Shown here: positions 1 through 64,000 of the stretch, in pieces
Position numbering within the stretch: the first letter of the stretch is position 1
Layout: each line of letters starts with the position of its first letter
Source of the DNA: Candidatus Gastranaerophilales bacterium
Lineage (GTDB): Bacteria; Cyanobacteriota; Vampirovibrionia; Gastranaerophilales; Gastranaerophilaceae
Assembly (NCBI GenBank): GCA_910587375.1
Contig: CAJULR010000022.1
Location: forward strand, 8,431 to 72,430
Length of the DNA stretch: 64,000 nt
Reading direction: 5' to 3'
Made by a program: the position numbers and the translations under genes
The notes under the pieces: generated by a model
Told to the model about the DNA's origin: nothing
The model's database searches: none
The model's input: the letters and a program-made list of their open reading frames with translations, nothing else

Positions 1-934
1 AAGAGTTTTGCTTTAAAATTTTATTAAAAGTTCCTAAAAAAGGAATGATATAAAGCCCGGAATCTGCGTCAGCAAAAAAGCCTATATCATAAGGTTTTTT
101 AGATTTTGAAAACCCTCCTGCTGCATTTTTTATAAAATCGTCTTCCGCATTTTCATTTAATTCAAAATACTCAATTTTTCCGCTTAAGTTGGCGTTTAAT
201 ACATTTTGCCCGATATATTTTTCTTTTGAAATATTTTCAGTTTTTCCCTCCACAAGAAGGTTAAATTCCTTAATAAAATCATCCGCAAGGGCGTTTGTTG
301 TGATAATTTCATCACTTTCAAAAGTTTTAGTGAATTTTTCCAAAAAAAGTTTTGTTGATTTTTGAAGCTCACAAAGTTTCTCATCGTTATACATAGTCTG
401 CGATTGTGGGTATTTTACAAGGCATTTCACGGTTTCAACGTTTGCAAAATATTCTCTGAATTGTCCAAAGCAATCAAAAATTTCCAAAAGATAAAAAGCG
501 TTGTCAATTTCAATAATTCTTGCCTTGATAAAATCGTAAAGTCCTATTCCTCTTAAATTTGTCATCTTTACAAGGGGGATAAGTTCAAAATCTTTTTCGT
601 TTGCAAGGCAAGTGCAATTGTAGGCATTTTTTAATATTTTATTCACCCTGAAAACAGATTTAAAGCTTTTTTTAAATGCGGCCAAAACTTTTTTGTCAGC
701 TGCGGGGTTTTTTTGCGCAAAATAGTCTAAAACCCTTGTATTGTCTTGCATTTTTTCGTCCAAAATATAATTTATAAGACAATCGTTAAGTTCATTTTGT
801 CTTTCAATTTTTATCTCATTTTTTATTAAAAATTCTTCAAAATCTTTCGACAATGCTTCATCGCTTACGGCAAAATCTATGAGTGCGTCCATATTTGAAC
901 TTATCGAATTTAGCGTTTCAACAAGTGTGGCCAT
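1..934 (-). CDS. hypothetical protein, partial (start codon at 934, 3' end runs off the window start)
   Basis: Hand-checked open minus-strand frame from ATG 934-932 (MATLVETLNSISSNMDALIDF...) to position 1 with no in-frame stop. Absent from the ORF track because it has no stop in the window. No recognisable family. Confidence 0.5.
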   Translation of the reverse strand, partial: MATLVETLNSISSNMDALIDFAVSDEALSKDFEEFLIKNEIKIERQNELNDCLINYILDEKMQDNTRVLDYFAQKNPAADKKVLAAFKKSFKSVFRVNKILKNAYNCTCLANEKDFELIPLVKMTNLRGIGLYDFIKARIIEIDNAFYLLEIFDCFGQFREYFANVETVKCLVKYPQSQTMYNDEKLCELQKSTKLFLEKFTKTFESDEIITTNALADDFIKEFNLLVEGKTENISKEKYIGQNVLNANLSGKIEYFELNENAEDDFIKNAAGGFSKSKKPYDIGFFADADSGLYIIPFLGTFNKILKQNS

Positions 935-958
935 CTTTTTTCCTCTTCCCTCTTTTTT

Positions 959-1735
959 CTAGCCTCTTTTTAAATATATTAAATATTCCGTATTTCCCTG
1001 CTTTGCCCCTTGAATTGGCGATTTTATGACCCCGAGTGTTTCAAGGGAAATTGAATGAGCGAATTTTTTAATATCTTCAATAATTTTTTTGTGCACCGCT
1101 TCATCCTTTACAACTCCGCCCTTTGCAATTTCATTTTTTTCAGCTTCAAATTGCGGCTTTATTAAAAGCACCATTTCGGCTTTTTTTGCGGTGAAATTCA
1201 AAACATTTAATAAAACTTTTTTAATTGAAATAAAAGATAAATCCATTGATAAAAATGTCGGCATTTCTTCTTCATCAAGGCTTTCTGCCCCAAAAATTTC
1301 TTCAAAGGTGCAGTTTTTAACATTTACTTTTTCAATGACAGAAACCTTTTCGTCAGAACGCAACTTCCAGGCAATTTGCCCATAGCCCACATCTGCCGCA
1401 TAAACTTTCTTTGCCCCTTCTTGAAGCATGCAATCTGTAAAGCCGCCCGTGGAAGCGCCAATATCGATGCAAATTCTATCTTTTAAAGCTATTTTGAATT
1501 CATCAATCGCCCCTTTAAGCTTTAGGCCGCCACGGGACACATAAGGAATGGTCTTGATTTCAAGCTTCATTGGGTGTTCAGGGTGAAAAAGTTTTTCTTC
1601 ATCGTATAATTCGCCCGCTTTTGACACCACAACATCGTTAATTTTAACGTTTCCTGCTAAAATGTTCACCTGCGCGGAGTTTTTAGAGTCAAAATACCCA
1701 TGTTCAAAAAGAATTAAGTCAAGCCTTTTTTTCAT
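959..1735 (-). CDS. tlyA: TlyA-family rRNA 2'-O-methyltransferase (hemolysin A-like)
   Basis: N-terminal S4-like segment (KKRLDLILFEHGY...) followed by a FtsJ-type methyltransferase motif (IDIGASTGGFTDCMLQEGAKKVYAADVG). Confidence 0.9.
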   Translation of the reverse strand: MKKRLDLILFEHGYFDSKNSAQVNILAGNVKINDVVVSKAGELYDEEKLFHPEHPMKLEIKTIPYVSRGGLKLKGAIDEFKIALKDRICIDIGASTGGFTDCMLQEGAKKVYAADVGYGQIAWKLRSDEKVSVIEKVNVKNCTFEEIFGAESLDEEEMPTFLSMDLSFISIKKVLLNVLNFTAKKAEMVLLIKPQFEAEKNEIAKGGVVKDEAVHKKIIEDIKKFAHSISLETLGVIKSPIQGAKQGNTEYLIYLKRG

Positions 1736-1792
1736 CCTTTAAAATTTTTCCTTTAAAATCCTCTAAAATTCCCTCTTTTGGCCTTAAAGCTT

Positions 1793-2053
1793 CTATTGCT
1801 TCACCATATATTGTTCTTCCTGAAGCGCAAGCCCTGAAATTTCAGATGACATAAGGCTCACTTTTTTAATAGGCCCTGCGGCTTCAAGCTCTATCATTTT
1901 TGGCGCAGAAGCTGCTTTTAAGACTTTTTGAATATCATCGTAAACTTTTTTCGGGTCTTCAAAATAAAGAACAATTGGCGCAACAGAGCCTTTTAAAAAT
2001 ATTAAAAGTGAAATTTTAGTTTGAATGTTTTGTCCTGCAAACTGGCTTGCCAT
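1793..2053 (-). CDS. small conserved hypothetical protein (86 aa from internal ATG)
   Basis: ATG at 2053 is preceded by GGAGAG. The longer track ORF (to 2137) would overlap the tatD 3' end. No family recognised. Confidence 0.5.
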   Translation of the reverse strand: MASQFAGQNIQTKISLLIFLKGSVAPIVLYFEDPKKVYDDIQKVLKAASAPKMIELEAAGPIKKVSLMSSEISGLALQEEQYMVKQ

Positions 2054-2075
2054 CTTGTTTTTACTCTCCTTTTGT

Positions 2076-2834
2076 CTAATCCTTTTTGTCAAAGTTAAAA
2101 ATCTTCTCAGCGTTTTTAGTCGTTTCTTTTTGAACAAAATCCAAAGTTAAATCCTTCAAATTTGCAATCTCTTTTGCAATTAAATTTAAATACTTTGGTG
2201 CATTTTCTTCGCCTCTGAAAGGGTGCGGCGTTAAATATGGCGCGTCTGTTTCAAGGACAATGTTTTCAATCGGGATTTCGCGCACGACATCCTTCATTTT
2301 CCTTGCGTTTTTAAACGTTACAACCCCGCCAATTCCAAGATACCAACCCAAATTTACACATTCTTTTGCAAACTCAACACTTCCTGAAAAACAATGCATT
2401 ACAACTTTGTTATAATTTGCCTCTTTTAAAATGTTAAAAGTGTCTAAATGCGCCTCTCTGTCGTGAATTGCAACGGGCAAATCAAGTGCCATTGCAATTT
2501 CAATCTGCGTTTTAAAAACCTTCTTTTGAACATCGACAAATGTCTTATCCCAATAATAATCAAGGCCGATTTCCCCAATGCCCACAATTTTTGGGTGGTG
2601 CGCCAAAAGGGCAATCTGTTTTGCTGTGTTTTCAGTAAATTTTTGTGCTTCGCTCGGGTGCACGCCCAACATGCCATAAACATTATCGTATTTATCAATA
2701 AATTCGGTAATTTTATAAAAAGTATCAGGCTCCACGCCGGGGATTATTACTTTTTCAACCCCGGCAACAAGTGCTGCCTTAATTTCGGCTTCCGGGTTTT
2801 GAAGCATATCAATGTGAGTGTGTGTATCTATCAT
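2076..2834 (-). CDS. tatD: TatD-family metal-dependent hydrolase/DNase
   Basis: MIDTHTHID start motif, followed by the GEIGLDYY and HCFSG signatures typical of TatD. Confidence 0.9.
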   Translation of the reverse strand: MIDTHTHIDMLQNPEAEIKAALVAGVEKVIIPGVEPDTFYKITEFIDKYDNVYGMLGVHPSEAQKFTENTAKQIALLAHHPKIVGIGEIGLDYYWDKTFVDVQKKVFKTQIEIAMALDLPVAIHDREAHLDTFNILKEANYNKVVMHCFSGSVEFAKECVNLGWYLGIGGVVTFKNARKMKDVVREIPIENIVLETDAPYLTPHPFRGEENAPKYLNLIAKEIANLKDLTLDFVQKETTKNAEKIFNFDKKD

Positions 2835-2880
2835 AATTTAATATTTTAACAAATTTTAATTTTTTTGTATAATTATTAAG

Positions 2881-3250
2881 AAAGAAAGTCGGAGGATAAT
2901 CGCGCGAGGGTTTAAACCTTTGTGAGGAAAGTCCGGACATCCAAAAAGGCGTGTTGCCTGGGAAAGCCAGGTGCGTGTGAGCGTGAGGACAGTGCCACAG
3001 AAAAGAAGAATGCCCTTCTTTTAAAGGAAGCCTTAGAAGGTTTTCTATATGAAGCTTGGGTGATTGTGCAACGGCGGAGTAAGAGCCCACCGCCTCTTCC
3101 CGTAAGGGCAGAGGGCAAGGTAAACCCCAACAGGATGCAAGTTCGGCTTTGCGGCTATGGTGCCTTTTCCTCCCTTTGGGGCCGCATAAAGGAACGCATT
3201 AGACAGATGATTATCTTGAAACAGAATCCGGCTTATTACCGGCTTTCTTT
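2881..3250 (+). ncRNA. rnpB: RNase P RNA, bacterial type A
   Basis: Conserved blocks are present: GAGGAAAGTCCGGAC, GAGTAAGAGCCCACC, GGTAAACCCCAAC and ACAGAATCCGGCTTAT. A P1 helix forms between aaagaaagtcgg (2881-2892) and ccggctttcttt (3239-3250). The overlapping track ORFs are spurious. Confidence 0.85.
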
Positions 3251-3306
3251 TTATGCGTGCAAAATGTCCGGTTTTCCACAGGGTCTATATGCTGTTTATA
3301 AGGAAA

Positions 3307-3588
3307 TCATTTGTTCAAATCCAGGACACAGCGCACACCAAAGGCGTTGGTAGAAGAATTGCTATTAACCGTGAAACTGCCACTATTCAAGTTGCCTCTG
3401 TAATAACTAGTGCCGCTGTTAAGCGTGCCTGACCATACGTTGTTCGGGTAGCAGTTGTTATTGGTCGCGCCCGTGCAGCCGCTGGTACGGTTCTGGCACT
3501 GCAAGGCGCCGTAACCTGAATTGTTGTCGCAGAGCTGCAAACAAAACGTGGTGCAGTGGGACAACAGGAGTGGAACCAACTTTGTCAT
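3307..3588 (-). CDS. small Cys-rich protein with DUF1566/Lcl-C-terminal-like ending (...AFGVRCVLD); possible gene fragment
   Basis: 93-codon ORF with a hydrophobic N-terminus, 8 Cys and Asn/Ser/Gly-rich content. The C-terminal xFGVRCV motif resembles DUF1566-type domains. An in-frame stop lies 12 codons upstream, inside repeat DNA. Confidence 0.4.
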   Translation of the reverse strand: MTKLVPLLLSHCTTFCLQLCDNNSGYGALQCQNRTSGCTGATNNNCYPNNVWSGTLNSGTSYYRGNLNSGSFTVNSNSSTNAFGVRCVLDLNK

Positions 3589-3656
3589 CCTGAATACAAG
3601 CGCGTCATCCTGAACACAAATGCGTCATCCTGAACTTGTTTCAGGATCTCAAGATT
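3584..3656 (+). repeat. three 20-nt-spaced gtcatcctgaa half-sites, the last completing hairpin repeat H1 (gtcatcctgaacttgtttcaggatctcaagatt)
   Basis: Half-sites start at 3584, 3604 and 3624. The H1 stem is atcctgaa/ttcaggat. The same 33-mer family recurs at 4116, 7066(-), 7820(-), 8194 and 26084. Confidence 0.85.
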
Positions 3657-3915
3657 CAGTTGGTTTCTCAACCTTGCGACTCTGCCTTAATGTTTTAATC
3701 TCGCACTTTAATCTAAACTTTAAAGTGCAATAGCTAAGTTTAATTTCAGCCTAAGCCATCGGAGGCAAAACCCCATACGGTGGCAACATTTGACGATTTG
3801 AAATCCCATTCTGCTAAGGCCCGTAAGCCTCAACACTCCAAGGGCGATTTCCTTATTTAATATTACTTCTCTTTTTGCCCCATGGCAAATTTGTTAAAAA
3901 AGGAGTGTGAAAAAA

Positions 3916-3942
3916 GTAGGTTGGGCATACTTGCCCAACATC
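3916..3942 (+). repeat. hairpin repeat H2a (gtaggttgggcatacttgcccaacatc)
   Basis: Stem gttgggca/tgcccaac. A near-identical copy lies at 26004-26030 inside the 5' end of the 906-aa ORF. Confidence 0.8.
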
Positions 3943-4042
3943 AACTAATGGGCGTAAAAAAAGGAGCGCGAAGGTTACATAACGCGCCCCGAAAAGTTGT
4001 TTATCGTAAAAATTTGTTTTGTATGAAAGTTTAGATTTGTCG

Positions 4043-4200
4043 CGTCATTGCGAGGGACCAACGGGAGTGCGGCAATCTAGAAACCAGTGTCGAAAAAGCC
4101 AATCAACATGCAGTCGTCATCCTGAACTTGTTTCAGGATCTCAAGATTAAGTAAAATTTTCCTGGATTGCTTCGTCGCTGTCGCAACGCTCGCAATGACG
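4043..4200. repeat. composite palindromic repeat: two inverted cgtcattgcgag...gcaatc(c/t)ag copies flanking an H1 hairpin (4116-4148)
   Basis: Copy A (4043-4085, +) and copy B (4161-4200, -) are mutually inverted. A third copy lies at 8289-8334 (-). Confidence 0.8.
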
Positions 4201-4240
4201 TGTCCGCTCCGTAAGGCAGGGGCTAAAAGGCCCCAAAACC

Positions 4241-7204
4241 CTACATAGACGTGCTCTTATATTCAATTATGACAACCCCGTCGCCGCCATAGCCGCCAAG
4301 TCCGCCCACCCCGTCAACAACAGCGCCGCCTCCGCCGCCTCCGCCAAAGACTCCGGGCTTTCCTTGCGCTCCGCTTGCTGCTGCGTTACAATTTCCCGCA
4401 GCGCTCATGTTTCCGCCACAGCCGCCAAGTGGTGGCCCCGCAACTTTCCCGTCTTTGGATTTTATAAACGTCGCAAAGGTGTTGTCGATGTTTTGATAGA
4501 TATATTCCATATATCCGCCGATTCCGCCGCCGATTTCAGAGCCCGCATGCCCGTGCACGGCTGCTCCTTCGTCTGCAGCATAGTTATTATAGTTGTCAGG
4601 AAGCTTTTGAACCCCGCCATGGTCGTCTTTTGTAAGGCCGCTGTTGCCTTTAAGGCCGCCTTTTGCCTTTAAAAGCGTGCCAAAAGAGCTTTCGCCGCCC
4701 GCGCCGTCATAGGCTGTGCCGTTTGCCGCGGTTCCTGTTTTGCCGCCTTTGCCGATTGTGATTGGGATTTCGCTTCCCGGTTTTAAGTTATATAAAGTTG
4801 TAGATTTATATTCGCCGCTGGTGCCGCCCCCGCCGTTGCTGCCGCCATATTCAATGTAAATATAGCCGCTTGCACCTGCAGCGCCCATGCCAAAGGTGTC
4901 CCCTGTGGTTTGTGCGCCTGCTCCGCCGCCTCCGCCTGCGCCGTAGCTGTCGATTGCTGGTGTGGAGCCGTTTTTAACGCTGTTTCCGCCAGTTCCCCCT
5001 GAAACGCTTTCTGCTTTCATATTTTGGATGTTTCCGCCTGCGCCGCCAAAACCTTTGTTTGTAATTGCAGAGGCCAAAATGCCTTCGCCGCCTCCATATC
5101 CGCCTGTAAAGGTTTTGTTTAGCCAGTTTCCGCTTGCGTTTGCAACGTTATCCTGCATAATAAACACGCGTGTTCCAAGCCTTGCGCCGCCAGCAGAGGC
5201 CACATTCGGGTCTGAAGAGTATTGGCCTGCGTTTCCGCCAAGGGCTGTTGCAATGATTGTGCCTGTGGAAGAGCCGCGGCGGATGTAGGTTGCGCCGCCG
5301 TTGTTTCCGTTTTTGCCTGCGCTCACTTGGTTTGCGCCGCCTGCGCCCACTTCAAAATATAGGGTTTCGCCTGGGGTCACGGTGATTTCACCAATGGTCA
5401 TTTGGCCTGCGCCCCCGCCGCCCCCGCCATTTGCCGGCATATTATATGTGCATTTCAAGGCATTTGTCCTTGCCCCCGACTGCCCGTAACAAAGACGTAG
5501 CGCACCAGGCATGCCGTTGTTGGCCGCATTATTTGCATCTTTAGTGTTTTGTGTTCCATCGCCACCGTTACAATAATTGGCGCTTTTCCATATTGTAGTA
5601 GTACCTATAGTACCGGCAGTACTACTATTGCCAGATTTGCCTCCGTACCCTCCGCCTCCACCAACACCTGCAGATGTAGTACCTGTATTTCCGGTCAAAC
5701 CATTACCTATGCCTACAGTTGTATTTAAATATGTCCCACCTCCACCTCCAGCTCCAGCTCCACCTTTTCCACTTCCACCTGCTCCACCCCCTCCGCCATA
5801 TCCGCCCCCACCACCTCCGCCTCCTCCTGCACCGTAATATGTGCTTGAACTATAATGATAGCTTCCACCCCCACCCCCACCCCCACCAATTTGAAATATT
5901 ATAGTACCAGAGGTTCCTGAAGCAGTAGAAATTGATGTTGGGCCTCCGCCACCCCCACCCCCACCTGTTGCAAGACTTCCACTACCATTTGAATATGCAT
6001 TTCTTGCGCCCCCACCTCCGCCTCCACCCCATATTCCACCTCTTCCGCCACTTCCTGCATAACTGCTTGATATAGCATTACTACCTGTTCCCCCATACGA
6101 GATGGCAGTTCCAGTTCCATTTGAACCAGATGTTGCGTTTCCAGTAGAAGATTGCAGTCCTTGGCCACCATTACCTCCATATGTGCCTCCATTTCCACCG
6201 CTGTAGTTGCCACTCCAAGCTCCACCACCTCCACCTCCAGCACTATATCCACCTTCATTGCCACTGTGTTTACCTATTGCGCCCCCACCTCCACCTCCAG
6301 CAACTTTTATATAAACAGTTGATACAGATGAAGTTACTGATGCATTTGCTATATATCCACCTGAGCCTCCACCGCCACCATATGTATCGTACCCTGCACC
6401 ACCCCCACCCCCGCCGCCGCAGGCGGTGACTTTGAGTTCAGCTCCGGCTGTGGCTCCGGGGGTATATTTAACGCTTTCATCTGCCGTTAAGGTCCACTGT
6501 GTCACGCCTGAGGACTTACAGGCGCTGTCCAATTCGGGGACAATCCAGCTTGCATTGTTAGGAATTGTAAAGCTGTGTTCACCCGCGCTTAAAAAATCTT
6601 TACATGTTTCTGCAGCAGTTACCGAGGGAATATCTCCATAAGCTGTACCCACCCCAACGCCGCCGCTGGCGCCGCCTCCGCCGCCACCGACCATATAAAC
6701 GCGAAGTTTTGTAACGCCTTCCGGGACTTTCCAGCTTTGAACAGAGCTTGGGTTTTTAAATTCTAAAACGCCGTGGAATGCGTCCCCGCCTGCGCCTCCG
6801 CCGCCGAGCATGGTCACTTTGGCAGAGTTTACGTCAACCGGAACAAGAAAGGTTCCATCTTCGTTAAAAATCTGAATAACCGCGTCTTTATCGTATTGTG
6901 CGGCGCCAACGCCCGAAACATTGATTGTGGCTTCGTCCATGCGCTTTGTCATGACAGGCGCCAAGGCCGCCATGAGTAACGACGCCACCAATAGAGCCAT
7001 AAGCATTTCCACCAACGAAAACGCAGCATGGGATGATGTTGGGTTAAAACCCAACCTACGGGTTTGAGATTCTGAAACAAGTTCAGAATGACAAAGTCGG
7101 TCCCCGTTCGTTGGCCGAACAGTGTCCATTGGTTGAACGGCCGCAGTGCGGTTTAGAGCTGCAAAACTGCAGCTGTTTTTGAACAACTTTTTAAACATAA
7201 ACAA
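4241..7204 (-). CDS. giant glycine-rich protein with type IV prepilin-like N-terminal cleavage/methylation segment
   Basis: HAA|FSLVEMLMALLVASLLMAALAPVMTK matches the N_methyl-type motif (F-S-L-V-E plus a hydrophobic helix). The rest consists of stacked Gly-rich modules with runs of up to 9 Gly. Modules are bounded by beta-like strands (SWKVPEGVTKLRVYMVGGGGGG ... GYIYIEYGG ... GVVIIEYK). The true start is uncertain: TTG 7204, ATG 7198, or an internal TTG near 7050. Confidence 0.85.
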   Translation of the reverse strand: MFMFKKLFKNSCSFAALNRTAAVQPMDTVRPTNGDRLCHSELVSESQTRRLGFNPTSSHAAFSLVEMLMALLVASLLMAALAPVMTKRMDEATINVSGVGAAQYDKDAVIQIFNEDGTFLVPVDVNSAKVTMLGGGGAGGDAFHGVLEFKNPSSVQSWKVPEGVTKLRVYMVGGGGGGASGGVGVGTAYGDIPSVTAAETCKDFLSAGEHSFTIPNNASWIVPELDSACKSSGVTQWTLTADESVKYTPGATAGAELKVTACGGGGGGGAGYDTYGGGGGSGGYIANASVTSSVSTVYIKVAGGGGGGAIGKHSGNEGGYSAGGGGGGAWSGNYSGGNGGTYGGNGGQGLQSSTGNATSGSNGTGTAISYGGTGSNAISSSYAGSGGRGGIWGGGGGGGARNAYSNGSGSLATGGGGGGGGPTSISTASGTSGTIIFQIGGGGGGGGSYHYSSSTYYGAGGGGGGGGGYGGGGGAGGSGKGGAGAGGGGGTYLNTTVGIGNGLTGNTGTTSAGVGGGGGYGGKSGNSSTAGTIGTTTIWKSANYCNGGDGTQNTKDANNAANNGMPGALRLCYGQSGARTNALKCTYNMPANGGGGGGAGQMTIGEITVTPGETLYFEVGAGGANQVSAGKNGNNGGATYIRRGSSTGTIIATALGGNAGQYSSDPNVASAGGARLGTRVFIMQDNVANASGNWLNKTFTGGYGGGEGILASAITNKGFGGAGGNIQNMKAESVSGGTGGNSVKNGSTPAIDSYGAGGGGGAGAQTTGDTFGMGAAGASGYIYIEYGGSNGGGGTSGEYKSTTLYNLKPGSEIPITIGKGGKTGTAANGTAYDGAGGESSFGTLLKAKGGLKGNSGLTKDDHGGVQKLPDNYNNYAADEGAAVHGHAGSEIGGGIGGYMEYIYQNIDNTFATFIKSKDGKVAGPPLGGCGGNMSAAGNCNAAASGAQGKPGVFGGGGGGGAVVDGVGGLGGYGGDGVVIIEYKSTSM
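7038..7092 (-). repeat. hairpin repeats H2b (gtaggttgggttttaacccaac) and H1 variant (gtcattctgaacttgtttcagaatctc) inside the 5' part of the 987-aa ORF
   Basis: Reverse complement of 7038-7059 and of 7066-7092. The order and spacing relative to the FSLVEM codons match those in the 906-aa gene. Confidence 0.8.
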
Positions 7205-7398
7205 TTTCTCACTTTTTTAAAGTATTAACCGAAAATTTAATCTTTAGAACAACTTTTTAGTAAAATTTTCTACTACACAATATATTATAATAATGTTTAC
7301 ATTAAAAATCAATAAAAACTTGTTGTGTAGGTTATGAACACATGGCCTATTGCATAATAAGCTGTTGTTTGTATTGGGTTCAAGAAAAGTGGAATAAT

Positions 7399-7737
7399 AT
7401 GGACGAGAAAGAAATCAGGAAATTATTGGGCGAAAACATCAGAAGAATCCGCTGGAGTAAGAATATGACGCAGGAAGCGTTTTCAGAAAAAATCGGGATT
7501 GAGCCTTCAAGCCTTTCAAACATTGAAAACGGAAAGAGCCTGCCTTCAACACAAACAATTCTTAACATTCAGCAACAATTTGAAGTTTCTCCCAATGAAA
7601 TTTTTGATTTTGACATTGACTATGTTAAAAGCGCGCAAAACCTTGAAGATGAGATTTTTAGCACTGTTCGGGCCTTTGATGTAGACAGGAAGCGGGTTTT
7701 ATACAAAATTGTGAAGGCAATTGAAGTTACGGCGTAA
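7399..7737 (+). CDS. XRE-family helix-turn-helix transcriptional regulator
   Basis: MDEKEIRKLLGENIRRIRWSKNMTQEAFSEKIGIEPSSLSNIENGK is a classic Cro/CI-type HTH. An internal ATG at 7399 is preferred over the track start at 7342. The gene is divergent from the 987-aa gene. Confidence 0.8.
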   Translation: MDEKEIRKLLGENIRRIRWSKNMTQEAFSEKIGIEPSSLSNIENGKSLPSTQTILNIQQQFEVSPNEIFDFDIDYVKSAQNLEDEIFSTVRAFDVDRKRVLYKIVKAIEVTA

Positions 7738-7819
7738 GGGATTTAAGTTTTAAAGAGTTGTTTTTTATATCGTAGGTTGCATTTTAAGGAGTTGATAGAG
7801 CTGGATGAATTTCAAGTTC

Positions 7820-7852
7820 AATCTTGAGATCCTGAATCAAGTTCAGGATGAC
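7820..7852 (-). repeat. hairpin repeat H1, inverted orientation
   Basis: aatcttgagatcctgaatcaagttcaggatgac is the reverse complement of the H1 consensus with one loop change. Confidence 0.8.
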
Positions 7853-7890
7853 GGCTGCACATTGAATGGCCGGATTTACTGTACCAAGTA

Positions 7891-8088
7891 TTAATTTACG
7901 GTGCGGAAAAGCTCTTCCAGGGCGTTATTCAGGCTGTTTATTTTATGCTCGATTTCAATAAGTGCCTGGCCGTAAGGCAGAGTGTCATTGGTTTTTTGCT
8001 CTGTGTTCAGGAGGGCCATTTTAAGAACGTGGGTTGAGTTTCTGATTTCGAGGAGTTTTTCTGTGATTTCGAGGTGTTTTTGGAACAT
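7891..8088 (-). CDS. hypothetical 65-aa helical protein (weak call)
   Basis: Track ORF only. The sequence is heptad-like and rich in Leu/Glu. It lies between inverted H1 copies. No homology recognised. Confidence 0.3.
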   Translation of the reverse strand: MFQKHLEITEKLLEIRNSTHVLKMALLNTEQKTNDTLPYGQALIEIEHKINSLNNALEELFRTVN

Positions 8089-8193
8089 TTGATGATTCCT
8101 TTTTGTTTTACGTTTTTATTTTTGCACAGTTTTTTTGAAATGTATGTAAGCAAAAAGATTACAAGGATGAAGGCGGAGGTTTGGATTGGCCGT

Positions 8194-8334
8194 GTCATCC
8201 TGAACTTGTTTCAGGATCTCGAGATTTTTGCGCTATATCAACAGACCCTGAAATAAATTCAGGGTGACAAAGTCTTTTCAGCGGCGTTGGTTTCTGGATT
8301 GCCGCGGTACGCTGTCGCTTCCCTCGCAATGACG
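8194..8334. repeat. repeat cluster: H1 (8194-8226,+), H1 variant (8245-8268,-), cgtcattgcgag-type copy C (8289-8334,-)
   Basis: Direct sequence matches to the copies at 3624, 4116 and 4043-4200. The overlapping track ORFs (8074-8256, 8195-8551) are built from these repeats. Confidence 0.8.
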
Positions 8335-8381
8335 TAACCATTGAATGATTATAGTGCGAAACCTTGCGATGATGGTGAAGG

Positions 8382-9761
8382 TTATTTTGCAACGATGACG
8401 CGGTTTCGGCCGGATTCTTTGGCTTCATAAAGCGCCCCATCTGCGCTTCTATAGAGTTCATCCGGCTCTGCCATTGAATTTTTATACTGTGAAACGCCAA
8501 CCGAAATTGTAACCGAAATGTTTGAAACGCCCTCAATTCGGTAATCTTCAATGTTTATTGTTTTCTTTTCAATTTGTGCCCTTAAACGCTCCGCAACGAC
8601 CGTAGCTTCTTCAAGCGAAGTGTTTGGCAAAAGTATTGTAAACTCTTCTCCGCCATAGCGGGAGGGGATGTCGTATTCCCTAAGTTCTTTTTTAATGGCC
8701 TTTGCGACGGTTTTAAGGACGCAATCGCCCACGGCATGGCCATATGTGTCGTTTACGGATTTAAAGAAATCGATGTCGGTCATAATGCAGCAGAGGCTTG
8801 ATTTTTGCCTTTTTGCGTTTGCAACTTCGGAATGAAGCCTTGTGTGGAACTGGTGTCTGTTGTTCAGGCCCGTGAGAGCGTCTAAAGTGGCGTGTTCCAG
8901 GATTTTCATATAACTGCAAGCGCGCTCAACCGTTGTGGAAGCTTGTTTTGAGATTTCAATTAAATAATCCGTGTCTTTGTTGTTTAATTTTTCAAGGCCG
9001 CTTTTCGCAACAATCGCGCCGAAAATTTTTCCTTCGCAAAAAAGAGGAAATATTCCTATTTTGCCGCCGTCTTCAAGAATTGCCGTGCTTTTTTGGTTTA
9101 TTACGCTTAAATAATTCAAAATTCTTGTATCAGAACAATTATTTGGCCAAACAAGCTTGTAATCCTTCTTTTTTGGATTTTTCAAGAAAACATAAATTAA
9201 GTGTTCTGTAATAAAACTGTCAATCATCTCGCCCAAAACAGGCATTATATAATTAAGTTCGTATTGAGTTTCGATGATTTTTGCAATGTTTCTGATTGTT
9301 TTGTGGAATTTTTGCTGGGTCATCATCTCTTCTGAATTTTTCAAATTTTGAAGCGCAAAAGAAATTTGCCTTGAAACCAGGGGCAAAATTTCAAAGAGAA
9401 TTTTGTTTTTAATGTTTCCTTTAATGTAAACAAGCCCTGTAAGGCGGTTTTCATCAAAAACGGGGAAGGCAAGCGTGTCTTTTTCCTTGATGAAATCTGC
9501 ATTATTATATTTAAAGGAGCAAAAATAGCTATTTAAAATGTTTGCAAGATAGTCTTGTTTCAAGGTTTCCCAGGGTTTTGTAAAATCTTTCAGGGAATTT
9601 AAAACGTCATCAAAAAGGAAAACTTTGAATTCTTTAATATCGCCAAAGGTTTTAAAAGCCTCCTGTAAGCCTTGCGCAAGTTCGGTTTCCGACTTTGAAA
9701 TTTCAAAGACGTTTGTGAGATTTAACAAAAAATTATAAATGGTTTTTTCTGTGGTTTTCAA
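8382..9761 (-). CDS. diguanylate cyclase (GAF-like sensor region + GGDEF domain)
   Basis: The C-terminal domain carries DALTGLNNRHQF, a RYGGEEF active-site motif and YEAKESGRNRV. Confidence 0.9.
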   Translation of the reverse strand: MKTTEKTIYNFLLNLTNVFEISKSETELAQGLQEAFKTFGDIKEFKVFLFDDVLNSLKDFTKPWETLKQDYLANILNSYFCSFKYNNADFIKEKDTLAFPVFDENRLTGLVYIKGNIKNKILFEILPLVSRQISFALQNLKNSEEMMTQQKFHKTIRNIAKIIETQYELNYIMPVLGEMIDSFITEHLIYVFLKNPKKKDYKLVWPNNCSDTRILNYLSVINQKSTAILEDGGKIGIFPLFCEGKIFGAIVAKSGLEKLNNKDTDYLIEISKQASTTVERACSYMKILEHATLDALTGLNNRHQFHTRLHSEVANAKRQKSSLCCIMTDIDFFKSVNDTYGHAVGDCVLKTVAKAIKKELREYDIPSRYGGEEFTILLPNTSLEEATVVAERLRAQIEKKTINIEDYRIEGVSNISVTISVGVSQYKNSMAEPDELYRSADGALYEAKESGRNRVIVAK

Positions 9762-9770
9762 GGCTGCTCC

Positions 9771-10844
9771 TTAATCCCTTATTCCTGCTTCAAAATATTT
9801 TTTGTTTGCACAGGTTTTAAAATTTTTAATCATAGCGCCGTCAAATTCGTCCACAACAAGCATTTTGCCTTTAACATAAGTTACTTCTTTTGAATTTCCG
9901 GTGCTGTTTTCTTCCGTGAGGCTTTCTTTCAGGTTTTCATATTCTTCTGAAACTGTATATTTTTGGTTTACTTCGTTTAAAACATCGTAAATATATCTTG
10001 TTTTGTTGCTGTTTCCTTTGCCATCCAAAATGAGCCCTGCTTTTTTAAATTCTTCAATGGAATCAGCATATCTTTTCATACCTTTTAGAAGGATTGCAAG
10101 GTTGTAGTGTGCTTCATATTTCATTGGCTCTTTTTCAATGGCTTTACAGTAATAATAGCCTGCATATTCGGGGTTTCTTAAAAGATGGTGGGCAATCGCA
10201 AGGTTATAATAAACGTCATAAGTTTTTAGAGATTTTAAAGCCTTTTCATAAGAATTTACGGCATTTTCAAGAAAGCGGCGTGAAAGGAAAAGGTCTTCTC
10301 CGTTTAAAAGGGATTTCCCGCGCCAGGCAAGGCCCTGGTTATAATAGGCAACGCCTTTGTTGTGCTTATATGAGTGTTTATTATCAACAATAAAAGGGAT
10401 GTATACCCATTTTGGGATTTTTTCGATTGCAAGATTATACTCTTCAATGGCGCGGTCATAATTAAAAGTGGCCTCAGAAAGTACAATTGCATAGTCTATT
10501 CTTGCAACGGTGAAATCCGGGCGAAGCTGCAGCGCTTTTGAATACGCGTCAAGTGCTGAATAATAATCTTCATAAACAACATAAAGGTTTGCAAGGTTGT
10601 ATTGTGCTCTGTAATGCTTGGGGTATAGGCCTAAGGCCTTAACATATGAATTTATGGCCTTTTGGGGCTTATGTTTTTTATAGTAATTATCCCCAAGGTA
10701 AACATAATAAAAGCTTAAAGCTTTGTGCCATTGGCTTATGTAGAAATCTTTGAAGATGAAAATACTTGCAATAAAAGCTATAAACAGCACAAAGCTGAAT
10801 ATTTTTACTGTTGTATTTTTAAAAACTCTTAAGAATCTTCTCAT
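9771..10844 (-). CDS. membrane-anchored tetratricopeptide (TPR) repeat protein
   Basis: N-terminal TM helix (VKIFSFVLFIAFIASIFIF) followed by repeated TPR-like A..Y..AL...P motifs. Confidence 0.8.
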   Translation of the reverse strand: MRRFLRVFKNTTVKIFSFVLFIAFIASIFIFKDFYISQWHKALSFYYVYLGDNYYKKHKPQKAINSYVKALGLYPKHYRAQYNLANLYVVYEDYYSALDAYSKALQLRPDFTVARIDYAIVLSEATFNYDRAIEEYNLAIEKIPKWVYIPFIVDNKHSYKHNKGVAYYNQGLAWRGKSLLNGEDLFLSRRFLENAVNSYEKALKSLKTYDVYYNLAIAHHLLRNPEYAGYYYCKAIEKEPMKYEAHYNLAILLKGMKRYADSIEEFKKAGLILDGKGNSNKTRYIYDVLNEVNQKYTVSEEYENLKESLTEENSTGNSKEVTYVKGKMLVVDEFDGAMIKNFKTCANKKYFEAGIRD

Positions 10845-10938
10845 TTTATATCATTAACCGGTTTTGTTGTTTTGATTGGATGGCAGGTGCTTTGAAGCTG
10901 TTTTGTTTTGGGTTTTGCGCCCAATTTTTAGGCGAGAT

Positions 10939-12621
10939 TTATGTTTCAAAAAGTTTAAACAATCTTTCTTCAATTATTTCATCATCAATTTCAGGGTAAA
11001 CCTTGTTTAAATCAAGTGCATATTGATATTCGGTTGCAGCAGAAACCTTATTCCCCTTGGTTTCATAATATCTTGCCATGTTAAAATGCGCCATTGTGTA
11101 GTTATTGTTTAGTTTTAGGGCTGCTTCAAAGCAAGGTTTTGCGCGTTCTGCGTCGTTTAAACCGTCAAAATAAACAACACCAAGGTTATTGTAGGCTATT
11201 TCATAATCTGGCTCGATATCAATTGCCCTTGTGTAAAATTCTATGGCATTTTCAACGTAATCTCTTTCCCAAAAAGCCATTGCAAGCCTTGAAAAGACTT
11301 TTGCGTCTTTATATCCGCCCTCAAGCGCCAAAGTATAATATTTTATAGCTTCGTCCATATCTTCAATGTCATAATAAATATCTGCAAGGGAAAGATAAAT
11401 CTCAGTTTTATTTTTAGTTAAAATCAGGGCATTTTGAAGCATAGAAATTGCAGCGTCAAAATTTCCTTTAATTCTATGATAAATTGCAGCCAAAGCCTGC
11501 GCCACAACTGCTGTCCATTCGTTATCAGGGTTGTTTTCAAGAGCTTTTTTGTATAGTTCAATTGCACTGTCATACTGTTCTAATTGAACATATGCAAAAG
11601 CTAAAGAATTCTGATAGAACGGATTATCAGGCTCTCCTTCAAGTGCAAGCTTAAAAGCGCTTACTGCATTTATTTTTTCTTCTTTTTTTAAATACAGGTT
11701 TCCAAGCTCGTAATATCCTCTTGAAAAGCCCGGGATTTTTTTAATTAAAATTGTGTAATTATCAATTAAATCATCAACTTTTTCAGGGAAATTTGCTTCC
11801 ATAAATTCAATTAAATCCACAATTGTTTCAGGGTCGTGGTTTGATAATTGAACAGCATTTTGATAACATTGAAGCGCCACTTCCGGCCTTTCTTTTTTAA
11901 TTGCAATCCCTGCCATTTTTTCATAGAACAAGGGTGCATTTTTTGTGTTATCAAGGGCGTCTGAATATAGTTGATACGCGTTTTTATCTAAATTTGTTTT
12001 TTCTAAAATTTTTCCGACAGCTCTGTATTTTGCAAAGTTAAGGTCGTTAATTATATTTTTGCAAAACATTTTAATATTCGCCCTGTCAAATAAGAATAGA
12101 AAAGAGCCTGAAAAAATGTAGAACATTGCCTTTGAGAAGGAAATAAAATCTGCGCTTCCTTCGTTTTGCTTTCTTTTTTCAAGGAAAGCAAGAGCCATTG
12201 CAAGCCTTGCCCTGTGGGAAGAGGTTGGCTTTAGCTTCATTGCGGCCTTAAATTGTTCTTTGGCTTCTTCATATTCTCCGTTTTGAGAGAGGAAATACCC
12301 CAAATACATTCTGGCACTTGCGCTTCTTGGGTCTAATTCAACTGCCCTTCTGCATTGTTCCAAAGCACCCTCAAGGCCAATTTGCCCGCTTTCATGCATA
12401 AGGCTTGCGAGCCTGTAATAAGCGCTTGGAATATCGGGGTTTATTTTAATGGCTTTTATATATAAATTTATAGCGTTGATTAAATCTTCGTTATTTGCCC
12501 TTAAAATGTATTGCTGATGAGCGGCTGTCGCCTGTGAAATTAAAATTTCGGATTCTTTTTCGGGTGACAGCTCGTTAAAGTTAATATTTATAGCATTTTG
12601 CGGGTTTTTTTGCGTAAACAT
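10939..12621 (-). CDS. TPR repeat protein
   Basis: Many 34-residue repeats with the W/Y..LG..Y...G.Y..A...Y..AL..DP pattern. Confidence 0.8.
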   Translation of the reverse strand: MFTQKNPQNAININFNELSPEKESEILISQATAAHQQYILRANNEDLINAINLYIKAIKINPDIPSAYYRLASLMHESGQIGLEGALEQCRRAVELDPRSASARMYLGYFLSQNGEYEEAKEQFKAAMKLKPTSSHRARLAMALAFLEKRKQNEGSADFISFSKAMFYIFSGSFLFLFDRANIKMFCKNIINDLNFAKYRAVGKILEKTNLDKNAYQLYSDALDNTKNAPLFYEKMAGIAIKKERPEVALQCYQNAVQLSNHDPETIVDLIEFMEANFPEKVDDLIDNYTILIKKIPGFSRGYYELGNLYLKKEEKINAVSAFKLALEGEPDNPFYQNSLAFAYVQLEQYDSAIELYKKALENNPDNEWTAVVAQALAAIYHRIKGNFDAAISMLQNALILTKNKTEIYLSLADIYYDIEDMDEAIKYYTLALEGGYKDAKVFSRLAMAFWERDYVENAIEFYTRAIDIEPDYEIAYNNLGVVYFDGLNDAERAKPCFEAALKLNNNYTMAHFNMARYYETKGNKVSAATEYQYALDLNKVYPEIDDEIIEERLFKLFET

Positions 12622-12827
12622 TTATTTGTTATTTATACCTTTAATCTGGTCATAAAATAAATTACTTTTATTATCGCAAAAGAAGATAAATTGCTTAAGT
12701 AATTTTTGAAAAATCATCCGTTTAATTGAGTAAAACCCTATAAAGCGTTGCCATGGTGGCAAAATAGTTGTATTATTAGTATGGTAAAAAATCGAAGTTA
12801 ACAATTTATTAAAAGAGGGTTATTTAA

Positions 12828-14147
12828 ATGGGCATACATATGCAGATATTAATAGCAATTTTACTTGGAATTAAGAGAAACTGGCATATATTTTTCGGTC
12901 TTATAGCAGGTATTATTGTGGGAATTCTTCTTCCTGCTTCCCATTATCCCCTTGTTCATAAAATTTTAGATATTATAGGGCAATCTTTTATAAATATTAT
13001 TCAAATGGTTGTTATTCCCCTTGTAATAAGTGCTATTGTAATTGGTATTTCAAGCATTGGGGATAATAAACAGCTTGCAAAATTCGGCAAAAAGATGATT
13101 TTCTATTATGCAATCATAACTTTTGCCGCAGTTGTAATCGGGGCAATTTTGGCCCTTGTTATGAAGCCGGGCATTGGTGCTCAAAGCTTTATAAACCCTG
13201 ATGTTGCACGTGAAATGCAAGGATATGTTTCAAGTGCAATTGCAGAACAACAATCTAATATGACAGGCATGTTCCTTGGTTTAATTCCTAAAAACCCATT
13301 CCATTCTTTGGCAACAGGGGATATGGTTCCGATTATTATATTTGTTCTGATTTTCTCAATTGCTCTTGCAAAGATTGGCGAAATTAACCGTCCCGTTGTA
13401 TCTTTCTTTGAAAGCATTTTTGCTGCCACAATGAAAGTGACGGATTGGATTATGTATTTAGCTGCTCCCGGTGTGTTTGCGCTGACCGCAGCTTCTGTTT
13501 CAAACTTTGGTGTTTCAATGTTTGAGGGGGTTTGGAAATATCTCCTTGTTCTTGCACTAGGGTTTTTAATTCAATTTTTCTTTGTTTACCCTTTAATGTT
13601 GAAAATATTTTCAAAAGTTCCTGTTGGAAAACTTTATACTGCAATAACAGAGGCCATTATGGTGGCATTTGGTACGGCTTCAAGCTCTGCCACTTTGCCC
13701 TTAACAATTACGTGCTGTGAAAAGCGCGGTATTTCAAGCAAAATCTGTTCTTTTGTTCTTCCTTTGGGTGCAACTCTTAATATGGACGGAACAGCTCTCA
13801 TGCAGACGGTTGCAGTTATATTCCTCGCTCAAACATACGGAATTGAATTATCCTGGATTATAATTCTTCAAATTGCAGTTCTTGCAATGATAGCGTCTTC
13901 AACTTGTGCTGGAATTCCTGGTGCAGGCTTAATTACTATTGCGCTTGTTCTAAACGGTATAGGCTTAACGCCTGAACAGCTTGTAATTGGCTTTAGCTTC
14001 CTGTTTGCGCTTGAAAGGCTTGTTGATATGATGAGAACAACCGTAAACGTGGCTTCTGACGCCGTTGTTGCCGCTATTATTGCGGATAATGAAAATGAAA
14101 TAAACTACGAGCTTTTAAACAACGATTCATATAAAGACATAGTTTAA
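12828..14147 (+). CDS. dicarboxylate/amino acid:cation symporter (DAACS family)
   Basis: Multi-TM protein with SSSATLPLT and NMDGTALMQTVAVIFLAQ signature blocks. AGAGGG lies 8 nt upstream of the ATG. Confidence 0.9.
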   Translation: MGIHMQILIAILLGIKRNWHIFFGLIAGIIVGILLPASHYPLVHKILDIIGQSFINIIQMVVIPLVISAIVIGISSIGDNKQLAKFGKKMIFYYAIITFAAVVIGAILALVMKPGIGAQSFINPDVAREMQGYVSSAIAEQQSNMTGMFLGLIPKNPFHSLATGDMVPIIIFVLIFSIALAKIGEINRPVVSFFESIFAATMKVTDWIMYLAAPGVFALTAASVSNFGVSMFEGVWKYLLVLALGFLIQFFFVYPLMLKIFSKVPVGKLYTAITEAIMVAFGTASSSATLPLTITCCEKRGISSKICSFVLPLGATLNMDGTALMQTVAVIFLAQTYGIELSWIIILQIAVLAMIASSTCAGIPGAGLITIALVLNGIGLTPEQLVIGFSFLFALERLVDMMRTTVNVASDAVVAAIIADNENEINYELLNNDSYKDIV

Positions 14148-14187
14148 GCTGCCTTAAGATTTTATCAGGTGTAAAAGGCCGTTAAAA

Positions 14188-14616
14188 GTGAATATTAAAA
14201 TTGTACTTGAAGGAAAAATAAAGGAGCCGTATTTTAAGCTTGGCGTTGAAGAGTTTAAAAAAAGGCTCACAGGTTATACGTCTTTAAAAATCCTTGAGGT
14301 ATCTTCGATTTTAGAATTTGTAAAAAATAATGTAAAGTTAAATTCATATGTTATAACCCTTGAAATCGAAGGAAAAAGTTTATCAAGCCCGGAATTTGCC
14401 CAAAAAATAAAAGAAGTTGAAACAGACGGGGCATATAATGAAATAATATTTTTAATCGGGGGTTCAGATGGCCTTGTTCAGGAAGTTCGGGACAAAAGTG
14501 ATTTTAAATTTTCAATGTCAAAACTTACATTTTTGCACCAGGAGGCAGTTTTGATACTGACAGAGCAAATATATAGAGCATATAAAATTTTAAACAATGA
14601 AACGTATCATAAATAA
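14188..14616 (+). CDS. rlmH: 23S rRNA (pseudouridine1915-N3)-methyltransferase
   Basis: SPOUT-type sequence with the IFLIGGSDGL motif and a C-terminal EQIYRAYKI...YHK. GTG start. Confidence 0.9.
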   Translation: MNIKIVLEGKIKEPYFKLGVEEFKKRLTGYTSLKILEVSSILEFVKNNVKLNSYVITLEIEGKSLSSPEFAQKIKEVETDGAYNEIIFLIGGSDGLVQEVRDKSDFKFSMSKLTFLHQEAVLILTEQIYRAYKILNNETYHK

Positions 14617-14641
14617 AGTTAAAAGTCAGATGAGGTAAAAT

Positions 14642-15949
14642 ATGCGCGCGGTTGACATTATACAAAAGAAAAAAGAGGGGAAAACCCATACAAAAGAAGA
14701 GATTGATTTTCTTGTTCAAGGGCTTTTGGATGGAACGATTGAAGATTATCAAATGGCTGCATGGCTTATGGCTGTGTGTTTTAAGGGTTTAGATGATGAT
14801 GAAACGGCATATTTAACTGAAGCTTTTATAAATTCAGGTGATATTTTAGATTTTTCTGATATTTCAAATATTGTAGCCGATAAGCACTCTACAGGCGGTG
14901 TTGGGGATAAAGTGACAATTGTTCTCATTCCTTTGCTTGCTTCACTTGGTGTTCCCTGTGCAAAGCTTAGCGGAAGAGGCCTTGGATACACAGGCGGAAC
15001 GGTTGATAAGCTTGAATCTATACCAAATTTTGTATGTTCTTTGAAAGATGAAGATTTTAAAACTCAAATTAAAAAAATAGGGGCCGCAATTTCAGCGCAA
15101 ACGCCAAATTTAACTCCTGCGGACGGCAAAATATACGCCCTTCGGGATGTTACGGCAACGGTTGACAATAAATCTTTAATTTGCGCTTCTGTTGTGTCTA
15201 AAAAAATTGCAAGCGGTGCGGATATAATAGTTCTTGATGTTAAATACGGTGCAGGCGCATTTATCAAAACCAAGGAAGAGGCCAAAGAGCTTGCAGATTT
15301 AATGATAAAAACGGGCGCAAAATTAAACAGGAAAATTTCTGCCGTGATAAGTTCCATGGAACAGCCTTTGGGGACTCATATCGGAAATTCACTTGAAATT
15401 ATTGAAAGCATTGAATTTTTGAAAGGAAATTTTAACAAAGATTTATACGAAATTGTGCTTGAAATTGCTTCAAAGACGCTTGTTTTGGCTCATTTAGCTA
15501 AAGACTACAAAGAGGCTGATAAAATGGTGAAAAGTGCGATAAAATCAGGCTCTGCGTTAAATAAATTGAAAGAAATAATAAAAGCGCAAGGCGGAAACCC
15601 GGATTGTACTGATGATTACAAACTTTTTAATGTCGGAGAGAACAAGTTTGAAATAAAAACAGATAAAGATGGTTATGTTTCAAAACTTGACGCGCTTTTA
15701 ATAGCAAAAGCCTGCAAGCTTTTAGGCGCAGGGCGCGATAAAAAAAGTGATTTGATTGATTTTGGCGCAGGCTGTATTTTAAATAAAAAAACGGGTGATA
15801 AGGTGAATGCAGGCGATACCTTACTTACTTTATTCTGGAATAATATTAAAGAAGAAAAAATAAACGAAGCAAAAGAGTGCGCCCAAAGTGCGTTTGAATA
15901 TTCTAGCACTGCCCCTGAAAACATCCCGCTTATATATAAAGAAGATTAA
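14642..15949 (+). CDS. pdp: pyrimidine-nucleoside (thymidine) phosphorylase
   Basis: MRAVDIIQKKKEG...IEDYQMAAWLMAV...DKHSTGGVGDKV is the hallmark of the DeoA/Pdp family. Confidence 0.9.
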   Translation: MRAVDIIQKKKEGKTHTKEEIDFLVQGLLDGTIEDYQMAAWLMAVCFKGLDDDETAYLTEAFINSGDILDFSDISNIVADKHSTGGVGDKVTIVLIPLLASLGVPCAKLSGRGLGYTGGTVDKLESIPNFVCSLKDEDFKTQIKKIGAAISAQTPNLTPADGKIYALRDVTATVDNKSLICASVVSKKIASGADIIVLDVKYGAGAFIKTKEEAKELADLMIKTGAKLNRKISAVISSMEQPLGTHIGNSLEIIESIEFLKGNFNKDLYEIVLEIASKTLVLAHLAKDYKEADKMVKSAIKSGSALNKLKEIIKAQGGNPDCTDDYKLFNVGENKFEIKTDKDGYVSKLDALLIAKACKLLGAGRDKKSDLIDFGAGCILNKKTGDKVNAGDTLLTLFWNNIKEEKINEAKECAQSAFEYSSTAPENIPLIYKED

Positions 15950-15952
15950 TTT

Positions 15953-15984
15953 AAAAGCCCCGGCAAATCGGGGCTTTAATTTTA
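15953..15984. terminator. bidirectional intrinsic terminator between convergent pdp and the spermidine-synthase-like gene
   Basis: Stem agccccg/cggggct with a 6-nt loop, flanked by an A-tract on one side and a T-rich tract on the other. Confidence 0.7.
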
Positions 15985-16000
15985 TTGCTTTTACTTTTCT

Positions 16001-18256
16001 TTATTGTTTTTGTTCGCCTTCTGCCGTGCTCCAAAATTTGAATATTCGAACCAAGCTTGAATAATCGTCTGTGAAGGGTTTTAAAAATTCATCGTCTTGT
16101 ATATCCATAGATTTAATTATAATCGCTTCGTTTTGGTTTGGATCTGCCATTTTGTAATCAAAATTTTTGAAATTATTATAAAGCTTATTTTTGGGCATAA
16201 ACACAATGAAATATTTGCTTATTGATTTATAATATCCCCTTTCTTCTTTCTTTATTGGTTTTCCGCCCGAAACCAAAACGGAGGCTTTTAGCCCTTCTTT
16301 GTCCGTAATTTTTTTCAAGGCTCTGTCGATGTCAAGGTATCGGTTGCTTATATGGAAAAGGATTAAACCGTCATCTTTAATGTGTTTTTTGTAAATGTCA
16401 AACGCTTCTTTTGTGATTAAATGGACAGGGATTGAATCAGATGAAAAGGCGTCCACTAAAAGAATATCAAAGTTTTGAGGTTCGCTTTTGTCTAAAACTA
16501 TTCTCCCATCGCCCATTTTAACGTCAACCCTGCCTCTTGCCTCTTCAAGATAGGTAAATTCATTCTTTGCAATTTCATACATTTTAGGGTCAATTTCATA
16601 AAATGTCATTTTATCGTTTTTTTCTGTATAAGAGGCTGTAGTGCCTGCTCCAAGGCCGATTACTCCAATATTTAACGGCCTGTTCTTCTTGTTTTGGAAA
16701 TTTTTCATTCCTTCAATTGCATATGAAAAAGCACTTAGGTCGCTATAATAGGTTAAAGGTGTTGTTTTATATTCACCCGTTTTGCTGTCGTAAAATTGTG
16801 CGCCATGTAAAGTGTTTCCGCTTGTTACGGTTTTAGCGTCCTGGAATTTTTTTGTTTTTACAACAAGTGTGCCATAAAAATTCCTTTTATATTTAAAAGT
16901 AGTATCTTTCTCGGGAAGCAAACCTCCAACATATCCTAAAATTCCGAGTATGATTGCTAAAACAAGGGCCGCTGTAATTTTTGCTTTAGAAAATATGTTT
17001 AGCGGTTTTTCTAGTAAAACATCTTTTATGAAAAGATATGTGGCAAAAGCGTACATAGCAATATTTATCAGGGGAAGTTCAGTATAGCTGTTAAAAATTA
17101 CGGGCGCAACAATATTTACGAAAAATCCGCCAAGAACTCCGCCAAAAGCAATTGCAAGGTAAAATTCACTTAATTTTGAAGCCTCGGGCCTTGTTTTGTA
17201 TATTTCTCCGTTACAAATCATAAGGAATGTGAAAAATATGGCTGCAATCATTATAATTGATAATAATGGGTGAGAAACTAAACCGTCTGATAAATTTCTC
17301 GTAAGAATGTTTATTAAGGTAAACACAGGAACAAGAATAAGAAGCAGGGTTTTATTATAAAATTTTTCAGACCCAAAGCAAAGAACAAATGTTAAAAGAT
17401 AAAGCCCCAAAAACAACGTCCAAAGTAAAGGCATTGGGAGAATTTTAACCGTAACATATGTTGTGTATGATGTTAAAAGAATTGTGCCTGCTGCGCTTAG
17501 CGAAATCCAGTATAAAAGGCTTTTAGCCTGAATTTTTTCTTTTACGTCTTCTTTTGTTTCTCCATTTTTGGAATTTGTGAAATATAAAACAGAGGCTGAT
17601 ATAATAAGCAGCACAAGAAATGCAAAAACGCTGTGCCAAAGTTTTACCGTTGCAGAAATGGTCATTATGGGTTCATAAATTAACGGGTATAAAAAGAGGG
17701 CAAGAAATGAGCCTATATTTGAAATTGAATATAAAATATAAGGAGGCTCGCCTGTTTGTTTTGTATACCAATTTTGCATAGAAACGCTAATTGTAGAGAG
17801 CACCAAAACCGGGAGCATTGCATATTTAAACAAAGATGTAAACAAAGAAAGAAGAGGCTTTTGGTCAAATCCTGCGATATTTATAAGCCAGCTTCCAAAT
17901 TCTGTCGGAAGCTTAAAAAGAACAAGTGCCAAAATAAATAGAATAGCGTAAACAATAGCGTTAGTTTTTGGTTTCAGTTTGTTTAAAAACAGGGCAAGAA
18001 GATAGCCTGCAAATAAAATAAATTGAAAAAACAAAAGACAAGCGGCCCAAATGTCTGCCCCGCCGCCGTATTGGGGGGTTAAAATTTTCCCTGTAATCGG
18101 CTGAAACATAAATGTTAAAAAGGCGCCTAAAAATATAATCAGCGCATATAAAACTTTGCTTACAACAAGCGTATTTTCCTTTTTCATAAATTTCCCCAAA
18201 AATTTAATTGCTCCGTTTATTCCTTGATTATATATAAAAAAGCCAATAACAAACAA
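16001..18256 (-). CDS. polytopic membrane protein fused to a spermidine synthase-like methyltransferase-fold domain
   Basis: The N-terminal half has many TM helices. The C-terminal half carries GVIGLGAGTTASY...FYEIDP...DILLVDAFSSDSIPVHL, a spermidine-synthase-like pattern. An alternative start is ATG 18187 (MKKENTL). Confidence 0.8.
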   Translation of the reverse strand: MFVIGFFIYNQGINGAIKFLGKFMKKENTLVVSKVLYALIIFLGAFLTFMFQPITGKILTPQYGGGADIWAACLLFFQFILFAGYLLALFLNKLKPKTNAIVYAILFILALVLFKLPTEFGSWLINIAGFDQKPLLSLFTSLFKYAMLPVLVLSTISVSMQNWYTKQTGEPPYILYSISNIGSFLALFLYPLIYEPIMTISATVKLWHSVFAFLVLLIISASVLYFTNSKNGETKEDVKEKIQAKSLLYWISLSAAGTILLTSYTTYVTVKILPMPLLWTLFLGLYLLTFVLCFGSEKFYNKTLLLILVPVFTLINILTRNLSDGLVSHPLLSIIMIAAIFFTFLMICNGEIYKTRPEASKLSEFYLAIAFGGVLGGFFVNIVAPVIFNSYTELPLINIAMYAFATYLFIKDVLLEKPLNIFSKAKITAALVLAIILGILGYVGGLLPEKDTTFKYKRNFYGTLVVKTKKFQDAKTVTSGNTLHGAQFYDSKTGEYKTTPLTYYSDLSAFSYAIEGMKNFQNKKNRPLNIGVIGLGAGTTASYTEKNDKMTFYEIDPKMYEIAKNEFTYLEEARGRVDVKMGDGRIVLDKSEPQNFDILLVDAFSSDSIPVHLITKEAFDIYKKHIKDDGLILFHISNRYLDIDRALKKITDKEGLKASVLVSGGKPIKKEERGYYKSISKYFIVFMPKNKLYNNFKNFDYKMADPNQNEAIIIKSMDIQDDEFLKPFTDDYSSLVRIFKFWSTAEGEQKQ

Positions 18257-18294
18257 TCGTTTACAGTTCTTTATATTTAAAGTATAATTTTTCT

Positions 18295-19851
18295 ATGGAA
18301 AGATTTTATATTACAACGGCTATTGATTATGTAAACGGCGCACCGCACATTGGGCATGCGTATGAAAAAATTTATACTGATATTTTATTCAGGCATTTTA
18401 AAAAACGTGCAGCAGAAACGTTCTTTTTAACAGGAACGGATGAGCATGGCATTAAAATACAAAAAACTGCAAAGGCTAACGGGATTACTCCAAAAGAGCT
18501 CTGCGACGCCAATGCTGCACAGTTTATGGAAGCTTGGAAGCTTTTAGATATTGAATATTCAAAGTTTATAAGAACAACAGATGATTATCACGAAAAAATT
18601 GTGCAAGATATTTTTGAAAAACTTCTTGAACAGGGCGATATCTATAAACATAGCTACACTGGGCTCTATTGCAGCGGTTGTGAAACCTTTTTAAACCCAA
18701 AAGACTTGGATGAAAACGGAAACTGCCCGATTCATGGTAAAAAACCAGAGGAAGTTTCAGAGGAAAATTATTTCTTCAAGCTTACAAAATACAAAGATAA
18801 AATTATTGAACACATAAAGAAAAACCCCGGTTTCATTTTGCCTGAATTTAGGGCAAACGAGGTTTTAAACCAGCTTGAAAACATTGAAGACATTTCTGTT
18901 TCCCGTGCAAAAACAAATGTTGAGTGGGGAATTGAAGTAAAATCTGACCCAAGCCAGGTAATTTACGTTTGGATTGACGCGCTTTCAAACTATATCACTG
19001 CCCTTGGGTATGATGTGAATGGCAACCACGATGAAAACTTTAAAAAATTCTGGCCTGTAAATTTTCATATAATCGGTAAAGATATTTTAAAATTCCATTC
19101 AATTTATTGGATTGCAATTCTTATGGCGCTTGGTGTCGAGCTTCCGAAAGGAATTTATGCCCATGGCTGGATTACAATTGATCAAAATAAAATGTCAAAA
19201 TCAATTGGAAATGTTATTGCACCAAAGACCATAATTGAAGACTACGAATTGAAAAACCCGGACGCACTTCGCTATTTTATGGCAACTGCGGCGTCAAACG
19301 GCAAAGACGGAAATTATTCTGACGTTGATTTCAAAGAAAAAGTGAATGCAGATCTTGCAAACAATATGGGAAACCTTTTAAACCGTACGTTAAATATGCT
19401 TGTAAAATATTTTGACGGTGAAATTAAGCCTGAATTTGTTGAAGACAATGAATTAAACTCAAAGGCTGAAAAGGTTCTAAAAGATGTTTGTGCATTTTTC
19501 GATAAGTGCGACATAGCTTCTGCTGCAAACTGCATAATTAGTCTTGTGGATGAAGCAAATAAATATGTAAACGACACTGCACCCTGGGCTCTTGCAAAAA
19601 ATGAGCAAATGACAGAATGTGGCAAAGTTTTATACAATGTTTTAAATTTAATGGCAAAAATTACGCTCTTAATTGAACCTTACTGCCCGACCATAGCCAA
19701 AATGATGGCAGACCAGCTGAGGGTTGACATAAATTTAAAATATTCGGAGCTAATGCCAAATATGATTAGTTCAGGTAAGTTAATTTCAAAAGATGAAATC
19801 ACTCCGGTTTTCTTAAGACTAGACAGTGAATTTGCTACTAATAAAAAATAA
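18295..19851 (+). CDS. metG: methionine--tRNA ligase
   Basis: Class I HIGH (APHIGHAY) and KMSKS motifs, with CxxC...C..H zinc knuckle residues. Confidence 0.95.
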   Translation: MERFYITTAIDYVNGAPHIGHAYEKIYTDILFRHFKKRAAETFFLTGTDEHGIKIQKTAKANGITPKELCDANAAQFMEAWKLLDIEYSKFIRTTDDYHEKIVQDIFEKLLEQGDIYKHSYTGLYCSGCETFLNPKDLDENGNCPIHGKKPEEVSEENYFFKLTKYKDKIIEHIKKNPGFILPEFRANEVLNQLENIEDISVSRAKTNVEWGIEVKSDPSQVIYVWIDALSNYITALGYDVNGNHDENFKKFWPVNFHIIGKDILKFHSIYWIAILMALGVELPKGIYAHGWITIDQNKMSKSIGNVIAPKTIIEDYELKNPDALRYFMATAASNGKDGNYSDVDFKEKVNADLANNMGNLLNRTLNMLVKYFDGEIKPEFVEDNELNSKAEKVLKDVCAFFDKCDIASAANCIISLVDEANKYVNDTAPWALAKNEQMTECGKVLYNVLNLMAKITLLIEPYCPTIAKMMADQLRVDINLKYSELMPNMISSGKLISKDEITPVFLRLDSEFATNKK

Positions 19852-19885
19852 TTAAATTCCAGAAACAGTGTTTAAAATCGTGAAG

Positions 19886-20098
19886 TTAGTCAAACAGGTT
19901 TTTTATATCTGTGTCTAATATCTGTGCGATTTTAATTAATTTTTTCAAACTTGGTGCCCTTTCAGCTCTTTCTACATGACCTACAAATTTGTCATTTGCA
20001 GAAATAATTTCCGACAGTCTTTCCTGAGATAATCCTCTTAGCAATCGATATTTCCGTATATTTTTTCCTATTTTTACATATACAGGTTTATCTTGCAT
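19886..20098 (-). CDS. XRE-family HTH transcriptional regulator (70 aa)
   Basis: IGKNIRKYRLLRGLSQERLSEIISANDKFVGHVERAER is a Cro/CI-type HTH. The gene is divergent from the sigma factor gene. Confidence 0.8.
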   Translation of the reverse strand: MQDKPVYVKIGKNIRKYRLLRGLSQERLSEIISANDKFVGHVERAERAPSLKKLIKIAQILDTDIKNLFD

Positions 20099-20189
20099 AA
20101 ATTAAGATTATATATTATACTAATTTAGCAACAGTGCTAAATAAGCACCATTTTTTAAAAAATTAAGTTTCAAACTAAATATAATTCAG

Positions 20190-20220
20190 CGCGGGCGTTT
20201 TTCTTTTCGCCCGTTTTTTT
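20190..20220 (+). terminator. orphan intrinsic terminator-like hairpin in the sigma-factor upstream region
   Basis: Stem cgggcg/cgcccg with a 10-nt loop followed by T7. No plus-strand gene ends just upstream. Confidence 0.45.
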
Positions 20221-20505
20221 AGTATTTATACGGGTTTTCAAGGAATTGTTCCCCACTAATATTTTGCTTTATATGTTAAATATTTGAAATAAAATTTAAT
20301 TTTTAATTATAAATATTTTACTAATAATATTAATATTTGTTTAGAAATTGAATAAAAAACAGCCAAAATGCTTTTAATGTAAAGTAATGTTAAGAATATT
20401 ATTGTCCCCGGATTTTAAAACCCCGTCCATAAGCATTATTGTCTAAACCGGAGATAAAATGATATAATCTTAATTGAATGTGAGCAGTTTATTTTAAGTT
20501 AGGAT

Positions 20506-21309
20506 ATGCAAGCGGAGAATTTTACCACAGATACCGTTGAAGAAGTCAATATGTGGCTTAAGGAATATAAAGAAACCGGGGACGAAGCGACAAAGAAAAA
20601 GCTCCGGGATTTAATTGTGCTTGCCTATATGCCGCTTGTAAAAAAGGTTGCGCGCGGTTTTGCAAGGCGCTCCACTGACCCTGTTGAAGATATTACACAA
20701 GTTGGCTCTATGGGCCTCATTAAGGCAATTGATTTGTTTAAATCAGATATAAGTTCAAACTTCAAAACCTATGCCACATATTTAATTACAGGGGAAATTA
20801 GGCACTATTTAAGGGATAAAACTACAATTATAAGGGCGCCAAGGGAAATTAAAGAATTGTCCTATCGTGTACACAAGTTAACGCTTGAATTAACAGAAAG
20901 GCTTGGCTGCCAGCCAACGGACGAACAAATTGCCCAGGCTTTGCAAATGCCCGCCAAAAAAATTGAAGAAGTAATAGAGCTTGAGCGCAGAACAACAACC
21001 GTTTCAATTGATCAAATTATAGGTTCGGAAGAAAACGGCCAGACGCCTTTAATGGATAAAATTGCGGATGAAAAAGATAAAAATCTTATAAACGCTTTTG
21101 AAAATAAAATGATTTTAGAGGACGCTATTAAAAAGCTTTCCTTGGAAGACAGACAAATTATCACCATGAATTTCTTTGAAGGATTAAATCAAAGGGAAAT
21201 TTCAGAACGCTTGAACATTTCTCAAATGCAGGTTTCAAGGAAATTGAAAAAATCTTTAAACAAACTTTTTGAACTCATCACCAAAAAAGGCGTAACACAT
21301 TATGATTGA
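20506..21309 (+). CDS. group-3 sigma-70 family factor (SigF/SigB-like)
   Basis: Region 2 (FKTYATYLITGEIRHYLRD) and region 4.2 (REISERLNISQMQVSRKLKKSL) are present. Size and motifs are typical of the SigB/F/G clade. Confidence 0.9.
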   Translation: MQAENFTTDTVEEVNMWLKEYKETGDEATKKKLRDLIVLAYMPLVKKVARGFARRSTDPVEDITQVGSMGLIKAIDLFKSDISSNFKTYATYLITGEIRHYLRDKTTIIRAPREIKELSYRVHKLTLELTERLGCQPTDEQIAQALQMPAKKIEEVIELERRTTTVSIDQIIGSEENGQTPLMDKIADEKDKNLINAFENKMILEDAIKKLSLEDRQIITMNFFEGLNQREISERLNISQMQVSRKLKKSLNKLFELITKKGVTHYD

Positions 21310-22291
21310 TTTAAATACGGTTTTAGCAATTTTTGTATTCATAACAGGTGCTTGTATTGGAAGTTTCTTAAATGTTGTGGCGCTTCGCGGGCTTTCTGGC
21401 GAAAGCATTGTTTTTCCGCCTTCAAAATGTCCAAAATGCAACAATAAATTAAATTGGTATACAAATATCCCGATTATTTCATATTGTTTTTTAAGGGGGA
21501 AATGCCAGTTTTGTAAAGAGCACATTTCGCTTCAATATCCTGTTGTTGAATTTTTGAATGCGCTTCTTTACCTTTTTTGCTTTTTATCCTTTGGCTGCAC
21601 GGCAAAAACGGTGTTTTTATGTATTTTAATATCGCTTTTTCTTGTAATTGCAATAACCGATTTCAAAGAAAGCGTTGTAATTGACGCTCATACATATGTT
21701 ATTATTGCTCTTGGGCTTATATATAATATTGTTCCTTTTGGTTGCCCTTTTGGCGAAGCAGGAATTGTTCAAAGTGTCCTCGGCATTCTTCTTGGGGCGA
21801 TTTTCTTTGAAGCTATAGCGCGAATTGGCTATCTTTTTGCCGGAACCCGTGCTTTTGGCGAAGGGGACACGTTAATTGCAATGGGTATTGGCGCATTTTT
21901 TGGTTGGAAAACCCTTCTTGTAATCATATTTATGAGCATTATTCTTCAAGCCGTTTTAACGCTTCCAATGCTTTTCCACAAGGCACTTAAAGAAAAACAG
22001 TATAAAAGTGCCGCTGCATACATTGTGCTTGTTTTTTGCGTTGGTTTAGTGTGGGCTTTCAGAGAATTTAATATATATAATATCTTTCCCCTGATTTTAA
22101 TTTTGCTTCTTATGGTCTGTGCTATGCTTCTTTGGGCGCTTTGCACGATTTTAGCTGATATGAAAAATAAAAAGGAAACAAACAATTTTCTATATCTCCC
22201 TTTTGGCCCGGCGCTTGTTCTTGCAGGCCTAATCACAGTGTTTTTCCAAAGCTCAATCATTGCATTTATAAAAAACATTTTCTTTTTGTAA
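21302..22291 (+). CDS. pilD: prepilin peptidase (A24 family, PilD-like)
   Basis: N-terminal CPKC...CQFC zinc motif. Two catalytic Asp contexts (ITDFKES, GEGDTLIAMGIG). Polytopic. The ATG overlaps the sigma factor stop (ATGATTGA). Confidence 0.9.
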   Translation: MIDLNTVLAIFVFITGACIGSFLNVVALRGLSGESIVFPPSKCPKCNNKLNWYTNIPIISYCFLRGKCQFCKEHISLQYPVVEFLNALLYLFCFLSFGCTAKTVFLCILISLFLVIAITDFKESVVIDAHTYVIIALGLIYNIVPFGCPFGEAGIVQSVLGILLGAIFFEAIARIGYLFAGTRAFGEGDTLIAMGIGAFFGWKTLLVIIFMSIILQAVLTLPMLFHKALKEKQYKSAAAYIVLVFCVGLVWAFREFNIYNIFPLILILLLMVCAMLLWALCTILADMKNKKETNNFLYLPFGPALVLAGLITVFFQSSIIAFIKNIFFL

Positions 22292-22456
22292 TAATTGTTA
22301 ATCTTGAAAAACCTTATTTGAAAAAGGTTTCAGGCTAAATAAACATTAATTGTAACAAAAACTTTACAAAATACACGGAGTCAGGCAATTTTTCTTTGTA
22401 TATATTTTTTATATAAGTACGAGATATATAAGAGATATTCAAAGAGGAACTAACAA

Positions 22457-22849
22457 ATGACAATAATGGCAGCAACAAGCTCACAAAACAACCGAGGCGG
22501 AAACGGAAGATATATGCCATTGAAAAGAACAGGCGCTTCAAACGGAACATTTGACCGTTTAAACACAGAAGGCCTTCTTGAAACTTTGAATGCAATTGAT
22601 GAAAGAAATATAAGAACAATATTTAAACAGGCAAAAGACCCTGTTGAATTGGCGTTTGACCATATCGACCGCCAATCATTAAAAAAAGTTACCACAGATG
22701 CTATTAAAGATAGCATTAGCGATATGAGAGGGAGCATCGACGATTTTAAAGATGCAATGGTTGACATCAAAGGCTCTTTAGGAGATTTTGTTGAATTCAT
22801 CGGTAAAATATTTACATCAAACGAAGAATTCATTCCTGAAGCAGTTTAG
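22457..22849 (+). CDS. hypothetical protein (130 aa)
   Basis: Track ORF with AGAGGA 8 nt upstream of the ATG. No recognisable domain. Confidence 0.5.
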   Translation: MTIMAATSSQNNRGGNGRYMPLKRTGASNGTFDRLNTEGLLETLNAIDERNIRTIFKQAKDPVELAFDHIDRQSLKKVTTDAIKDSISDMRGSIDDFKDAMVDIKGSLGDFVEFIGKIFTSNEEFIPEAV

Positions 22850-22963
22850 TTTGCAAGTTTTAAGCCCTAAACAGCAAAAGCTGTTATAAATGGTCAAAAA
22901 GGGGTCGAAACTTTGCATTCCAAAGATTAATATTCTTTGGCAATAAGGTTATGGTTTAAAAAT

Positions 22964-22997
22964 AAAAGAGGCACATTTTTAATTTGTGCCTCTTTTA
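22964..22997. terminator. bidirectional intrinsic terminator between convergent genes
   Basis: Stem agaggcac/gtgcctct, with an A-tract upstream and a T-tract downstream. Confidence 0.7.
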
Positions 22998-23043
22998 ATG
23001 TTTGTGTCACAGGGCAGCTCGCCTTGGAGGGCTTAACAAAAGC

Positions 23044-25131
23044 CTATGCGTTTGCGCCCGCTTTTGCAATGATTTCAGATTCAACGTTTGATGGAACCTG
23101 TTCATATTTTGCAAATTCCATAGAGAATGTGCCGCGGCCTTGAGTATTTGATCTCAAGTCTGTAGCGTAACCGAACATATTAGCCAACGGTACAACCGCA
23201 CGAACGATAACGTTTCCTGTGTTTCCTTGCGGTTCTTGGCCTTCGATACGTCCTCTTCTTCTTGAAATGTCACCGATGATTGTACCTGTAAATTCATCAG
23301 GAATTTCAATTTCAACCTTCATCATAGGTTCAAGGATAACAGGTCTAGCCTTTTTGCAACCGTCTTTAATTGCCATAGAACCTGCGATTTTAAATGCCAT
23401 TTCAGAAGAGTCAACTTCGTGGAATGAACCATCGTAAAGTTCAACTTTAACGTCAATCATCGGGAATCCTGCTAAGATACCGCCTTCAAGGGCTTCTTCC
23501 ATACCTTTTCTTGCAGGTTCAATGTATTCTTTTGGAATTGCACCACCAACGATTTTGTTTTCAAACACAAATCCTGCGTTTTCTTCTGCCGGAGCAATTC
23601 TGATTTTAACGTGGCCGTATTGACCTTTACCGCCTGACTGACGGATGAATTTAGAGTCTTGATCAGCGTTTCCTCTGATTGTTTCTCTGTATGCAACCTG
23701 CGGCTTACCAACGTTTGCTTCAACCTTGAATTCACGAAGCATACGGTCAACGATGATGTCAAGGTGAAGTTCGCCCATACCGGAGATGATTGTTTGGCCG
23801 GTTTCTGTGTCTGTTTTAACTTGGAATGAAGGATCTTCTTCAGCAAGTTTTTGAAGGGCAATACCCATTTTGTCTTGGTCAGCTTTTGTTTTAGGTTCGA
23901 TTGCAACTGAAATTACAGGGGTTGGGAAGCTCATTCTTTCTAACACAATCGGAGATTTTTCATCGCAAAGTGTATCCCCTGTTGTTGTGTCTTTCAAACC
24001 AACAGCCGCGCAAATGTCTCCGGCGCAAACTTCTGAAATTTCGTTTCTTTGATCAGCATACATTTGAACCAATCTTGAAATACGTTCTTTTTTGCCGCTT
24101 GTAGAGTTTAATACATAAGAACCTGAAGTTAATTTTCCTGAATAAACTCTCATAAATGTTAAACGGCCAACAAACGGGTCTGTCATAACTTTGAATGCAA
24201 GTGCTGCAAACGGTTCGTCGTCTGAAGAATGACGTTCTGTCTTGCTTCCGTCTTCAAGTTCGCCTTCAATAGCTTTAACATCCAACGGAGAAGGCATTAA
24301 TTCAACAATTGAATCCAATAATAATTGAACACCTTTGTTTTTAAATGCTGTACCGCAGGTTACAGGAACGATTTTGTTGTTGCAAACTGCTTTTCTAAGG
24401 CCTGCTTTTAATTCTTCAACCGTGATAGATTCAGGGTCTTCAAAGAATTTTTCCATTAAAGCGTCGTCTTCTGAAGCAATTGCTTCAACTAATTCATCTC
24501 TGTATTTTTTAGCTTCTTCAAGCATATCTGCAGGGATGTCTTCTTCTTTAATATCTGTTCCGAGATCGTTTGTATAAATTTCAGCCTTCATTGTAAAAAG
24601 GTCGATTAAACCTCTGAATTTATCTTCAGCGCCGATTGGAAGCCTGATAGGAAATGCAGGAGCGCCCAATCTGTTTTTGATTTGGTCAACTACACGATAG
24701 AAATCTGCACCGGTTCTGTCCATTTTGTTAACGAAAACCATACGCGGAACTTCGTATCTGTTTGCCTGACGCCATACGGTTTCAGACTGTGATTGAACAC
24801 CGCCAACCGCACAGAATACAGCAACAACGCCGTCTAATACCCTTAAAGAACGTTCAACCTCAATTGTGAAGTCAACGTGCCCGGGGGTGTCGATTACGTT
24901 AATTTGGTGTCCTTTCCATTCAGCAGTAACTGCGGCTGATTGAATTGTGATACCTCTTTCTCTTTCCTGGTCCATAAAGTCTGTTACGGCAGCACCATCG
25001 TGCACTTCGCCGATTTTATGGGTTTTACCTGTATAGAACAAGATACGTTCTGTAGTAGTGGTTTTGCCGGCGTCGATGTGGGCAGCAATACCAATGTTCC
25101 TTATCTTTTCCAAAGGAGTTTTTCTTGCCAT
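23044..25131 (-). CDS. fusA: translation elongation factor G
   Basis: Full-length canonical EF-G ([35 protein letters not shown]). The N-terminal third closely resembles cyanobacterial EF-G as I remember it. Confidence 0.97.
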
Positions 25132-25255
25132 TGTTATTTTCCTTTTCTAAATTTGAATAGTACTTATCTTAATTCTATTCTCACATAAAAATACTCAATA
25201 GCAAGGACTTTCGCTTGAAGCCTCTCTCTATAATATTTATATGGCGATGTAAAAA

Positions 25256-25465
25256 TCAAAAGAAATATTTCATATCCACCCCGAAAAATTCAGCAAGTTT
25301 GTATAAAGTTTTAATGTTTATTGAGTGTTTACCGTTTTCAATGTTTGAAAGGTGGTCCCTTGAAATTTCAACTTCAAAGGCGACTGCCTCTTGAGAGAGT
25401 TCTTTTTCAAGCCTCAAATGCTTTAACCGTCTGCCTATTTCGTTCTGCAATGCCTTAATGCCCAT
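25256..25465 (-). CDS. XRE-family HTH transcriptional regulator (69 aa)
   Basis: IGRRLKHLRLEKELSQEAVAFEVEISRDHLSNIENGK. It shares the LSNIENGK block with the regulator at 7399. Confidence 0.8.
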   Translation of the reverse strand: MGIKALQNEIGRRLKHLRLEKELSQEAVAFEVEISRDHLSNIENGKHSINIKTLYKLAEFFGVDMKYFF

Positions 25466-25470
25466 ATAAT

Positions 25471-25635
25471 TTATTCTTCTCTATCAAGCTCTTGAAGAGC
25501 ATATTCACAGCACTGCTGGACTAAATTATTTAAAGAAACACCCTTATCCTGTGCAACAATTTGCAGCTCCTGCACCAGCTTTGCGGGCAGTCTGAAAGTT
25601 TTATTTATCATTTCAGGTTTTTCAACTTTGAACAT
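25471..25635 (-). CDS. ribbon-helix-helix (CopG/Arc-like) small protein, 54 aa
   Basis: Hand-translated ORF below the track cutoff: MFKVEKPEMINKTFRLPAKLVQELQIVAQDKGVSLNNLVQQCCEYALQELDREE. The pattern is a beta-strand (TFRLP) followed by two helices. It is packed 3-5 nt from both neighbouring genes. Confidence 0.5.
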   Translation of the reverse strand: MFKVEKPEMINKTFRLPAKLVQELQIVAQDKGVSLNNLVQQCCEYALQELDREE

Positions 25636-25638
25636 CGT

Positions 25639-25854
25639 CTAATCAAATTTTAATCCTATTTTTGCATTGGCAATCTGTGCTATCAGGTTTGCTTCCTCAA
25701 ATCTCAAACTTTTACGGCGCACCCTTGCATATAAAGATTGCCTTGAATATTTTTTGCCGGTTTTTTGTGTCAATAATTCAGCAATTTGTGCATAAGTTAA
25801 ACCGGTTTGTGCCTGAATATGTTTGATAAATTGATTTGCGTCCATACCCTGCAT
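25639..25854 (-). CDS. small HTH DNA-binding protein (71 aa)
   Basis: TGLTYAQIAELLTQKTGKKYSRQSLYARV is HTH-like. It is the first gene of the three-gene minus-strand regulator array. Confidence 0.6.
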   Translation of the reverse strand: MQGMDANQFIKHIQAQTGLTYAQIAELLTQKTGKKYSRQSLYARVRRKSLRFEEANLIAQIANAKIGLKFD

Positions 25855-25866
25855 TCTAAAATCTTA

Positions 25867-25894
25867 TTGACTTATGTACAAATATATATACAAT
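25867..25894 (+). promoter_or_regulatory. candidate sigma-70-type promoter TTGACT-16 nt-TACAAT for the 906-aa gene
   Basis: TTGACT at 25867-25872 and TACAAT at 25889-25894. A second candidate is acGACA-17-TATAAT at 25918-25946. Confidence 0.4.
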
Positions 25895-25904
25895 ATTGTA
25901 TATA
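25885..25904. promoter_or_regulatory. perfect 20-bp palindrome tatatacaat|attgtatata, candidate operator
   Basis: Verified base by base. It overlaps the candidate -10 and lies between the divergent regulator array and the 906-aa gene. Confidence 0.5.
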
Positions 25905-25984
25905 GTTATATACATATACGACACAACTAGGTTAACTGGATATAATTTTTGATTGTTGATTAATTAAAAAAAAGGAATTATAAA

Positions 25985-28705
25985 ATGCAAAACAAGCAAA
26001 TCTGTAAGTTGGGCATACTTGCCCAACATCATTCAATGACAGCTGCTCAATCAACGAAAAAAGCAATCAACCAACGTGCAACCGTCACCCTGAACTTGAT
26101 TCAGGGTCTCAACCAACGTGCACCCCGTAGGTTGGGTTTTAACCCAACACCACCCCATGCTGCTTTCTCTCTTGTGGAAATGCTCATGGCCCTTCTTGTG
26201 GCCTCCCTGCTGCTTGCGGCCCTTGCCCCCGTTATGACAAAGAAAATGTCCGAAAATATAAACGTTAACGGCATTTCAGGCGGCGGCCATGCCCCTGCTG
26301 TCTTTAAATGTTGGGACTACGACAGCCCGGAACTCCAGCCTGCGGCGGACGGCAGCAACTATAAAGTCCTCCCCGAAGCCTATCCTGTGGATGACGCCTG
26401 GAATATTAATTTCATCCTTGCTTCAGGCGGCGGCGGAGGCGCCGGTGCCACAATTCCAAACGAAACAAGCCACAGTTTTGACGGCACGGGCGAATTAAAA
26501 ATCGAGCCTGAAATGGATGAAATAGACATTGTTTCAATGATTGGAGGCGGCGCAGGGGGCGGAGGAGGCGCCGCAGTATTTAGCTCTGCCACTTGCACAG
26601 GCGGCCCGTCAGAGGCCAAATGCGAGTGTATGGGCGCAACATACGACTCTGTAAATAAAGTTTGCGTTTCAAATAATTTAGGTTCAAAAAACTTAACAAA
26701 TGCAAAAACAGCATGCCAAAATGTTACACCTCTTAACAAATGGAGTTTGCCAACAACAAGCCAGCTTTCAAACTGGAAGACTAATACGCTGTATTCAACC
26801 CTTGGAATTATAAGCGGGCAGACAGTTTGGAGCCAAACAAGCGGCCAAGGAGCATGCTCTAGTAGCACTTCGACCTATAATTGCTATTACAATGGTGCAT
26901 ATAGAACAGGCTATGCAAGTGAAACAGAATGTTGCAGTGGGAGTAGTTATGGTAGCAAGAAGGGAGCATATGAGCCCAACAATAATTCTTGTGGTGTGTA
27001 TTGCGCTGCAAGAAATGTAACATCTTCCCCTGGAAGTGGCTGGTTTAAAGGCGATGGCCAAACTGCAACAAAATGCGGAGGAACGGGAGGATGTAATTGG
27101 GGTAGTACGGATTATTTTAAATGTGGAACCTGTCCTGATTCTGACACCTGTGCTTCCACTGTTACAACTTCTTGTTCTTCATATTATACAAACTACTACT
27201 TCTACCAACTCACAGGTTCGACCTGGTCCCAAAGTTATGCAACAGATAACACAGGCTCCAGACAGACTTATTGCGTATATAATGACTCCGCAAATGTCAC
27301 AGGTGAAAGCTTCTACTCCCTATCAGGCGGCGGAGGAGGTGGTGCGCCCGCAATTTCAGACAATAATTTCGATTCAAACATTTTAAATACATTTAGAAAA
27401 AGAGTTAAGGAAAACGCCGGCGGCTACCTTGAATTTCAGCGCGGCACAGGCGGAAACGGCGGCGACGCAAGTGCTTCTAAAAACCAAAAAGCAGGAAACG
27501 GCGCAGACGGCGGAGATACCTGTATTATCGTGAAAAACGCGGCACGCGCGTATAAATATAAACTTTGCGTTTCGGGCGGAAACGGCGGCGGGGGCGCAAA
27601 CGCCACCAAAGCAGATTCTTCAACCACAGGCTGGGGCTATGCAGGAGGCGAAAAGAATAACGCAAATGCTTGCTATGTCGTGGATTACACGGCAAATTCC
27701 GCAGGCGTGAAGACAGATTTTGACTGTGCATTAAAAGGAAAAGCCGGAGGGGCAGGCGGCGCCTCAACAAGCAACCCGACAGCGGGCGGAAAAGGCGCTG
27801 CAAGCGTATTAAACAGCACACAAGTTGGCGGAACTGCAGTAAAAGACGGGGTTAGCGCCTCAACTTCAAACTATGGCGCAGGCGGAGGCGGCGGCTCTGC
27901 CTCGAAAACAGGCTATGGCTCTTCAGCAACTCTTGCTTTTGGCAAGGGCGGAAACGGCGCGCCGGGGTATATCAAAATAAACTATAAGAAAAAATTCGCA
28001 GCAGCAGGCGGCGGAGGCGGAGGCGGAGGCTATGTTGCCCATATAAATAATATTACGGTCGGAAAAACCGCAACCTGTGAAATCAAAGTGGGATACGGCG
28101 GGGCAGGAGGCGCTGCCGGGATAAAAGGCTATGACGGCGGAGATTCAAGCGTCACTTGCTCAAATGCGCCAAATGTTACCTACAGAATTACGGGCGGAAA
28201 AGGCGGAGAATTAGGCAGCACAACAGCCGGCGGCCTTGGCGGAGAGGCAGGCACCTATGATGACACAGGGAACATCTTCACAAGGCTTTTCAGCCAGGGA
28301 AATTTCAGACAGGCTGCGGGCCTTGCCGGAAAACAAGGCGGGGCGGGCGATTCCGCAAACTTTAAGGCAAACGTTCGAAGCGCAGGCGGCAGAGGCGGCA
28401 CGGGCGGAACCGGCGAAAAGGGCAAATGCGGCGGTATTTATACAGAAAGCGGCGTTTGCGCCACAGTGCAGGCGGATGAGAATAACGACATAACCGAACC
28501 AAACCAGGACGCCTTGAACGGCGAGGGTTTTGGGGCAGGAGAAATTACAGCGCCCACAAAGGATGGCATAGTTGAGGCCACGCCAAAATACGGAAAAGCA
28601 GGCGCTGGCGGGGGCGGAGGGGCCTGGTATGTAGGCAAAAACCCTGGCCGCGGGGGTGCCGGCCAAGGCGGATATGTCTGCATTTATTGGGACAAGCTGG
28701 AGTAG
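25985..28705 (+). CDS. giant glycine-rich protein with type IV prepilin-like N-terminal segment and a central Cys-rich DUF1566-like insert
   Basis: HAA|FSLVEMLMALLVASLLLAALAPVMTK is nearly identical to the 987-aa protein. Gly-rich modules end in GYIKINYKK and GYVCIYWDK. The central part holds about 18 Cys and a KWSLPTTSQLSNW motif. The true start is uncertain (ATG 25985 with an AAGGA site upstream, or TTG 26132). Confidence 0.85.
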   Translation: MQNKQICKLGILAQHHSMTAAQSTKKAINQRATVTLNLIQGLNQRAPRRLGFNPTPPHAAFSLVEMLMALLVASLLLAALAPVMTKKMSENINVNGISGGGHAPAVFKCWDYDSPELQPAADGSNYKVLPEAYPVDDAWNINFILASGGGGGAGATIPNETSHSFDGTGELKIEPEMDEIDIVSMIGGGAGGGGGAAVFSSATCTGGPSEAKCECMGATYDSVNKVCVSNNLGSKNLTNAKTACQNVTPLNKWSLPTTSQLSNWKTNTLYSTLGIISGQTVWSQTSGQGACSSSTSTYNCYYNGAYRTGYASETECCSGSSYGSKKGAYEPNNNSCGVYCAARNVTSSPGSGWFKGDGQTATKCGGTGGCNWGSTDYFKCGTCPDSDTCASTVTTSCSSYYTNYYFYQLTGSTWSQSYATDNTGSRQTYCVYNDSANVTGESFYSLSGGGGGGAPAISDNNFDSNILNTFRKRVKENAGGYLEFQRGTGGNGGDASASKNQKAGNGADGGDTCIIVKNAARAYKYKLCVSGGNGGGGANATKADSSTTGWGYAGGEKNNANACYVVDYTANSAGVKTDFDCALKGKAGGAGGASTSNPTAGGKGAASVLNSTQVGGTAVKDGVSASTSNYGAGGGGGSASKTGYGSSATLAFGKGGNGAPGYIKINYKKKFAAAGGGGGGGGYVAHINNITVGKTATCEIKVGYGGAGGAAGIKGYDGGDSSVTCSNAPNVTYRITGGKGGELGSTTAGGLGGEAGTYDDTGNIFTRLFSQGNFRQAAGLAGKQGGAGDSANFKANVRSAGGRGGTGGTGEKGKCGGIYTESGVCATVQADENNDITEPNQDALNGEGFGAGEITAPTKDGIVEATPKYGKAGAGGGGGAWYVGKNPGRGGAGQGGYVCIYWDKLE
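26004..26148 (+). repeat. hairpin repeats H2a (26004-26030), H1 variant (26084-26110) and H2b (26127-26148) inside the annotated 5' end of the 906-aa ORF
   Basis: Direct matches to intergenic copies at 3916, 3624/4116/8194 and 45205. Confidence 0.85.
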
Positions 28706-28990
28706 GAAAATGGCTTCGACTAATGAACTTTAAATCCTGATTTGCAGACAACAAGATTTTAGATGAACAACTTTTCGGGTATTGATTTTGTAACCTTATC
28801 AATACCCTTTTTTTATGCCATAATATTTATAATGAACATAAATCTTGAAACGCTTAATACTTTTTGTTTAATAGCTTGGCTTTTGTTTATGTTTGGTTTT
28901 TGCACATATAAATACACAAGCCAAAACAAAAAGTACTCCCAAAAATAGTCTTTGGGTTATTAGATGTTTTTAAAGGCAGGTTAAATTTCC

Positions 28991-30031
28991 CTATGCCTTT
29001 TTCTTTATTGACTTTGAAACAATATTTAAGATGAAAAGTATTATTATAACAACGATTGCAAAGATGTAATATTTGCTTAAAGAGCCTGCAATTAAAATTG
29101 CGCTGATGGCGCAGGCAAAAGAAATTGAGGCTAAAATCAAAACCGCAACGTCTTGTGATAAGCCCGCGTGGAGCAATTTATGGTGAATGTGTTCTGAATC
29201 TGCCACAAAGGGGCTTTGGCCCTTCATAATCCTTCTTATGCTTGAATAAGCCACATCAAGCATAGGTACAGCCAAAATGAGCAAAGGCAAATACATTAAA
29301 TGCCCTGAAGTCTTTGCAACGCCTGTGATTGAAAGGGTTGCAAGCAAAAAGCCCGCATAAAGTGCGCCTGAATCGCCCATAAAGATTTTGGCCGGGTTGT
29401 AGTTATAGGTTAAAAACGCAAGCATAGCGCCCAAAAGGATGAACGCAACAAGTGCAGAGATAGGGGAGGCGGGCGATACCACCATTGAAATAATTCCTAT
29501 TGCAAAGGAACTTATGGTGACAACGCTTCCTGCAAGGCCGTCTATGCCGTCTATGAAATTGATTGCGTTTGAAATTCCTACAATCCAAAGGAGGGTTATT
29601 GGGTATGACCAAAAGCCAAGCTCAATCGGGTTTGAAAAGGGTGTGTAAATGCTCTCAATCCTTACGCCCAAAAGAATTACAACCGTTGCGATTGCAATTT
29701 GTATGAATAGTTTGAATTTGGCGTTAAGACAGTAAATATCATCCACAAGGCCCAAAAGAAACATTAAAGAGCCGCCTGCAATAATTCCTGAAAGCCCCTG
29801 TCCGTTTGGATATCGGCTTAGAAGCACCAAAGACAAAAATGTGAGCATAATGGATACCCAAATTGCAACCCCGCCAAGACGCGAAATCTTGCCGTGGTGG
29901 ATTTTTCGTTCGTTTGGAACATCCACAAGCCCTGCTTTGTCTGAAAAATATATTACAATTGGAACAATAAATACCCCCAAAAGGTATGCTATGATTGCTC
30001 CTAAGATTTGTGCTTCAGTTAATTTAATCAT
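28991..30031 (-). CDS. glycosyltransferase family 4 polyprenyl-phosphate sugar-1-phosphate transferase (WecA/MraY-like)
   Basis: Polytopic protein with DVPNERKIHHGKISRLGG, NAINFIDGIDGLA and HIHHKLL motifs. Confidence 0.9.
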   Translation of the reverse strand: MIKLTEAQILGAIIAYLLGVFIVPIVIYFSDKAGLVDVPNERKIHHGKISRLGGVAIWVSIMLTFLSLVLLSRYPNGQGLSGIIAGGSLMFLLGLVDDIYCLNAKFKLFIQIAIATVVILLGVRIESIYTPFSNPIELGFWSYPITLLWIVGISNAINFIDGIDGLAGSVVTISSFAIGIISMVVSPASPISALVAFILLGAMLAFLTYNYNPAKIFMGDSGALYAGFLLATLSITGVAKTSGHLMYLPLLILAVPMLDVAYSSIRRIMKGQSPFVADSEHIHHKLLHAGLSQDVAVLILASISFACAISAILIAGSLSKYYIFAIVVIIILFILNIVSKSIKKKA

Positions 30032-30209
30032 AAAACTATCCTGTTTTTTGAAATTATCTTTTGGTTTTCCTTGGCTTCAAATATTTGCAACGAAGACAGA
30101 GCGGTCTGTTGCACATCTTGAGCTTTGCGAGAGTTTAAAGCGGAGTGCTTCGCGACAGTCTTCTTGTGCAAATATTTTTTGCCTTAGAAAACTTGTTTTC
30201 GACATAATC

Positions 30210-31475
30210 TTAGCACAAAATATCAGGATACAACGGAAATTTTTCGCAAAGTTCAAGCGTTCTTTTCCTTAAATTTTCCTTTGTATCTGTGCCTTTAATT
30301 GTGTCTGCAATAATTTTGCCGATTTCAACCATCTCGTCTTCTTTGAATCCGCGTGTGGTTGCTGCAGGAACGCCAATTCTAACGCCTGACGTTACAAACG
30401 GGCTTTTCGGGTCGTTTGGAACAGTGTTTTTGTTTGCGGTAATTCCTACTTCTTCTAAGGAGTTTGAAATGTCTTTTCCTGTTTTGTCAAGACGTCTTAA
30501 ATCAACCGTCATAAGGTGATTTTGCGTATCAGAACCAACAATGTCAATTCCTTCTGCCATAAGTGTTTTGCACAATGTTTTTGCGTTTTTAATTATCTGT
30601 TTTGTATATTCTTTAAATTCGGGCGAGAGTGCTTCTTTTAAGGCAATTGCTTTTGCTGCAATAACATGTTCCAAAGGCCCGCCTTGAATTCCAGGGAATA
30701 CAGCTTTGTCTATTCCTTGTGCGTGTTCTTCTTTGCACATAATAATGCCGCCTCTTGGGCCACGCAAGGTTTTGTGAGTTGTTGTTGTGACAAAATCAGC
30801 GTATGGCACGGGGCTTGGGTGTTCACCCGTTGCAACAAGCGCTGCAATGTGTGCTATATCTGCCATTAAATATGTGCGGTCACCTTCGGGTTGAAGCGCA
30901 CTCACTTTGTCTGCAATTTCTTTAAATCTTTTAAAATCGATAATTTTAGAATAGTTTGAAGCACCTGCAATGATAAGTTTTGGTTTATTTTCAAGGGCAA
31001 GCTTTTCTAATTCGTCATAATTTATTTCGCCATTATCATCAATTCCGTAACTTACAATGTTGAAATAAAGTCCTGAAAAATTAACCGGAGAGCCGTGGGT
31101 TAAGTGTCCGCCGTTTGATAAATCCATTCCAAGAACGGTGTCACCTTGTTTTAAGGCGTACAAGAAAACTGCCATATTGGCTTGTGCGCCGGAGTGTGGC
31201 TGAACATTTGCATGGTCGCAGCCAAATAATTCACAGCACCTTTTTTGGGCCAATTCTTCAATTTTATCCACATTTTCACAACCGTTGTAAAATCTTTTGT
31301 AGGGCTTTCCTTCTGCATATTTATTTGTTAAAACACTTCCCTGTGCTGCCATAACGGCGGTTGATGTAAAGTTTTCGCTTGCAATAAGCTCAATTGTTTC
31401 CTGTTGTCTTTTTAATTCTGCTTTAATATGCTGTGCAACTTCAGGGTCTTTTTTCTTTATTATTTCAAATTCCAT
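30210..31475 (-). CDS. glyA: serine hydroxymethyltransferase
   Basis: [10 protein letters not shown] and the PLP site [14 protein letters not shown]. Confidence 0.97.
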
Positions 31476-31599
31476 AATTCCTGGCCCTCCTCAAAAAAGT
31501 AAACTTTAAATTACCTTTATTTTACCTTAAAAATATTTCTTGGGGCAAAAAATAATATTTTGAAGGTTTAATAGATGGCAAAGTTTTGAAGGAATTAAA

Positions 31600-32154
31600 A
31601 TGAGAGTAAATAATATTAATTTAGCAGGAAGGCTTGCAGTCCCGAATTTTACCCGTGCAATCCAGGTTGTGTCTGATACAAACAGGGGCGGGGACGACGG
31701 TAAAATCGATAATTCAACAATGAGTGTTGTAAGGGTGCTGCAAAATAAGCCGACAACATACAGCGCCGATGTTTCAAGAAAAATAAACACATTTTTAAGG
31801 GCACAAATCGGGGATATTTCAAAAAGCAGGGTTTATCCAAGAAAAATAAACGGAAAAGTCTATATTTATACAGGCGAAGAGGCAAAAACTGCCCGTGCAA
31901 TTGATGTAGAGGCTAAAAGAAAAATGGAATCAGGGCTGGACATAGAAAACACCTTGAAAGAGCGGAACAAAAAGCTGCTTGCGCTTGTAGAAGACGGTTT
32001 GTTGGATGATAACGGTAATTCAAAGCCTGCAACTCAAATTACGCTTGATTTTGCGCAGGGCGGAAAATTGAACAGCATAGAATATTTTTGTATGAAATTT
32101 GATGATGAGGCCCAAGACGCTGAAAACATTGAAGAAAAGAAATTAACTCTATAA
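31600..32154 (+). CDS. hypothetical protein (184 aa)
   Basis: Track ORF. No recognised domain. Confidence 0.5.
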   Translation: MRVNNINLAGRLAVPNFTRAIQVVSDTNRGGDDGKIDNSTMSVVRVLQNKPTTYSADVSRKINTFLRAQIGDISKSRVYPRKINGKVYIYTGEEAKTARAIDVEAKRKMESGLDIENTLKERNKKLLALVEDGLLDDNGNSKPATQITLDFAQGGKLNSIEYFCMKFDDEAQDAENIEEKKLTL

Positions 32155-32215
32155 ATTTTGTTTGATGTAGAATATTTTTTGTGACGATATACAAGCTGAT
32201 TGGAAATTAACAACA

Positions 32216-34006
32216 ATGAGAAAAAAGAATATAAGAAATATAGCAATTATTGCCCACGTTGACCATGGTAAAACCACTCTTGTAGACTGCATTTTACAGC
32301 AGACAGGTGTTTTTAAAGAACACCAGGAAGCAGGGGTTAGGGTTTTAGATAACAACGACATTGAAAAAGAACGCGGAATTACGATTCTTTCAAAGAATAT
32401 TTCTGTTGATTATAAAGGCGTAAAAATTAACGTTGTAGATACCCCGGGCCACGCGGATTTTGGCGGCGAAGTTGAACGTGTTTTAGGTATGGTGGATGGA
32501 GCCCTCTTAATTGTGGACGCGCAGGAAGGCCCAATGCCCCAAACGCGCTTTGTGCTTTCAAAGGCGCTTGAACTTGGGTTAAAAATCATTGTTGTTGTAA
32601 ATAAAATCGACAAACAAGGTGCAGACCCAAATGGCACAATAGACAAGGTTTTTGATCTATTTACAGAATTAACGGATAATGAAGAACTGATTGATTTTCC
32701 GATAATTTATGCAAGTTCTCTTCAAAAGTTTGCAAAGAAAGAATTGACGGATGAAAACAAAGATATAATCCCATTGTTGGATTGCATTTTGGAAAATATC
32801 AAACCTCCCGTGGGGGATGATGAAGCAACCCTTCAATTCCAGGCAACGACGCTTGATTACAACGATTATGTCGGCCGTATTGCAATTGGCCGTATCATAA
32901 ACGGAAAAATGACATCAGGTGAAAATGTAACACTTATAAAGGCTGACGGTTCTTTTGAAAAAGGAAAAATCGTAAAACTTTTTGAATTCAAAGACCTTGG
33001 CCGTGTTGAAACGCAAACTGCTGAATCAGGGGATATTGTTGGTGTTGCAGGTTTTTCAGACATTCAAATCGGCGAAACTTTATCAGCCGTTGTAAATCCT
33101 GCCGCTCTGCCTTTAATTAAGGTAGATGAACCCACGCTCCAGATGAATTTCAGCGTAAATAATTCCCCGTTTGCAGGGCAGGAAGGTAAGTTTGTAACAA
33201 GCCGTCAGATTAGAAAACGTTTATACTACGAACTTGAAAAGAACGTTTCTCTAAGGGTTGAAGACACTGATTCTACTGATGTTTTCAGGGTTTCAGGACG
33301 TGGTGAACTCCATCTTGGTATTTTAATCGAAACAATGAGGCGTGAAGGCTATGAATTCCAGGTTTCAAAGCCCGAAGTTATCTTTAAAAAGGACGCAAGT
33401 GGCGAAACTTTAGAGCCTTATGAAAATTTAATCGTGGATGTGCCTGAAGAATACACAGGCTCTGTGATTGAAAAATTGTCCCAAAGAAAAGCGCAAATGC
33501 AAAATATGGAATCCGGCCCGAAAAGAAACAATATAGATTTTATAATTCCTGCCCGCGGCCTTATCGGTTTCAGGTCTGAATTTATCAGAATGACAAAGGG
33601 TGAAGGTATTATGTATCATACCTTTGAAAAATACGGGCCTTATGCAGGAGAAATGACACGCCCAAGAAACGGCTCTCTTATTGCCTTTGAAGAAGGAGAA
33701 GCAATTCCTTATGCTCTTCATCAGTTTGAAGATCGCGGCGTATTTTTTGTAACCCCGAAAACAAAAGTATACAAAGGTATGATTATCGGTGAATGCAACA
33801 GGCCGCAGGATATTGCAGTGAATATTTGTAAAACTAAAAAACTTACAAATATGAGAAGTGCAACAGCCGATGTTATGGTAACTCTGCAATCGCCAAGATT
33901 AATGTCTTTGGAAGATTGTCTTGAATATATTGCAGAAGATGAACTTGTTGAAGTAACTCCTGAAAATGTAAGGATCAGAAAGGCAAATCTTACAAAGATA
34001 AAATAA
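32216..34006 (+). CDS. typA: translational GTPase TypA/BipA
   Basis: [35 protein letters not shown] and NKIDK motifs. The ~600-aa length is typical of BipA. Confidence 0.95.
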
Positions 34007-34099
34007 TTTACACTTCTTTACATGGAATAATTTTGAAAGCAATAAATTTTTATTTTACGCGTTTTTAAAGATATACATGTAAATAGGGCATAATTAAAA

Positions 34100-36901
34100 A
34101 TGAAAGTTAACGGTTCATTTAAAGGTATAAATCCTTCTGATAATAATTCTGCAAAAAAGCGCATAACAAAAGCCGCAATCCTTACAGGAGTTGTGGTTGG
34201 TGGCGCTGCATTGTATGGCAGGGGGAAGAAAAGCCCTGCTTTTCAAAAATTTGCAAGCACTTTAGCCAGTGATATTTTAACTCCCCTGAAACAAAAGGGG
34301 GTGCCTTTTAATGAAAAAATTGCAAATATTGGTGCAAATTTAAAACAATCCATTGGCGTTTTCACATCAAAAAGAAACAGATATGACGATATTATCGATA
34401 TCAGGCCGGGAAGGCAGCTTCCAGCGCTTCCTGAAAGGTCTTCTGCAAGTTATGTTGATAGCGCTTTAAGAAATCTGATTTATAAAGATAACGGGCAAAT
34501 TATTTTTGACATTCCCATAATTCCGGACGCAAACATTCCGCAGCAGAGCGGAAAAATTCTCGCACTTTCTGCCCCCGGAAACAGGCTTGCACTTCCTGAA
34601 AAAGCAGGAGGCGCGGCAGGCAATGTTGTGGAAAAAATACATTATAAGACTGTGCTGCCTGCGACTCCGCGTGTTATTGAGCTGCCGGGTGAAATTGCAG
34701 AAACCGCAGCAACCGTTGGCGAAGGGGTTACAGGAGCTTCAGAAAAAGCTGGTGGAAAATTTGCTGCAGCGGCAGGTGCAAGTGCAATTTTAGCAGGCGG
34801 TGTTGCGGCCTCAAAATTAAATAATGATGAAGAACCCAAGGTTCCTGCAAAAGACGTTAAACCCAAGGGAGCCAAAGAAACGAAAGGGCCTGCAAAAACA
34901 GCCGGGGCGCCAAAATCTGACAAAGTTCAGACGGTGACATTAAACGGTAAAGAATTTGGCGGCATTTTTGAAGACGGTATTGCATACGATGAAGAATGTG
35001 AACCCTTGACAGGAAGCCTTGTTGCAGGTTTTAAATCCGGCAAGACCGTTGTGCTTCAATATGAAGATGGTGTTTTGCAAAAATCTCTTATCTTTAAAGG
35101 TAAAGACGATGAAGCACCAAAAGAAATTAAAACTTATAAAAACGGAAAAATACATCAAAAATTCGAAGGCATAACTTTTGAAGATGGTGTATATGTTGCA
35201 AAAACAACTTCAACTTACCGTGCAAATGATTCTATGCTTCAAAGCAGGGAAGTTAAAGGCAAAAAGACCGTCCGCACAAAACACTTTAAAAACAGTTTGG
35301 ATGAAAACGGTAAAATAAACGGTAAACCCATTCCTGTAATGACTACAAGCGTTAGTCACTCAAATAATGGTACTGAAGTAAGAAAGTTCTATGCAATTAC
35401 AGGAGATGACACAGAAAGGCTTGCAAGAATAAGTGAAGCAAGGCCGGACGGCACAAAAGAAATTAAGCTTGTGGGCAATGGCGGAAATCCTGTAAGCACG
35501 ATGATTTTAAATAATGACAGACAAATTAATTGGTATATAACAGACCCTGACAGCCCGAATGATTCATACATATACATTAATAACGGCAAGGTGGCCGATG
35601 TAACAACAAGTATGAAATTTAATGACAAAGAACAGCTTATGGAATATGTCGGCTATACATATGCCGGGTCTGAAACTACGCCCCTAAAGCCTCTAGAAGA
35701 AGGGGAAACAAAATATAATGTACCTCATAAAACAACTACGCGTTATAAATCAAAAGAAGGTGAAATGTTTGTTATAACAACAGTTGTTAACAATGGACAT
35801 GAATACGTTACAAAGATTGAAGGATTTGAAAACGAAAAAGATACAGAACCTAAGAGCACCAGAATATATTCTGAAAATGATAAGATTGTGGCGGATTATT
35901 CTGAACATACATCCCCAATAACAGGTGAATTGCGAACCAAGCTGTCTATATGCAAGGGCGGAAAAGCGATGTCTTTCCCAACGCTTGAAAAGCTTGAATG
36001 TGCCGACGATTCTATTGAAGCCTACAGAAAGGCAGACGGTTCTGTTGTTGAAATTGAAAAAGACGAAGATGGTTATATAGTGTCAATTGCAACCTATGCT
36101 AATGAAGAAATTGACTATCCTGAATGTATTACAATTTTTGACCATGGCATGCCTGTAAAAGACGCAATATTTGATGTTGACGGCAATGTAGTTTTTAAAT
36201 CAAAATACAGCATAAAACCCGTTCCAAAGCAAGAAGTGGTGCAAGAAGCGCCGAAAATATTGACAAAAGAAGAGTCTATAAGACAGCCCGGCGGTTTTAA
36301 ATTTGACAATGATACGTATAATTCAATAACGTTCTATGAAAACATGTGGACCGGAAAATACTATCAGCCTGCAGACGTTAAGCGAATTGAAAGAGATAAA
36401 GAAGACGCGTATCGCATAACTCTTCTAAATCCGTATTCATATAACACGCCTGCATATAATATGCTTTTGGACCAAAATAATACAATTCAGCTTCTTAGCG
36501 TATATTCAAGCGGTAATACGGTTGAACTATTCTTGGATGAAGAAGGGCGTCTTGATGTTGATGATTTAAAATATGCCATTAAAGAAGGCGAACTTAAACA
36601 TGTCGGGCCTTTCAAGAAAAACATCGAAAGATATCAAATGGAAAAGGGCGAAGTTATTGAATTTGTAAAACGTGAAGACGGAACTGTTGCCTCTATTGCT
36701 TATTATGAAGATGAAACAAGTGATACTCCTGTTTGCAGAACCTTTGTAAAAGGTGGTGTTCCAACAACAGATGTTGTATATAATTTAGAAGATGGAAGCT
36801 ATGTTTATAATGAATCTTCACTAAGTGGTTTAGATATGCTTGAAAACCCGATTGAAGATATTTATATAAACAACATATTTGGCGGCCCGGAGAGAAAATA
36901 A
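34100..36901 (+). CDS. large orphan membrane-anchored repeat protein (933 aa)
   Basis: Two hydrophobic segments (AAILTGVVVGGAALYG; AAAAGASAILAGGVAAS) and a Lys/Pro-rich linker. These are followed by MORN/YwqK-like turns (YEDGVLQKSLIF, YKNGKIHQKF) and two related C-terminal modules (VEIEKDEDGYIVSIATYANEEIDYPEC... / VIEFVKREDGTVASIAYYEDETSDTPVC...). Confidence 0.7.
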   Translation: MKVNGSFKGINPSDNNSAKKRITKAAILTGVVVGGAALYGRGKKSPAFQKFASTLASDILTPLKQKGVPFNEKIANIGANLKQSIGVFTSKRNRYDDIIDIRPGRQLPALPERSSASYVDSALRNLIYKDNGQIIFDIPIIPDANIPQQSGKILALSAPGNRLALPEKAGGAAGNVVEKIHYKTVLPATPRVIELPGEIAETAATVGEGVTGASEKAGGKFAAAAGASAILAGGVAASKLNNDEEPKVPAKDVKPKGAKETKGPAKTAGAPKSDKVQTVTLNGKEFGGIFEDGIAYDEECEPLTGSLVAGFKSGKTVVLQYEDGVLQKSLIFKGKDDEAPKEIKTYKNGKIHQKFEGITFEDGVYVAKTTSTYRANDSMLQSREVKGKKTVRTKHFKNSLDENGKINGKPIPVMTTSVSHSNNGTEVRKFYAITGDDTERLARISEARPDGTKEIKLVGNGGNPVSTMILNNDRQINWYITDPDSPNDSYIYINNGKVADVTTSMKFNDKEQLMEYVGYTYAGSETTPLKPLEEGETKYNVPHKTTTRYKSKEGEMFVITTVVNNGHEYVTKIEGFENEKDTEPKSTRIYSENDKIVADYSEHTSPITGELRTKLSICKGGKAMSFPTLEKLECADDSIEAYRKADGSVVEIEKDEDGYIVSIATYANEEIDYPECITIFDHGMPVKDAIFDVDGNVVFKSKYSIKPVPKQEVVQEAPKILTKEESIRQPGGFKFDNDTYNSITFYENMWTGKYYQPADVKRIERDKEDAYRITLLNPYSYNTPAYNMLLDQNNTIQLLSVYSSGNTVELFLDEEGRLDVDDLKYAIKEGELKHVGPFKKNIERYQMEKGEVIEFVKREDGTVASIAYYEDETSDTPVCRTFVKGGVPTTDVVYNLEDGSYVYNESSLSGLDMLENPIEDIYINNIFGGPERK

Positions 36902-36941
36902 TTTAAAAGATAATTTGTTTTATGATATAATCCCTTTTGTT

Positions 36942-37451
36942 ATGGAAGGGATTATATCTGTAGGAAAAATATTAAATTTTCACGGTATTTTAGGTATCGC
37001 AAAAGTTGGATACTCAAATGCCGAAACGATTTCAGGGCTGAAAAAAGTTTTAATCAAAAAAGATGGCAAAGAAGAAACATTCACTGTTCAAAGTGTGAAA
37101 TTTCACAAAAACTTCGCCCTTGTGAAGTTTAAGGAAATAAACTCAATTGATGAACTTCTTCCATACAAAGGTCAAAATATTTTTATCCAAAAAGAAGAGG
37201 TTGAAAAATCGTTGGATGAGGATGAATTTTTAATCCAGGATTTAATCGGCCTGAATGCCTTCGATAATAATGATGATTTTATAGGTGTAATTTCAGATGT
37301 TAAAACATCAGCCGGGAACGACCTTTTGTGTATAAAGCCCGAAGATGAAACAAAAGGCGAAATCCTTGTCCCGTTTGCAAAAGAACTTGTTCCAATTGTG
37401 GATATAAATAAGAAAAAGGTTGTAATTAAGCCTATTGAGGGGCTTTTATAA
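36942..37451 (+). CDS. rimM: 16S rRNA processing protein RimM
   Basis: ISVGKILNFHGILGIAKV (RimM N-terminal barrel) and a PRC-barrel-like C-terminus. The internal ATG 36942 avoids overlap with the upstream gene. Confidence 0.85.
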   Translation: MEGIISVGKILNFHGILGIAKVGYSNAETISGLKKVLIKKDGKEETFTVQSVKFHKNFALVKFKEINSIDELLPYKGQNIFIQKEEVEKSLDEDEFLIQDLIGLNAFDNNDDFIGVISDVKTSAGNDLLCIKPEDETKGEILVPFAKELVPIVDINKKKVVIKPIEGLL

Positions 37452-37471
37452 TGTTTTTGGAGATTTTTTAA

Positions 37472-38149
37472 GTGCGCTATGATGTTTTAACCCTTTTTCC
37501 CGATATAATAACGGATTATTGCTCTTATTCAATTATGAAAAGAGGAATTGAAAAAGGCGTTATTACCGTAAATACAATTAATTTCAGGGATTTTACCCAT
37601 GATAAGCACAGGAAAGTGGACGATACACCATATGGCGGCTCATCCGGCATGGTTTTAATGGCCCCTCCTATATTTGAAGCATATGAAAGCATTGAACGTA
37701 CCGAAAATTCTGAATTTATAATGCTTACCCCGCAAGGCGAACCGTATAACCAAAAAATAAGCCTTGAATTATCCAAAAAAGACCAAATAATTCTTCTTTG
37801 CGGAAGATATGAGGGGTTTGATGAAAGGGTAAGGCTTGGGCTTAAACCAAGGGAAATTTCCCTTGGGGATTACGTTCTAACGGGTGGGGAACTTGGCGCA
37901 CTTTGCATTATGGACAGTGTTTCAAGGCATTTAGACGGTTTTTTAAATAAGGAAGAATCTTCCGTAAACGACAGTTTTTCAGAGGCTTTAGAAGGCAGGC
38001 TTGAACATCCGCAATATACAAAGCCAAGGGAATACCGCGGTATGAAGGTACCCGAGGTTTTGTTGGATGGCAACCATGCTGAAATTGAAAAATTCAGGCA
38101 TAAAGAAAGTGTTCTAAGGACAAAAATCCGCCGCCCGGATTTAATTTAG
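37472..38149 (+). CDS. trmD: tRNA (guanine37-N1)-methyltransferase
   Basis: YDVLTLFPD..., DDTPYGGSSGMVL, LLCGRYEGFDERV and SLGDYVLTGGE motifs. GTG start. Confidence 0.95.
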   Translation: MRYDVLTLFPDIITDYCSYSIMKRGIEKGVITVNTINFRDFTHDKHRKVDDTPYGGSSGMVLMAPPIFEAYESIERTENSEFIMLTPQGEPYNQKISLELSKKDQIILLCGRYEGFDERVRLGLKPREISLGDYVLTGGELGALCIMDSVSRHLDGFLNKEESSVNDSFSEALEGRLEHPQYTKPREYRGMKVPEVLLDGNHAEIEKFRHKESVLRTKIRRPDLI

Positions 38150-38242
38150 TATTCTAAAAATCTTATATAAAGCCTTTTTTGGGTAATTTTTAAGAAATTA
38201 TTACATAATTGACTTTTTAATTAGATTTTTCTATGCTTAATT

Positions 38243-38548
38243 ATGTATATGAACAAGCGTTGGTATGATGCGGATCCTGTTATAACAAATGCCCTTGATT
38301 TAATCCAAAATTCAGATGATGAGAGGAAAAATTTAATGGCAGATTTTATAATAAGAGAGGCTCAAAACCTTGGCGTAGAACTTGAAAAAGGTGTTTTTGA
38401 CTGCTTTTGGCAAAGAAGGCAGGAAGAAAATAAAAAATATTTCGTGGCTCTTGAATATTTAAAGGCCATGGAAAAAGAGGCAGGAAGAGAGTTATCCTTT
38501 AAAATCATTTCTGCGTTCAAAAACATCAAAGATACTACACAAACATAA
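38243..38548 (+). CDS. hypothetical protein (101 aa)
   Basis: Track ORF in the position where rplS usually follows trmD. The sequence is not L19-like. Confidence 0.45.
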   Translation: MYMNKRWYDADPVITNALDLIQNSDDERKNLMADFIIREAQNLGVELEKGVFDCFWQRRQEENKKYFVALEYLKAMEKEAGRELSFKIISAFKNIKDTTQT

Positions 38549-38599
38549 ATACTGTATTTGTTTGATGACTATATGATTGGGTCTTAATAAAATTAAAAT

Positions 38600-39478
38600 A
38601 TGAAAAAGTATTGCATCACATTAATAATTACACTTTTTACTATATTTTTTAATATGGGCCCTGCGCATGCCATAAGAATCGGGCTGGATGAAAACATTAA
38701 ACAAACTTATGTCGGAACATCCAAAGCGGGGCAGATTTTAGACGGCAGAACAAAAAAACCTTTATATTATACAAAGGCCCTTGTGCCATATACAATTAAA
38801 GCCCACAACGACATCATTGTTATTAAAATTAACGGAAAATATTATAGCCTCGGCACAAATTATATCGTTATTCAAAACAAGGAACCAAAAGGTTTTCTTG
38901 CCACAAAGAAAAAGTGGTATCGGGGCGATATGATTATTTACAACTATAATAAAAAGTTAATTGTTGTAAATAATGTGCCCTTAGAAGAATATTTAATGGG
39001 GGTTGTGCCCTCTGAAATGCCTTCCGTTTGGAATGTTGAAGCACATAAAGCCCAGGCAATTGCCGCAAGAAGCTATGCCATTGCAAACCTTGGAAAAAGA
39101 AAATCCATGGGCTATGACCTTAAAGATACACCTTTAGACCAAACCTATGGCGGGGCTTCGTCTGAAACTAAACAGACAACCCGTGCTGTGCTTGAAACAA
39201 GGGGTATTGTTTTAACCCATAACGGCAAAATTATTCCTGCATACTACCATGCAGCTTCTGGCGGCAAAACCGTTGTATCGGGCGCTGTTTGGGCGAAGGA
39301 TTTACCTTATATTAAATCCGTTCCTGGGTATGACGATGGTATCAGGAAAAATGGACATGGCGTAGGGATGAGCCAGCATGGTGCAAACAACCTTGCAAAC
39401 AAAGGCTACAATGCTTATCAGATTTTGAATTATTTTTATAAAAACATCCGCTTTTCTGTAACAAAGAACGAGTATTAG
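38600..39478 (+). CDS. SpoIID/LytB-domain protein (putative lytic transglycosylase/amidase enhancer)
   Basis: Signal peptide, then LEEYLMGVVPSEMP...EAHKAQAIAARSYA and YHAASGGKT motifs. Confidence 0.85.
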   Translation: MKKYCITLIITLFTIFFNMGPAHAIRIGLDENIKQTYVGTSKAGQILDGRTKKPLYYTKALVPYTIKAHNDIIVIKINGKYYSLGTNYIVIQNKEPKGFLATKKKWYRGDMIIYNYNKKLIVVNNVPLEEYLMGVVPSEMPSVWNVEAHKAQAIAARSYAIANLGKRKSMGYDLKDTPLDQTYGGASSETKQTTRAVLETRGIVLTHNGKIIPAYYHAASGGKTVVSGAVWAKDLPYIKSVPGYDDGIRKNGHGVGMSQHGANNLANKGYNAYQILNYFYKNIRFSVTKNEY

Positions 39479-39697
39479 GATTTTTCGGCTTTATTCTTCA
39501 GATGTATAATTTTAATACCGGGCCTGCAACGGTATAAAAAACATTTAAAACAAATTATTCTTCAAAATTTCACCGAAACCATCCCACAAAACCATACAGA
39601 AAGCGGATTTTAAATGTAAAATTGTGTAAACTCCTTGCAAAGAAAGGATTTATAGGTATAATAAAGGAGTAACTAATGATAGAAAGGGGTTCAGAGG

Positions 39698-39973
39698 ATG
39701 AACAAAGAAGAATTAGTAAAAGAAGTTAGCGCGCAAGCTAAATTATCACAAAAACAAACAACTGAAGTTATAGCTGCTCTTTTAGACACTGTTGAAAAAA
39801 CAGTTGCTAAAGGTAAAAAAGTTACTTTAGTTGGTTTCGGTACTTTTGAATCAAGAAAAAGAGCTGCAAGAGTTGGCCGCAACCCTCAAACTGGTAAAGA
39901 AATCAAGATTGCTGCTAAAACAGTTCCTGCTTTCTCTGCTGGTAAAAAATTCAAAGACCTTATGAAGAAATAA
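39698..39973 (+). CDS. hup: DNA-binding protein HU
   Basis: MNKEELV...GFGTFESRKRAARVGRNPQTGKEIKIAA is a canonical HU/IHF fold sequence. Confidence 0.95.
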   Translation: MNKEELVKEVSAQAKLSQKQTTEVIAALLDTVEKTVAKGKKVTLVGFGTFESRKRAARVGRNPQTGKEIKIAAKTVPAFSAGKKFKDLMKK

Positions 39974-40115
39974 CGCAAGCCAAATGAGCTTAGCCAGACT
40001 TGGCTTAGCGAATGCAGGCGAGCGCAACGGTGTGCGAAGCCCGTGACGGCAAGCGATGAGCTTGGCGGACAGGGCGAAGGCCGTACCCGGGGCGTAAGTT
40101 AAGCAGTTTTTAAAA

Positions 40116-40143
40116 GGCCAGCTCTTTTCGGGCTGGTCTTTTT
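40116..40143 (+). terminator. intrinsic terminator downstream of hup
   Basis: Stem ggccagc/gctggtc (one G-U pair) followed by T5. Confidence 0.65.
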
Positions 40144-40228
40144 GCACTATAAAAACCCTTACTATATATACATTTAAAGCGCTTTGTGATAAAATTATCC
40201 TGTTACATTTAAAAAAGGAGATACAACA

Positions 40229-40762
40229 ATTAGTAAAAACGATATGAAAACCAAAGAGTTGGTTAATGAAAAAATCAGAGCAAGAGAGGTAATGCTTATA
40301 GATGACGAGGGCACAAACCACGGAGCAGTTTCAACTTCAAAGGCCCTTGAGATGGCAAAAGAAAAAGGTTTAGATTTAGTTGTTGTATCCCCAAACCAAG
40401 CCCCGCCCGTTGCAAAAATTTTAGATTGGGGCAAATATAAATATGAAACCGAAAAACGTGCTAAAGAAGCAAAGAAAAAGCAGCACACGGTTGATATAAA
40501 AGAAGTAAAAATGCGCTATAAAATAGACACACACGACTATGAAGTCCGTTTAAAAAGCGCTAAAAAGTTTATAGCACAAGGAAACAAGGTGAAAGTTGTT
40601 GTTATGCTTCGCGGCCGTGAAATGCAGCATAATAAACTTGCAATTGACCTTGCGAACAAATTTTTAACAGACATTGAGGAAGGTTCTGTTTCCGTTGAGA
40701 AAAAACCTACTCTTGAGGGCAGAAACGTTGTAATGGTGCTTGCCCCGCCAACTGGAAAGTAA
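40229..40762 (+). CDS. infC: translation initiation factor IF-3 (probable ATT start)
   Basis: INEKIRAREVMLIDDEGTNHG... plus a canonical IF-3 C-domain. AAAGGAG (40214-40220) lies 8 nt upstream of an in-frame ATT at 40229. The track ATG at 40244 is 23 nt from that site. Confidence 0.9.
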   Translation: MSKNDMKTKELVNEKIRAREVMLIDDEGTNHGAVSTSKALEMAKEKGLDLVVVSPNQAPPVAKILDWGKYKYETEKRAKEAKKKQHTVDIKEVKMRYKIDTHDYEVRLKSAKKFIAQGNKVKVVVMLRGREMQHNKLAIDLANKFLTDIEEGSVSVEKKPTLEGRNVVMVLAPPTGK

Positions 40763-40801
40763 GAAGTTAAAAATTTTACAATAAGCATAAGTTGGCAAAA
40801 G

Positions 40802-40998
40802 CATATCTTGCAAAATATTTATTTTATACCGTTAGCATAAGGGCATTAGAGATATTTAGCGAATGTATAAAGCGAGTATGTTTGAGCTTGTGCCTCCTTA
40901 GCTTGAGGCACAAGTGAGTTTGCGAGCAATAAAAGATGAGCTTAATAGCTCTTTGACCGTTGCAGCCCCGGTATAAAATAAATATTTTGCAAGATATG
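40802..40998. mobile_element. 197-bp MITE-like element with perfect 30-bp terminal inverted repeats
   Basis: catatcttgcaaaatatttattttataccg (40802-40831) is the exact reverse complement of 40969-40998. There is an internal 10-bp hairpin cttgtgcctc/gaggcacaag. A partial relative (accgttgcag[g/c]cccggtat) lies at 39516-39535. No transposase is present and no clear target-site duplication was seen. Confidence 0.55.
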
Positions 40999-41024
40999 AA
41001 TAATCAATTAATCAAGGAGTTTTT

Positions 41025-41525
41025 ATGTTCAGGCCTATGCGCAGAAAAAACCAGGAACTTTCAAAAAAAGAATGCGAAGAAATTTTAGTAAACGGTAAAA
41101 CAGGCACTCTTGCCGTCTTTGGGGATGAAAACTATCCCTATGCCGTGCCTTTGAACTATATTTACCTTAACGATAAAATCTATTTTCACTGTGCAAAAGA
41201 AGGCCATAAAATAGATTCTATAAAGAAAAATTCCAAGGTTTCATTCTGTGTCATAGGAAAAGATGAAGTCGTGCCTAAAGTGTTTGGAACAGATTTTAGA
41301 AGCGTCATCGCCTTTGGGCAAGCGCGCATAATGAATGAAGAAGAGTTTATGCCCGTTATACAAAGCTTTGCAAGGAAATATTGCCCAAAAGAAACCAATG
41401 ATTCCATTCAAAACGAAATCAACAGAGATTTTAAGCGCCTTTGTATGGTGGAAATTTTAATTGAGCATATGACAGGAAAACAAGCCATAGATTTTGTCCG
41501 TAAAGCAAATGAAAAAGCAGACTAA
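41025..41525 (+). CDS. pyridoxamine 5'-phosphate oxidase-family FMN-binding protein
   Basis: MRRKNQELSKKECEEIL..GKTGTLAV...YPYAVPLNY....KIYFHCAKEGHK is typical of the PNPOx-like/NimA-like split-barrel family. Confidence 0.8.
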   Translation: MFRPMRRKNQELSKKECEEILVNGKTGTLAVFGDENYPYAVPLNYIYLNDKIYFHCAKEGHKIDSIKKNSKVSFCVIGKDEVVPKVFGTDFRSVIAFGQARIMNEEEFMPVIQSFARKYCPKETNDSIQNEINRDFKRLCMVEILIEHMTGKQAIDFVRKANEKAD

Positions 41526-41628
41526 AACGCGGCAGCATGGCTTTTCTTTCAAAAACACCCTCTTTTTTTCAAGAATTTGACAGAGGTAGACTTTTTAAAT
41601 ATAATTAGTTGATAAAGGCAACTAATTT

Positions 41629-42066
41629 ATGGATAAAAAACTCTCAATTGTTGAAAATATAAGGCTTTTTAACCGCTTTTATTTTGTAAAATCAAAGCTT
41701 TTATTTGGCAAATACTTGAATTCAAACTATTCTGCCGCAGAAGCAAGGATTTTGTTTGAAATATTTGAAAATAAAAAATGCACTGCAAATTTTGTTGCCC
41801 AAAAATTAAACCTTGATAAAGGTTATCTAAGCAGGATAATTAAGCGTTTTGAAGGTGATTGCTTAATTAAAAGAACACCTTCTAAAAAAGACGCCAGGTT
41901 TTTTGATATAACGCTTACTTCAAAAGGGCTCAATTTGGTGCAAGGGCTTATTAAAAAATCAAATTCCGACATTGAAAACCTAATACAAGGCCTAAGCCCG
42001 GATGATTGCGAAGTTTTAGTGTCTTCTATGAACACAATTATTGAAAAAATGGAGAATATAAGATGA
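41629..42066 (+). CDS. MarR-family transcriptional regulator
   Basis: Winged-helix pattern (AEARILFEI...FVAQKLNLDKGYLSRIIKRFEGDCLIKRTPSKKDAR). Confidence 0.8.
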   Translation: MDKKLSIVENIRLFNRFYFVKSKLLFGKYLNSNYSAAEARILFEIFENKKCTANFVAQKLNLDKGYLSRIIKRFEGDCLIKRTPSKKDARFFDITLTSKGLNLVQGLIKKSNSDIENLIQGLSPDDCEVLVSSMNTIIEKMENIR

Positions 42067-42386
42067 AAAATGTTGTAAAAAAAGAAGGTGCAATAAAAAA
42101 AGTTTTTAAGGGCGTAAACCTTGATTCTCTTGCTGTTGGCGAGAAATCAATGGTGACAAAAATGAACTATGTCAAAGGAAATTACGCTTCATCCCACAAA
42201 CACCCAAATGAGCAGTCAGGCTATGTGATTTCAGGAAGGCACATTCTAACGCTGGATGGCACAACCTATGAACTAACAGCGGGCGACACCTATGCAATTC
42301 CATCTAACATTGAACATTCTTTTGAAGTTTTGGAAGATGGCGAAGTAATCGATGTTTTCACTCCAATTAGAGAGGATTATCTGTAA
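42063..42386 (+). CDS. cupin-domain protein
   Basis: Approximately G.H.H...E ... G....P...H spacing (SSHKHPNEQSGYVISG ... IPSNIEHSFE). The 4-nt overlap with marR suggests an operon. Confidence 0.75.
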   Translation: MKNVVKKEGAIKKVFKGVNLDSLAVGEKSMVTKMNYVKGNYASSHKHPNEQSGYVISGRHILTLDGTTYELTAGDTYAIPSNIEHSFEVLEDGEVIDVFTPIREDYL

Positions 42387-42389
42387 ATT

Positions 42390-42860
42390 ATGAAAATTAT
42401 TAAATATGATAAAAAATATAAACAAAGTTTTATTGATTTCAACACAGACTGGATTGTTGAAAATTTTGGCTTTCTTGAAGAAAACGACATAAATTCGTTC
42501 AACAGTATCGAAGAAAATATTTCAAAAGGCGGAATGATATTTTTTGCGCTTGAAGATGAAAATTGTCTTGCCTGTTGTATGGCTGTGCCCTTGGAAGATG
42601 AGGCCTGGGAAATTTGCAAACTGGGTTCAAATAAAAACCTTCCGCACAAGGGCGCCGGAAGCGCTGTTTTTAAGGCCTGCATGGATTATGCAACAGAAAA
42701 CGGGGCTAAAAAACTCTGTATTATTTCAAATTCAAAGCTAAAGGCAGCTCTTCATATTTATGAAAAATATGGCTTTAAAGAGATGAAACTCAATGATTAT
42801 CATTATGAAAGAGGCAACATTGCTTTTGAATATAATGTTCCTGAAAAAATAGCAAGGTAA
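42390..42860 (+). CDS. GNAT-family N-acetyltransferase
   Basis: The acetyl-CoA binding block HKGAGSAVFKACMDYA and the C-terminal YEKYGF are typical of GNAT. Confidence 0.8.
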   Translation: MKIIKYDKKYKQSFIDFNTDWIVENFGFLEENDINSFNSIEENISKGGMIFFALEDENCLACCMAVPLEDEAWEICKLGSNKNLPHKGAGSAVFKACMDYATENGAKKLCIISNSKLKAALHIYEKYGFKEMKLNDYHYERGNIAFEYNVPEKIAR

Positions 42861-42887
42861 CAAAAATAAATTTATCATTCAAATAAA

Positions 42888-42929
42888 AACTCCGCTAAGC
42901 ATAAACAAAAGCGGAGTTTTTTAATTTTT
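42888..42929. terminator. bidirectional intrinsic terminator between convergent GNAT and MFS genes
   Basis: Stem aactccgc/gcggagtt, with an A-tract upstream and a T-tract downstream. Confidence 0.7.
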
Positions 42930-42991
42930 CAAGCCTTGAAACACAGACTTCCCGGGTTTTAAATTATAACCTTAAAAGTCCGATTAAAGCC

Positions 42992-44359
42992 CTATGAAGG
43001 CTTTTTCTCATTCACAAAACCTGCTGTTATTGCAGCAAGGATAAGCATTAGGGCGCCCACAAGGAAAGCATGTTCCCAATGGTTATTTAATAAGCCGTTT
43101 TCCATTGTAAACCTTGCCTTATCGATATACCAAGCAAGCAATGTGCATACAAGAACCTGCGGAGCTGCGATGAATATGTTGAATATACCCATAACAGAGC
43201 CTTCCGTGCCGGACTTTATGTATTTTGAAAGCATTGCAAAAGGAAGGGCCAAAGTGCTTGCCCAGCCGATACCTGCAAGTGCCATAGCACTCATAACAGA
43301 AATTTTGTTCGGTAAAAACGCCATTAAAATGTAGGCTAAAGCCATACTTGATAACGCGATAATGTGAACAAATTTGTTTCCTCTGCGCTCTGCCCATTTT
43401 CCGATAGGAATTGCAACAAGGAAGCAAACAAGGTTAAACACTGCAAAACAGATTGATGAAAAATACTGTCCTGCAACCATTTGATCTGCATAAATTTCTT
43501 TTACGTTTCCGCCGATGTTTAAATCAGGTACGCCAAACACGGTGTGCACGGCATATTGCGTGAAGAAAATCATCATACTCATAAGGCCAATCCAGCTGAA
43601 GAATTGCATTGTGCAGATTTTTCCAACTTCAGGAGAAATCTTAAAGAAATCTTTAACATTTTGAACAAATGAAGTTTTTTCTTCCTCTTTTGCAGCTTCT
43701 TTTGCCTCTGCTTTAATTTTTCTTTCTTTTATTGTCATGCAAGTCCAGGTCATAGCAAGGAAGAAAGCAAGCCCTGCCATTGTAAACTGTGCATTTGTGC
43801 TCATATCATACCCAAAAGCATATTTTAAGAAAGGTGCTGTGCCTGCCGCAATAACAGAGCCAAGGCCGATTGCAAAGCTTAAGTATGAATTTGCAAGAGC
43901 GTGCTGTTCTTTTGGAATATTATCCGGGATGAGCGCTCTGTACGGGCCTTGCGCCGCGTTAACACAAGCGTCGATTACCCAAATCATAATGGCCGCAATT
44001 AAAAGCCCAAGCCAAACAGGGGCAGATTCCCCAAAAAGTGCCGCAATGTCGCCGCTTCTTGGAAGCAAGAATAAGCCTATGGCGGCTAAAATTGCCCCGC
44101 CCATTAAGTATGGAACGCGCCTTCCAAAGGGCGTTTGGGTTGCGTCTGATAGTGCGCCTATAATTGGCTGTACAACAATCCCTGTAACAGGGCCTGCAAG
44201 CCATATAAGCCCGAAAATTAAAGGGCTTGCGCCGAGAGCTTCAGTAACAGGGCCTGAGAGGATAATTCTCATCTGCCAAGCAAATTGAAGCCCGAAAAAT
44301 CCTAAACAAAAATTCAGAAGCTGTGCTGTCGTGAATTTTTTCATCTCTTCGTTTGCCAT
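42992..44359 (-). CDS. MFS/GPH-type sugar:cation symporter (SLC45/sucrose-transporter-like)
   Basis: Twelve-TM-like profile. The N-terminal GALSDATQTPFGRRVPYLMGG motif is typical of the glycoside-pentoside-hexuronide/SLC45 group. Confidence 0.85.
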   Translation of the reverse strand: MANEEMKKFTTAQLLNFCLGFFGLQFAWQMRIILSGPVTEALGASPLIFGLIWLAGPVTGIVVQPIIGALSDATQTPFGRRVPYLMGGAILAAIGLFLLPRSGDIAALFGESAPVWLGLLIAAIMIWVIDACVNAAQGPYRALIPDNIPKEQHALANSYLSFAIGLGSVIAAGTAPFLKYAFGYDMSTNAQFTMAGLAFFLAMTWTCMTIKERKIKAEAKEAAKEEEKTSFVQNVKDFFKISPEVGKICTMQFFSWIGLMSMMIFFTQYAVHTVFGVPDLNIGGNVKEIYADQMVAGQYFSSICFAVFNLVCFLVAIPIGKWAERRGNKFVHIIALSSMALAYILMAFLPNKISVMSAMALAGIGWASTLALPFAMLSKYIKSGTEGSVMGIFNIFIAAPQVLVCTLLAWYIDKARFTMENGLLNNHWEHAFLVGALMLILAAITAGFVNEKKPS

Positions 44360-44565
44360 TAAAACCTCCTAACAAAACTTGTCTTAATTGTACCTTAAAC
44401 CGAAGAAAAAGTCATATAGTTTAAAAGAACCGTTTTATCGGAAGAAAAATTTAACCGTTAGGCCTGCAGGTCAGGTTTTAATATGGACATTGTTTAAGCC
44501 GCTTGTCTTAATAAAAATTTCTGATACACTTTGAATTATGTATGGAATGGGTGTAGGATAGGGGT

Positions 44566-45201
44566 GTGATGAATTTATATTTTATAGCAAGTTATATTCA
44601 ACATAGTGGAGATTATTTGGGCGAAAATCCACAGTATGTTTATTTTAACGGTAGTTTGGTTAATTTTACAGGCGCAACTTTGTTATTGACTCTGATTTTC
44701 GGTGTGCTTGGCATTTTAATATGCATTCTTGTTTCAAGTGTGCTACATAAAACACTTATGAATAAAATTACAAAAGAATACCCTTTGGATAAAATCATAT
44801 GCAAGTTCCATCCAACCATTACAACCGCTTTGCCTGCAGAATTTTTTTGTGGTGGTTTTATTGGTGGATATATAATTCCACTACTTCTTTTTAGTGAAAT
44901 AATCCATGTGGATATGGTAACAAGAGAAAATTTAATACTTTATATACTTTTTGGAGCAGCAGCCCTAATGGGCTGCATATTATTTGGAAGCTATACTCTT
45001 GTTTTAACAAATAAAAGAATAATAGGGGTATCTTACGGTGGACTCATCAAAAACACTTTATGCGCTTCTGAAGACATAAAGACTATACAAAAAACTTTTG
45101 GTGGCTGGGAAATTGTACTTAAGAGTGGGGACATTTTACCCTTAAGGTGCCATCCAAAAGCAAAGAAATTTTATGAAAAACTTAAGGATTGGAGTCCGTA
45201 G
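44566..45201 (+). CDS. membrane protein with bacterial PH-like C-terminal region (tentative)
   Basis: Several TM segments. The C-terminus LVLTNKRIIGVSYGG...IKTIQK resembles bPH/YdbT-like motifs. GTG start. Confidence 0.5.
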   Translation: MMNLYFIASYIQHSGDYLGENPQYVYFNGSLVNFTGATLLLTLIFGVLGILICILVSSVLHKTLMNKITKEYPLDKIICKFHPTITTALPAEFFCGGFIGGYIIPLLLFSEIIHVDMVTRENLILYILFGAAALMGCILFGSYTLVLTNKRIIGVSYGGLIKNTLCASEDIKTIQKTFGGWEIVLKSGDILPLRCHPKAKKFYEKLKDWSP

Positions 45202-45204
45202 CTC

Positions 45205-45226
45205 GTAGGTTGGGTTTTAACCCAAC
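45205..45226 (+). repeat. hairpin repeat H2b (gtaggttgggttttaacccaac), intergenic copy
   Basis: Identical to 26127-26148 and to the reverse complement of 7038-7059. It sits between convergent genes. Confidence 0.85.
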
Positions 45227-45272
45227 ACCATTAAACTTGCAACAAAACATCCTGTGATGAAATGCCTGCAAA

Positions 45273-47627
45273 TTACCCTTCAAGCTGGCTTTTCATATTC
45301 CAAATTCCGCAAGGGCAAACCCCTGCGCAAATTCCGCAGCCAATACATTTTTTCTCATCCGAAACGTATGCAAAGCTTGTCGTGCCGTCGGGGTTTGTAA
45401 ATTCAACCCTCTCGATTGCTCCTCTTGGGCAGGATGTAAGGCACATTTTGCAATCTCTGCAGCCGGCGCAGCTTAAACACCTGTTCTTTTCATCTAAAGT
45501 GTCAAGGGCGCAGATTTCACTTTTTCTTAACGTTTTGTAATAAACATCTTTTACTTCGTGCGGTTTTATTTTATTAACGCTCTCTTCCTTGCGGAGCGGC
45601 TTTCCGGTTAATAACCTGTTGATATTCCGCGCAGCGCTTCTGCCTTGGCCTATGCCGTCGCAGAAAAGCCCCTGTCTGATTGAATCTCCGGCAAAGAAAA
45701 CATTCTCCGCTTTTGTGCTTTGGTTAAATTCATTCAACAAAGGCTGGTGCCTTTCGTTTAAAAACCCTTCCGGCACAAAGCTTAAATCGGTTCTATCGCC
45801 GATTGCAATAATTACGCTGTCTGCTTTTAAAAGTCTGCCGTCTGTTAAATATACGCCTTCCTCGGTCACTTTTTCAGTAAAGCAAGGATGCATTATTTTT
45901 GCGCCCAAAGCGCGTGCTGCCTCAATTTCCTTTTCAAAGGCCGCCGGTTTTTGGATGTCAATTGCGGTCACCTGTTTTGCGCCCACTTTGTATGCGCCTA
46001 AAACCACGTCCATTGCTGCGTTTCCGGCCCCTATAACAACAACGTTATTTCCAACAGAGAATTTATTTCCCTTGTTAATTTCTTTTAGAAAATCAAGCCC
46101 TTTTATAATTCTTTCTTTTCCTTCAACAGGCAATACAAAAGGATTTTGGGCGCCGACAGCCACAACAACCGCATCATAATCATCCGCTATGCGTTCAAAT
46201 TCATCCTTGTCGATGTTATAGGATGTGTGAATTTTGCTTTTTGAATCTTCGATTGCACTTTTTAAAATTTCCAATTCAATGTTTAAAATGCCCTGGTTAA
46301 GCCTTTCTTCCGGGATTACCTGTCTTAATTTTCCGCCGATTTCAACATCTTTTTCAAAAATTTCAACCTTATATCCAAGGCGCAATAAATTCCAGGCGCA
46401 AGAGAGCCCTGAAACCCCGCCGCCAATTATTGCAACGGTTTTGTCTTTGGTTTGTGTAAATTCGCCAAGGTCAATGTTTTCAAAAGATTTGACCCCAAGC
46501 TCTGCAACCTTAATTTCTTCATCCACGGCTTTTCTTGAACATGTTTGCATACAAAGGTTTGGGCAAACCTGGCCGCAAACAGACCCCGGGAACGGAGAAT
46601 ATTGATATACAAGGTTTAGAGCCTCTTGAAGCCTTCCTTCCCTTAAAAGCGCCAGGCGTTTTTGGGTTGGAATTGAAACAGGGCAGTCAAATTCACAAGG
46701 GGGCGTTTTTGAATTGTTGTCCCAGGAAGGCACGCGGAGCCTGTTTTCGCCTGTGTTTATAAGGCCTGTAATTTCATTATCAGAACCGAAAAATTCAGAG
46801 AATATCCCGTCTTTTACCCATTTTTGCTTGCGAAATTCGCTTATGGTAAGCTCCGGCACGAATTTTTTCTTATCATAAGGCTTTGCAAGGATTTTTTGCC
46901 ATTTTGAAAAATCCGTCAATTCCTCATAAATTTCAGGTCTTTCAATTTCTGCTAAAAACGTTTTTAAGCCGGAGGTTAAAAAGCTCTTATCTTCTTCATT
47001 TAAGGGGTAAATATCAACATCGGATGTCAACCCTTCAACGTTTCCCCGAACATAAACAACTCCGCCTACCATACCGCAGCAAGAGCGGTTTGAGAGCACT
47101 GATTTTAAATCTTCACATTCATATCCGCAAACAACGGCTTTTCCGCCGCCCATAAATTCAAAACTGAAAGAGCCCGTATTTTTTAACACCCAAAATTCAG
47201 GTTCTTCAAACTTTGGGTCGTGCTTCATTAAGGCGCCGGAGCGGGTTCCGACACGGCCCGCAACATAAATTTTGCCGCCCGCACAACAGTGCGCGGTTGT
47301 ATCCCCGCCATCGCCCAGCACTGTAATTTCAGCCCCTGCATTTAACCAGCCCACATCCGCAGGCGCAGAGCCGTGAACGATGATTTTTGTTCCGACCATC
47401 CCCATAGAACCGACTCTTTGGCCCGGGTTTGTGACATGAAACACAAGCGGTGCACCGTCTTTGGACTTATTTTTTGACCAAAGCGGCCCCCCGATGTCGT
47501 GTTGGCCGGAGGCTAAAATTTTAAATTCGTTAAACCCAAGGTTAATCTTATCGTAGATTAAATCCAGAAGTTCCCTCGTAGAGAGCCTTTTATTATCTTG
47601 TAAACTGTCGATTATGGTTACGTTCAT
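45273..47627 (-). CDS. glutamate synthase component: GXGXG (GltB C-terminal) domain fused to GltD-like NAD(P)H oxidoreductase and a 2x[4Fe-4S] ferredoxin domain
   Basis: The N-terminus carries GQRVGSMG...HGSAPADVGWLNAGAEITVLGDGGDTTA. The middle carries a GltD Fe-S region plus IIGGGVSGLSCA and VIGAGNAAMD dinucleotide folds. The C-terminus carries CLSCAGCRDC...CIGCGICAGVCP. ATG 47627 has AGGAAA upstream. Confidence 0.85.
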   Translation of the reverse strand: MNVTIIDSLQDNKRLSTRELLDLIYDKINLGFNEFKILASGQHDIGGPLWSKNKSKDGAPLVFHVTNPGQRVGSMGMVGTKIIVHGSAPADVGWLNAGAEITVLGDGGDTTAHCCAGGKIYVAGRVGTRSGALMKHDPKFEEPEFWVLKNTGSFSFEFMGGGKAVVCGYECEDLKSVLSNRSCCGMVGGVVYVRGNVEGLTSDVDIYPLNEEDKSFLTSGLKTFLAEIERPEIYEELTDFSKWQKILAKPYDKKKFVPELTISEFRKQKWVKDGIFSEFFGSDNEITGLINTGENRLRVPSWDNNSKTPPCEFDCPVSIPTQKRLALLREGRLQEALNLVYQYSPFPGSVCGQVCPNLCMQTCSRKAVDEEIKVAELGVKSFENIDLGEFTQTKDKTVAIIGGGVSGLSCAWNLLRLGYKVEIFEKDVEIGGKLRQVIPEERLNQGILNIELEILKSAIEDSKSKIHTSYNIDKDEFERIADDYDAVVVAVGAQNPFVLPVEGKERIIKGLDFLKEINKGNKFSVGNNVVVIGAGNAAMDVVLGAYKVGAKQVTAIDIQKPAAFEKEIEAARALGAKIMHPCFTEKVTEEGVYLTDGRLLKADSVIIAIGDRTDLSFVPEGFLNERHQPLLNEFNQSTKAENVFFAGDSIRQGLFCDGIGQGRSAARNINRLLTGKPLRKEESVNKIKPHEVKDVYYKTLRKSEICALDTLDEKNRCLSCAGCRDCKMCLTSCPRGAIERVEFTNPDGTTSFAYVSDEKKCIGCGICAGVCPCGIWNMKSQLEG

Positions 47628-47785
47628 ATATTTTTCCTGTTTCTTTTTTTGGAGTTGTTTTGAGCTGCTGTCGGTCATCCTGTGCCCGTTTGACTACTTT
47701 TGCTAAATCTTTAATTTTGTGCAAAATGTCCGGTTTTTTAGCAGAATCTCAGGATTTTGCAAAATCCTGTTTTTATAACGAAATC

Positions 47786-49429
47786 CTAGCACACATGCTG
47801 AATTCCAAGCCTTTCTGCCACGTTTTTATCCACTGTTACAAGCGCGTCAGACCTTCCGACTGGCAAGCTGGAGTTTCCGATAGGCGCCATAAGCTTTTTC
47901 AGCTCTGTGTGGGTTGCAAGGAAATAATTTACAATGTTTTGCGCAACTTTATCCACATCAAGCCTTTTCATTAATATTGGGTGCTGTGTTGTAAGCCCTG
48001 CGGGGCAAAGGCCCGTATTGCAAGCGTTACATTTCCCCCAATCATTTCCGAGGCACCCTGCAATTTGAAGCATTAAACGGCCCGTAAATACGCCGTTTGC
48101 GCCAAGGCATATCATCTTAAACGCGTCTGCTGCAAGGTTTCCGTTCATTCCTAAACCTCCTGCGGCCCAAAGCGGTATCTGTCCTTGTTTTCCCTGGTGT
48201 ACAGCTGCGTTGTAGCAGTCGCGAAGTCTGGAAACTATCGGATGGCCTGTATGGTCTAATGATGTTTCGTGTGCAGCGCCCGTGCCGCCTGCAATACCGT
48301 CTAAGAAGAAGCCGCCAACGATGTCATACGGGTCACGAAGCAGGTTGTTATATACTGAAACAGATGTAACAGAGGCTGCAACCTTAATTGCCACGGGCAC
48401 TTTAAATTTAAACGCCGCATTCATTGAAAGGAACATTTTTTGAACAGATTCTTCAATTGAATAAAGTCCCTGATGATTAGGCGGAGAGAGCAAATCAGAC
48501 TTTGGAACCCCTCTGATTTCCTGGATGTGTTTTTCAACCTTCTTAGAAAGCAAAAGCCCGCCGTCGCCTGGTTTTGCGCCCTGTCCGATTTTAATCAAAA
48601 TCCCCGCAGGGTCTTCTATCATATCAGGCATTGAATTTATAATTCTGTTCCAGCCAAAATGTCCTGAGGCTATCTGTAAAATCATATATTTCAAGTATTT
48701 TGACTTCAAAAGTTTCTCCGGAACTCCGCCTTCCCCTGTGCACATGCGGATTGGCAGGTTATGAACTTCGTTTAAATAAGCAACAGCAATGCAAATCGCT
48801 TCCCAAAGCCTTGGAGATAGCGCGCCTATTGACATATCGCCTATAATAATAGGGTAAATCCAGCGTGTAGTCGGGATTTTCTTATCGATTTTTAAATTTC
48901 CCGTTTCATCTACGCTAAAAGGCAGGTTTTCAGGCGGAAGCACACGCCCGAAAGGCGCCAAGAGTTCGAAAGTGTGACGTAGAGCGTCTAAAGACGGGTC
49001 TGTCATTTGTGAAATTCTTCCGATTTTAATTTTATCAAGGGTTCTGCCTTCAGTGTGAAGGTTTGTCCTGCCGCCTCTTTTGGGGGATTCAGCGTTTAGG
49101 GCTCTGTATTTTACATTTACTCTGTTTTTGTCGTTAAACACAGGTTTTATCGCTTCATTCGGGCAAACTTTTGCGCAAAGTTCGCACCCTACGCAGTTTT
49201 TAGAGTTCGTTACAATCTGTTTTATAACAGGAACAATAGTTTCAGACACTTGGGGGGTTGGGAAATCTCCTGAAGATGTCACTTTTCTTCTTTTTTGAAC
49301 ATCGGCCTTAATTGCTCCCATTGTGCATACGGCAAGGCATTTGCCACAAAGGGTGCATTTATCCTGATTGTGCTCAATCTGCCATTTTAGGTCAGACTTT
49401 GAAATGCCTGTTATATCTACTGTTTCCAT
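47786..49429 (-). CDS. glutamate synthase FMN-binding (GltB domain 2-like) subunit with N-terminal 2x[4Fe-4S] ferredoxin domain
   Basis: CTLCGKCLAVC and CVGCELCAKVCP clusters, followed by a TIM-barrel glutamate synthase region (GEGG, QGAKPGDGG, GGTGAA). Confidence 0.9.
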   Translation of the reverse strand: METVDITGISKSDLKWQIEHNQDKCTLCGKCLAVCTMGAIKADVQKRRKVTSSGDFPTPQVSETIVPVIKQIVTNSKNCVGCELCAKVCPNEAIKPVFNDKNRVNVKYRALNAESPKRGGRTNLHTEGRTLDKIKIGRISQMTDPSLDALRHTFELLAPFGRVLPPENLPFSVDETGNLKIDKKIPTTRWIYPIIIGDMSIGALSPRLWEAICIAVAYLNEVHNLPIRMCTGEGGVPEKLLKSKYLKYMILQIASGHFGWNRIINSMPDMIEDPAGILIKIGQGAKPGDGGLLLSKKVEKHIQEIRGVPKSDLLSPPNHQGLYSIEESVQKMFLSMNAAFKFKVPVAIKVAASVTSVSVYNNLLRDPYDIVGGFFLDGIAGGTGAAHETSLDHTGHPIVSRLRDCYNAAVHQGKQGQIPLWAAGGLGMNGNLAADAFKMICLGANGVFTGRLMLQIAGCLGNDWGKCNACNTGLCPAGLTTQHPILMKRLDVDKVAQNIVNYFLATHTELKKLMAPIGNSSLPVGRSDALVTVDKNVAERLGIQHVC

Positions 49430-50526
49430 CTTTCAATCCTTAAATTGTTATCAATAATAACGGTTTCTCTTTCGTTCGGGTAAATGTCACTTGCAGCGTC
49501 CCTGTTCGGTAAAACTTCGTTTATGCCGCAAACTTCACTTGTTACGATTACGGTTTTTTCGTCCCTTCCGATTACAACCGGGCGAAGCTTTTTAGAATCG
49601 CAGGTGACTAACATTGTGCCATCCGGAGCCACGCCTATGATTGTGTTTGGGCCGTTTATCTCTAAATGTGCCAAAGAAGCCTTGATTCTGAGCAAAATTT
49701 CTCTGTCTTCCCTTCTTAATATTTCTTCATATTCGAGGGGTGTAATTACGTGTTTAAAATATTTCAAGGGCCATTTTAAAATTTTATTTACATAATGCAG
49801 CGTATACAAAAAGCACTGAGAATCAGACTCAAAGCCTATATAGCCTTTAAATAAATTTTTCTGAAAGAGCTTATTCTTTTCATAGAAAGTGTTTTCGCCA
49901 TTTGCAAGCACCGTATATCCCTGTAAAAAGAACGGGTGAGCGGCATAGCGGACAATGTCATAATTTGTATTTTGGCGACATTGAACGGTTATAATTTTTG
50001 AAACAAAATCGCTGTTTTCCTTGTCCAGGTTGAAATATGTGCCAATGTCTTTCGGGTTTCCAATTTCTTTTAACATCAAAGTATCAGGCCAAAATGAGTA
50101 TACATAGCCATTATCGCCATCTTCAAGAGCTTCTCTTAATTTTAGCCTTGTTTCAAGCAAAAGCTCCTCTTTTTCCTCTGCTGTAGCGTATTTATACATT
50201 TTCGGGTAGTTAAAAACCTCAAAAACATAGTTTGGCATAGGGCAAATATTCAGGTTTTTCGCGGTTTTGTTAATGTCCGGGGTCCACTGCATAAGCCTTA
50301 CAAACCCTGCCTGGTGCAGAATATCCTCTGCAATCCTTATTCCCATATCGGTGCATGCCATTGAAAGAACCGGCAAATCCTTGTAGGGCTCGAATATTCC
50401 GCCTAAATCCTGCATTACAAAAGCAAAGCCCGAATTATCATGGCCTTTTTGCTGAGAGCGCATAAGTTCAAGGGTTTTCGCCGGATGGAAATATTCGCTC
50501 GATTTAATTGCCCCGATACGGCACAT
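49417..50526 (-). CDS. class II (Ntn) glutamine amidotransferase subunit of split glutamate synthase
   Basis: MCRIGA places a Cys directly after the initiator Met, which is the Ntn nucleophile. The gene overlaps the downstream FMN-subunit gene by 13 nt. Confidence 0.85.
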   Translation of the reverse strand: MCRIGAIKSSEYFHPAKTLELMRSQQKGHDNSGFAFVMQDLGGIFEPYKDLPVLSMACTDMGIRIAEDILHQAGFVRLMQWTPDINKTAKNLNICPMPNYVFEVFNYPKMYKYATAEEKEELLLETRLKLREALEDGDNGYVYSFWPDTLMLKEIGNPKDIGTYFNLDKENSDFVSKIITVQCRQNTNYDIVRYAAHPFFLQGYTVLANGENTFYEKNKLFQKNLFKGYIGFESDSQCFLYTLHYVNKILKWPLKYFKHVITPLEYEEILRREDREILLRIKASLAHLEINGPNTIIGVAPDGTMLVTCDSKKLRPVVIGRDEKTVIVTSEVCGINEVLPNRDAASDIYPNERETVIIDNNLRIERWKQ

Positions 50527-50621
50527 ATTTTACCTCACTCATTAAATTGAAAACTTGCGCCACCAAAAGATGTGCGCACAAAATAATCTACCATAAAAAT
50601 TATTTGTAGTAAAATTGATTT

Positions 50622-52619
50622 ATGAAATTTTTATGGAACTTATTAATTATTACGGTGTTTTTTTTCTATGCCCCTGTATGCCTTGGGGCACAAGGCGAAG
50701 GGTCTGAAAAAGATATCATTAGAGTCGGGCTTTCAAATTCAAGCTTTTCAACTTTTGAATTTACTGAAATCACCCTTGTAACAAGTGATACAACCTCCGT
50801 ATCCGATATGTCAAACGGGGCGCAAATTAAGGATATACCAAGGAATACGGAAATTTTTGCCCAAATGAGAAACGGGGAATTTTTCGTTTCTTTTAACGGC
50901 AAAGAAGGTGTTAAAAACGCTAAAGGCCCTATTTTGATTGTATCTAAAGGAAAAATTGGGGTGAAAGGCCTTAACAGGAAGGGAAATCCGGCATATTACA
51001 AGGGGATGATGGAACTTATAAAAGCTTATCCTGAAAACAAGGGAAAGTTTAATATAGTAAATGTTTTGGACTCTCAAACATACTTAAAAGGCGTTGTGCC
51101 AAATGAAATGCCTGTATCATTCGGCTTAAATGCGCTAAAGGCGCAGGCTGTGGCCGCAAGAAACTATGCAAACAGGCCGCAAAACGCGTATAAAAATTAC
51201 GACATTTGTGATTCAACCGCGTGCCAGGTTTATTATGGCGCAAACAGTGAAAACCCGCTCTCTGACAGGGCTGTAGATGAAACACAGGGAATTTTTGCCC
51301 TGTATAATAAAGAACCCGTATTAGCGCTCTATTCCTCCACCGGAGGAGGCATAACCGAAGACTATGAGTGTGTTTACGGCTCCGGCAACAGTAAATTTAA
51401 TCCAAAGCCTTTTTTAAAATCCGTGAAAGACAATGATAGCTTGAAAATTCCAAAATCTGAAGAGGAATTAAAAGAATTTTATACAAACAGCGTGCCATCT
51501 TTTGATATGAAATCCCCAAAACATAGATGGCAAGTGGATTTTAGCAGGTTTGAACTTGAAGATATTTTGACAACGACACTCCGTGAACAATCGGCTAAAA
51601 GCCTTGTATATCCTGCATTTGGACCAAATGATGAAGTTTGGGGCCTAGAGGATATACGTGTTGTAAAAAGAGGGGATTCAGGCAAGGCTATAGAGGTTGA
51701 AATCCGCTCTATGGGCGGAACTTGGCGGGTGAAAAAAGAGCTTGGAATTCGCCGGGTGTTTAAAAAAGGCAAATCAATTTTATGGTCAGGAAATTTTGTT
51801 GTTGAAAAAAATATGCCAAAAAATGAGGAGCAAATCGGGAATGAAATTGCCGATGAAAATATAGCAAAAAATGTCAAAAATTCTAAAGAAAACACTCATA
51901 ATATGCTAGGTAACGAAAAAAAATCAGAAACGACAGGTGTTTTGGAGGATAAAACTCCTTCGAAAGTCCCTGATGACCCTATTTTCACGTTTTTAAAACC
52001 TGAAGATAAAGAACCTGTAATTCAATCGGCCGAAGTTAAAATTGAGAACGGTAAAAAAATTGCATATAAAAACAGGCTTGGAATACCGTTACCGTTGGGT
52101 TTCAGCTTTTACGGCGCCGGATTTGGCCATGGGGTGGGGATGAGCCAATATGGAGCAGGGTATTTAGCCTCTCAGGGTGTGGGTTACGACAGAATTTTAA
52201 AACATTACTACAGCGGAATCACGCTTGGGACAATGCCTCGGGAGGTTTCGTATAACAACTATAATCAAAATTATGTGCAAAATTTGTATGTAGACAATAT
52301 TGAGTCAACAACGGCGGGGGTTTTGCCTTCAAATATAGATGAAAATCCGCTTAAAGAGGAGGTTGTACGTCTATATAATGCCTCAAAAGCCTCTGCTAAG
52401 TATATTTTAAATATTGATAATTCTAAAAGCCCTTCTGAGATTGAGTTCTACGTGAATGATTTTCATTTTACACAGTCTATGAGAGGGTTTTACGGCAAAA
52501 TTTTAAAAATGGATATTACAAAATATTTGAAAAAAGGAAAAAATACAATAACCTTTACGCCTCTAAAGGCCGCAGACAAAGAAAAAATAACCTCTTTTTG
52601 GGTTGAAATAGAGAAATAG
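50622..52619 (+). CDS. large SpoIID/LytB-domain protein (665 aa)
   Basis: Signal peptide. YLKGVVPNEMP...ALKAQAVAARNYA and YSSTGGGITED motifs. A second conserved block GHGVGMSQYGA. An extra C-terminal domain. Confidence 0.8.
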   Translation: MKFLWNLLIITVFFFYAPVCLGAQGEGSEKDIIRVGLSNSSFSTFEFTEITLVTSDTTSVSDMSNGAQIKDIPRNTEIFAQMRNGEFFVSFNGKEGVKNAKGPILIVSKGKIGVKGLNRKGNPAYYKGMMELIKAYPENKGKFNIVNVLDSQTYLKGVVPNEMPVSFGLNALKAQAVAARNYANRPQNAYKNYDICDSTACQVYYGANSENPLSDRAVDETQGIFALYNKEPVLALYSSTGGGITEDYECVYGSGNSKFNPKPFLKSVKDNDSLKIPKSEEELKEFYTNSVPSFDMKSPKHRWQVDFSRFELEDILTTTLREQSAKSLVYPAFGPNDEVWGLEDIRVVKRGDSGKAIEVEIRSMGGTWRVKKELGIRRVFKKGKSILWSGNFVVEKNMPKNEEQIGNEIADENIAKNVKNSKENTHNMLGNEKKSETTGVLEDKTPSKVPDDPIFTFLKPEDKEPVIQSAEVKIENGKKIAYKNRLGIPLPLGFSFYGAGFGHGVGMSQYGAGYLASQGVGYDRILKHYYSGITLGTMPREVSYNNYNQNYVQNLYVDNIESTTAGVLPSNIDENPLKEEVVRLYNASKASAKYILNIDNSKSPSEIEFYVNDFHFTQSMRGFYGKILKMDITKYLKKGKNTITFTPLKAADKEKITSFWVEIEK

Positions 52620-52620
52620 T

Positions 52621-54255
52621 ATGGGAAATGAGAATTTAGAAACGCTAAAAAGCAATGATGGCAACACTTCCACGGACAAAAAAGATGAAGGTGGAGGCCT
52701 TTTTAAAGCTGCCTCCTGGATAGCCGTAATCATACTCCTGTCAAAGGTTGCAGGCTTTTTAAGGGATATTGTTGTTGCAAATTTTTATGGTGCAGGAATT
52801 GTGTCCGACGCATATTTTTACGCGTACCAAATTCCCGCCCTTGTGCTTGTGATTTTAGGAGGGGTCGGAGGGCCTTTCCACAGTGCCACTGTGGCCGTTT
52901 TTTCAAAGCTTATAACCGACTTTAAAGCAAAGCCGAAGGAGGATGTTAAAAAACTTTTTAATACCTTTGAAACCTTTACTATGCTTTTGTTTGCGGCTGC
53001 TGCGCTCCTTTGTTTCTTTTTCCCTGTGCAGATTATGCGGGTAATTATAAATGAGGGTTCGCAGGAATTAGTGAATTTAGCGGCATATCACCTTAAAATA
53101 ATGTCCCCAATTGTCTTTATTGGCTCTGTTATGGGACTTTATTACGGCATTTTGGTAACGTATAAGCGGTTTTTGCTCCCTAATATATCTCCTTCCATGC
53201 TCTCCTTGGGCATTGTGGCGGTTTTATTAATTACAAAAGGGGACAAAACCGGGTATTTATTGGCTTTGGGAACAACTATAGGTGCTATTTTGCAGTTATT
53301 AGTGCAAATGCCGGCTGTGGTGAAGCTTGGGTACAGTTTTCGACCAGCTTTTGACTTTTTTAAAAATAAAAGTTTTAGTGAAATTTTAGAACTTCTGTTT
53401 CCTGCATTTTTAAGCTCAACCATAGGCCAGTTGGGCGTTTATGTCGATATGTTCTTTTCTTCCGGCTTGAGAGAAGGAAGCTGGACAGCTTATGGATATG
53501 CAAACAGAATCTTTCAATTCCCTGTAGGAATGCTTTTGACAGCGATTTTAGTGCCCTTATTTCCTTTGTTTTCAAGGCTTGTGGCCAAAAAAGATGAGGA
53601 TGGTGTGCGTCATTACTTCCAAAAGGGGGTTGGCACACTTATATTTGTCGGAACTTACCTAATGACAGCGATTTTTGTCGTTCGAACCGACGCAATCCGC
53701 TTGGCGCTTCAAAGAGGGGCTTTTGATAATGAGGCAACAATTGTCGTGTCTGAAATCCTTTTCTATATCACACTTTCAATCATTCCATATGTCTTTAGGG
53801 ACAGTGCCACAAGGCTTTTCTACTCTTTTAATGACTCAAAAACACCGTTTTTAATAGCTATGGCTTGCATTGTTTTAAAATGCGTTCTAAATATAATTTT
53901 AGTGAAACCCCTTGGTATTAACGGGATTGCCCTTTCTACAACCCTTGTAACCCTATTTAACGCTGTAAGTTTGGGGATTTTACTCCGCAAAAAAATACAA
54001 ATTGGCTATACAAGGCTGTTAAAAAATGTCTATAAGATAATAATATCGGGAACTTTGGCCTTTTTATCAGGCTATTTTGTGAGTGAAATTTTTGACAAAT
54101 TTGTTGCCTGGGGTTTTGTGGCAGGGGTGATAAAACTTGTTATTATAGGGCTTGTAATGCTTGTTGTATATGGGCTTTGCGCCTGGTTTACAAAAATTGA
54201 ATATTTGAATGATTTAATTGAACGGGTGAAAAACCGCGGGAAAGTTGAAGCATAG
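52621..54255 (+). CDS. murJ: lipid II flippase MurJ (MviN family)
   Basis: KVAGFLRDIVVANFYGAG..SDAYF.AYQIP is the hallmark MurJ N-terminus. About 14 TM helices. The start is 1 nt after the upstream stop. Confidence 0.9.
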   Translation: MGNENLETLKSNDGNTSTDKKDEGGGLFKAASWIAVIILLSKVAGFLRDIVVANFYGAGIVSDAYFYAYQIPALVLVILGGVGGPFHSATVAVFSKLITDFKAKPKEDVKKLFNTFETFTMLLFAAAALLCFFFPVQIMRVIINEGSQELVNLAAYHLKIMSPIVFIGSVMGLYYGILVTYKRFLLPNISPSMLSLGIVAVLLITKGDKTGYLLALGTTIGAILQLLVQMPAVVKLGYSFRPAFDFFKNKSFSEILELLFPAFLSSTIGQLGVYVDMFFSSGLREGSWTAYGYANRIFQFPVGMLLTAILVPLFPLFSRLVAKKDEDGVRHYFQKGVGTLIFVGTYLMTAIFVVRTDAIRLALQRGAFDNEATIVVSEILFYITLSIIPYVFRDSATRLFYSFNDSKTPFLIAMACIVLKCVLNIILVKPLGINGIALSTTLVTLFNAVSLGILLRKKIQIGYTRLLKNVYKIIISGTLAFLSGYFVSEIFDKFVAWGFVAGVIKLVIIGLVMLVVYGLCAWFTKIEYLNDLIERVKNRGKVEA

Positions 54256-54272
54256 GAAAACGGGGCTAAAAA

Positions 54273-54887
54273 GTGGACTTGACGGATTTTGACGGTAAAT
54301 TATCAAAAGGCGAAATTTTAGGCTTTGAAACAGACACTGTCTGGGGTTTGGGGTGTTTGCCGAATGACGGCACCGCTGTGGATAAAATTTATGAAATTAA
54401 GGGCAGGGACCGCTCCAAGCCTTTGATTTTAATGAGTAATAATCTTGAAAGTCTTTTGCCGTATGTTGTTTCTGTGCCTGATTATGCTAAAAACCTTATG
54501 GATAGGCATTTTCCAGGGGCCTTAACTTTAATATTTGAAAAATCGGAACTCACTCCATTTTCTATAACATCCGGCAAAAACACTGTGGGGATTAGAATTC
54601 CAGCCCATTCGGGATTTTGTGAAATTTGTTCTAAAATTGGGGATGAAAATGGGGGAAAATTGGGTGAAACTTGGGGCGGGGTGCTTGCTACGACCTCTTT
54701 AAACCGCTCGAATGAGCCCCCCGTAAAGGATTACAAGGAGGCCATCAAAGAATTTGGCTATGAATTTGGAGACGGGGTAAAAATAATAAAACCTGAAAAA
54801 CCTTGTAGCATAGGGGTTTCATCCACAGTGGTGCTCTGCACCGGCCCCGCGCCTGTTGTTTTAAGGCAAGGGAATGTGGAGATATAA
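54273..54887 (+). CDS. tsaC: L-threonylcarbamoyladenylate synthase (YrdC/TsaC family)
   Basis: ETDTVWGLGC...IYEIKGRDRSKPL and PGALTLI motifs. GTG start. Confidence 0.85.
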   Translation: MDLTDFDGKLSKGEILGFETDTVWGLGCLPNDGTAVDKIYEIKGRDRSKPLILMSNNLESLLPYVVSVPDYAKNLMDRHFPGALTLIFEKSELTPFSITSGKNTVGIRIPAHSGFCEICSKIGDENGGKLGETWGGVLATTSLNRSNEPPVKDYKEAIKEFGYEFGDGVKIIKPEKPCSIGVSSTVVLCTGPAPVVLRQGNVEI

Positions 54888-54931
54888 CATTTATTAAAAT
54901 TTAATTTTTAAAGCTCTTTTATTTCAGAGTT

Positions 54932-56413
<1,482 letters not shown>

Positions 56414-56493
56414 TTAATATTTATGAGTGTTTCGGCGCAAAAATATTTTTGCAGGAGATTTAGAATAATAAAACTATAATGAGGAATTAATTT

Positions 56494-57108
56494 ATGAGAA
56501 TAGCGCCTGTGGCACTTAACAATGTAAGCATTATGTCTTTTGAAAGAAAGAAGAGAGCGGCTTTTTCAATTCCTGTGCAAGCGGAAGAAGACACCTTTTC
56601 AAGAAGAGAAGACACCTATACAAAAAGATATAAAGAGCTTTTAAGAGAGGCAAACAGGAAAATGCGTCTTGATGATGTACAAAAAACTTATATCAGTGCA
56701 AAAGATATTGAATTTTTAATGGAAATTAAAGATGATAAAAAGTTTAAAAGCCTTATAACAATGCCCGTAGCCGCTTCTGATAAAAATGATGAAGAATTTA
56801 TCAACATATTTTTATTCACTGACGCAGACGCCACAAGAAAGCTTGCAAAAAGGCTAGGGGACAGAACTGCTTTGAAAAAGCTTCTTTCCCAAAAATATGG
56901 ATATGGCGATAGAACCGTATTTTTTGCAATTGCGGAAAATGATGATGTGAAAAAGGCAAAAGCGCTTCAGGAAAATTTATCTGCCAAAGAATTTAAGAAA
57001 TTTATGAGCGCAAAAGATTATTTATATGAAACTCCGTATTCTATTGCACAAGAAAAAGATGGGGCGCTGAAAGCCTTGCTGGACCCTATTTTTGCGAGTG
57101 AAACATAA
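56494..57108 (+). CDS. hypothetical protein (204 aa)
   Basis: Track ORF. No recognised domain. Confidence 0.5.
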   Translation: MRIAPVALNNVSIMSFERKKRAAFSIPVQAEEDTFSRREDTYTKRYKELLREANRKMRLDDVQKTYISAKDIEFLMEIKDDKKFKSLITMPVAASDKNDEEFINIFLFTDADATRKLAKRLGDRTALKKLLSQKYGYGDRTVFFAIAENDDVKKAKALQENLSAKEFKKFMSAKDYLYETPYSIAQEKDGALKALLDPIFASET

Positions 57109-57212
57109 CTTAACATAAGATATAAAGATTGTATTAAAAAAAACGGTTTTCGATTTTTTTTACCTTATAATTCTAAACAAGAAGAGAAGGACACCTTTAA
57201 AAAGGAGAAAAA

Positions 57213-57539
57213 ATGCAAGCTGTACTTACAAATAGTGTTAATGTTAATGCAGAGTATAATTTGGACCAAACCCTTGAAAGATTGTTCAATGATTTGGATA
57301 CGGCAGATAATATGACAAAAAACGCCATTGAAAATGACGTTGTGAAATTTGGTCGTGACGCTGCAGATTTTCTTGTAAATAAGGTGAGAACAGCAAAAGG
57401 CGCACAAAGAGGCGTTGCTGCGATGAGTTTAATTAGAATTGGTGAAGATTCAATTAAACCTTTAAAAGAAGCCGCAACAAAAGATATGAATTTTCAATGG
57501 GTTGCAAATTATTTAATCAGAGAAATTTCCGGAAGATAG
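57213..57539 (+). CDS. hypothetical protein, possibly HEAT/PBS-lyase-like repeat
   Basis: AQRGVAAMSLIRIGEDSIKPLKEA resembles a HEAT-like repeat unit. AAGGAG upstream. Weak call. Confidence 0.45.
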   Translation: MQAVLTNSVNVNAEYNLDQTLERLFNDLDTADNMTKNAIENDVVKFGRDAADFLVNKVRTAKGAQRGVAAMSLIRIGEDSIKPLKEAATKDMNFQWVANYLIREISGR

Positions 57540-57749
57540 GCTCATAGAAAGGCTTTAGATGGCATAAGCCAATAAAGTTTCTTGTCTTTTCGTCTAATAG
57601 TAAAAATTAAAATAAGCCGAATAAATAGTCATTTTTGGCAATGAAGATAGCTTAGCAAGAGTGCATAATTCAATCAAAAGATATGAAATATGCACTCTTT
57701 GCATTTTTAAAAAAGTAAAAAAGTTAATCTTTAATTTAAAGGAGGAAAG

Positions 57750-59771
57750 ATGACTATTAAAAAAATCGTATTAACAGCAACGGCTGTAGCAACCATGTTT
57801 GCATTTACAGTGCCCGTGAGCTTTGCAGCATGTTCAACAGGGTCAGCATGCTCTATAGATTCTCTAAATCAGGTAAATCCGAGCACTGCAACATGTTCAA
57901 AATGCAAATCTTCAATGGATTCTTGCAAATGTAAAAAAAAGAGTTTTTTCAGAAACTATTTCAAAAGAAACAAATGCAACCCATGCGAAACGGGAGCAGC
58001 AGCACCGTGCGACCCTTGCAAAGTGAAAAAAAATGATTGCGACCCTTGCAAGGTGAAAGAAAAATGTGACCCATGCAACAAGCCAAAGTGCGATAAATGC
58101 TCTACAGGCGTAGGCTCAAGCTGTCTTAACCAAAGAACACACTCAAATATGCAAGTTTATGCATACCCGGGTGCAATTTATTCCCCTGCAAACGTAGCAG
58201 TTACAGGTGAAGCTACAAACAATTCAGTAGTTTCAGACCAAACAATCGCAGAAATTCCTATTACCCCCGGCGTTCGCCTTTCTGATGATTGTGTAACAGG
58301 TGCTGCAGCGCCGATTATCGACCCTGCATTACTTCCGCCTAAAGAAGACTGCTGCCCTGGAGCTGATGTACAATCTCCAAATTCTATGCAGGCAATTTAT
58401 AAAGAAATGGAAAAATGTGACACTTGTGCAACTTCTAAGAAAGACTGCGGTTGTGCAACAGGCGGCGCAAGCCACTTAGGCAGCCAAAGCTATCCTGACG
58501 TTCCTGATAGATACTGGGCTTCTGCTGATATCAACCGTTTAACAGACCAATGTATCGTTGTAGGGTATCCTGATGACTTGTTTAAACCTAATAAAAACGT
58601 AACAAGAGCCGAAATGGCAGCTATGGTTGTGAAAGGTTTCAACCTTGAATCTACCCAAATGACTGAAGCAGGAAACTTTGCCGATGTTCCTTACAGCCAC
58701 TGGGCTCATGATTTCATTAACAAAGGCGTAAGCGCTGATATGCTTGCAGGTCACTCTTCAAATAAATTCTTACCGAATAACCACATTACAAGAGCGGAAG
58801 CTTTAACAATTATGTCTAAAGGCTTGAAATGTCCTATGGACAACTGTAAAGCCGAAGAAATCCTTGCTAAGTTCAGAGATGGTGCCCAAGTTCCAAACTG
58901 GGCAAGAGAATGTGTTGCAAAAGCAATTGACGTTGGTGCTCTTAAAGATTCAAAATCATCTGATTTAATCAGACCGAATGAAAATGCTACAAGGGCAGAA
59001 ATTGCAACTATGCTTCAAAACACAAGAATTGCAGGCGGATATGACAAAAATGCTCCTGAAATGACCGCTATGGGCCCTGCTAAGACAACTTATGTTGAAA
59101 AGGAAACCCCTGTTTGCATTCCTACTCTTGAACTTACAATGAAGGATCAGGTTAATGCTAAAAATGCTAACGTTGGCGAACAATTTGCGGCAGAAACCAC
59201 TCATGAAATTACAATTAACGGTGTAACATATCCTTGTGGAAGCCGTGTAAACGGTAAAATCACCGAAGTTATAAGACCGTCTAAATGCAACCCGGGCGCA
59301 ATCAAACTTTCATTCACTGAAATCGTTGGCTGCGACGGCTGCAAACAAATTCTTCCAAAACAAGTGTTAACAGCTAAAGTTGAAAAATGTAAAGATGTTA
59401 ACCCTGTTGTAAGATTAATCCAAATGCCATTCACATTTGTTGGGTCTACTTTAGGCCTTGCAGGACGTACTGTTGGTGGTGCTGCGATTGGTTTAAGCAA
59501 CGCTGTTGAAGGTTTGTTTGACCAAGTTGGTACAGGTACCGGCGAAATCCTTTCAGGACAATTTAAAGCCGGTGGCAGAAGCTATATTGACGGTATCAAG
59601 ACAACAGTTAAAGCTCCTGTGGACATCGTAAGAACTGCAGCTGTAGGTACAGCAGGTTTATTCAACAACACTGTTGATGAAGTAGCTTATGTAATTGACG
59701 GCGCAGGCAACAGAATCACAAGAGTGAACCCGAAAGATAAAATGACCATCGCCTTTGGCAACAACAAATAG
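57750..59771 (+). CDS. SLH-domain envelope protein with Cys-rich N-terminal region
   Basis: Signal peptide (..VPVSFA|A). Tandem C(D/N)PC repeats. Three S-layer-homology units (YPDVPDRYWAS...TRAEMA; FADVPYSHWAH...TRAEAL; VPNWAREC...TRAEIA). GGAGGA site upstream. Confidence 0.85.
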   Translation: MTIKKIVLTATAVATMFAFTVPVSFAACSTGSACSIDSLNQVNPSTATCSKCKSSMDSCKCKKKSFFRNYFKRNKCNPCETGAAAPCDPCKVKKNDCDPCKVKEKCDPCNKPKCDKCSTGVGSSCLNQRTHSNMQVYAYPGAIYSPANVAVTGEATNNSVVSDQTIAEIPITPGVRLSDDCVTGAAAPIIDPALLPPKEDCCPGADVQSPNSMQAIYKEMEKCDTCATSKKDCGCATGGASHLGSQSYPDVPDRYWASADINRLTDQCIVVGYPDDLFKPNKNVTRAEMAAMVVKGFNLESTQMTEAGNFADVPYSHWAHDFINKGVSADMLAGHSSNKFLPNNHITRAEALTIMSKGLKCPMDNCKAEEILAKFRDGAQVPNWARECVAKAIDVGALKDSKSSDLIRPNENATRAEIATMLQNTRIAGGYDKNAPEMTAMGPAKTTYVEKETPVCIPTLELTMKDQVNAKNANVGEQFAAETTHEITINGVTYPCGSRVNGKITEVIRPSKCNPGAIKLSFTEIVGCDGCKQILPKQVLTAKVEKCKDVNPVVRLIQMPFTFVGSTLGLAGRTVGGAAIGLSNAVEGLFDQVGTGTGEILSGQFKAGGRSYIDGIKTTVKAPVDIVRTAAVGTAGLFNNTVDEVAYVIDGAGNRITRVNPKDKMTIAFGNNK

Positions 59772-59828
59772 TGCCATAGATGAAGTGGAAATTGCCTTAT
59801 CTTTAAAGGTAACCGTAATAAAGATAAA

Positions 59829-59862
59829 AAGGACAAGCGTAATAACTTGTCCTTTTTGTTTT
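59829..59862 (+). terminator. intrinsic terminator after the SLH gene
   Basis: 9-bp stem aaggacaag/cttgtcctt followed by TTTGTTTT. Confidence 0.75.
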
Positions 59863-59920
59863 AAAAAGTTTGAATTGAAAAGCTTGAAACCCGGGTTAAA
59901 AAGTTTATTTGATATGGGAT

Positions 59921-60175
59921 TTAGCCTTGCATTAAATCATCGTAGTTTAAATTGTGAGCTCTTGCATAGTCAATAAAAAGAGCTTCTTTTTCAGATAATC
60001 TTTTTGTGAATTTTAAAACTTTGCTTTCGTCAATTGCTTTTCTGCCGCTGTTTTTGCGGGCTCCGCCCCATTTGTATTTTTCTACTTCTTTTTGAACTTC
60101 TGCTTTTAACTCTGCTTGTTCTTCGGGTGTTAAGAGTTCTTTTATCAAATCATCATTTGTTTTTAGTCTTTTCAT
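59921..60175 (-). CDS. putative antitoxin (84 aa) of a type II TA pair
   Basis: Its ATG overlaps the stop of the upstream toxin-like gene by 4 nt (ATGA). Small, charged protein. Family not recognised. Confidence 0.55.
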   Translation of the reverse strand: MKRLKTNDDLIKELLTPEEQAELKAEVQKEVEKYKWGGARKNSGRKAIDESKVLKFTKRLSEKEALFIDYARAHNLNYDDLMQG

Positions 60176-60495
60176 AAAATTTCATTCCTTATATATTTTT
60201 CTATATTTGACATCGCTTCAATTTTATATCTTTCGGGGGCTTTTTGTGTTTTCTTTAATACAACAAGACCGATTATTATAATACTGTTTTTATGGTACAT
60301 AAAATAAATTCTGATTTTATCGCACTTCATTTCGAATAAACCTTGTTTGTTTAGCTGTCTGCAGTTTACAGCGTCTTTTCCGAGCTGTTCAAACAAGCTT
60401 ACTGTGCGCAAGGTTCTTTTTAAATTTTGTTTATCAAGAGCTTTTAAATCTTCTTCAGCTTCTTTAGCGTATCTTGCCTCAAAAAGTTTTCCCAT
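60172..60495 (-). CDS. RelE/ParE-superfamily toxin, phage Gp49-like
   Basis: From the internal ATG 60495: MGKLFEARYAKEAEEDLKALDKQ...GLFEMKCDKIRIYFMYHKNSIIIIGLVVLKKTQKAP resembles Gp49/HigB-like toxins. Confidence 0.65.
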   Translation of the reverse strand: MGKLFEARYAKEAEEDLKALDKQNLKRTLRTVSLFEQLGKDAVNCRQLNKQGLFEMKCDKIRIYFMYHKNSIIIIGLVVLKKTQKAPERYKIEAMSNIEKYIRNEIL

Positions 60496-60573
60496 ATCCT
60501 TTATTATAACATCCAATTTGAAAAATGCAACGCATTTCAAGTTTGAATTGTTTTTAATTAAAGGAGGTGAAAA

Positions 60574-61053
60574 TTATCTCAAAAATGAAAGAAGGGTGAT
60601 GTTTGGCATGGCAAAGTGAATCCATAGGGCGCAGACAACCCCAAGCAAAGAGCCCATAAACACTTCAAAAGGCGTGTGCCCTAAAAGTTCTTTTAAAACT
60701 TCATATGGTTTGGTTTGGTTTGTATGTTCAATTATTTCGCCCACAAGCCTGTTTAAAGTGGCTGCGGTTTTTCCTGCTGCGCGGCGAAGACCTGCTGCGT
60801 CTTGAAGCACAATTAGGGCAAAACCTAAGGCAATTGCAAAAGACACAGATGTAAAGCCTTCAACAAGGCCGACAGAAACAGAAAGGCTTATAACCCCTGC
60901 CGAATGAGAGCTTGGCATGCCGCCTGTTGTTGTAAAAATTTTAAAGTTCATTTTTTTGTGGGTTAAAAAGTAAAAAATAACCTTCAAAATTTGTGCAAAG
61001 CATGCACTTGCTATTCCTGTAAAAATTACCTCAAGTCCCGTATTATAAAACAC
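60574..61053 (-). CDS. divergent PAP2-family membrane protein (DUF212/YuiD-like)
   Basis: GGMPSSHSA and LKELLGHTPFEV motifs with 4 TM segments. Confidence 0.8.
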   Translation of the reverse strand: MFYNTGLEVIFTGIASACFAQILKVIFYFLTHKKMNFKIFTTTGGMPSSHSAGVISLSVSVGLVEGFTSVSFAIALGFALIVLQDAAGLRRAAGKTAATLNRLVGEIIEHTNQTKPYEVLKELLGHTPFEVFMGSLLGVVCALWIHFAMPNITLLSFLR

Positions 61054-61062
61054 TTTTTTATC

Positions 61063-61944
61063 CTACTCCAGTGAATTAACGATTTTTTCCAATACTTCAG
61101 TTTTTATATTGTCTTTTTCAAGTATATCATAACATTCCTGAATTATGTTTTTTAATTTTTCTGTGGCTGTATCAAGGCCAAAAATTGTTACATAGGTTGA
61201 TTTGTTGGCATTTTCGTCTTTGCCCAGGGTTTTTCCCATAATGTCAGAGGTGCTTGTAACATCCAAAATATCGTCTTTTATCTGAAAGGCTAAGCCAAAT
61301 TTTTCGCCGAATTTTTCAATTGTATCAAGTTGGTCTTTATCTGCCCCGCCTAAAAGCGCGCCTGATATAAGAGAAAATTTAAAAAGAGCGCCTGTTTTAT
61401 ATTTGTGAATAAAGTTTAAGTGATGGGCGGAAATTTTTTCATTTCTGTTTTCCGCTTCTATGTCTGCCGTTTGTCCGCCGACAATGCCAAAGGCGCCTGC
61501 TGCAATTGAATATTGACGTAAAAGCTCTATTATTCTTTCAGATGGAATATTTTTCGGGGTTTTTTCGATGATAATTTGGGGCCCAAAAGAAATTAAGGCG
61601 TCCCCTGCAAGGGTTGCGATGGCTTCGCCATAAACCTTGTGGTTAGAGGGTTTTCCGCGTCTTAAATCGTCATTGTCCATACAGGGAAGGTCGTCATGGA
61701 TTAAACTTTGGGCATGGAGCATTTCAATGGCGCATGCTGTAGGAATTGCAGCTTTATAATCGCCTGAAAATATTCTGCAAGCTTCAAGACAAAAAACTGC
61801 CCTAAGCCTTTTTCCGCCAAGGCATGTTGTATATTTCATAGATTCTATAACGTCTTTAAACAGCGTATATTCAGGGTTTTGAAGCCTTTCATCAAAATAT
61901 TTTTCAAGGCTTTCTTCAATTATTTTTTTATATTCACTAATCAT
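61063..61944 (-). CDS. polyprenyl (farnesyl/geranylgeranyl) diphosphate synthase
   Basis: First and second Asp-rich motifs (LIHDDLPCMDNDDLRRG and FQIKDDILD). ATG 61944 is preceded by GGAGA and overlaps the rsgA stop by 8 nt. Confidence 0.9.
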   Translation of the reverse strand: MISEYKKIIEESLEKYFDERLQNPEYTLFKDVIESMKYTTCLGGKRLRAVFCLEACRIFSGDYKAAIPTACAIEMLHAQSLIHDDLPCMDNDDLRRGKPSNHKVYGEAIATLAGDALISFGPQIIIEKTPKNIPSERIIELLRQYSIAAGAFGIVGGQTADIEAENRNEKISAHHLNFIHKYKTGALFKFSLISGALLGGADKDQLDTIEKFGEKFGLAFQIKDDILDVTSTSDIMGKTLGKDENANKSTYVTIFGLDTATEKLKNIIQECYDILEKDNIKTEVLEKIVNSLE

Positions 61945-63007
61945 ATTCATTCTCCAAATCGTTCTCTTGGCCATATTTTTCGCGGTGTTGAAGCACAAGG
62001 TTTTTTGTTGCTTGGTTAATTTTTTTTCTTGAAACCGCTCGCTTTTTATTGCTTATTTTTGCAAAATCTTTGTTATTATTGGTTTTAGAGGTTGTTTCTT
62101 CCTTTGTTCCTTCGTATGTAACTTTTTCTTTATATTTTTTTGCTTCACTTAAAAATTCAACATAGCTTTCATATCTTGAAATGTCAATTGTATCAAGGTT
62201 TTTTATTACGTTACATTCTTCATCTTCGCCCAAAATGTGAAGGCAGTCTGAATATTTACACTCTTTTTTCAGTTCTTTAATTTCAGGAAAATAATCCCCA
62301 AGGTCTTTTGGAAGAATAAAATCAAAGGTGAGCCTTGAAAAGCCCGGTGTGTCTGTTATTTTAAAGTCGCCAAAGTCTAAAATTTCAGAGTGTCTTGTGG
62401 TGTGCACTCCTCTTTTTAGTTTTTCACTGACATTTTTTGTCCTTATGTTAAATTCCGGGTTTAGGGCATTTAAAATGGAGCTTTTGCCAACGCCGGACTG
62501 GCCTGTGAGCGCTATAGTTTTTCCTTTTATAAGTTTTTTTAAGTCGCAAAGCCCGTCTTTGCTTAATGCAGAGGTGAAAACAATCTCATAACCTAATGGT
62601 TTATAGATATTTGAGATTTTTTCTTTCATAATTGAAAGTTCGGCTTCGTTTGTTAAATCATCCTTGTTAAAACACAAAAGAGCAGGGATTTTGTGATATT
62701 TAAGAAATGTTAAATATCTGTTAAGTTGGGTAAAGTTTAAATCGGGCTCAAGAAGCGCAGACACCACAAGCATAAGGTCTAAATTTGAAACGGCAGGCCT
62801 TTTGCAGAAATTTTTTCTTGTTAAAACCTTTACAATTGCATTGTTATTTTCAATTTCAACAAAATCTCCGACAACAATTCTTTCTTTTTTTTTCTTTAAA
62901 ATTTCCCTTAATTTGCACTCTACAAGGGCAGTATCGCCTTTTTTTCCGTTTGGCATTACATAGTAAAAGTCTGAATGAATTTTATAAACCGTGCCTATCA
63001 TCTTCAT
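61937..63007 (-). CDS. rsgA: ribosome small-subunit-dependent GTPase A with Lys-rich C-terminal tail
   Basis: OB-fold start (GTVYKIHSDFYYV), circularly permuted GTPase motifs (NKDDL ... GQSGVGKSS) and a C...C.H....C zinc knuckle. The start could be 63007 or 63001 (track start 63040). Confidence 0.85.
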   Translation of the reverse strand: MKMIGTVYKIHSDFYYVMPNGKKGDTALVECKLREILKKKKERIVVGDFVEIENNNAIVKVLTRKNFCKRPAVSNLDLMLVVSALLEPDLNFTQLNRYLTFLKYHKIPALLCFNKDDLTNEAELSIMKEKISNIYKPLGYEIVFTSALSKDGLCDLKKLIKGKTIALTGQSGVGKSSILNALNPEFNIRTKNVSEKLKRGVHTTRHSEILDFGDFKITDTPGFSRLTFDFILPKDLGDYFPEIKELKKECKYSDCLHILGEDEECNVIKNLDTIDISRYESYVEFLSEAKKYKEKVTYEGTKEETTSKTNNNKDFAKISNKKRAVSRKKINQATKNLVLQHREKYGQENDLENEYD

Positions 63008-63108
63008 TAAAATAATAGACAAATAACGCCCTTTTTGCAATTATTTTCTATTATATTATAATGTTTAGGTAACGAATATATTTTAGCTTGGGGAAGGTTA
63101 AATTAAAT

Positions 63109-64000
63109 ATGACTCTTACAGATTGGTTTAATAAAAGAAAAGAGCTTCAACAGCAGGCTCTTCGTGAAAATGATGTTGTAATTGATGATTCTGTAGGAAA
63201 GCTTTGGAGCCTTTGTTACAATTGCAATTCTCAGCTTCCAAAAAAGGATTTGGAAAATAATAATATGGTTTGTCCAAATTGCGATTATCACTTTAGAATA
63301 GGCGCAAGAGCAAGAATTAAGCTTGTTTTGGACCAGGATACTTTCGAAGAAAGATATAAAAATATTACAGGGAAAGACCCTTTGAATTTTGTGGATACGC
63401 AGCCCTATTCAAAAAGACAAAAATCTGCAAAAGAAAAATCAGACCTTGATGAAGCGGTAATTACAGGCGTTGGCGAAATTGACGGGCAAAAAGTCGCCGT
63501 TGCCGTTATGGATTTTGACTATATGGGCGGCTCTATGGGCTCTGTTGTGGGCGAAAAAGTTACAAGAATTATGGAAGATGCTCTTAAGGAAAGAATTCCG
63601 GTTATTGTATTTACAGCCTCAGGCGGTGCCAGAATGCAAGAATCTGCCTTAAGCCTTATGCAGATGGCAAAAACAAGCTGCGCTGTTGCAAAATTGAACG
63701 AAGCAAAGATTTTATACATAACAGTTTTAACAGAACCTACGTTTGGCGGGGTTACAGCAAGTTTTGGCACTCTTGGCGATATTATGATAGCAGAAAAGGG
63801 CGCAAGGATTGGCTTTGCAGGAAGAAGGGTGATTGAGCAGACAATTAAAGAAAAGCTTCCTGCGGATTTTCAGACGGCAGAATACCTTTTAAAATACGGT
63901 CAAATCGATTTAATTGTTTCAAGAAACGAGATGAAAGAGAAATTGTCGAAGATTATTTCTATGCATAACACTGCCCAAGGCAAAACTAATACAGCGAAGG
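63109..64000 (+). CDS. accD: acetyl-CoA carboxylase carboxyltransferase beta subunit, partial (runs off window end)
   Basis: Hand translation from ATG 63109 (GGGGAAGG site upstream): MTLTDWFNKRKE...CYNCNSQLPKKDL..MVCPNCDYHFR zinc ribbon, followed by MDFDYMGGSMGSVVGEK. Confidence 0.9.
   Translation, partial: MTLTDWFNKRKELQQQALRENDVVIDDSVGKLWSLCYNCNSQLPKKDLENNNMVCPNCDYHFRIGARARIKLVLDQDTFEERYKNITGKDPLNFVDTQPYSKRQKSAKEKSDLDEAVITGVGEIDGQKVAVAVMDFDYMGGSMGSVVGEKVTRIMEDALKERIPVIVFTASGGARMQESALSLMQMAKTSCAVAKLNEAKILYITVLTEPTFGGVTASFGTLGDIMIAEKGARIGFAGRRVIEQTIKEKLPADFQTAEYLLKYGQIDLIVSRNEMKEKLSKIISMHNTAQGKTNTAK

Follow-up and report, generated by a model that had tools for sequence, protein, structure and literature searches.

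Modular pilins are widespread and diverse: over 1200 proteins with 264 architectures are known, an example of 860 aa among them. They have been proposed to be located at the tip of the filament and to act as ligand binders (PMC8179133). Named examples are Streptococcus sanguinis PilB (vWA) and PilC (lectin), CofB of ETEC, Thermus ComZ and GspK of the T2SS (PMC8179133). The bacterial leader peptide is described as invariably Gly-ended, with the Gly being critical for cleavage; Glu5 is required for assembling the filament, though not for the cleavage (PMC4471445). In the archaeal bindosome, sugar-binding proteins reach the surface with the help of a peptidase of the prepilin type and an assembly system of the type IV filament kind, on both of which they depend (PMC3047682), while a filament has never been seen (PMC3047682; PMC4471445). 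For the Pam3 protein gp24, the variable distal loops and tips were proposed as receptor-binding sites, and its domain was reported to superpose on ALK of C. elegans (PMC9608196). The Gastranaerophilales carry pilA, pilB, pilC, pilT and pilD (PMC5877343).

The protein analyzed here is a cell-envelope protein of an uncultured gut relative of the cyanobacteria and belongs to an undescribed family. Its gene is located in a stretch of 64,000 nucleotides of Gastranaerophilales DNA, referred to as the window.

4241..7198, minus strand: gene of the 985-aa glycine-rich prepilin-type protein, with the stop codon at 4241-4243 and an alternative TTG start at 7204

The minus-strand ORF 4241..7204 of the ORF list is intact. 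The length of 987 aa given in the earlier note is obtained with the TTG at 7204; the ATG at 7198, which has a GTGAGA-type ribosome-binding site 8-10 nt upstream and is the start in public gene calls, favours 985 aa. Glycine accounts for 27% of the residues, with 17 runs of at least four and the longest of nine. The giant glycine-rich ORF described before is real. The strand motifs quoted for it (WKVPEGVTKLRVYMVGGGGGG, TVYIKVAGGGGGG, ITVTPGETLYFEVGAGG, GYIYIEYGG and GVVIIEYK) were all found, at columns that are conserved in the family alignment. It had also been called uncharacterised, which agrees with 'hypothetical protein' as the sole name in the source.

At E <= 1e-3, 270 homologues were found, as well as 1362 matching cluster representatives in a 50%-identity library. 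In about 12 mouse-gut Gastranaerophilales MAGs, at least 6-12 loci per genome were counted, and the family has at least about ten copies per genome. The paralogues are 31-73% identical overall. All carriers of the N-terminal helix described below have a mature length of 764-981 aa, and all family genes uncut by contig ends are full ORFs. One paralogue, absent from the earlier note, is encoded in the window itself.

25985..28705, plus strand: 906-aa paralogue; helix as in the 985-aa protein, Gly content 18.5%, Cys-rich insertion within its first module

This paralogue is 31% identical to the 985-aa protein and scores 19.4 bits for N_methyl and 22.6 bits for Gly_rich_2, both slightly below the cut-off.

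The N-terminal part of the 985-aa protein can be divided into three segments.

7022..7198, minus strand: 59-aa leader peptide with two translated REP-type hairpins; open frame and ATG across the family
6944..7021, minus strand: mature N-terminus (alpha1N helix) FSLVEMLMALLVASLLMAALAPVMTK with Glu5 and Pro22; putative PilD cleavage between Ala59 and Phe60
6890..6943, minus strand: flexible linker, residues 86-103, with a pLDDT below 50 for residues 78-103

The sequence reads ...SSHAA/FSLVEMLMALLVASLLMAALAPVMTK (the slash marks the putative cleavage site), with Ala at -1, Phe at +1, Glu at +5 and Pro at +22. In FSLVEMLMALLVASLLMAALAP, which combines Phe or Met at +1 and Glu at +5 with about 21 hydrophobic residues and Pro at +22, F60 and E64 are invariant. 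The mature N-terminus FSLVEMLMALLVASLL[LM]AALAPVMT[KR] was nearly invariant over 89 family genes, including Glu5 and Pro22, and position -1 was occupied by Ala in 79 and by Gly in 10 of the 89 genomic copies, with no third residue. Across these copies and 120 listed homologues, the sequence after the cleavage site is near-invariant, while the part before it varies in length and sequence. Column conservation in the family alignment was 97% for the helix compared to 31-84% for the other parts. Between the two window paralogues, 24 of 81 nucleotides differ in the first 27 mature codons but only 2 of 27 amino acids, which argues for selection on the protein and not for gene conversion. Since the break between variable and invariant sequence falls exactly at -1/+1, with Ala or Gly alone at -1, it points to a processing site. 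The type IV pilin cleavage motif read in the earlier note recurs as a near-invariant mature start in 89 genes, with its Ala at -1 in 79 of them, and the predicted class III signal is strongly backed by sequence comparison.

The profile search that the earlier note had proposed for this motif, with the lack of a significant N_methyl hit counting against it, turned out negative: the protein scored 18.1 for PF07963 (N_methyl; cut-off 21.2) and 15.6 for TIGR02532 (cut-off 16.3). A precomputed PF07963 match is present in 5 of the 120 listed homologues, three with Gly and two with Ala at -1. The low score is judged to be a threshold effect of the Ala, given that the cut-off is passed by relatives with Gly at -1. 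Prepilin peptidases may tolerate Ala at -1. As the description of bacterial leaders requires Gly at this position, Ala has to be regarded as atypical. A small ordinary pilin (KG/FTLAELMIV..., Pro22) was found in a relative.

In the AF2 model, alpha1N is a helix at residues 62-78, followed by a low-confidence linker, and the glycine-rich module begins at about residue 104. The globular pilin head, i.e., alpha1C packed on an antiparallel beta-sheet, is absent from the model, so that the normal lateral filament contacts are missing. The designation as a pilin, as in the earlier note, therefore does not hold in the structural sense.

The leader of variable length is translated. Leader lengths range from 5 to about 185 aa across the family, always open in frame from an ATG. 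The median upstream openness in the 89 genes was 38 codons, compared to 8 and 11 in the other two frames, and an in-frame upstream ATG was present in all 89 genes versus 10 and 20 in the control frames. Class III leaders usually comprise 6-26 aa, and those of 59 to about 185 aa are far longer. Short leaders in the family are basic (MAQCA/, MQKNTA/ and MRNKNSIRA/), and a divergent subfamily has MKKTA/FTLAELL and MKFKHG/FTLAELL. In the long leaders, hairpin repeats are part of the coding sequence.

7066..7092, minus strand: REP-like hairpin GTCATTCTGAACTTGTTTCAGAATCTC in the leader coding region, with 7 copies in the window and 0 expected
7038..7060, minus strand: second hairpin CGTAGGTTGGGTTTTAACCCAAC in the leader, translated as RRLGFNPT, with three exact window copies (7038, 26126 and 45204)

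The paralogue's copy of GTCATTCTGAACTTGTTTCAGAATCTC carries compensatory changes from TT/AA to CC/GG. In-frame REP insertions were identified within the leaders of 16 of the 89 family genes, and this tolerance is as expected for a discarded peptide. The 59-aa leader is probably cytoplasmic and removed.

For the glycine-rich body, three modules were delimited.

5477..6889, minus strand: super-module I, residues 104-574, an expanded Gly_rich_2 domain ending in the module-end motif PGALRLCY
4838..5476, minus strand: Gly_rich_2 module II, residues 575-787
4244..4837, minus strand: Gly_rich_2 module III, residues 788-985

The whole protein reached 67.1 bits for Gly_rich_2 (PF21722; cut-off 24.3) in four stretches, and each of three pieces alone exceeded the cut-off: residues 104-330 of super-module I with 36.9 bits, residues 566-787 with 43.6 bits (profile positions 33-225 of 226) and module III with 43.8 bits (profile positions 36-226 of 226). 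PF21722 is carried by all 120 listed homologues and was not found mentioned in the literature searched. The Gly_rich family PF12810, suggested by the earlier note, gave no match at E <= 1, PF21722 being the actual family. Super-module I has a Cys-containing insertion at about residues 181-258 and its densest poly-Gly region at 260-530. Residues 300-565 alone gave no Gly_rich_2 match; in the AF2 model this part shows mean pLDDT values of 70-97 in blocks of 10 residues and almost no helix or strand according to DSSP.

The mean pLDDT of the 985-aa protein was 84.2, with residues 104-985 being confident. Module III modelled alone had a pLDDT of 88 and a pTM of 0.82, and no PDB structure matched it. 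The search against BFVD resulted in 37 matches at E <= 1e-3 (the best at 3e-13) to glycine-rich, tail-fibre and minor-tail proteins of phages, with module-sized alignments of 205-220 columns, an rmsd of 4-6 A and TM values up to 0.5. PHROG 863 (category 'tail', described as tail fibre assembly) matched at E 1.9e-10. Foldseek against the PDB returned 25 matches at E <= 10, headed by the Bxb1 tail tip and the Pam3 fibre gp24 with probabilities of 0.99-1.0, the latter at E 0.02. Nothing was found in the PDB at E <= 1e-3, and these fold matches are weak. ALK/LTK chains occupied ranks 5-23 (E 0.06-0.99, probability 0.10-0.47), and ALK was not found by a profile search of PDB sequences. The predicted fold matches structures of the Gly_rich_2, or TNF-like plus glycine-rich, family. 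Of the likeness to ALK/LTK drawn in the earlier note, the related fold and the strand/poly-Gly modules stood, whereas the Foldseek matches are weak and PF12810 is absent. For a hexagonal lattice of polyglycine-II helices as in ALK/LTK, these weak matches and the confidently modelled residues 300-565, nearly free of helix and strand, may be taken as indirect evidence. Overall, the data support a stack of three Gly_rich_2 modules whose fold is akin to the TNF-like plus glycine-rich one of the ALK type. Loops in the family alignment are variable and indel-rich.

In the surroundings of the gene, the following elements were identified.

7284..7312, minus strand: sigma-70-like promoter TTGATT-17-TATAAT, located some 85 nt before the ATG, the best of the region with 10/12 consensus positions (a consensus match only)
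7273..7330, unstranded: imperfect inverted repeat spanning the promoter (arms 7273-7291 and 7312-7330, 19 nt each, 74% complementary), a candidate operator
7399..7737, plus strand: divergent HTH regulator of the XRE family; the ATG at 7399 gives 112 aa (HTH_19 E 2.7e-14, HTH_3 E 2.9e-13)
3920..3939, minus strand: terminator-like GC hairpin plus T-run, some 300 nt beyond the stop codon, of the type GTTGGGCA...TGCCCAAC
25639..25854, minus strand: 71-aa HTH-like gene divergent from the paralogue, belonging to a recurrent upstream-divergent neighbour cluster (5 loci)
21302..22291, plus strand: prepilin peptidase, PilD-type, 329 aa

The inverted repeat may function as an operator. The hairpin type GTTGGGCA...TGCCCAAC also occurs in the paralogue leader at 26008-26027. 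Small, homologous HTH genes are located divergently and directly upstream of at least 53 of 86 family genes, including a member of the distant subfamily; the 71-aa gene itself matched Pfam HTH_33 and DUF6471 weakly, both below the cut-off. The prepilin peptidase named in the earlier note was recovered by A24_N_bact (E 2.9e-32) and Peptidase_A24 (E 1e-11), overlaps the 3' end of a SigF/SigB-type sigma gene (20506-21309) and is the presumed processing enzyme of the 985-aa protein. It is the only machinery gene in the window, with no assembly ATPase, platform protein, secretin or minor pilin near either window copy. One copy is flanked by genes for TatD, RNase P RNA and a GGDEF protein, the other by those for EF-G and a glycosyltransferase. 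The lineage looks diderm, as an SLH-domain protein is encoded in the window and MlaE on the contig of a relative, and a 926-aa cargo would consequently have to cross an outer-membrane channel to reach the surface.

The best reading of these data is a variant of the known 'modular pilin' theme with a predicted function. Specifically, we give about even chances to a 'headless' modular type IV pilin-like protein that is processed by PilD and carried by type IV filament machinery as a variable surface binder; its display on a pilus is what we infer. The translated leader, 59 aa in this case, would stay in the cytoplasm, and the PilD-type peptidase of the window would cut after Ala59 and probably N-methylate Phe60. 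The near-invariant alpha1N of 22 residues, with Glu5 and Pro22, would hold the remaining 926-aa protein in the inner membrane; it is followed by the linker of about 20 residues and the three predicted TNF-like/glycine-rich modules, which are of the kind that phage tail fibres carry at their distal, receptor-binding end. The helix may serve as a universal adapter by which any of the at least ten paralogous heads per genome could be docked onto a type IV filament or pseudopilus, with the tip as the most plausible site, or onto a short assembly resembling the bindosome. The conserved Gly lattices are proposed as the scaffold, while the loops rich in indels could contact ligands carried by host mucus, food particles or other microbes. 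Each copy may be switched singly by its own divergent XRE/HTH regulator through the shared promoter region.

An unlikely but by no means negligible alternative is that the protein is anchored in the envelope and not borne by a filament. The helix, either cleaved by PilD or retained as an uncleaved type II signal anchor, would then tether the modules to the inner membrane, where, exposed to the periplasm or arranged in a layer like that of the bindosome, they would serve for structure or binding within the diderm envelope. This would fit the missing pilin head, the Ala at -1 with N_methyl scores below the threshold, the absence of filament machinery genes nearby and the need for an outer-membrane channel, and it has a precedent in the large non-pilin proteins with class III signals of the Sulfolobus bindosome (PMC3047682; PMC4471445). 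However, a helix conservation of 97%, with Glu5 and Pro22 invariant across paralogues of 31-73% identity, is far beyond the need of a plain membrane anchor, and neither the sharp boundary at -1/+1 nor the restriction to Ala or Gly is in favour of it. The phage-type receptor-binding modules suggest exposure to the outside. Moreover, the bindosome itself uses a type IV filament-type assembly system (PMC3047682), so that this explanation grades into the pilin-like one. It is improbable that the family instead forms a structural fibre or sheath of the cell surface, with mechanical glycine lattices and paralogues as coat isoforms. The 27% Gly scaffold, confidently predicted and mostly without regular secondary structure, and the many paralogues of uniform size (764-981 mature residues) would be compatible with a coat; private repressor-type regulators are rarely paired with each abundant structural protein, though, the known relatives of the domain are receptor-binding tips rather than shafts or coats, and the concentration of variation in indel loops is the pattern of a binding surface.

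Both the domain family and the fold are those typically seen in tail fibres and minor tail proteins of phages, and a Cro/CI-type HTH gene adjoins, but a phage or prophage tail-fibre gene or remnant outside any cellular system is highly improbable, since no relatives were found in 2.9 million viral contigs, both window copies lie amid housekeeping genes, phage structural genes were not found near the family loci looked at, and about ten dispersed copies per genome carry a prepilin-type N-terminus, which phage fibres lack. Hardly any weight is left for the view that the gene is a pseudogene in decay, or that the ORF is a low-complexity artefact of a repeat region rich in GC. The local GC content of 53% (genome about 35%) and the REP elements that flank the gene and invade its 5' end could be taken to point that way. 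Decay, which the earlier note had allowed for, was not observed: the identical ORF and 985-aa protein are present on 14 public contigs, internal stop codons occur in none of the family genes, structural columns are conserved, the fold is confidently predicted and changes in the helix are overwhelmingly synonymous. This reading is effectively refuted.

Compared to known systems, the putative headless pilin-like protein shares its general TNF-like plus polyglycine architecture with the glycine-rich domain of ALK/LTK (PDB 7LRZ, 7MZY, 7NX1), which is assigned to PF12810; the Pam3 gp24 domain that superposes on ALK is the better match here. The Gly_rich_2 family PF21722 is shared with distal tail-fibre and minor-tail proteins of phages (cyanophage Pam3 gp24, Salmonella phage S16 gp38 and the tail tip of mycobacteriophage Bxb1), a group that includes the best structural matches. 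In these proteins, as in the 985-aa family, conserved lattice stretches of the GGGGxGG type alternate with variable loops. The phage proteins are viral and have a single module ending a trimeric shaft and a baseplate-docking helix bundle, whereas the family is cellular, with three tandem modules per chain and an N-terminal membrane/pilin-type helix.

The Sulfolobus solfataricus bindosome likewise comprises large functional non-pilin proteins with a class III signal. Its archaeal host has a single membrane plus S-layer, the cargo consists of ABC-transporter binding proteins, and Glu5 is generally not conserved in archaeal signals, in contrast to the invariant Glu5 of this family.

With the modular pilins the protein has in common a class III signal, in this case a predicted one, and alpha1N followed by linker-joined non-pilin modules. 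Modular pilins contain a pilin module, whereas here signal peptide and alpha1N stand alone and the cargo follows directly. The Ala at -1 in 79 of 89 copies, the leaders of 59 to about 185 aa with translated REP elements and a cargo of three Gly_rich_2 modules in 926 mature residues are further differences. Judged by the general description of modular pilins (PMC8179133), the family is also set apart by its at least about ten paralogues per genome with private HTH regulators.

The glycine-rich ORF on the minus strand was present as the earlier note had described it, and its strand motifs were all recovered in conserved columns of the family alignment. A second member of the family, overlooked in that note, was detected in the same window.

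Members of the glycine-rich family in the window
4241..7204, minus strand: glycine-rich gene, TTG start variant, 987 aa
4241..7198, minus strand: the same gene from the ATG at 7198, two codons downstream of the TTG and the start in public gene calls, 985 aa
25985..28705, plus strand: paralogue with the same N-terminal segment, 906 aa, 31% identity overall

The ATG at 7198 is preceded by a GTGAGA-type ribosome-binding site (RBS). Glycine accounts for 27% of the 985-aa protein, with 17 runs of at least four residues and a longest run of nine. The GC content of the gene region is 53% compared to about 35% in the surrounding genome, which is due to the GGN codons and GC-rich repeat elements. In the paralogue, about 230 Cys-rich residues (21 Cys within residues 204-430; window positions ~26580-27300) take the place of the short first-module insertion. 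This stretch has no Pfam match and may be an extra binding domain.

A word-indexed search returned 270 homologues. The domain Gly_rich_2 (PF21722) is present in all 120 listed homologues, 119 of which have a length of 837-1135 aa and one of 688 aa; their sole source name is 'hypothetical protein [Candidatus Gastranaerophilales bacterium]'. When 1.84 billion cluster representatives were searched exhaustively by HMM, 1362 matched at E ≤ 1e-3, 324 at E ≤ 1e-10 and 112 at E ≤ 1e-30, and the members of distant subfamilies carry no source names. Scanning genomes with helix patterns gave 321 matching stretches and 149 relatives, of which 79 loci from about 12 mouse-gut Gastranaerophilales or 'Vampirovibrio' MAGs were kept. 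The well-assembled genomes hold 6-12 family loci each. The position of many loci at contig breaks suggests that assemblies are fragmented by the family and that the copy numbers are too low. Tandem pairs of family genes were found in five loci (L014, L019, L020, L023 and L052) and divergent pairs in two (L036 and L053). The variation among paralogues centres on loops and indels between the conserved Gly runs and strands. The family is large and lineage-restricted, and it is unmentioned in the searchable literature. Among 2.9 million scanned viral contigs, 48 pattern matches and 0 relatives were obtained, and a phage origin was rejected for this reason.

None of the helix-bearing ORFs in the 79 loci contains an internal stop, and the mature length ranges between 764 and 981 unless cut by a contig end. 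Since 14 public contigs encode an identical 985-aa protein (e.g., GCA_949052505.1), homologues are numerous and the family ORFs are full-length and stop-free, a pseudogene was rejected.

The N_methyl search proposed in the earlier note gave 18.1 bits, under the cut-off of 21.2, and TIGR02532 reached 15.6 against 16.3, so that the protein falls narrowly below both. The comparative evidence for a prepilin-type N-terminus is far stronger than these scores. From Phe+1 on, the sequence FSLVEMLMALLVASLL[LM]AALAPVMT[KR] is nearly invariant in the 120 homologues and 89 distinct genomic copies, with a fully invariant Glu5 and Pro22 of the mature protein, whereas the preceding sequence varies freely in content and length (5 to ~185 aa as called). 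The short leaders are typical basic prepilin leaders (e.g., MAQCA, MQKNTA, MRNKNSIRA and MDKKKYHIAA). Distant subfamilies from the exhaustive search have canonical signals (e.g., MKKTA/FTLAELLTAVLVISVIMVALAPVITK, MKFKHG/FTLAELL... and KPG/FSLVELLISL..., with the slash marking the proposed cleavage site), behind which the linker and the first glycine-rich module are the same. The residue at position -1 is Ala in 79 and Gly in 10 of the 89 copies, with no other residue found. The Ala is a real oddity, since bacterial leaders have been reported to end invariably in Gly (Berry and Pelicic, PMC4471445). According to the same review, Glu5 is needed for filament assembly and dispensable for cleavage.

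Alignment columns are 97% conserved within the helix, compared to 31-84% outside it. Within the first 27 mature codons of the two window paralogues, 24 of 81 nucleotides differ and only 2 of 27 residues, which indicates that selection at the protein level, and not gene conversion, maintains the helix.

The leader itself is translated. Its frame is open over a median of 38 codons upstream of Phe+1, compared to 8 and 11 in the control frames, and it contains an ATG in 89 of 89 copies (10/89 and 20/89 in the control frames). These statistics favour long translated leaders over a start beyond the hairpins, at the conserved TTG at -11 (leader MGFNPTSSHAA), which was rejected because the abutting GTAGG leaves no RBS spacing. 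In both window paralogues, the far ATG is preceded by a good RBS.

Part of the sequence of the long leaders is made up of translated repeat elements, of which three types of hairpin were identified.

Hairpin repeats in the window
3624-3650, 4116-4142, 7066-7092, 7826-7852, 8194-8220, 8242-8268 and 26084-26110: REP-like hairpin GTCAYYCTGAAYTTNTTTCAGRRTCTC, 7 copies (0 expected)
7038-7060, 26126-26148 and 45204-45226: hairpin repeat CGTAGGTTGGGTTTTAACCCAAC, 3 exact copies, translated RRLGFNPT
3920-3939 and 26008-26027: hairpin repeat GTTGGGCA-N4-TGCCCAAC

The REP-like copies cluster around the glycine-rich genes, and their leader peptide signatures include CHSELVSES and VTLNLIQGL. One copy lies in the leader of each window paralogue, with compensatory changes in the stems (TT/AA versus CC/GG). 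The third type has one copy inside the leader of the paralogue and one downstream of the gene, where it doubles as a terminator-like site. In-frame repeat signatures were detected in 16 of 89 leaders. At the gathering threshold of an Rfam scan, the hairpin repeats match no curated family and RNase P RNA was the only match. A leader that is cleaved off in the cytoplasm naturally offers repeat elements a neutral place to land, and their tolerance here is read as indirect support for processing.

The structure of the 985-aa protein was predicted by AlphaFold2 using an 86-sequence family alignment (mean pLDDT 84.2, pTM 0.52). The pLDDT is below 50 at residues 1-61 and 78-103, and residues ~104-985 are confident. 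The sole helix of at least four residues in the N-terminal part spans residues 62-78, and the model contains neither an alpha1C helix nor the beta-sheet head of pilins. The modelled protein is 'headless', consisting of signal, alpha1N, flexible linker and cargo. In the cargo, three units were defined by Pfam scans of separate protein pieces; the earlier note had named PF12810 (Gly_rich), which gave no match, the correct family being PF21722.

Glycine-rich units of the 985-aa protein
Residues 104-574, super-module I: Gly_rich_2, 36.9 bits on 104-330; no match on 300-565 alone
Residues 575-787, module II: Gly_rich_2, 43.6 bits (piece 566-787), near full length
Residues 788-985, module III: Gly_rich_2, 43.8 bits, near full length

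Super-module I is an expanded unit. It contains an insertion with Cys residues as well as the densest poly-Gly region, with the module-end motif PGALRLCY at its end. Searched with Foldseek against predicted viral structures, the full model gave 37 matches at E ≤ 1e-3 (best 3.3e-13), namely phage 'glycine-rich domain-containing', tail-fibre, minor-tail and baseplate proteins, in module-sized alignments of 205-220 columns with an rmsd of 4-6 Å. In addition, residues 86-183 match PHROG 863, a family of category 'tail' with the description tail fibre assembly, with E 1.9e-10. The same model found no PDB entry at E ≤ 1e-3. The PDB list includes the Bxb1 tail tip (E 0.011) and the cyanophage Pam3 fibre gp24 (probability 0.99-1.0, TM 0.36-0.40), followed by 19 chains of ALK/LTK glycine-rich domains (E 0.06-0.99), and is dominated by the same fold class as the viral matches, all at E > 1e-3. 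Module III (788-985) modelled alone with a 20-sequence sub-alignment (pLDDT 88, pTM 0.82) matched nothing meaningful in the PDB (E > 3). As its terminal strands were unformed, the cut at 788 probably broke a sandwich or sheet common to modules II and III. When the family alignment was used as a profile against PDB sequences, it gave chance-level matches alone, e.g., FlgD with E 0.03.

Family copies are dispersed among housekeeping genes. The 985-aa gene lies between TatD/RNase P RNA and a GGDEF protein, and its paralogue is flanked by EF-G and a glycosyltransferase.

Selected features around the family genes
2884-3251, plus strand: RNase P RNA, bacterial class A, 190.5 bits, full length; several spurious ORFs overlap
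7399..7737, plus strand: divergent HTH gene, HTH_19 and HTH_3 (~1e-13 to 1e-14)
21302..22291, plus strand: prepilin peptidase (PilD), A24_N_bact 2.9e-32, Peptidase_A24 1e-11

The small HTH gene, divergent and immediately upstream of the family gene, is one recurrent neighbour, with homologous or analogous small genes at this position for 53 of 86 family genes. The same HTH_3 neighbour accompanies a distant FTLAE-type member of 848 aa (P0178; locus L082, 9546-12547), the contig of which also carries FliJ and MlaE. Given this recurrence, the unit is a two-gene cassette of a regulator and a glycine-rich prepilin-type protein. The shared intergenic region contains a promoter-like TTGATT-17-TATAAT site for the glycine-rich gene, spanned by an imperfect 19-nt inverted repeat. 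The only other recurrent neighbours are small ORFs with the motif F[GT]VRCVLDL, found in 6 loci, mostly downstream and on the same strand. In the window this is a 93-aa ORF (3307-3588, minus strand, ending ...AFGVRCVLDLNK) downstream of the glycine-rich gene; five further loci have such ORFs (e.g., L034, 7997-8470). The 93-aa ORF has no Pfam match and may be a remnant or accessory gene.

No conserved machinery genes were found beside family members, and no assembly ATPase, platform protein or secretin lies near either window copy. The prepilin peptidase at 21302 was confirmed by both domain matches, in agreement with the earlier note. Its gene overlaps by 8 nt the 3' end of a SigF/SigB-type group-3 sigma factor gene (20506-21309, plus strand; TIGR02980 203 bits, below the cut-off), which suggests co-transcription. 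Cyanobacterial SigF controls pilin expression and motility. In 889 kb of related loci, no small pilin with the invariant helix of the family, a possible major subunit, was found. The lone ordinary pilin there (locus L050, ~11312, minus strand; KG/FTLAELMIVLAVLAVIAAVLMP..., 109 aa mature) has an alpha1N unlike the family helix. A 673-aa SLH-domain protein (57750-59771, plus strand; E 1e-23) is consistent with an envelope held to the cell wall through SLH domains. Two further ORFs (34100-36901, plus strand, 933 aa; 49417-50526, minus strand, 369 aa) have no Pfam or NCBIfam match.

The analysis established the architecture of the protein, the expansion of the family, an invariant helix containing Glu5 and Pro22, a variable leader that is translated, the PilD gene in the genome, the phage-type binding modules and the paired regulator. 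In the mechanism proposed, PilD would cut after Ala59, and the helix would be the shared adapter through which the protein joins a type IV filament or pseudopilus, probably in a tip position, following the modular-pilin proposal (PMC8179133). The modules would bind external ligands and the HTH proteins would gate individual copies. In the most far-reaching form of this scheme, the headless alpha1N with Ala at -1 would be a universal plug by which at least 10 interchangeable phage-type heads are mounted on one type IV filament, each under a private XRE-type repressor, with the leader as a neutral landing pad for REP elements. The resulting adhesin repertoire, displayed in combination or one at a time, would be a pilus-borne analogue both of phage host-range cassettes and of antigenic variation. 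As a complete scheme, this is unlikely.

The main rival retains the class III signal and dispenses with the filament, the protein being a membrane-tethered or bindosome-like envelope protein. The missing pilin head in the predicted model, the Ala at -1 and a diderm envelope, as suggested by the SLH-domain protein and MlaE, speak for this explanation, while the conservation of the helix exceeds the need of a simple membrane anchor. We consider it possible, if on the doubtful side.

Gastranaerophilales are uncultured, non-photosynthetic relatives of cyanobacteria living in animal guts. To our knowledge, almost nothing is known about their attachment to or sensing of their surroundings. Because the family is large, lineage-restricted, probably individually regulated and built of phage surface-recognition modules, no candidate for the repertoire of their variable surface interactions is more obvious. 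For type IV filaments, it raises the questions of whether a headless subunit having alpha1N alone can be pulled out of the membrane and displayed, whether a bacterial prepilin peptidase can act on Ala at -1 and on leaders of at least 60 aa, and how bulky cargo would pass the outer membrane. For structural biology, it offers a predicted case of the rare polyglycine-lattice fold in a cellular protein with several modules. If the plug on a type IV filament were true, this would be the first cellular non-metazoan TNF-like/polyglycine fold used for receptor binding at a surface, and no pilin-like subunit would have been shown before to assemble in the absence of a pilin head. A protein merely anchored in the membrane would carry the bindosome principle of archaea into bacteria as a new counterpart.

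The closest concept described is the modular pilin (PMC8179133), and the closest domain relatives are the glycine-rich domains of phage tail fibres (PF21722). ALK/LTK is a more distant structural cousin, and PF12810 is without a match. In Pam3 gp24, the strands of a TNF-like sandwich run on into a four-layer lattice of glycine-rich motifs with hypervariable distal tips, which were proposed to bind receptors; the domain was reported to be similar to S16 gp38 and C. elegans ALK (PMC9608196). The extreme diversity of modular pilins is already known and both component domains are catalogued. New are the lack of a head in the design, Ala as the usual residue at -1, very long leaders into which REP elements have inserted, a tandem of three glycine-rich modules and a lineage-specific expansion with private regulators.

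Follow-up and report, generated by a model that had tools for sequence, protein, structure and literature searches.

In-frame REP-type hairpins in the probably cleaved leaders of a giant pilin-like protein family from a gut Melainabacterium

In the genome of a gut Melainabacterium, a minus-strand gene for a giant pilin-like surface protein carries about 120 bases of in-frame REP-type hairpins inside a leader that is probably cut off. We favor, at a probability of roughly 0.7, the reading that these are REP passengers, tolerated and presumably neutral, that ride in a disposable class-III leader and owe part of their spread to exchange between paralogs; this reading draws on comparisons within the window (the whole stretch of 64,000 nucleotides that was analyzed), across the source genome and with sister species. 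The signal sequence encoded at 7004-7204 would be of class III (prepilin-type), and its ancestral leader peptide of ~20 residues, starting at ATG 7198, would have acquired an in-frame block of 120 nt immediately before the junction between Ala(-1) and Phe(+1). The block would have been assembled from palindromes dispersed in the genome, namely H2b, H1 and decayed pieces of other units; it would be transcribed and translated within the pre-protein and lost when the A24 prepilin peptidase (21302-22291) cuts before FSLVEM, so that its sole constraint would be to stay in frame and free of stops. The whole 22-member family appears to behave alike, the leader being the only permissive segment, bounded by a highly constrained promoter/5'UTR on one side and the constrained mature anchor on the other, and repeats that had once entered the leaders would have been exchanged in pieces among paralogous leaders to give mosaics.

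The leader of the 987-aa gene and its orthologs

The minus strand between 6900 and 7300 reads ...GACCGACTTTGTCATTCTGAACTTGTTTCAGAATCTCAAACCCGTAGGTTGGGTTTTAACCCAACATCATCCCATGCTGCGTTTTCGTTGGTGGAAATG, and its translation yields ...GDRLCHSELVSESQTRRLGFNPTSSHAAFSLVEM, as the original prediction had it for the 987-aa gene. The order of modules given there also agrees with our analysis, with H1 (7092-7066), H2b (7063-7033) and HAAFSLVEM (7030-7004) in succession on the minus strand, and the 906-aa paralog matches it. The start annotated at TTG 7204 proved unnecessary: ATG 7198 with its SD motif is conserved in 10 species and is used by gene callers, and 14 public contigs hold an identical 985-aa product called from this ATG. 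The ribosome-binding site (GTGAGAAATTGTTTATG) is weak, as had been remarked, yet the 17-mer is identical in all 10 species that share the locus. The intergenic region with the promoter is 97-100% identical to that of the sister species G005. No conspecific leader alleles turned up in a metagenome scan. The coordinates of all features are collected in Table 1.

It is extremely unlikely that the repeats occupy an untranslated 5' region, with the start at an in-frame TTG in H2b and an 11-aa leader (MGFNPTSSHAA). This TTG, pointed out in the original prediction, is real and stands 11 codons before Phe+1 in five genes, and the weak SD of ATG 7198 and the proposal that many N-terminal REPs may actually be extragenic (Di Nocera et al. 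2013, PMC3733652) would both agree with such a start. However, the TTG belongs to the REP itself (GTAGG-TTG-GG), abuts GTAGG without a spacer and lies inside the hairpin stem, and a start there leaves unexplained an openness that is specific to frame 0. We rejected this candidate on the conserved ATG 7198 with its SD and on the lack, in most leaders, of any canonical start codon close to the cleavage site, as in ...QGCGKKAA/FSLVEM and ...GLKQCRA/FSLVEM, where the slash marks the site.

The residues around the predicted cleavage site match the class III signal layout, A/FSLVEMLMALLVASLL, with a small residue at -1, Phe+1, Glu+5 and then a hydrophobic stretch; among 54 leaders residue -1 is Ala in 48, Gly in five and Ser in one, with -2 and -3 free to vary. 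In these respects the segment resembles the signals of type IV pilins and pseudopilins (PilD-type A24), and the peptidase, ATPases and platform proteins of such systems are all present in the genome, which has five T2SSE ATPase matches over cut-off and two T2SSF platform-protein loci. It differs from pilin signals in having Ala for Gly at -1 and profile scores just below cut-off (18.1 bits vs 21.2 for N_methyl, PF07963; 15.6 vs 16.3 for TIGR02532), and from type IV pilins and pseudopilins in that the mature protein is Gly-rich and about 900 aa long. The leader, 59 aa long here and as long as 215 aa elsewhere in the family, also exceeds the roughly 6-30 aa of a short basic leader, a range into which the 19-21-aa leaders of the orthologs fall. 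No characterized prepilin leader is known to come near 59-215 aa, and efficient processing of leaders of this length is not assured.

The leader comprises 19-21 aa in five of the 10 species sharing the locus against 59 aa here, and the gap in the ortholog alignment is exactly the repeat block, which sits just before the Ala/Phe cleavage site. Decomposition by blastn resolves this insert into decayed repeat pieces (AAVQPM, DTV), the long form of H1, and H2b. The same pattern is seen at the 906-aa locus, where the positional orthologs have leaders of 9-20 aa. Because sister species have short leaders free of repeats at the positional orthologs of both genes, the repeats must have reached each locus separately.

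Table 1. Positions of the features of the 987-aa locus and of related elements in the window.
Feature	Position	Strand	Basis or remark
59-codon leader of the 985-aa Gly-rich prepilin-type gene	7022..7198	-	ATG 7198 to Ala -1 (7024-7022); reading frame and SD-ATG conservation
Ancestral leader part MFKKLFKNSCSFAALNRT	7145..7198	-	orthologous to the 19-21-aa leaders of sister species; G005 alignment and ortholog series
7-bp hairpin AGCTGCA-GTTT-TGCAGCT in the ancestral leader	7157..7174	-	
120-nt (40-codon) in-frame insert	7025..7144	-	missing from the G005, G004, G003 and G002 orthologs; alignment gap, leader lengths
H1 long form (AACGGGGACCGACTTT-GTCATTCTGAACTTGTTTCAGAATC-TCAA)	7064..7114	-	core hairpin 7068-7092, 8-bp stem, 5-nt loop; predicted to be read as NGDRLCHSELVSESQ
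H2b (CCCGTAGG-TTGGGTT-TTAA-AACCCAA-CATCAT)	7033..7063	-	7-bp stem, 4-nt loop; predicted to be read as RRLGFNPTSS
Mature N-terminus FSLVEMLMALLVASLLMAALAPVMTKRM	6938..7021	-	Phe+1, Glu+5, hydrophobic helix; prepilin-type anchor invariant in 22 paralogs
Mature Gly-rich body with C-terminal Gly_rich_2 domain	4241..7021	-	PF21722, E = 3e-18
Sigma-70-like promoter TTGATT-17-TATAAT	7284..7312	-	upstream of ATG 7198
Divergent XRE-family HTH gene	7342..7737	+	
Prepilin peptidase (A24_N_bact + Peptidase_A24)	21302..22291	+	presumed leader-removing enzyme
60-codon leader of the 906-aa paralog	25985..26164	+	H2a, H1 CC/GG subtype (26084-26108), H2b (26126-26149); Phe+1 at 26165
Solo H2b	45204..45227	+	between convergent ORFs 44566-45201 (+) and 45273-47678 (-); ordinary extragenic REP

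Identity and arrangement of the H1 and H2b repeats

H1 folds as a hairpin and occurs seven times in the window against an expected 0.00; the genome has about 55 copies of its core and no fewer than 9 of its long form, and H1 is found in 12 of the 17 genera of the order. Watson-Crick pairing at its variable dinucleotide is kept in 55 of 56 copies through five pair types. The tetranucleotide at its end is CGTC in 18 and TGTC in 36 of 54 copies, and a companion repeat, R3 (CGTCATTGCGAG...), carries CGTC. We take H1 to be an order-wide palindromic unit resembling CGTC-type REPs. No Rfam family matches the repeats, the sole match in the window being an RNase P RNA, and a Pfam search of the small ORFs beside the H1 copies at 7826-8262 found no match. 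The FSL codons (TTCTCCCTC) were also considered as a preferred insertion target of H1-type elements with target-site duplication; this was not supported, as extragenic H1 copies lack such a flank and synonymous differences separate the stranded AFSL copies from the local anchor.

The H2b core has three exact copies in the window against 0.03 expected, and its hairpin has a folding energy of -6.4 kcal/mol as DNA (z = -2.8). A GTAG tag stands at the 5' foot of the palindrome (CCGTAGG-TTGGGTT-TTAA-AACCCAA), a sequence with 24 exact and 27 near-exact copies in the genome. In one sister species (G010, L037) inverted H2b copies lie on both flanks of a RAYT (Y1_Tnp) gene, and in another (G006, L038) H2b lies on the upstream flank only. 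The RAYTs of other species are flanked by GTAGGTCAGGCAYYGCCTGAC, a REP that itself occurs in frame, as VGQALPDN, in G005 and G009 leaders. These sequence features place H2b among the GTAG-type REPs, which RAYT transposases serve. Neither a Pfam search nor tblastn with three sister RAYTs detected a RAYT in this assembly, which counts against the favored reading; a 12-aa segment beside H2b at C15:925-1004 may be a weak remnant of one.

H2b shares with GTAG REPs and RAYT REPtrons (Nunvar et al. 2010 PMC2817692, Bertels & Rainey 2011 PMC3116915, Di Nocera et al. 2013 PMC3733652) the 5' tag, the short hairpin, dozens of dispersed copies that lie mostly between unidirectional or convergent genes, and the bracketing of a single-copy Y1 transposase gene in a sister species. 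Unlike in REPtrons, nearly half of the H2b copies are in coding DNA, all of these in the leaders of one gene family; the copy number is low (27) and the assembly is without a RAYT; and the leader copies are singletons of one orientation, with no REPIN doublet (two inverted REPs with a short spacer) among them. All 13 leader copies share both orientation and frame, which is one of three possible stop-free placements, a uniformity that likewise counts against the favored reading.

The original prediction saw in H1, H2b and the prepilin anchor a unit that had been duplicated or mobilized as a block, and asked whether solo H2b copies are decayed anchors. Such a unit would be consistent with the H2b-(C/T)CCATGC(T/G)GC-FSLVEM junction (H2b-HAA-FSLVEM) common to five genes and two stranded remnants, with an H1+H2b junction 96.7% identical by blastn over 61 nt in the paralog at C22:80897, and with a mismatch between leader junction types and the body tree, which movement of 5' pieces from gene to gene would produce. 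From H2b onward the 987-aa gene aligns with the 906-aa gene over 67 nt at 88% identity; in the body tree the two genes belong to the deepest two clades. That conservation begins at the repeats holds insofar as alignment found no similarity upstream of H1, but the two H1 copies belong to different subtypes, with the stems ATTCTGAA/TTCAGAAT in one gene and CCCTGAA/TTCAGGG in the other, and are in different reading frames (LCHSELVSESQ vs VTLNLIQGLNQ). The H1-H2b spacers also differ by 10 nt, and the nearly equal spacing that had been noted does not amount to block identity. Leader H2b copies have at least 9 types of left flank, extragenic copies match over the 24-33-nt REP alone with no anchor sequence, H2b alone flanks the RAYT genes of sister species, and the orthologs of both loci are without the block. 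The solo H2b named as a possible decayed anchor likewise matches in its 24-nt core only and has no anchor remnant, and the view of solo copies as decayed anchors was rejected, these being ordinary extragenic REPs. The H1-H2b-anchor as a fixed or self-mobile unit is thus largely refuted, and we consider block mobilization highly unlikely.

Repeat mosaics across the 22-gene family

The FSLVEMLMALLVASLL anchor is common to a family of 22 Gly-rich genes of about 900 aa, all of which open at an SD-ATG; in 17 of them no more than 7 codons separate the first ATG from the upstream stop, and an SD-like AGG/GGAG motif accompanies this ATG. At least four repeat families make up the varied mosaics of their leaders, which extend to 215 codons and would be read in the frame of the anchor only. 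Upstream of the anchor this frame stays open for 100 codons in the median, whereas the other two reach medians of 15 and 11.5, and it is the longest in 20 of the 22 genes. Leader length ranges from 10 to 215 aa (54 leaders), several family genes having plain short leaders, and the bodies remain intact (894-920 aa) in genes whose leaders reach 170-215 aa. Multi-module pieces are common to different leaders, for example that of the gene at C22:80897. Inheritance of leader type by gene duplication was rejected, as junction types are unclustered on the body tree (8 changes vs a shuffled mean of 7.8).

Although the 22 leaders make up only 0.35% of the genome, they hold 24 of 57 H1 and 13 of 28 H2b copies, where 0.2 and 0.1 would be expected. 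The predicted enrichment beside prepilin-type genes is therefore strong, and the random distribution of H1 and H2b that had been named beforehand as counter-evidence was not seen. Outside the leaders the repeats are almost wholly excluded from coding DNA, 29 of 33 H1 and 14 of 15 H2b copies being extragenic on the crude ORF map used for this census, and the 500-nt stretches that flank the leaders on each side contain just two repeat copies. Since the density of repeats in leaders is about 30 times that in intergenic DNA, tolerance alone does not explain their accumulation.

This density would also fit co-opted regulatory hairpins, an unlikely explanation in which REP and H1 copies in the first 60-650 nt of coding mRNA are kept to set the expression of each paralog by way of mRNA stability, ribosome pausing or coupling to membrane targeting, the REPs acting as interchangeable suppliers of hairpins. 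Every ortholog, including all those with repeat-free leaders, has a hairpin at the position of the ancestral one, after AAAGTTGTTCA, with differing stem sequences and one compensatory pair (G-C to C-G) in three of eight sequences; in G007, H1 sits where the other orthologs have this hairpin. Such a fixed place in repeat-free leaders hints that hairpins are possibly wanted and not merely tolerated. Compared with shuffled sequence, the leader RNA folds better (z = -3.2), and H1 stems covary. However, the extragenic H1 copies covary equally, which may reflect palindromic master copies; the z-scores of single short orthologous leaders, although negative in nine of nine cases, are mostly weak and only some are significant; and repeat content, leader length and hairpin number vary hugely among orthologs and paralogs, down to the plain short leaders of several family genes.

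A further possibility, distinctly unlikely in our judgment, is a recombination scaffold, with the invariant anchor segment and the leader repeats serving as patches of homology in a surface-variation system that reshuffles promoter/leader regions and variable bodies of about 900 aa among paralogs. The family is restricted to the genus and expanded to 13-38 copies per genome. At the 987-aa locus the promoter region is nearly identical to that of G005, but the body of the positional ortholog is just 65% identical, whereas that of a paralog in the same genome is closer (72%). Leader types are scattered over the body tree. Three species have, in five genes altogether, stranded A-F-S-L half-sites upstream of later modules, and the synonymous differences of these half-sites suggest ectopic exchange. 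On the other side, the anchor codons also differ synonymously between paralogs, so homogenization would be infrequent, and the identical product in 14 public contigs gives no direct sign of ongoing switching. Each gene has its own promoter, and in nine of the 22 an XRE-family regulator gene lies directly upstream, which is a misfit with an expression-site model.

It is also improbable, though conceivable, that the leaders are selected landing pads, in which required mRNA hairpins are provided by REP/CGTC-type units that are recruited, swapped and stacked to tune each gene's expression or export, with the anchor and repeats doubling as recombination patches for the reshuffling of promoters, leaders and bodies. 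If so, the REP/RAYT system would be a working part of a surface-variation mechanism in 13-38 adhesin-like genes.

Relation to known repeats and implications

REPs are extragenic by definition, and the rare intragenic copies are treated as scattered accidents. The Rickettsia palindromic elements (RPE), attributed to Ogata and colleagues in 2000, are reportedly palindromic repeats inserted in frame. Intragenic, translated REPs have been documented, N-termini included (Di Nocera et al. 2013, PMC3733652). Like both of these, the repeats described here are in-frame palindromes that would be read as 10-80 extra residues and tolerated where the protein is indifferent, N-terminal cases being known; the likeness to RPE is one of behavior (an in-frame palindromic insert) and not of sequence family. 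Unlike them, they are hosted by a predicted cleavable class-III leader, recur in all 22 paralogs and across the genus, and stack several repeat families over up to 215 codons at a density well above that of intergenic DNA. As in BIMEs, different palindromic units are combined with linker motifs in the leaders, and both the order and the orientation of the parts vary; but BIMEs are extragenic, whereas the leader mosaics are held to one reading frame.

Taken together, these comparisons suggest that tolerated passengers in a disposable leader are an extreme, family-wide case of a known phenomenon, that of intragenic REPs. For annotation, the long upstream ORF extension would be real coding sequence from ATG 7198 and not a mis-called start or a riboswitch-like 5'UTR. 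A genus-specific, giant pilin-anchored family thus appears to carry REPs systematically, in frame, in a segment of the pre-protein that is probably discarded. It would offer a natural experiment in how much arbitrary sequence, up to 215 residues, a class-III leader can bear, in where selfish palindromes persist in a compact 2-Mb genome, and in the routes by which repeats spread among paralogs.

Repeat order and orthologues at the two window genes

On the minus strand, in the 987-aa gene (985 aa from ATG 7198), an H1 hairpin core is followed by the spacer TCAAAC, by H2b, and by CCC-CAT-GCT-GCG + TTT TCG TTG GTG GAA ATG, which encodes HAA|FSLVEM, the prepilin-type anchor that would begin the mature protein at Phe+1. 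This order, H1 to H2b to HAAFSLVEM, agrees with the original prediction and is identical in the 906-aa paralogue; alignment of the two genes finds no match upstream of H1, as had also been claimed. The proposal that both genes carry the same module holds for the order of elements and is weakened by the remainder, because the H1 copies are of different stem subtypes, are translated in different frames (LCHSELVSESQ and VTLNLIQGLNQ) and are separated from H2b by spacers that differ by 10 nt. Both repeats greatly exceed chance in the window: the exact H2b core occurs three times where 0.03 would be expected, and H1 seven times where 0.00 would be.

A single-copy stretch of 147 nt precedes ATG 7198 and is kept in 11 sister species at 73-97% identity. 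The intergenic region before the 985-aa gene contains a promoter, TTGATT-17-TATAAT, and shows 97-100% identity to sister species G005 and 80-92% in nine more; about 130 nt upstream of the ATG are identical to G005, whereas identity drops to just about 75% in the adjoining coding DNA. The motif TAAAAAGTTGTTC has one copy in this region and another at the start codon (7198-7175). The 17-mer GTGAGAAATTGTTTATG at ATG 7198 is invariant in 10 species. Of the two starts previously offered, TTG 7204 and ATG 7198, it is the ATG that is favored as far as sequence can settle, because 14 public contigs carry an identical 985-aa product called from it.

Measured from this conserved ATG, the leader (the segment ending at Ala-1) spans 19 aa in G005, 20 aa in G002 and G007, 21 aa in G004 and G003, 26 aa in G008, 41 aa in G010, 48 aa in G011 and 59 aa in the present genome; no anchor was found in the 72-codon ORF of G012. 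Relative to G005 (MFKKVVQSSRRGAQNRTRA|FSLVEM), the present leader has a gap-free extra block of 40 codons between NRT and A|FSLVEM, which blastn broke into parts. The 906-aa locus follows the same pattern, with leaders of 9-20 aa in positional orthologues. Since the orthologues at both loci have short leaders, the comparison shows that the repeats arrived separately at each.

Coordinates of features discussed in the text (window positions unless a contig is named; C15, C22, C35 and C36 are contigs of the present genome, and the window is C22:8431-72430)
Feature	Position	Detail
RNase P RNA	2884-3251	bacterial class A, 190 bits
H2b, 987-aa gene	about 7063-7033 (-)	CCGTAGGTTGGGTTTTAACCCAACATCAT
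H1 core, 987-aa gene	7092-7068 (-)	GTCATTCTGAACTTGTTTCAGAATC; first element in 6900-7300
Extra block	7144-7025	includes a decayed stretch
Extra block: H1 long form	7114-7064	51 nt
Extra block: H1+H2b junction		96.7% over 61 nt to paralogue C22:80897
Extra block: H2b+HAA		100% identity (38-40 nt) with remnants stranded in two further leaders
Ancestral-leader hairpin	7157-7174	perfect 7 bp, just after AAAGTTGTTCA
Intergenic region	7205-7340	XRE HTH gene to 985-aa gene
XRE-type HTH gene	7342-7737	upstream of 987-aa gene
A24 prepilin peptidase	21302-22291	
XRE-type HTH gene	25253-25471	upstream of 906-aa gene
GIY-YIG gene	C22:102208-102625	97 aa
In-frame H1	C35:84501-84525	SCHSELVSESQ
Possible decayed RAYT remnant	C15:925-1130	YNPVKHNLVQAP, minus strand

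The gene family and its leaders

Both genes belong to a family of 22 whose N-terminal segment, FSLVEMLMALLVASLL[LM]AALAPVMTK, is invariant and whose Gly-rich mature bodies, of about 850-935 aa, end in a Gly_rich_2 domain; on the anchor, N_methyl and TIGR02532 both score slightly under cut-off. The host assembly (1.98 Mb, 37.8% GC, 50 contigs) has close relatives among gut MAGs deposited as 'uncultured Vampirovibrio sp.', which places it as a gut Melainabacterium of the Gastranaerophilales. Its genes include those for an A24 prepilin peptidase, for T2SSE ATPases and for T2SSF platform proteins. In each of 12/12 other species in the genus the gene family numbers 13-38 copies; other genera within the same taxonomic family essentially lack it. 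A divergent XRE-type HTH gene lies directly upstream of nine of the 22 members, including both window genes, which suggests gene-by-gene regulation. The 4241-7021 body is only 65% identical to its G005 positional orthologue over the first 250 mature residues, with the same promoter in both, and 72% identical to the paralogue C36:119833 of its own genome; bodies and 5' regions therefore seem to have separate histories.

Upstream of the anchor, the FSLVEM frame is open for a median of 100 codons, compared with 15 and 11.5 in the other frames (22 genes), and is longer than both of these in 20/22; in 17/22 the first ATG follows an SD-like motif and lies no more than seven codons from the upstream stop. 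The leaders are mosaics that combine H1 (found in each of its three stop-free placements) with H2b, R3-type units and others, H2b being confined to a single placement and always read as RRLGFNPT. They make up 0.35% of the genome and hold 24/57 H1 and 13/28 H2b copies, a density roughly 30-fold that of intergenic DNA, with just two further copies within 500 nt on either side. Because the non-leader copies are nearly all extragenic (29/33 H1 and 14/15 H2b), the leaders are, on a crude ORF map, the sole coding DNA hosting these repeats apart from a 283-codon PyrK / ferredoxin-reductase-like ORF; the H1 copy there is a putative RPE-like insertion in a housekeeping gene. The leaders are probably translated sequence that repeats have invaded. 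Position -1 is occupied by Ala in 48 of 54 distinct leaders, by Gly in five and by Ser in one, with -2 and -3 unconstrained, a pattern that fits selection for a predicted peptidase site at fixed position whatever lies upstream. Bodies are intact in genes with leaders of 170-215 aa.

Identity of the dispersed repeats

H2b, with 27 copies in the present genome and 0-6 per sister species, consists of a GTAG tag and a 7-bp hairpin, the signature of GTAG-type REPs, or repetitive extragenic palindromes (Di Nocera et al. 2013, PMC3733652). In G010 a 179-aa Y1_Tnp gene lies between inverted H2b copies, and in G006 an exact H2b sits just upstream of its homologue; from this flanking arrangement, H2b is a REP probably served by a RAYT (Y1_Tnp transposase) in this genus. 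In G004 and G002 the REP that brackets the RAYT gene is not H2b but GTAGGTCAGGCAYYGCCTGAC, which occurs in frame as VGQALPDN within family leaders of G005 and G009. No RAYT was found in the present assembly (90% complete). The possible remnant on C15, a weak 12-residue match, sits between an H2b copy (C15:925-1004 region) and a second REP-like hairpin, GCAGGCCAGACATTGCCTGATGA.

H1 (consensus GTCA-YY-CTGAA-CTTGT-TTCAG-RR-TC) has about 55 copies in this genome and is present in 12/17 genera sampled in the order. It is predicted to fold as an 8-bp hairpin, and its variable dinucleotides are complementary in 55/56 copies, with five pair types. It fits the CGTC-tagged REP class only loosely, because one third of copies start CGTC and the rest TGTC; its companion repeat R3 (CGTCATTGCGAG...CAATCC) matches that class, and inverted R3 copies (GGACACCGTCATTGCGAGCG...GGCAATCCAG) enclose the GIY-YIG gene. 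The commonest short repeat genome-wide, TTCAAATCCAGGACACAGCGCACAG (at least 41 copies), resembles a tRNA T-arm and 3' end and was never seen in family leaders. Another, TTTTAGATGAACAACTTTTCGGG, has 15 copies, for example C22:101990-102045, is complementary to the 5' motif AAAAGTTGTTCA, and in the examples inspected precedes a GC hairpin and T-run; it lies just past the stop of a family gene at two sister-species loci, L020 and L021.

Possible role and probable spread of leader repeats

Mere tolerance of the repeats accounts neither for their excess in leaders over intergenic DNA nor for the single placement of H2b. A regulatory or recombination role is unlikely, and is kept in view by these two features, by a folding z of -3.2 for the leader RNA of the present gene, and by retention of the ancestral hairpin, which occurs at this position in all nine orthologues, and in every repeat-free ancestral leader, despite differing stems (GCTGCA, GCTCC, CTCCCG; one compensatory pair). 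In G007, H1 occupies the position.

Leader junction types (H2b-HAA, H1-KQCxA, KKAA, unique) do not cluster on the mature-body tree, in which the 987-aa and 906-aa genes fall in the two deepest clades. H2b copies in leaders have varied left flanks, whereas their right flanks belong to few classes. In five genes, from three species, a stranded A-F-S-(L/P) half-site precedes a CGTC-type unit, after which comes the real A|FSLVEM. A fresh target-site duplication at AFS(L/P) is argued against by synonymous-site differences between stranded half-site and local anchor, and no AFS(L/P)-like target was seen beside extragenic H1 copies. We read the junction scatter and half-sites as probable exchange of leader segments among paralogues, superimposed on what would have been primary REP insertion.

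Translated intragenic GTAG and CGTC REPs, N-terminal ones included, and Rickettsia RPEs are on record (PMC3733652). What makes the present family unusual is scale and specificity: it is genus-specific and all its members carry the insertions, units of several repeat families pile up over as many as 215 codons, and they sit in a class-III leader.

Follow-up and report, generated by a model that had tools for sequence, protein, structure and literature searches.

Flagellin (FliC) and the type IV pilins have conserved ends and a hypervariable middle or C-terminal domain that is exchanged horizontally. In the gp38 tail-fibre adhesins of T-even phages (Straboviridae), glycine-rich motifs (GRMs) form the structural core and hypervariable segments (HVSs) lie between them. 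In the pilE/pilS system of Neisseria, the variable region of a pilin-family surface protein is converted among genomic copies. Here, we compare with these systems a gene of a Candidatus Gastranaerophilales bacterium, a 987-aa ORF (985 aa from the first ATG) that the ORF list places at 4241-7204 on the minus strand of the window, by which we mean the whole stretch of 64,000 nucleotides analysed. Like flagellin and the type IV pilins, it has conserved recombination arms around a hypervariable, presumably surface-exposed domain that comes as discrete alleles, and its N-terminus is prepilin-like. Unlike them, it has a glycine-rich fold and belongs to a multigene family, and its variable part differs by a coding-strand shift from C to T, with arms that are C-richer than the genome, rather than by plain foreign GC content. 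As in gp38, hypervariable loops are interspersed in a framework of poly-Gly and beta-strands, and conserved arms delimit what is exchanged. This GRM/HVS alternation was evident in an alignment of six close homologues, where invariant poly-Gly and beta-strand blocks are separated by unalignable, indel-rich loops. Looking for a fold or homology shared with gp38, we detected no sequence relationship; no PDB chain matched the core by sequence at E values up to 1, and gp38 was absent among the 27 Foldseek PDB matches. In contrast to gp38, the window protein is cellular, putatively pilin-anchored, three to four times larger and one of at least 13 paralogues per genome, and we know of no codon-dialect contrast described for gp38.

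The product is a glycine-rich giant (27% Gly). Its prepilin-type motif HAAFSLVEMLMALLVASLL (aa 58-81; 6962-7033, minus strand) is invariant throughout the gene family in our alignments, and the profile scores of the N-terminus fall just under threshold for both PF07963 (18.1 bits; cut-off 21.2) and TIGR02532 (15.6; cut-off 16.3). An N-terminal helix is also present in the AlphaFold2 model of the 985-aa protein, which has a mean pLDDT of 85.7. At the other end, the protein matches the Pfam domain Gly_rich_2 (PF21722) above its gathering threshold (E = 3e-18, 67.1 bits; cut-off 24.3) in four stretches, of which the best covers aa 788-983 (4256-4843, minus strand); the domain was also found in 88 of 89 homologues. 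The C-terminal domain is thus a member of the group to which the glycine-rich domains of ALK/LTK and of phage fibres and tail tips belong. In agreement with this, the best Foldseek matches of the model were the ALK/LTK glycine-rich domains, the fibre of cyanophage Pam3 and the Bxb1 tail tip, although these matches are weak (E >= 0.03, TM <= 0.34 on the target) and this similarity is uninformative on the codon switch described below. The cassette domain was modelled confidently, yet mostly without DSSP helix or strand assignment, as expected of polyglycine-II helices. The gene product would be a surface protein of giant size, glycine-rich and putatively pilin-anchored, which presumably acts as an adhesin.

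An earlier note, made from the sequence of the window, had proposed an abrupt switch in synonymous codons inside this gene, with edges near 5520 and 6420. Scanned with a sliding 40-codon frame, GC3 was ~0.5 in the N part of the ORF, 0.10-0.28 at codons ~260-540 and 0.45-0.60 in the C part. A two-breakpoint maximum-likelihood fit placed the edges at codons 272 and 559, that is, at 6388 and 5528, within ~30 nt of those given in the note, with a GC3 of 0.20 between them and 0.51 outside. The log-likelihood gain was 43.9, whereas 200 permutations of codon order averaged 4.3 and never exceeded 11.9, so that the breakpoints are significant and the proposed switch is borne out. All on the minus strand, the gene thereby divides into an N-terminal conserved arm with a C-ending codon dialect (codons 60-272; 6389-7027; GC3 0.52), a hypervariable central cassette or core (codons 273-559; 5528-6388) and a C-terminal conserved arm (codons 560-987; 4244-5527; GC3 0.53). 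The cassette has 41% Gly, T- or A-ending codons and a coding-strand GC skew of +0.44. The GC3 values of core and arms both lie outside the 1st-99th percentile range of the genome's genes (0.25-0.46).

Individual amino acids followed the note in all but one respect. Gly changes from GGC in the arms (89/147) to GGT (43/117) and GGA (42/117) in the core (p = 5e-14), and the reported enrichment of AGT and ACT in the core was found both for Ser (AGC 22 and AGT 0 in the arms, AGC 5 and AGT 12 in the core; p = 4e-6) and for Thr (ACT 3/46 in the arms, 14/29 in the core; p = 6e-5). Arm Ala, however, is not written as GCG/GCC, since GCA is commonest there (47%; GCC and GCG ~20% each); the core is without GCG. 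Asn shifts from 29 AAC and 9 AAT in the arms to 4 and 15 in the core, and the Ile codon ATA rises from 2/28 to 10/13. For the non-Gly codons alone, GC3 falls from 0.46 in the arms to 0.15 in the core, and the switch therefore extends beyond Gly.

The direct repeats and the hexanucleotide run reported for the core were recovered at the same places. The 17-mer CCACCTCCACCTCCAGC, which reads GCTGGAGGTGGAGGTGG on the coding strand and encodes A-G-G-G-G-G, occurs as exact matches on the plus strand at 5736-5752, 6225-6241 and 6285-6301, with a further copy at 5742 carrying one mismatch, for a chance expectation of 0. Repeats of this (GGTGGA)n family occur 18 times genome-wide, only in the cores of the glycine-rich gene family. 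The run (CCACCC)3.8 at 5865-5887 (plus strand) codes for poly-Gly in frame, and a second run, (CCACCC)2.8, lies at 5949-5965. As regards stability, an identical 985-aa protein is encoded on 14 public contigs, which appear to be one strain, and in this apparently single strain we found no length variant of the run or the repeats. Two independent assemblies of the same strain match the window at 100% and 99.975% over 8-9 kb; the two mismatches, at 7115 and 2524, are both outside the core. The 90% identity cluster of the protein contains only this 985-aa sequence and one 281-aa fragment that a contig end truncates where the core begins.

The gene is one of a glycine-rich family that has 13 or more copies in this genome. 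When the 526 ORFs of at least 400 aa were ranked by intragenic GC3 change-point, family members took the first nine places (LLR 25-54), and no gene outside the family exceeded 10.5. In these mosaic copies GC3 is 0.46-0.61 in the N segment, 0.19-0.27 in the core and 0.40-0.58 in the C segment, and the switch coincides with both cassette edges in every one of them. The same three-part profile is found in nine paralogues here and in orthologues of two sister species (G005 and G009), which makes a one-off insertion into the window gene a very improbable, unsupported reading. The cassette domain is present in every family member across the genus at a conserved length of ~260-330 codons, and the family is a genus-wide multigene set of gut Melainabacteria (Gastranaerophilales), on which a full-text literature search returned nothing relevant. 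Several paralogues have N and C domains that differ in their nearest relative.

Compared with orthologues in a sister species, nucleotide identity is 85-98% in the arms and 45-62% in the cassette, with sharp edges. In orthologue pairs of genomes G000 and G009, amino acid identity was 0.90 in the arms and 0.53 in the core, and in one such pair nucleotide identity dropped from 98% to 48% between adjacent 30-codon intervals. The window gene itself is available as one allele (the 14 contigs mentioned above, apparently one strain), and for it exchange is visible only indirectly, through its G009 and P0001 orthologues. Compared with the G009 gene L040, nucleotide identity is 53-63% up to ~5509 and 78-98% beyond, and the amino acid identity to the G009 orthologue is ~56% in the cassette and 93% in the C arm. 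In the N arm, amino acid identity to the positional orthologue P0001 is 86-97% for aa 61-180 and 241-270 and drops to 70-77% between aa 181 and 240. Among 5.8 billion proteins the best match of the window cassette reached at most 58-65% identity, and we found no close relative or donor in this set, so that very fast divergence in place retains a small probability. Across 124 family proteins, pairs whose arms are 93-100% identical had cores that were either at least 98% or 38-58% identical; one pair with such arms was intermediate, with a core identity of 76%. Moreover, the core of P0057 is 86% identical to that of G000_C46, whereas in the arms P0057 has an identity of 83-91% to G000_C46 and of 97-100% to alleles of the G005 type, indicating that one cassette type is common to different species.

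Recombination in the flanks was visible at a paralogous locus of a sister species, where a family gene lies in the syntenic order pyrF-HTH-gene-cheR in four strains. Nucleotide identity is 96-100% outside the cassette and 30-60% inside it (~1 kb), and the proteins have 919-957 aa, with GC3 passing from 0.4-0.5 to 0.1-0.2 and back to 0.4-0.6. The four alleles show all three possible 2:2 site partitions, one backed by 19 sites in the left arm and the other two by 21 and 6 sites in the right arm. These partitions conflict, and left and right arms therefore have incompatible genealogies. Together with the collapse of identity between arm and cassette, this indicates that the cassette is an exchangeable or ancient allelic module between recombining arms. 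In sum, both arms recombine and are conserved as orthologues between species, and the cassettes come as discrete types with near-saturated divergence between strains whose arms are 96-100% identical. The suggestion that recombination has shaped this region is thus supported by unrelated cassettes within near-identical arms at the syntenic family locus. That the core is a block of different history also holds, since identity collapses at the GC3 edges; its insertion into this particular gene does not, as nine paralogues share the profile.

As in Neisseria pilE/pilS, we noticed one tract transferred between paralogues. In contrast to that system, the window gene is invariant within the sampled strain (14 contigs). 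Searches of its own genome by tblastn and blastn revealed no silent, promoterless core cassettes, core-like sequence occurring only inside arm-bearing family genes; some of these core-bearing paralogues are truncated or cut by contig ends. The genome holds no second copy of the core above ~76% nucleotide identity over 200 nt, the matches being the cores of other paralogues. The canonical G-quadruplex motif (G3+N1-7)x4 is absent from the window gene, and two-tetrad GG motifs have 46 starts in the core and 11-12 in each arm. A diversity-generating retroelement was rejected, as the genome contains neither an RVT_1 match nor a template repeat.

The codon dialect is a pyrimidine shift on the coding strand: the cassette favours NNT where the arms favour NNC, and purine-ending codons are barely altered. 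At pooled 4-fold sites, C goes from 0.11 in the core to 0.32 in the arms and G from 0.09 to 0.13, the latter still under the genome mean of 0.16. Neither tRNA choice, amino acid content, sequence context nor codon optimisation of the kind linked to expression explains this dialect. Poly-Gly coding is not the cause, because arm runs of at least four Gly keep GGC (0.58) whereas those of the core use GGT (0.45) and GGA (0.32). The genome has one tRNA-Gly gene each for anticodons GCC, UCC and CCC; GGC and GGT are both read by tRNA-Gly(GCC), and the isoacceptor shares are equal in core and arms, which discards load sharing. With regard to translational selection, highly expressed genes (those of EF-Tu, GroEL, DnaK and ribosomal proteins) favour T-ending codons at 4-fold sites (GGT, GCT and ACT) but C-ending ones at NNY sites (AAC, GAC and ATC), and neither arms nor core fit. 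Methylated CpG or any other neighbour-dependent mutation was also discarded, given that the C/(C+T) shift is equal for every preceding and following base.

Several other explanations can be weighed against these data. An artefact of assembly or binning, such as a chimera of two organisms, could be suspected because family genes frequently lie at contig ends of this 50-contig MAG, but it can be practically dismissed: over 8-9 kb, independent assemblies recover the locus base for base, which refutes it, and the identical pattern occurs in other genomes, one of them an 8-contig assembly. The sharp edges and the position of core and arms beyond the genome's 1st-99th percentile of GC3 are what one foreign cassette, put into this gene by horizontal transfer and keeping the signature of its donor, would produce. 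This reading is very improbable and largely refuted by the three-part profile of nine paralogues here and of G005 and G009, the conserved length and family-wide framework of the core, the distant congeners whose cores are not T-rich, and the failure of 5.8 billion proteins to yield a donor. A slippage-driven contingency locus, whose repeats would often shift length and give phase-variable, in-frame poly-Gly/Ser/Tyr tracts, is in line with the in-frame short tandem repeats, with the variation of poly-Gly run lengths and total length among alleles and paralogues, and with the breaks of some assemblies within the core. We nevertheless hold it to be quite improbable, as the protein is the same on the 14 contigs of what appears to be one strain and two assemblies are 99.98-100% identical to the window, the repeats reach only 3.8 units, alleles differ through wholesale replacement of sequence and not repeat number, and the codon shift at non-Gly codons is left unaccounted for.

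Positive diversifying selection might instead have driven divergence in place, with no exchange and with low GC3 as a by-product of selective interference that renders synonymous selection ineffective. The loops are indeed hypervariable while the framework is kept, and synonymous differences in the securely aligned core framework show a moderate excess over the arms (0.46 vs 0.31). However, cores are only 38-58% identical where arms are 97-100% identical as protein and 96-100% as DNA, too great a change for the time elapsed, core identities are bimodal, one core type spans species while the arms differ, and arm genealogies are incompatible, all of which make this explanation unlikely. Not very likely either is selection on the nucleic acid or its translation, whereby T/A-ending codons in the most Gly-rich module would prevent very stable GC-rich structure of mRNA or DNA, or let G:U wobble slow down decoding so that the polyglycine lattice can fold. 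When the core was recoded with arm codons, mean MFE per 150 nt fell from -33 to -49 kcal/mol (arms, -41), and the shift is pyrimidine-specific with the same tRNA, as selection on decoding speed requires. On the other hand, arm poly-Gly uses GGC freely, including 22- and 32-nt near-pure G/C stretches, the core in its native form folds less stably than the arms and so goes beyond mere matching, it is also short of G-ending codons, which avoidance of C alone does not require, and distant congeners hold the same domain without core/arm contrast.

We therefore favour, as on balance probable, the reading that 5528-6388 is a hypervariable, exchangeable cassette of a pilin-like surface protein family, with a dialect that arises from differing substitution regimes. 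Cassettes would be old allelic lineages swapped as units through homologous recombination in the arms, their diversity probably maintained by frequency-dependent selection on a surface-exposed binding domain. As the cause of the dialect, an account with recombining arms and non-recombining cassettes is preferred with low confidence: two long-term regimes may have acted, with arms recombining under a C/GC-favouring fixation bias and cassette lineages perhaps decaying through loss of C to T on a non-template strand with a strong G skew because, as we propose, no heteroduplex forms between them.

In bacteria, recombining genes are reported to have a higher GC3 independently of codon-usage selection (Lassalle et al, 2015; PMC4450053). 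The likeness to GC-biased gene conversion is that GC3 is high in the recombining arms and low in the non-recombining cassette, and that codon positions 1 and 2 are shifted too, non-synonymous differences being GC-higher in C-rich arms at 108 sites vs 65. The differences are that the shift is nearly all C vs T on the coding strand, that it acts at sub-gene scale and that arm dialect varies between positional orthologues. A strand-symmetric bias should raise C and G alike, and that G barely rises counts against biased conversion, as do the hypervariable cores of paralogues whose arms have low GC3 throughout. Of the polarised arm SNPs, which are few, 36 run from weak to strong (A/T to G/C) and 53 from strong to weak, and the two classes have similar frequency spectra. 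As the main driver, ectopic biased conversion between the C arms of paralogues is doubtful, since these arms are only 50-70% identical to each other in amino acids and there is one recent tract, a 639-nt low-GC3 patch in paralogue C44 that is 92% identical to an all-low paralogue. The deamination part, in turn, leaves the arms' C excess over the genome unaccounted for, and counting against it is the same Gly-rich core in distant congeners, which has no T excess. When congeners and the positional orthologue are taken as reference, the C-rich arms show no less change than the core.

Alternatively, the dialect could be mechanistic and not a passive scar, although we think this unlikely. NNT/NNA codons give a G-rich, C-poor non-template strand (GC skew +0.44) that could favour R-loops and exposure of single-stranded DNA in transcription, and localised C-to-T mutagenesis and/or the start of recombination at shared (GGTGGA)n microhomologies might follow, with the C-rich arms as protected, faithfully repaired recombination handles. 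If true, bacteria would here have a counterpart of the immunoglobulin switch regions, with diversification focused on the binding domain of a surface adhesin.

Returning to the exchangeable cassette that we favour, uncultured gut Melainabacteria would possess a large repertoire of giant, putatively pilin-anchored proteins with an exchangeable, strain-specific middle domain, the hallmark of a surface structure on which hosts, phages or competitors exert diversifying pressure. The cassette could serve as a ready-made strain marker. In at least nine paralogues and three species, adjacent segments of single genes have opposite synonymous pyrimidine preferences and meet at edges sharp to a few tens of bases, a natural experiment in which recombination-linked fixation bias and transcription-strand mutation bias become directly testable against each other in bacteria. 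For annotation, a sub-gene GC3 discontinuity can mark a hypervariable cassette and not an insertion or a chimera.

Finally, a divergent XRE/HTH-type gene lies upstream of the 987-aa gene (7342-7737, plus strand), with Pfam matches to HTH_3 and HTH_19. In other strains, the family gene of the pyrF locus has a comparable small HTH gene upstream.

The 987-aa ORF that encloses the codon-switch block lies on the minus strand (window 4241-7204), and Gly accounts for 27% of its product. Profile searches placed a prepilin-like AFSLVEM motif followed by a hydrophobic helix at the N-terminus, with a score slightly below the curated thresholds, and the C-terminus matched Pfam Gly_rich_2 (67 bits, cut-off 24.3). 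Read in 40-codon windows, GC3 along the gene is ~0.5, then 0.10-0.28, and then 0.45-0.60. In a two-breakpoint likelihood fit, codon 272 (window 6388) and codon 559 (window 5528) came out as the edges, with a GC3 of 0.20 between them and 0.51 outside. The fit improved the log-likelihood by 43.9 units, whereas 200 codon-order permutations gave gains of no more than 11.9. From the arms (the conserved flanks) to the core, Gly codons change from GGC to GGT/GGA (p = 5e-14), Ser from AGC to AGT, Ile from ATC/ATT to ATA and Arg from CGC to AGA, and Thr and Asn codons are also shifted; with Gly codons left out, the core has a GC3 of 0.15 and the arms one of 0.46. Sliding GC3 and the breakpoint fit thus bear out the abrupt codon switch proposed in an earlier note, and the repeats it reported in the core were confirmed as three exact 17-mers and hexanucleotide runs. 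The genome (G000) is a MAG of 1.98 Mb in 50 contigs with 37.8% GC, whose long ORFs have a mean GC3 of 0.35 (1st-99th percentile 0.25-0.46). A chimeric origin of the locus was ruled out, since the identical protein was found on 14 contigs and the locus matched two other assemblies at 100% and 99.975% identity over 8-9 kb.

As one of two readings, the same note had taken the block for a cassette inserted into the gene, a view that did not hold because the switch is a family trait. Among the 526 ORFs that are 400 aa or longer, the top nine intragenic GC3 change-points (LLR 25-54) are all members of a family of giant Gly-rich, prepilin-like proteins; the window gene ranks fourth, and no gene outside the family exceeds 10.5. 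At least 13 paralogues were counted in the genome. In the nine mosaic copies, GC3 falls from 0.46-0.61 (N arm) to 0.19-0.27 (core) and rises again to 0.40-0.58 (C arm); four other copies, all cut by contig ends, are low in GC3 throughout. The family was found in 12 of 12 sampled congeners (10-36 matches each) and in none of 8 further families from that order. G005 and G009, the two closest species, show the three-part profile too; nine more distant congeners lack it, core and arms being compositionally alike there. The rpoB gene (loci L054-L064) has a GC3 of 0.32-0.35 in mosaic-bearing G000, G005 and G009 and of 0.22-0.30 in other congeners, so that the genome of the clade with C-rich arms is also slightly richer in GC3. 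Family relatives with a different, Gly-poor central domain (8-12% Gly) occur at window 25964-28705 (C22:34394-37135), C22:99337 and C35:128220; their middle has a GC3 of 0.32-0.38 and their ends 0.40-0.57 (LLR 8.7-13), and since they share the pattern, the low-GC3 middle is not tied to Gly content.

The GC3 switch marks both borders of a hypervariable module. Flanked by arms that are conserved and recombine, this module is either swapped or maintained in the form of ancient alleles. In six orthologue pairs between G000 and G009, protein identity was 90% in the arms and 53% in the core, and in one pair nucleotide identity dropped from 98% to 48% between neighbouring 30-codon windows exactly at the GC3 switch. 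For the window gene and its G009 orthologue, identity was 53-63% up to window ~5509 and 78-98% past that point. When 124 family proteins were compared all against all, the cores of pairs with arms 93-100% identical fell into two groups, at 98% identity or above and at 38-58%; a single such pair was intermediate (76%). Cassette pairs with 98% identity or more include P0012/P0016 and P0073/P0085. In P0057, a family protein from another organism, the core was 86% identical to that of the copy on contig C46 of G000, and the arms were closest to G005-type alleles (97-100%). Four alleles from separate samples, with the common synteny pyrF-HTH-gene-cheR, showed 96-100% DNA identity in the two arms and in the upstream and downstream sequence, dropping to 30-60% across ~1 kb between the arms; they encode proteins of 919-957 aa, and GC3 was high/low/high in all four. 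All three possible 2:2 site partitions are present among these alleles, and therefore the arms have recombined: the left arm favours one partition (19 sites), and the right arm another (21 sites) plus the third (6 sites). Paralogues have recombined with one another too: their N and C domains frequently differ in their nearest relatives. Cassette exchange is thereby demonstrated at a sister locus; we infer it for the window gene, which is represented by a single strain-level allele in the collections searched and whose cassette had no relative above ~65% identity. Selection on a putative surface-exposed binding domain would maintain this diversity.

In a paralogue outside the window (C44:13391-16750), a 639-nt low-GC3 patch in the C arm is 92% identical to the all-low paralogue C22:3-2543, a clear case of inter-paralogue gene conversion that brought in the donor's codon dialect (NNT-leaning third positions in cores, NNC-leaning in arms). 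Along that gene, the tract stands out as a second trough of GC3. Neither a reverse transcriptase, a template repeat nor a silent cassette archive was found in the genome, and the window gene contains no canonical G-quadruplex. The (GGTGGA)n 17-mer family has 18 genomic copies (at most one mismatch), all in family cores (for example, window 5736-5752 and C22:80101), and the 15-mer TGGAGGTGGAGGTGG is common to 7 of 13 family cores. One (GGTGGA)n copy holds GCTGGTGG, identical to the Chi octamer of E. coli. This match may be coincidental, or else the repeats may provide microhomology for exchange inside the core.

Alignment of close homologues revealed a conserved core framework, with blocks such as KVTACGGGGGGG, GGSGGY..V.V.GGGGG and PTTISTxSGTSGTIIFQIGGGGGGGG, separated by unalignable, indel-rich loops. 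Across the genus, core length is kept at ~260-330 codons with 31-48% Gly. An AlphaFold2 model from 50 sequences (mean pLDDT 85.7) was confident in the core, where DSSP left helix and strand mostly unassigned, as expected if the modelled chain forms polyglycine-II helices. The top Foldseek matches were weak (E >=0.03) and comprised ALK/LTK glycine-rich domains and phage fibre or tail-tip proteins; a sequence search of the core against PDB chains gave no match. Phage gp38 adhesins combine glycine-rich motifs with hypervariable segments, and their exchanges favour conserved flanks (PMC3157838). The cassette architecture resembles this arrangement in design, a likeness that does not imply homology.

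Pooled over the nine mosaic copies, four-fold degenerate non-Gly sites in core, arms and genome, respectively, carried A at 0.37, 0.32 and 0.31, C at 0.11, 0.32 and 0.15, G at 0.09, 0.13 and 0.16, and T at 0.44, 0.23 and 0.38; the C share of NNY codons was 0.22, 0.59 and 0.40, and the G share of NNR codons 0.19, 0.23 and 0.27. From these values, the dialect is essentially a choice between T and C on the coding strand. The shift is equal across every neighbouring-base context, and paralogues occur in both orientations within their contigs. Poly-Gly coding was ruled out as its cause, because Gly runs of at least four residues use GGC in the arms (0.58, n=349), against GGT (0.45) and GGA (0.32) in the core (n=493). 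A tRNA change was likewise excluded by equal isoacceptor shares in core and arms, the genome having one tRNA-Gly gene each for anticodons GCC, UCC and CCC, as was a highly-expressed-gene preference, since those genes favour T at four-fold sites and C at NNY. At non-synonymous differences, GC at codon positions 1+2 was higher in C-rich arms than in their low-GC3 counterparts (108 vs 65 sites); that these positions shift too points to a compositional force and away from codon selection.

There is some room for selection against mRNA structure as the force shaping core codons, since arm codon usage would give the core a much more structured mRNA (-49 vs -33 kcal/mol per 150 nt). Even so, native core mRNA is less structured than that of the arms (-41 kcal/mol) to begin with, and the core is depleted in G-ending codons as well. 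We tentatively suggest instead that the two dialects reflect differing long-term substitution regimes. Recombining arms would experience a C/GC-favouring fixation bias, GC-biased conversion having been proposed in bacteria (PMC4450053). Cassette lineages would form no heteroduplex with one another and might, for that reason, drift through C-to-T change on a non-template strand with a strong G skew (GC skew +0.44 in the cassette, against +0.12). Against differing substitution regimes stand the lack of a G3 rise in the arms and the presence of hypervariable cores in all-low paralogues too. A small sample of SNPs comprised 36 weak-to-strong (A/T to G/C) and 53 strong-to-weak changes.

The window gene lies in the synteny TPR-GGDEF-HTH-gene-TatD. 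Its positional orthologue in another organism, P0001 (locus L071), is followed by the same TatD/FtsJ genes, and GC3 in its arms is low (0.2-0.35). At the protein level these arms are 88-95% identical to those of the window gene, yet their DNA identity is only 70-80%, lower than in the neighbouring genes (80-95%). Since these arms are low in GC3 and distant congeners lack the mosaic, the C-rich arms are a derived, labile state. The arm dialect switches between orthologues quicker than neutral divergence would suggest. Cores in the mosaic clade are also more T-rich than those of distant species.

Assembly breaks recur inside family genes, at L033 (a contig end of GCA_948816875.1), the start of G009:C80 and the ends of G000 contigs C12, C20 and C22; some fall on the first core residues (aa 281), others further into the core at aa ~471 or in the N arm at aa ~114-153, and a 98% identical 150-nt N-arm sequence begins two contigs. 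This suggests either graph tangles from repeats or unresolved variants. A small XRE/HTH-type gene (window 7342-7737) lies upstream of the family gene and divergent from it, and the same layout was seen at a second inspected locus (L067 1004-1213, L070 1142-1351), which hints at locus-by-locus regulation. REP-like short palindromic repeats at window 7038-7120 (CDS nt 83-188), translated as ..CHSELVSESQ.., sit within the long leader that precedes the AFSLVEM motif; genome-wide blastn found copies of 25-60 nt (90-100% identity) spread over more than 20 contigs.
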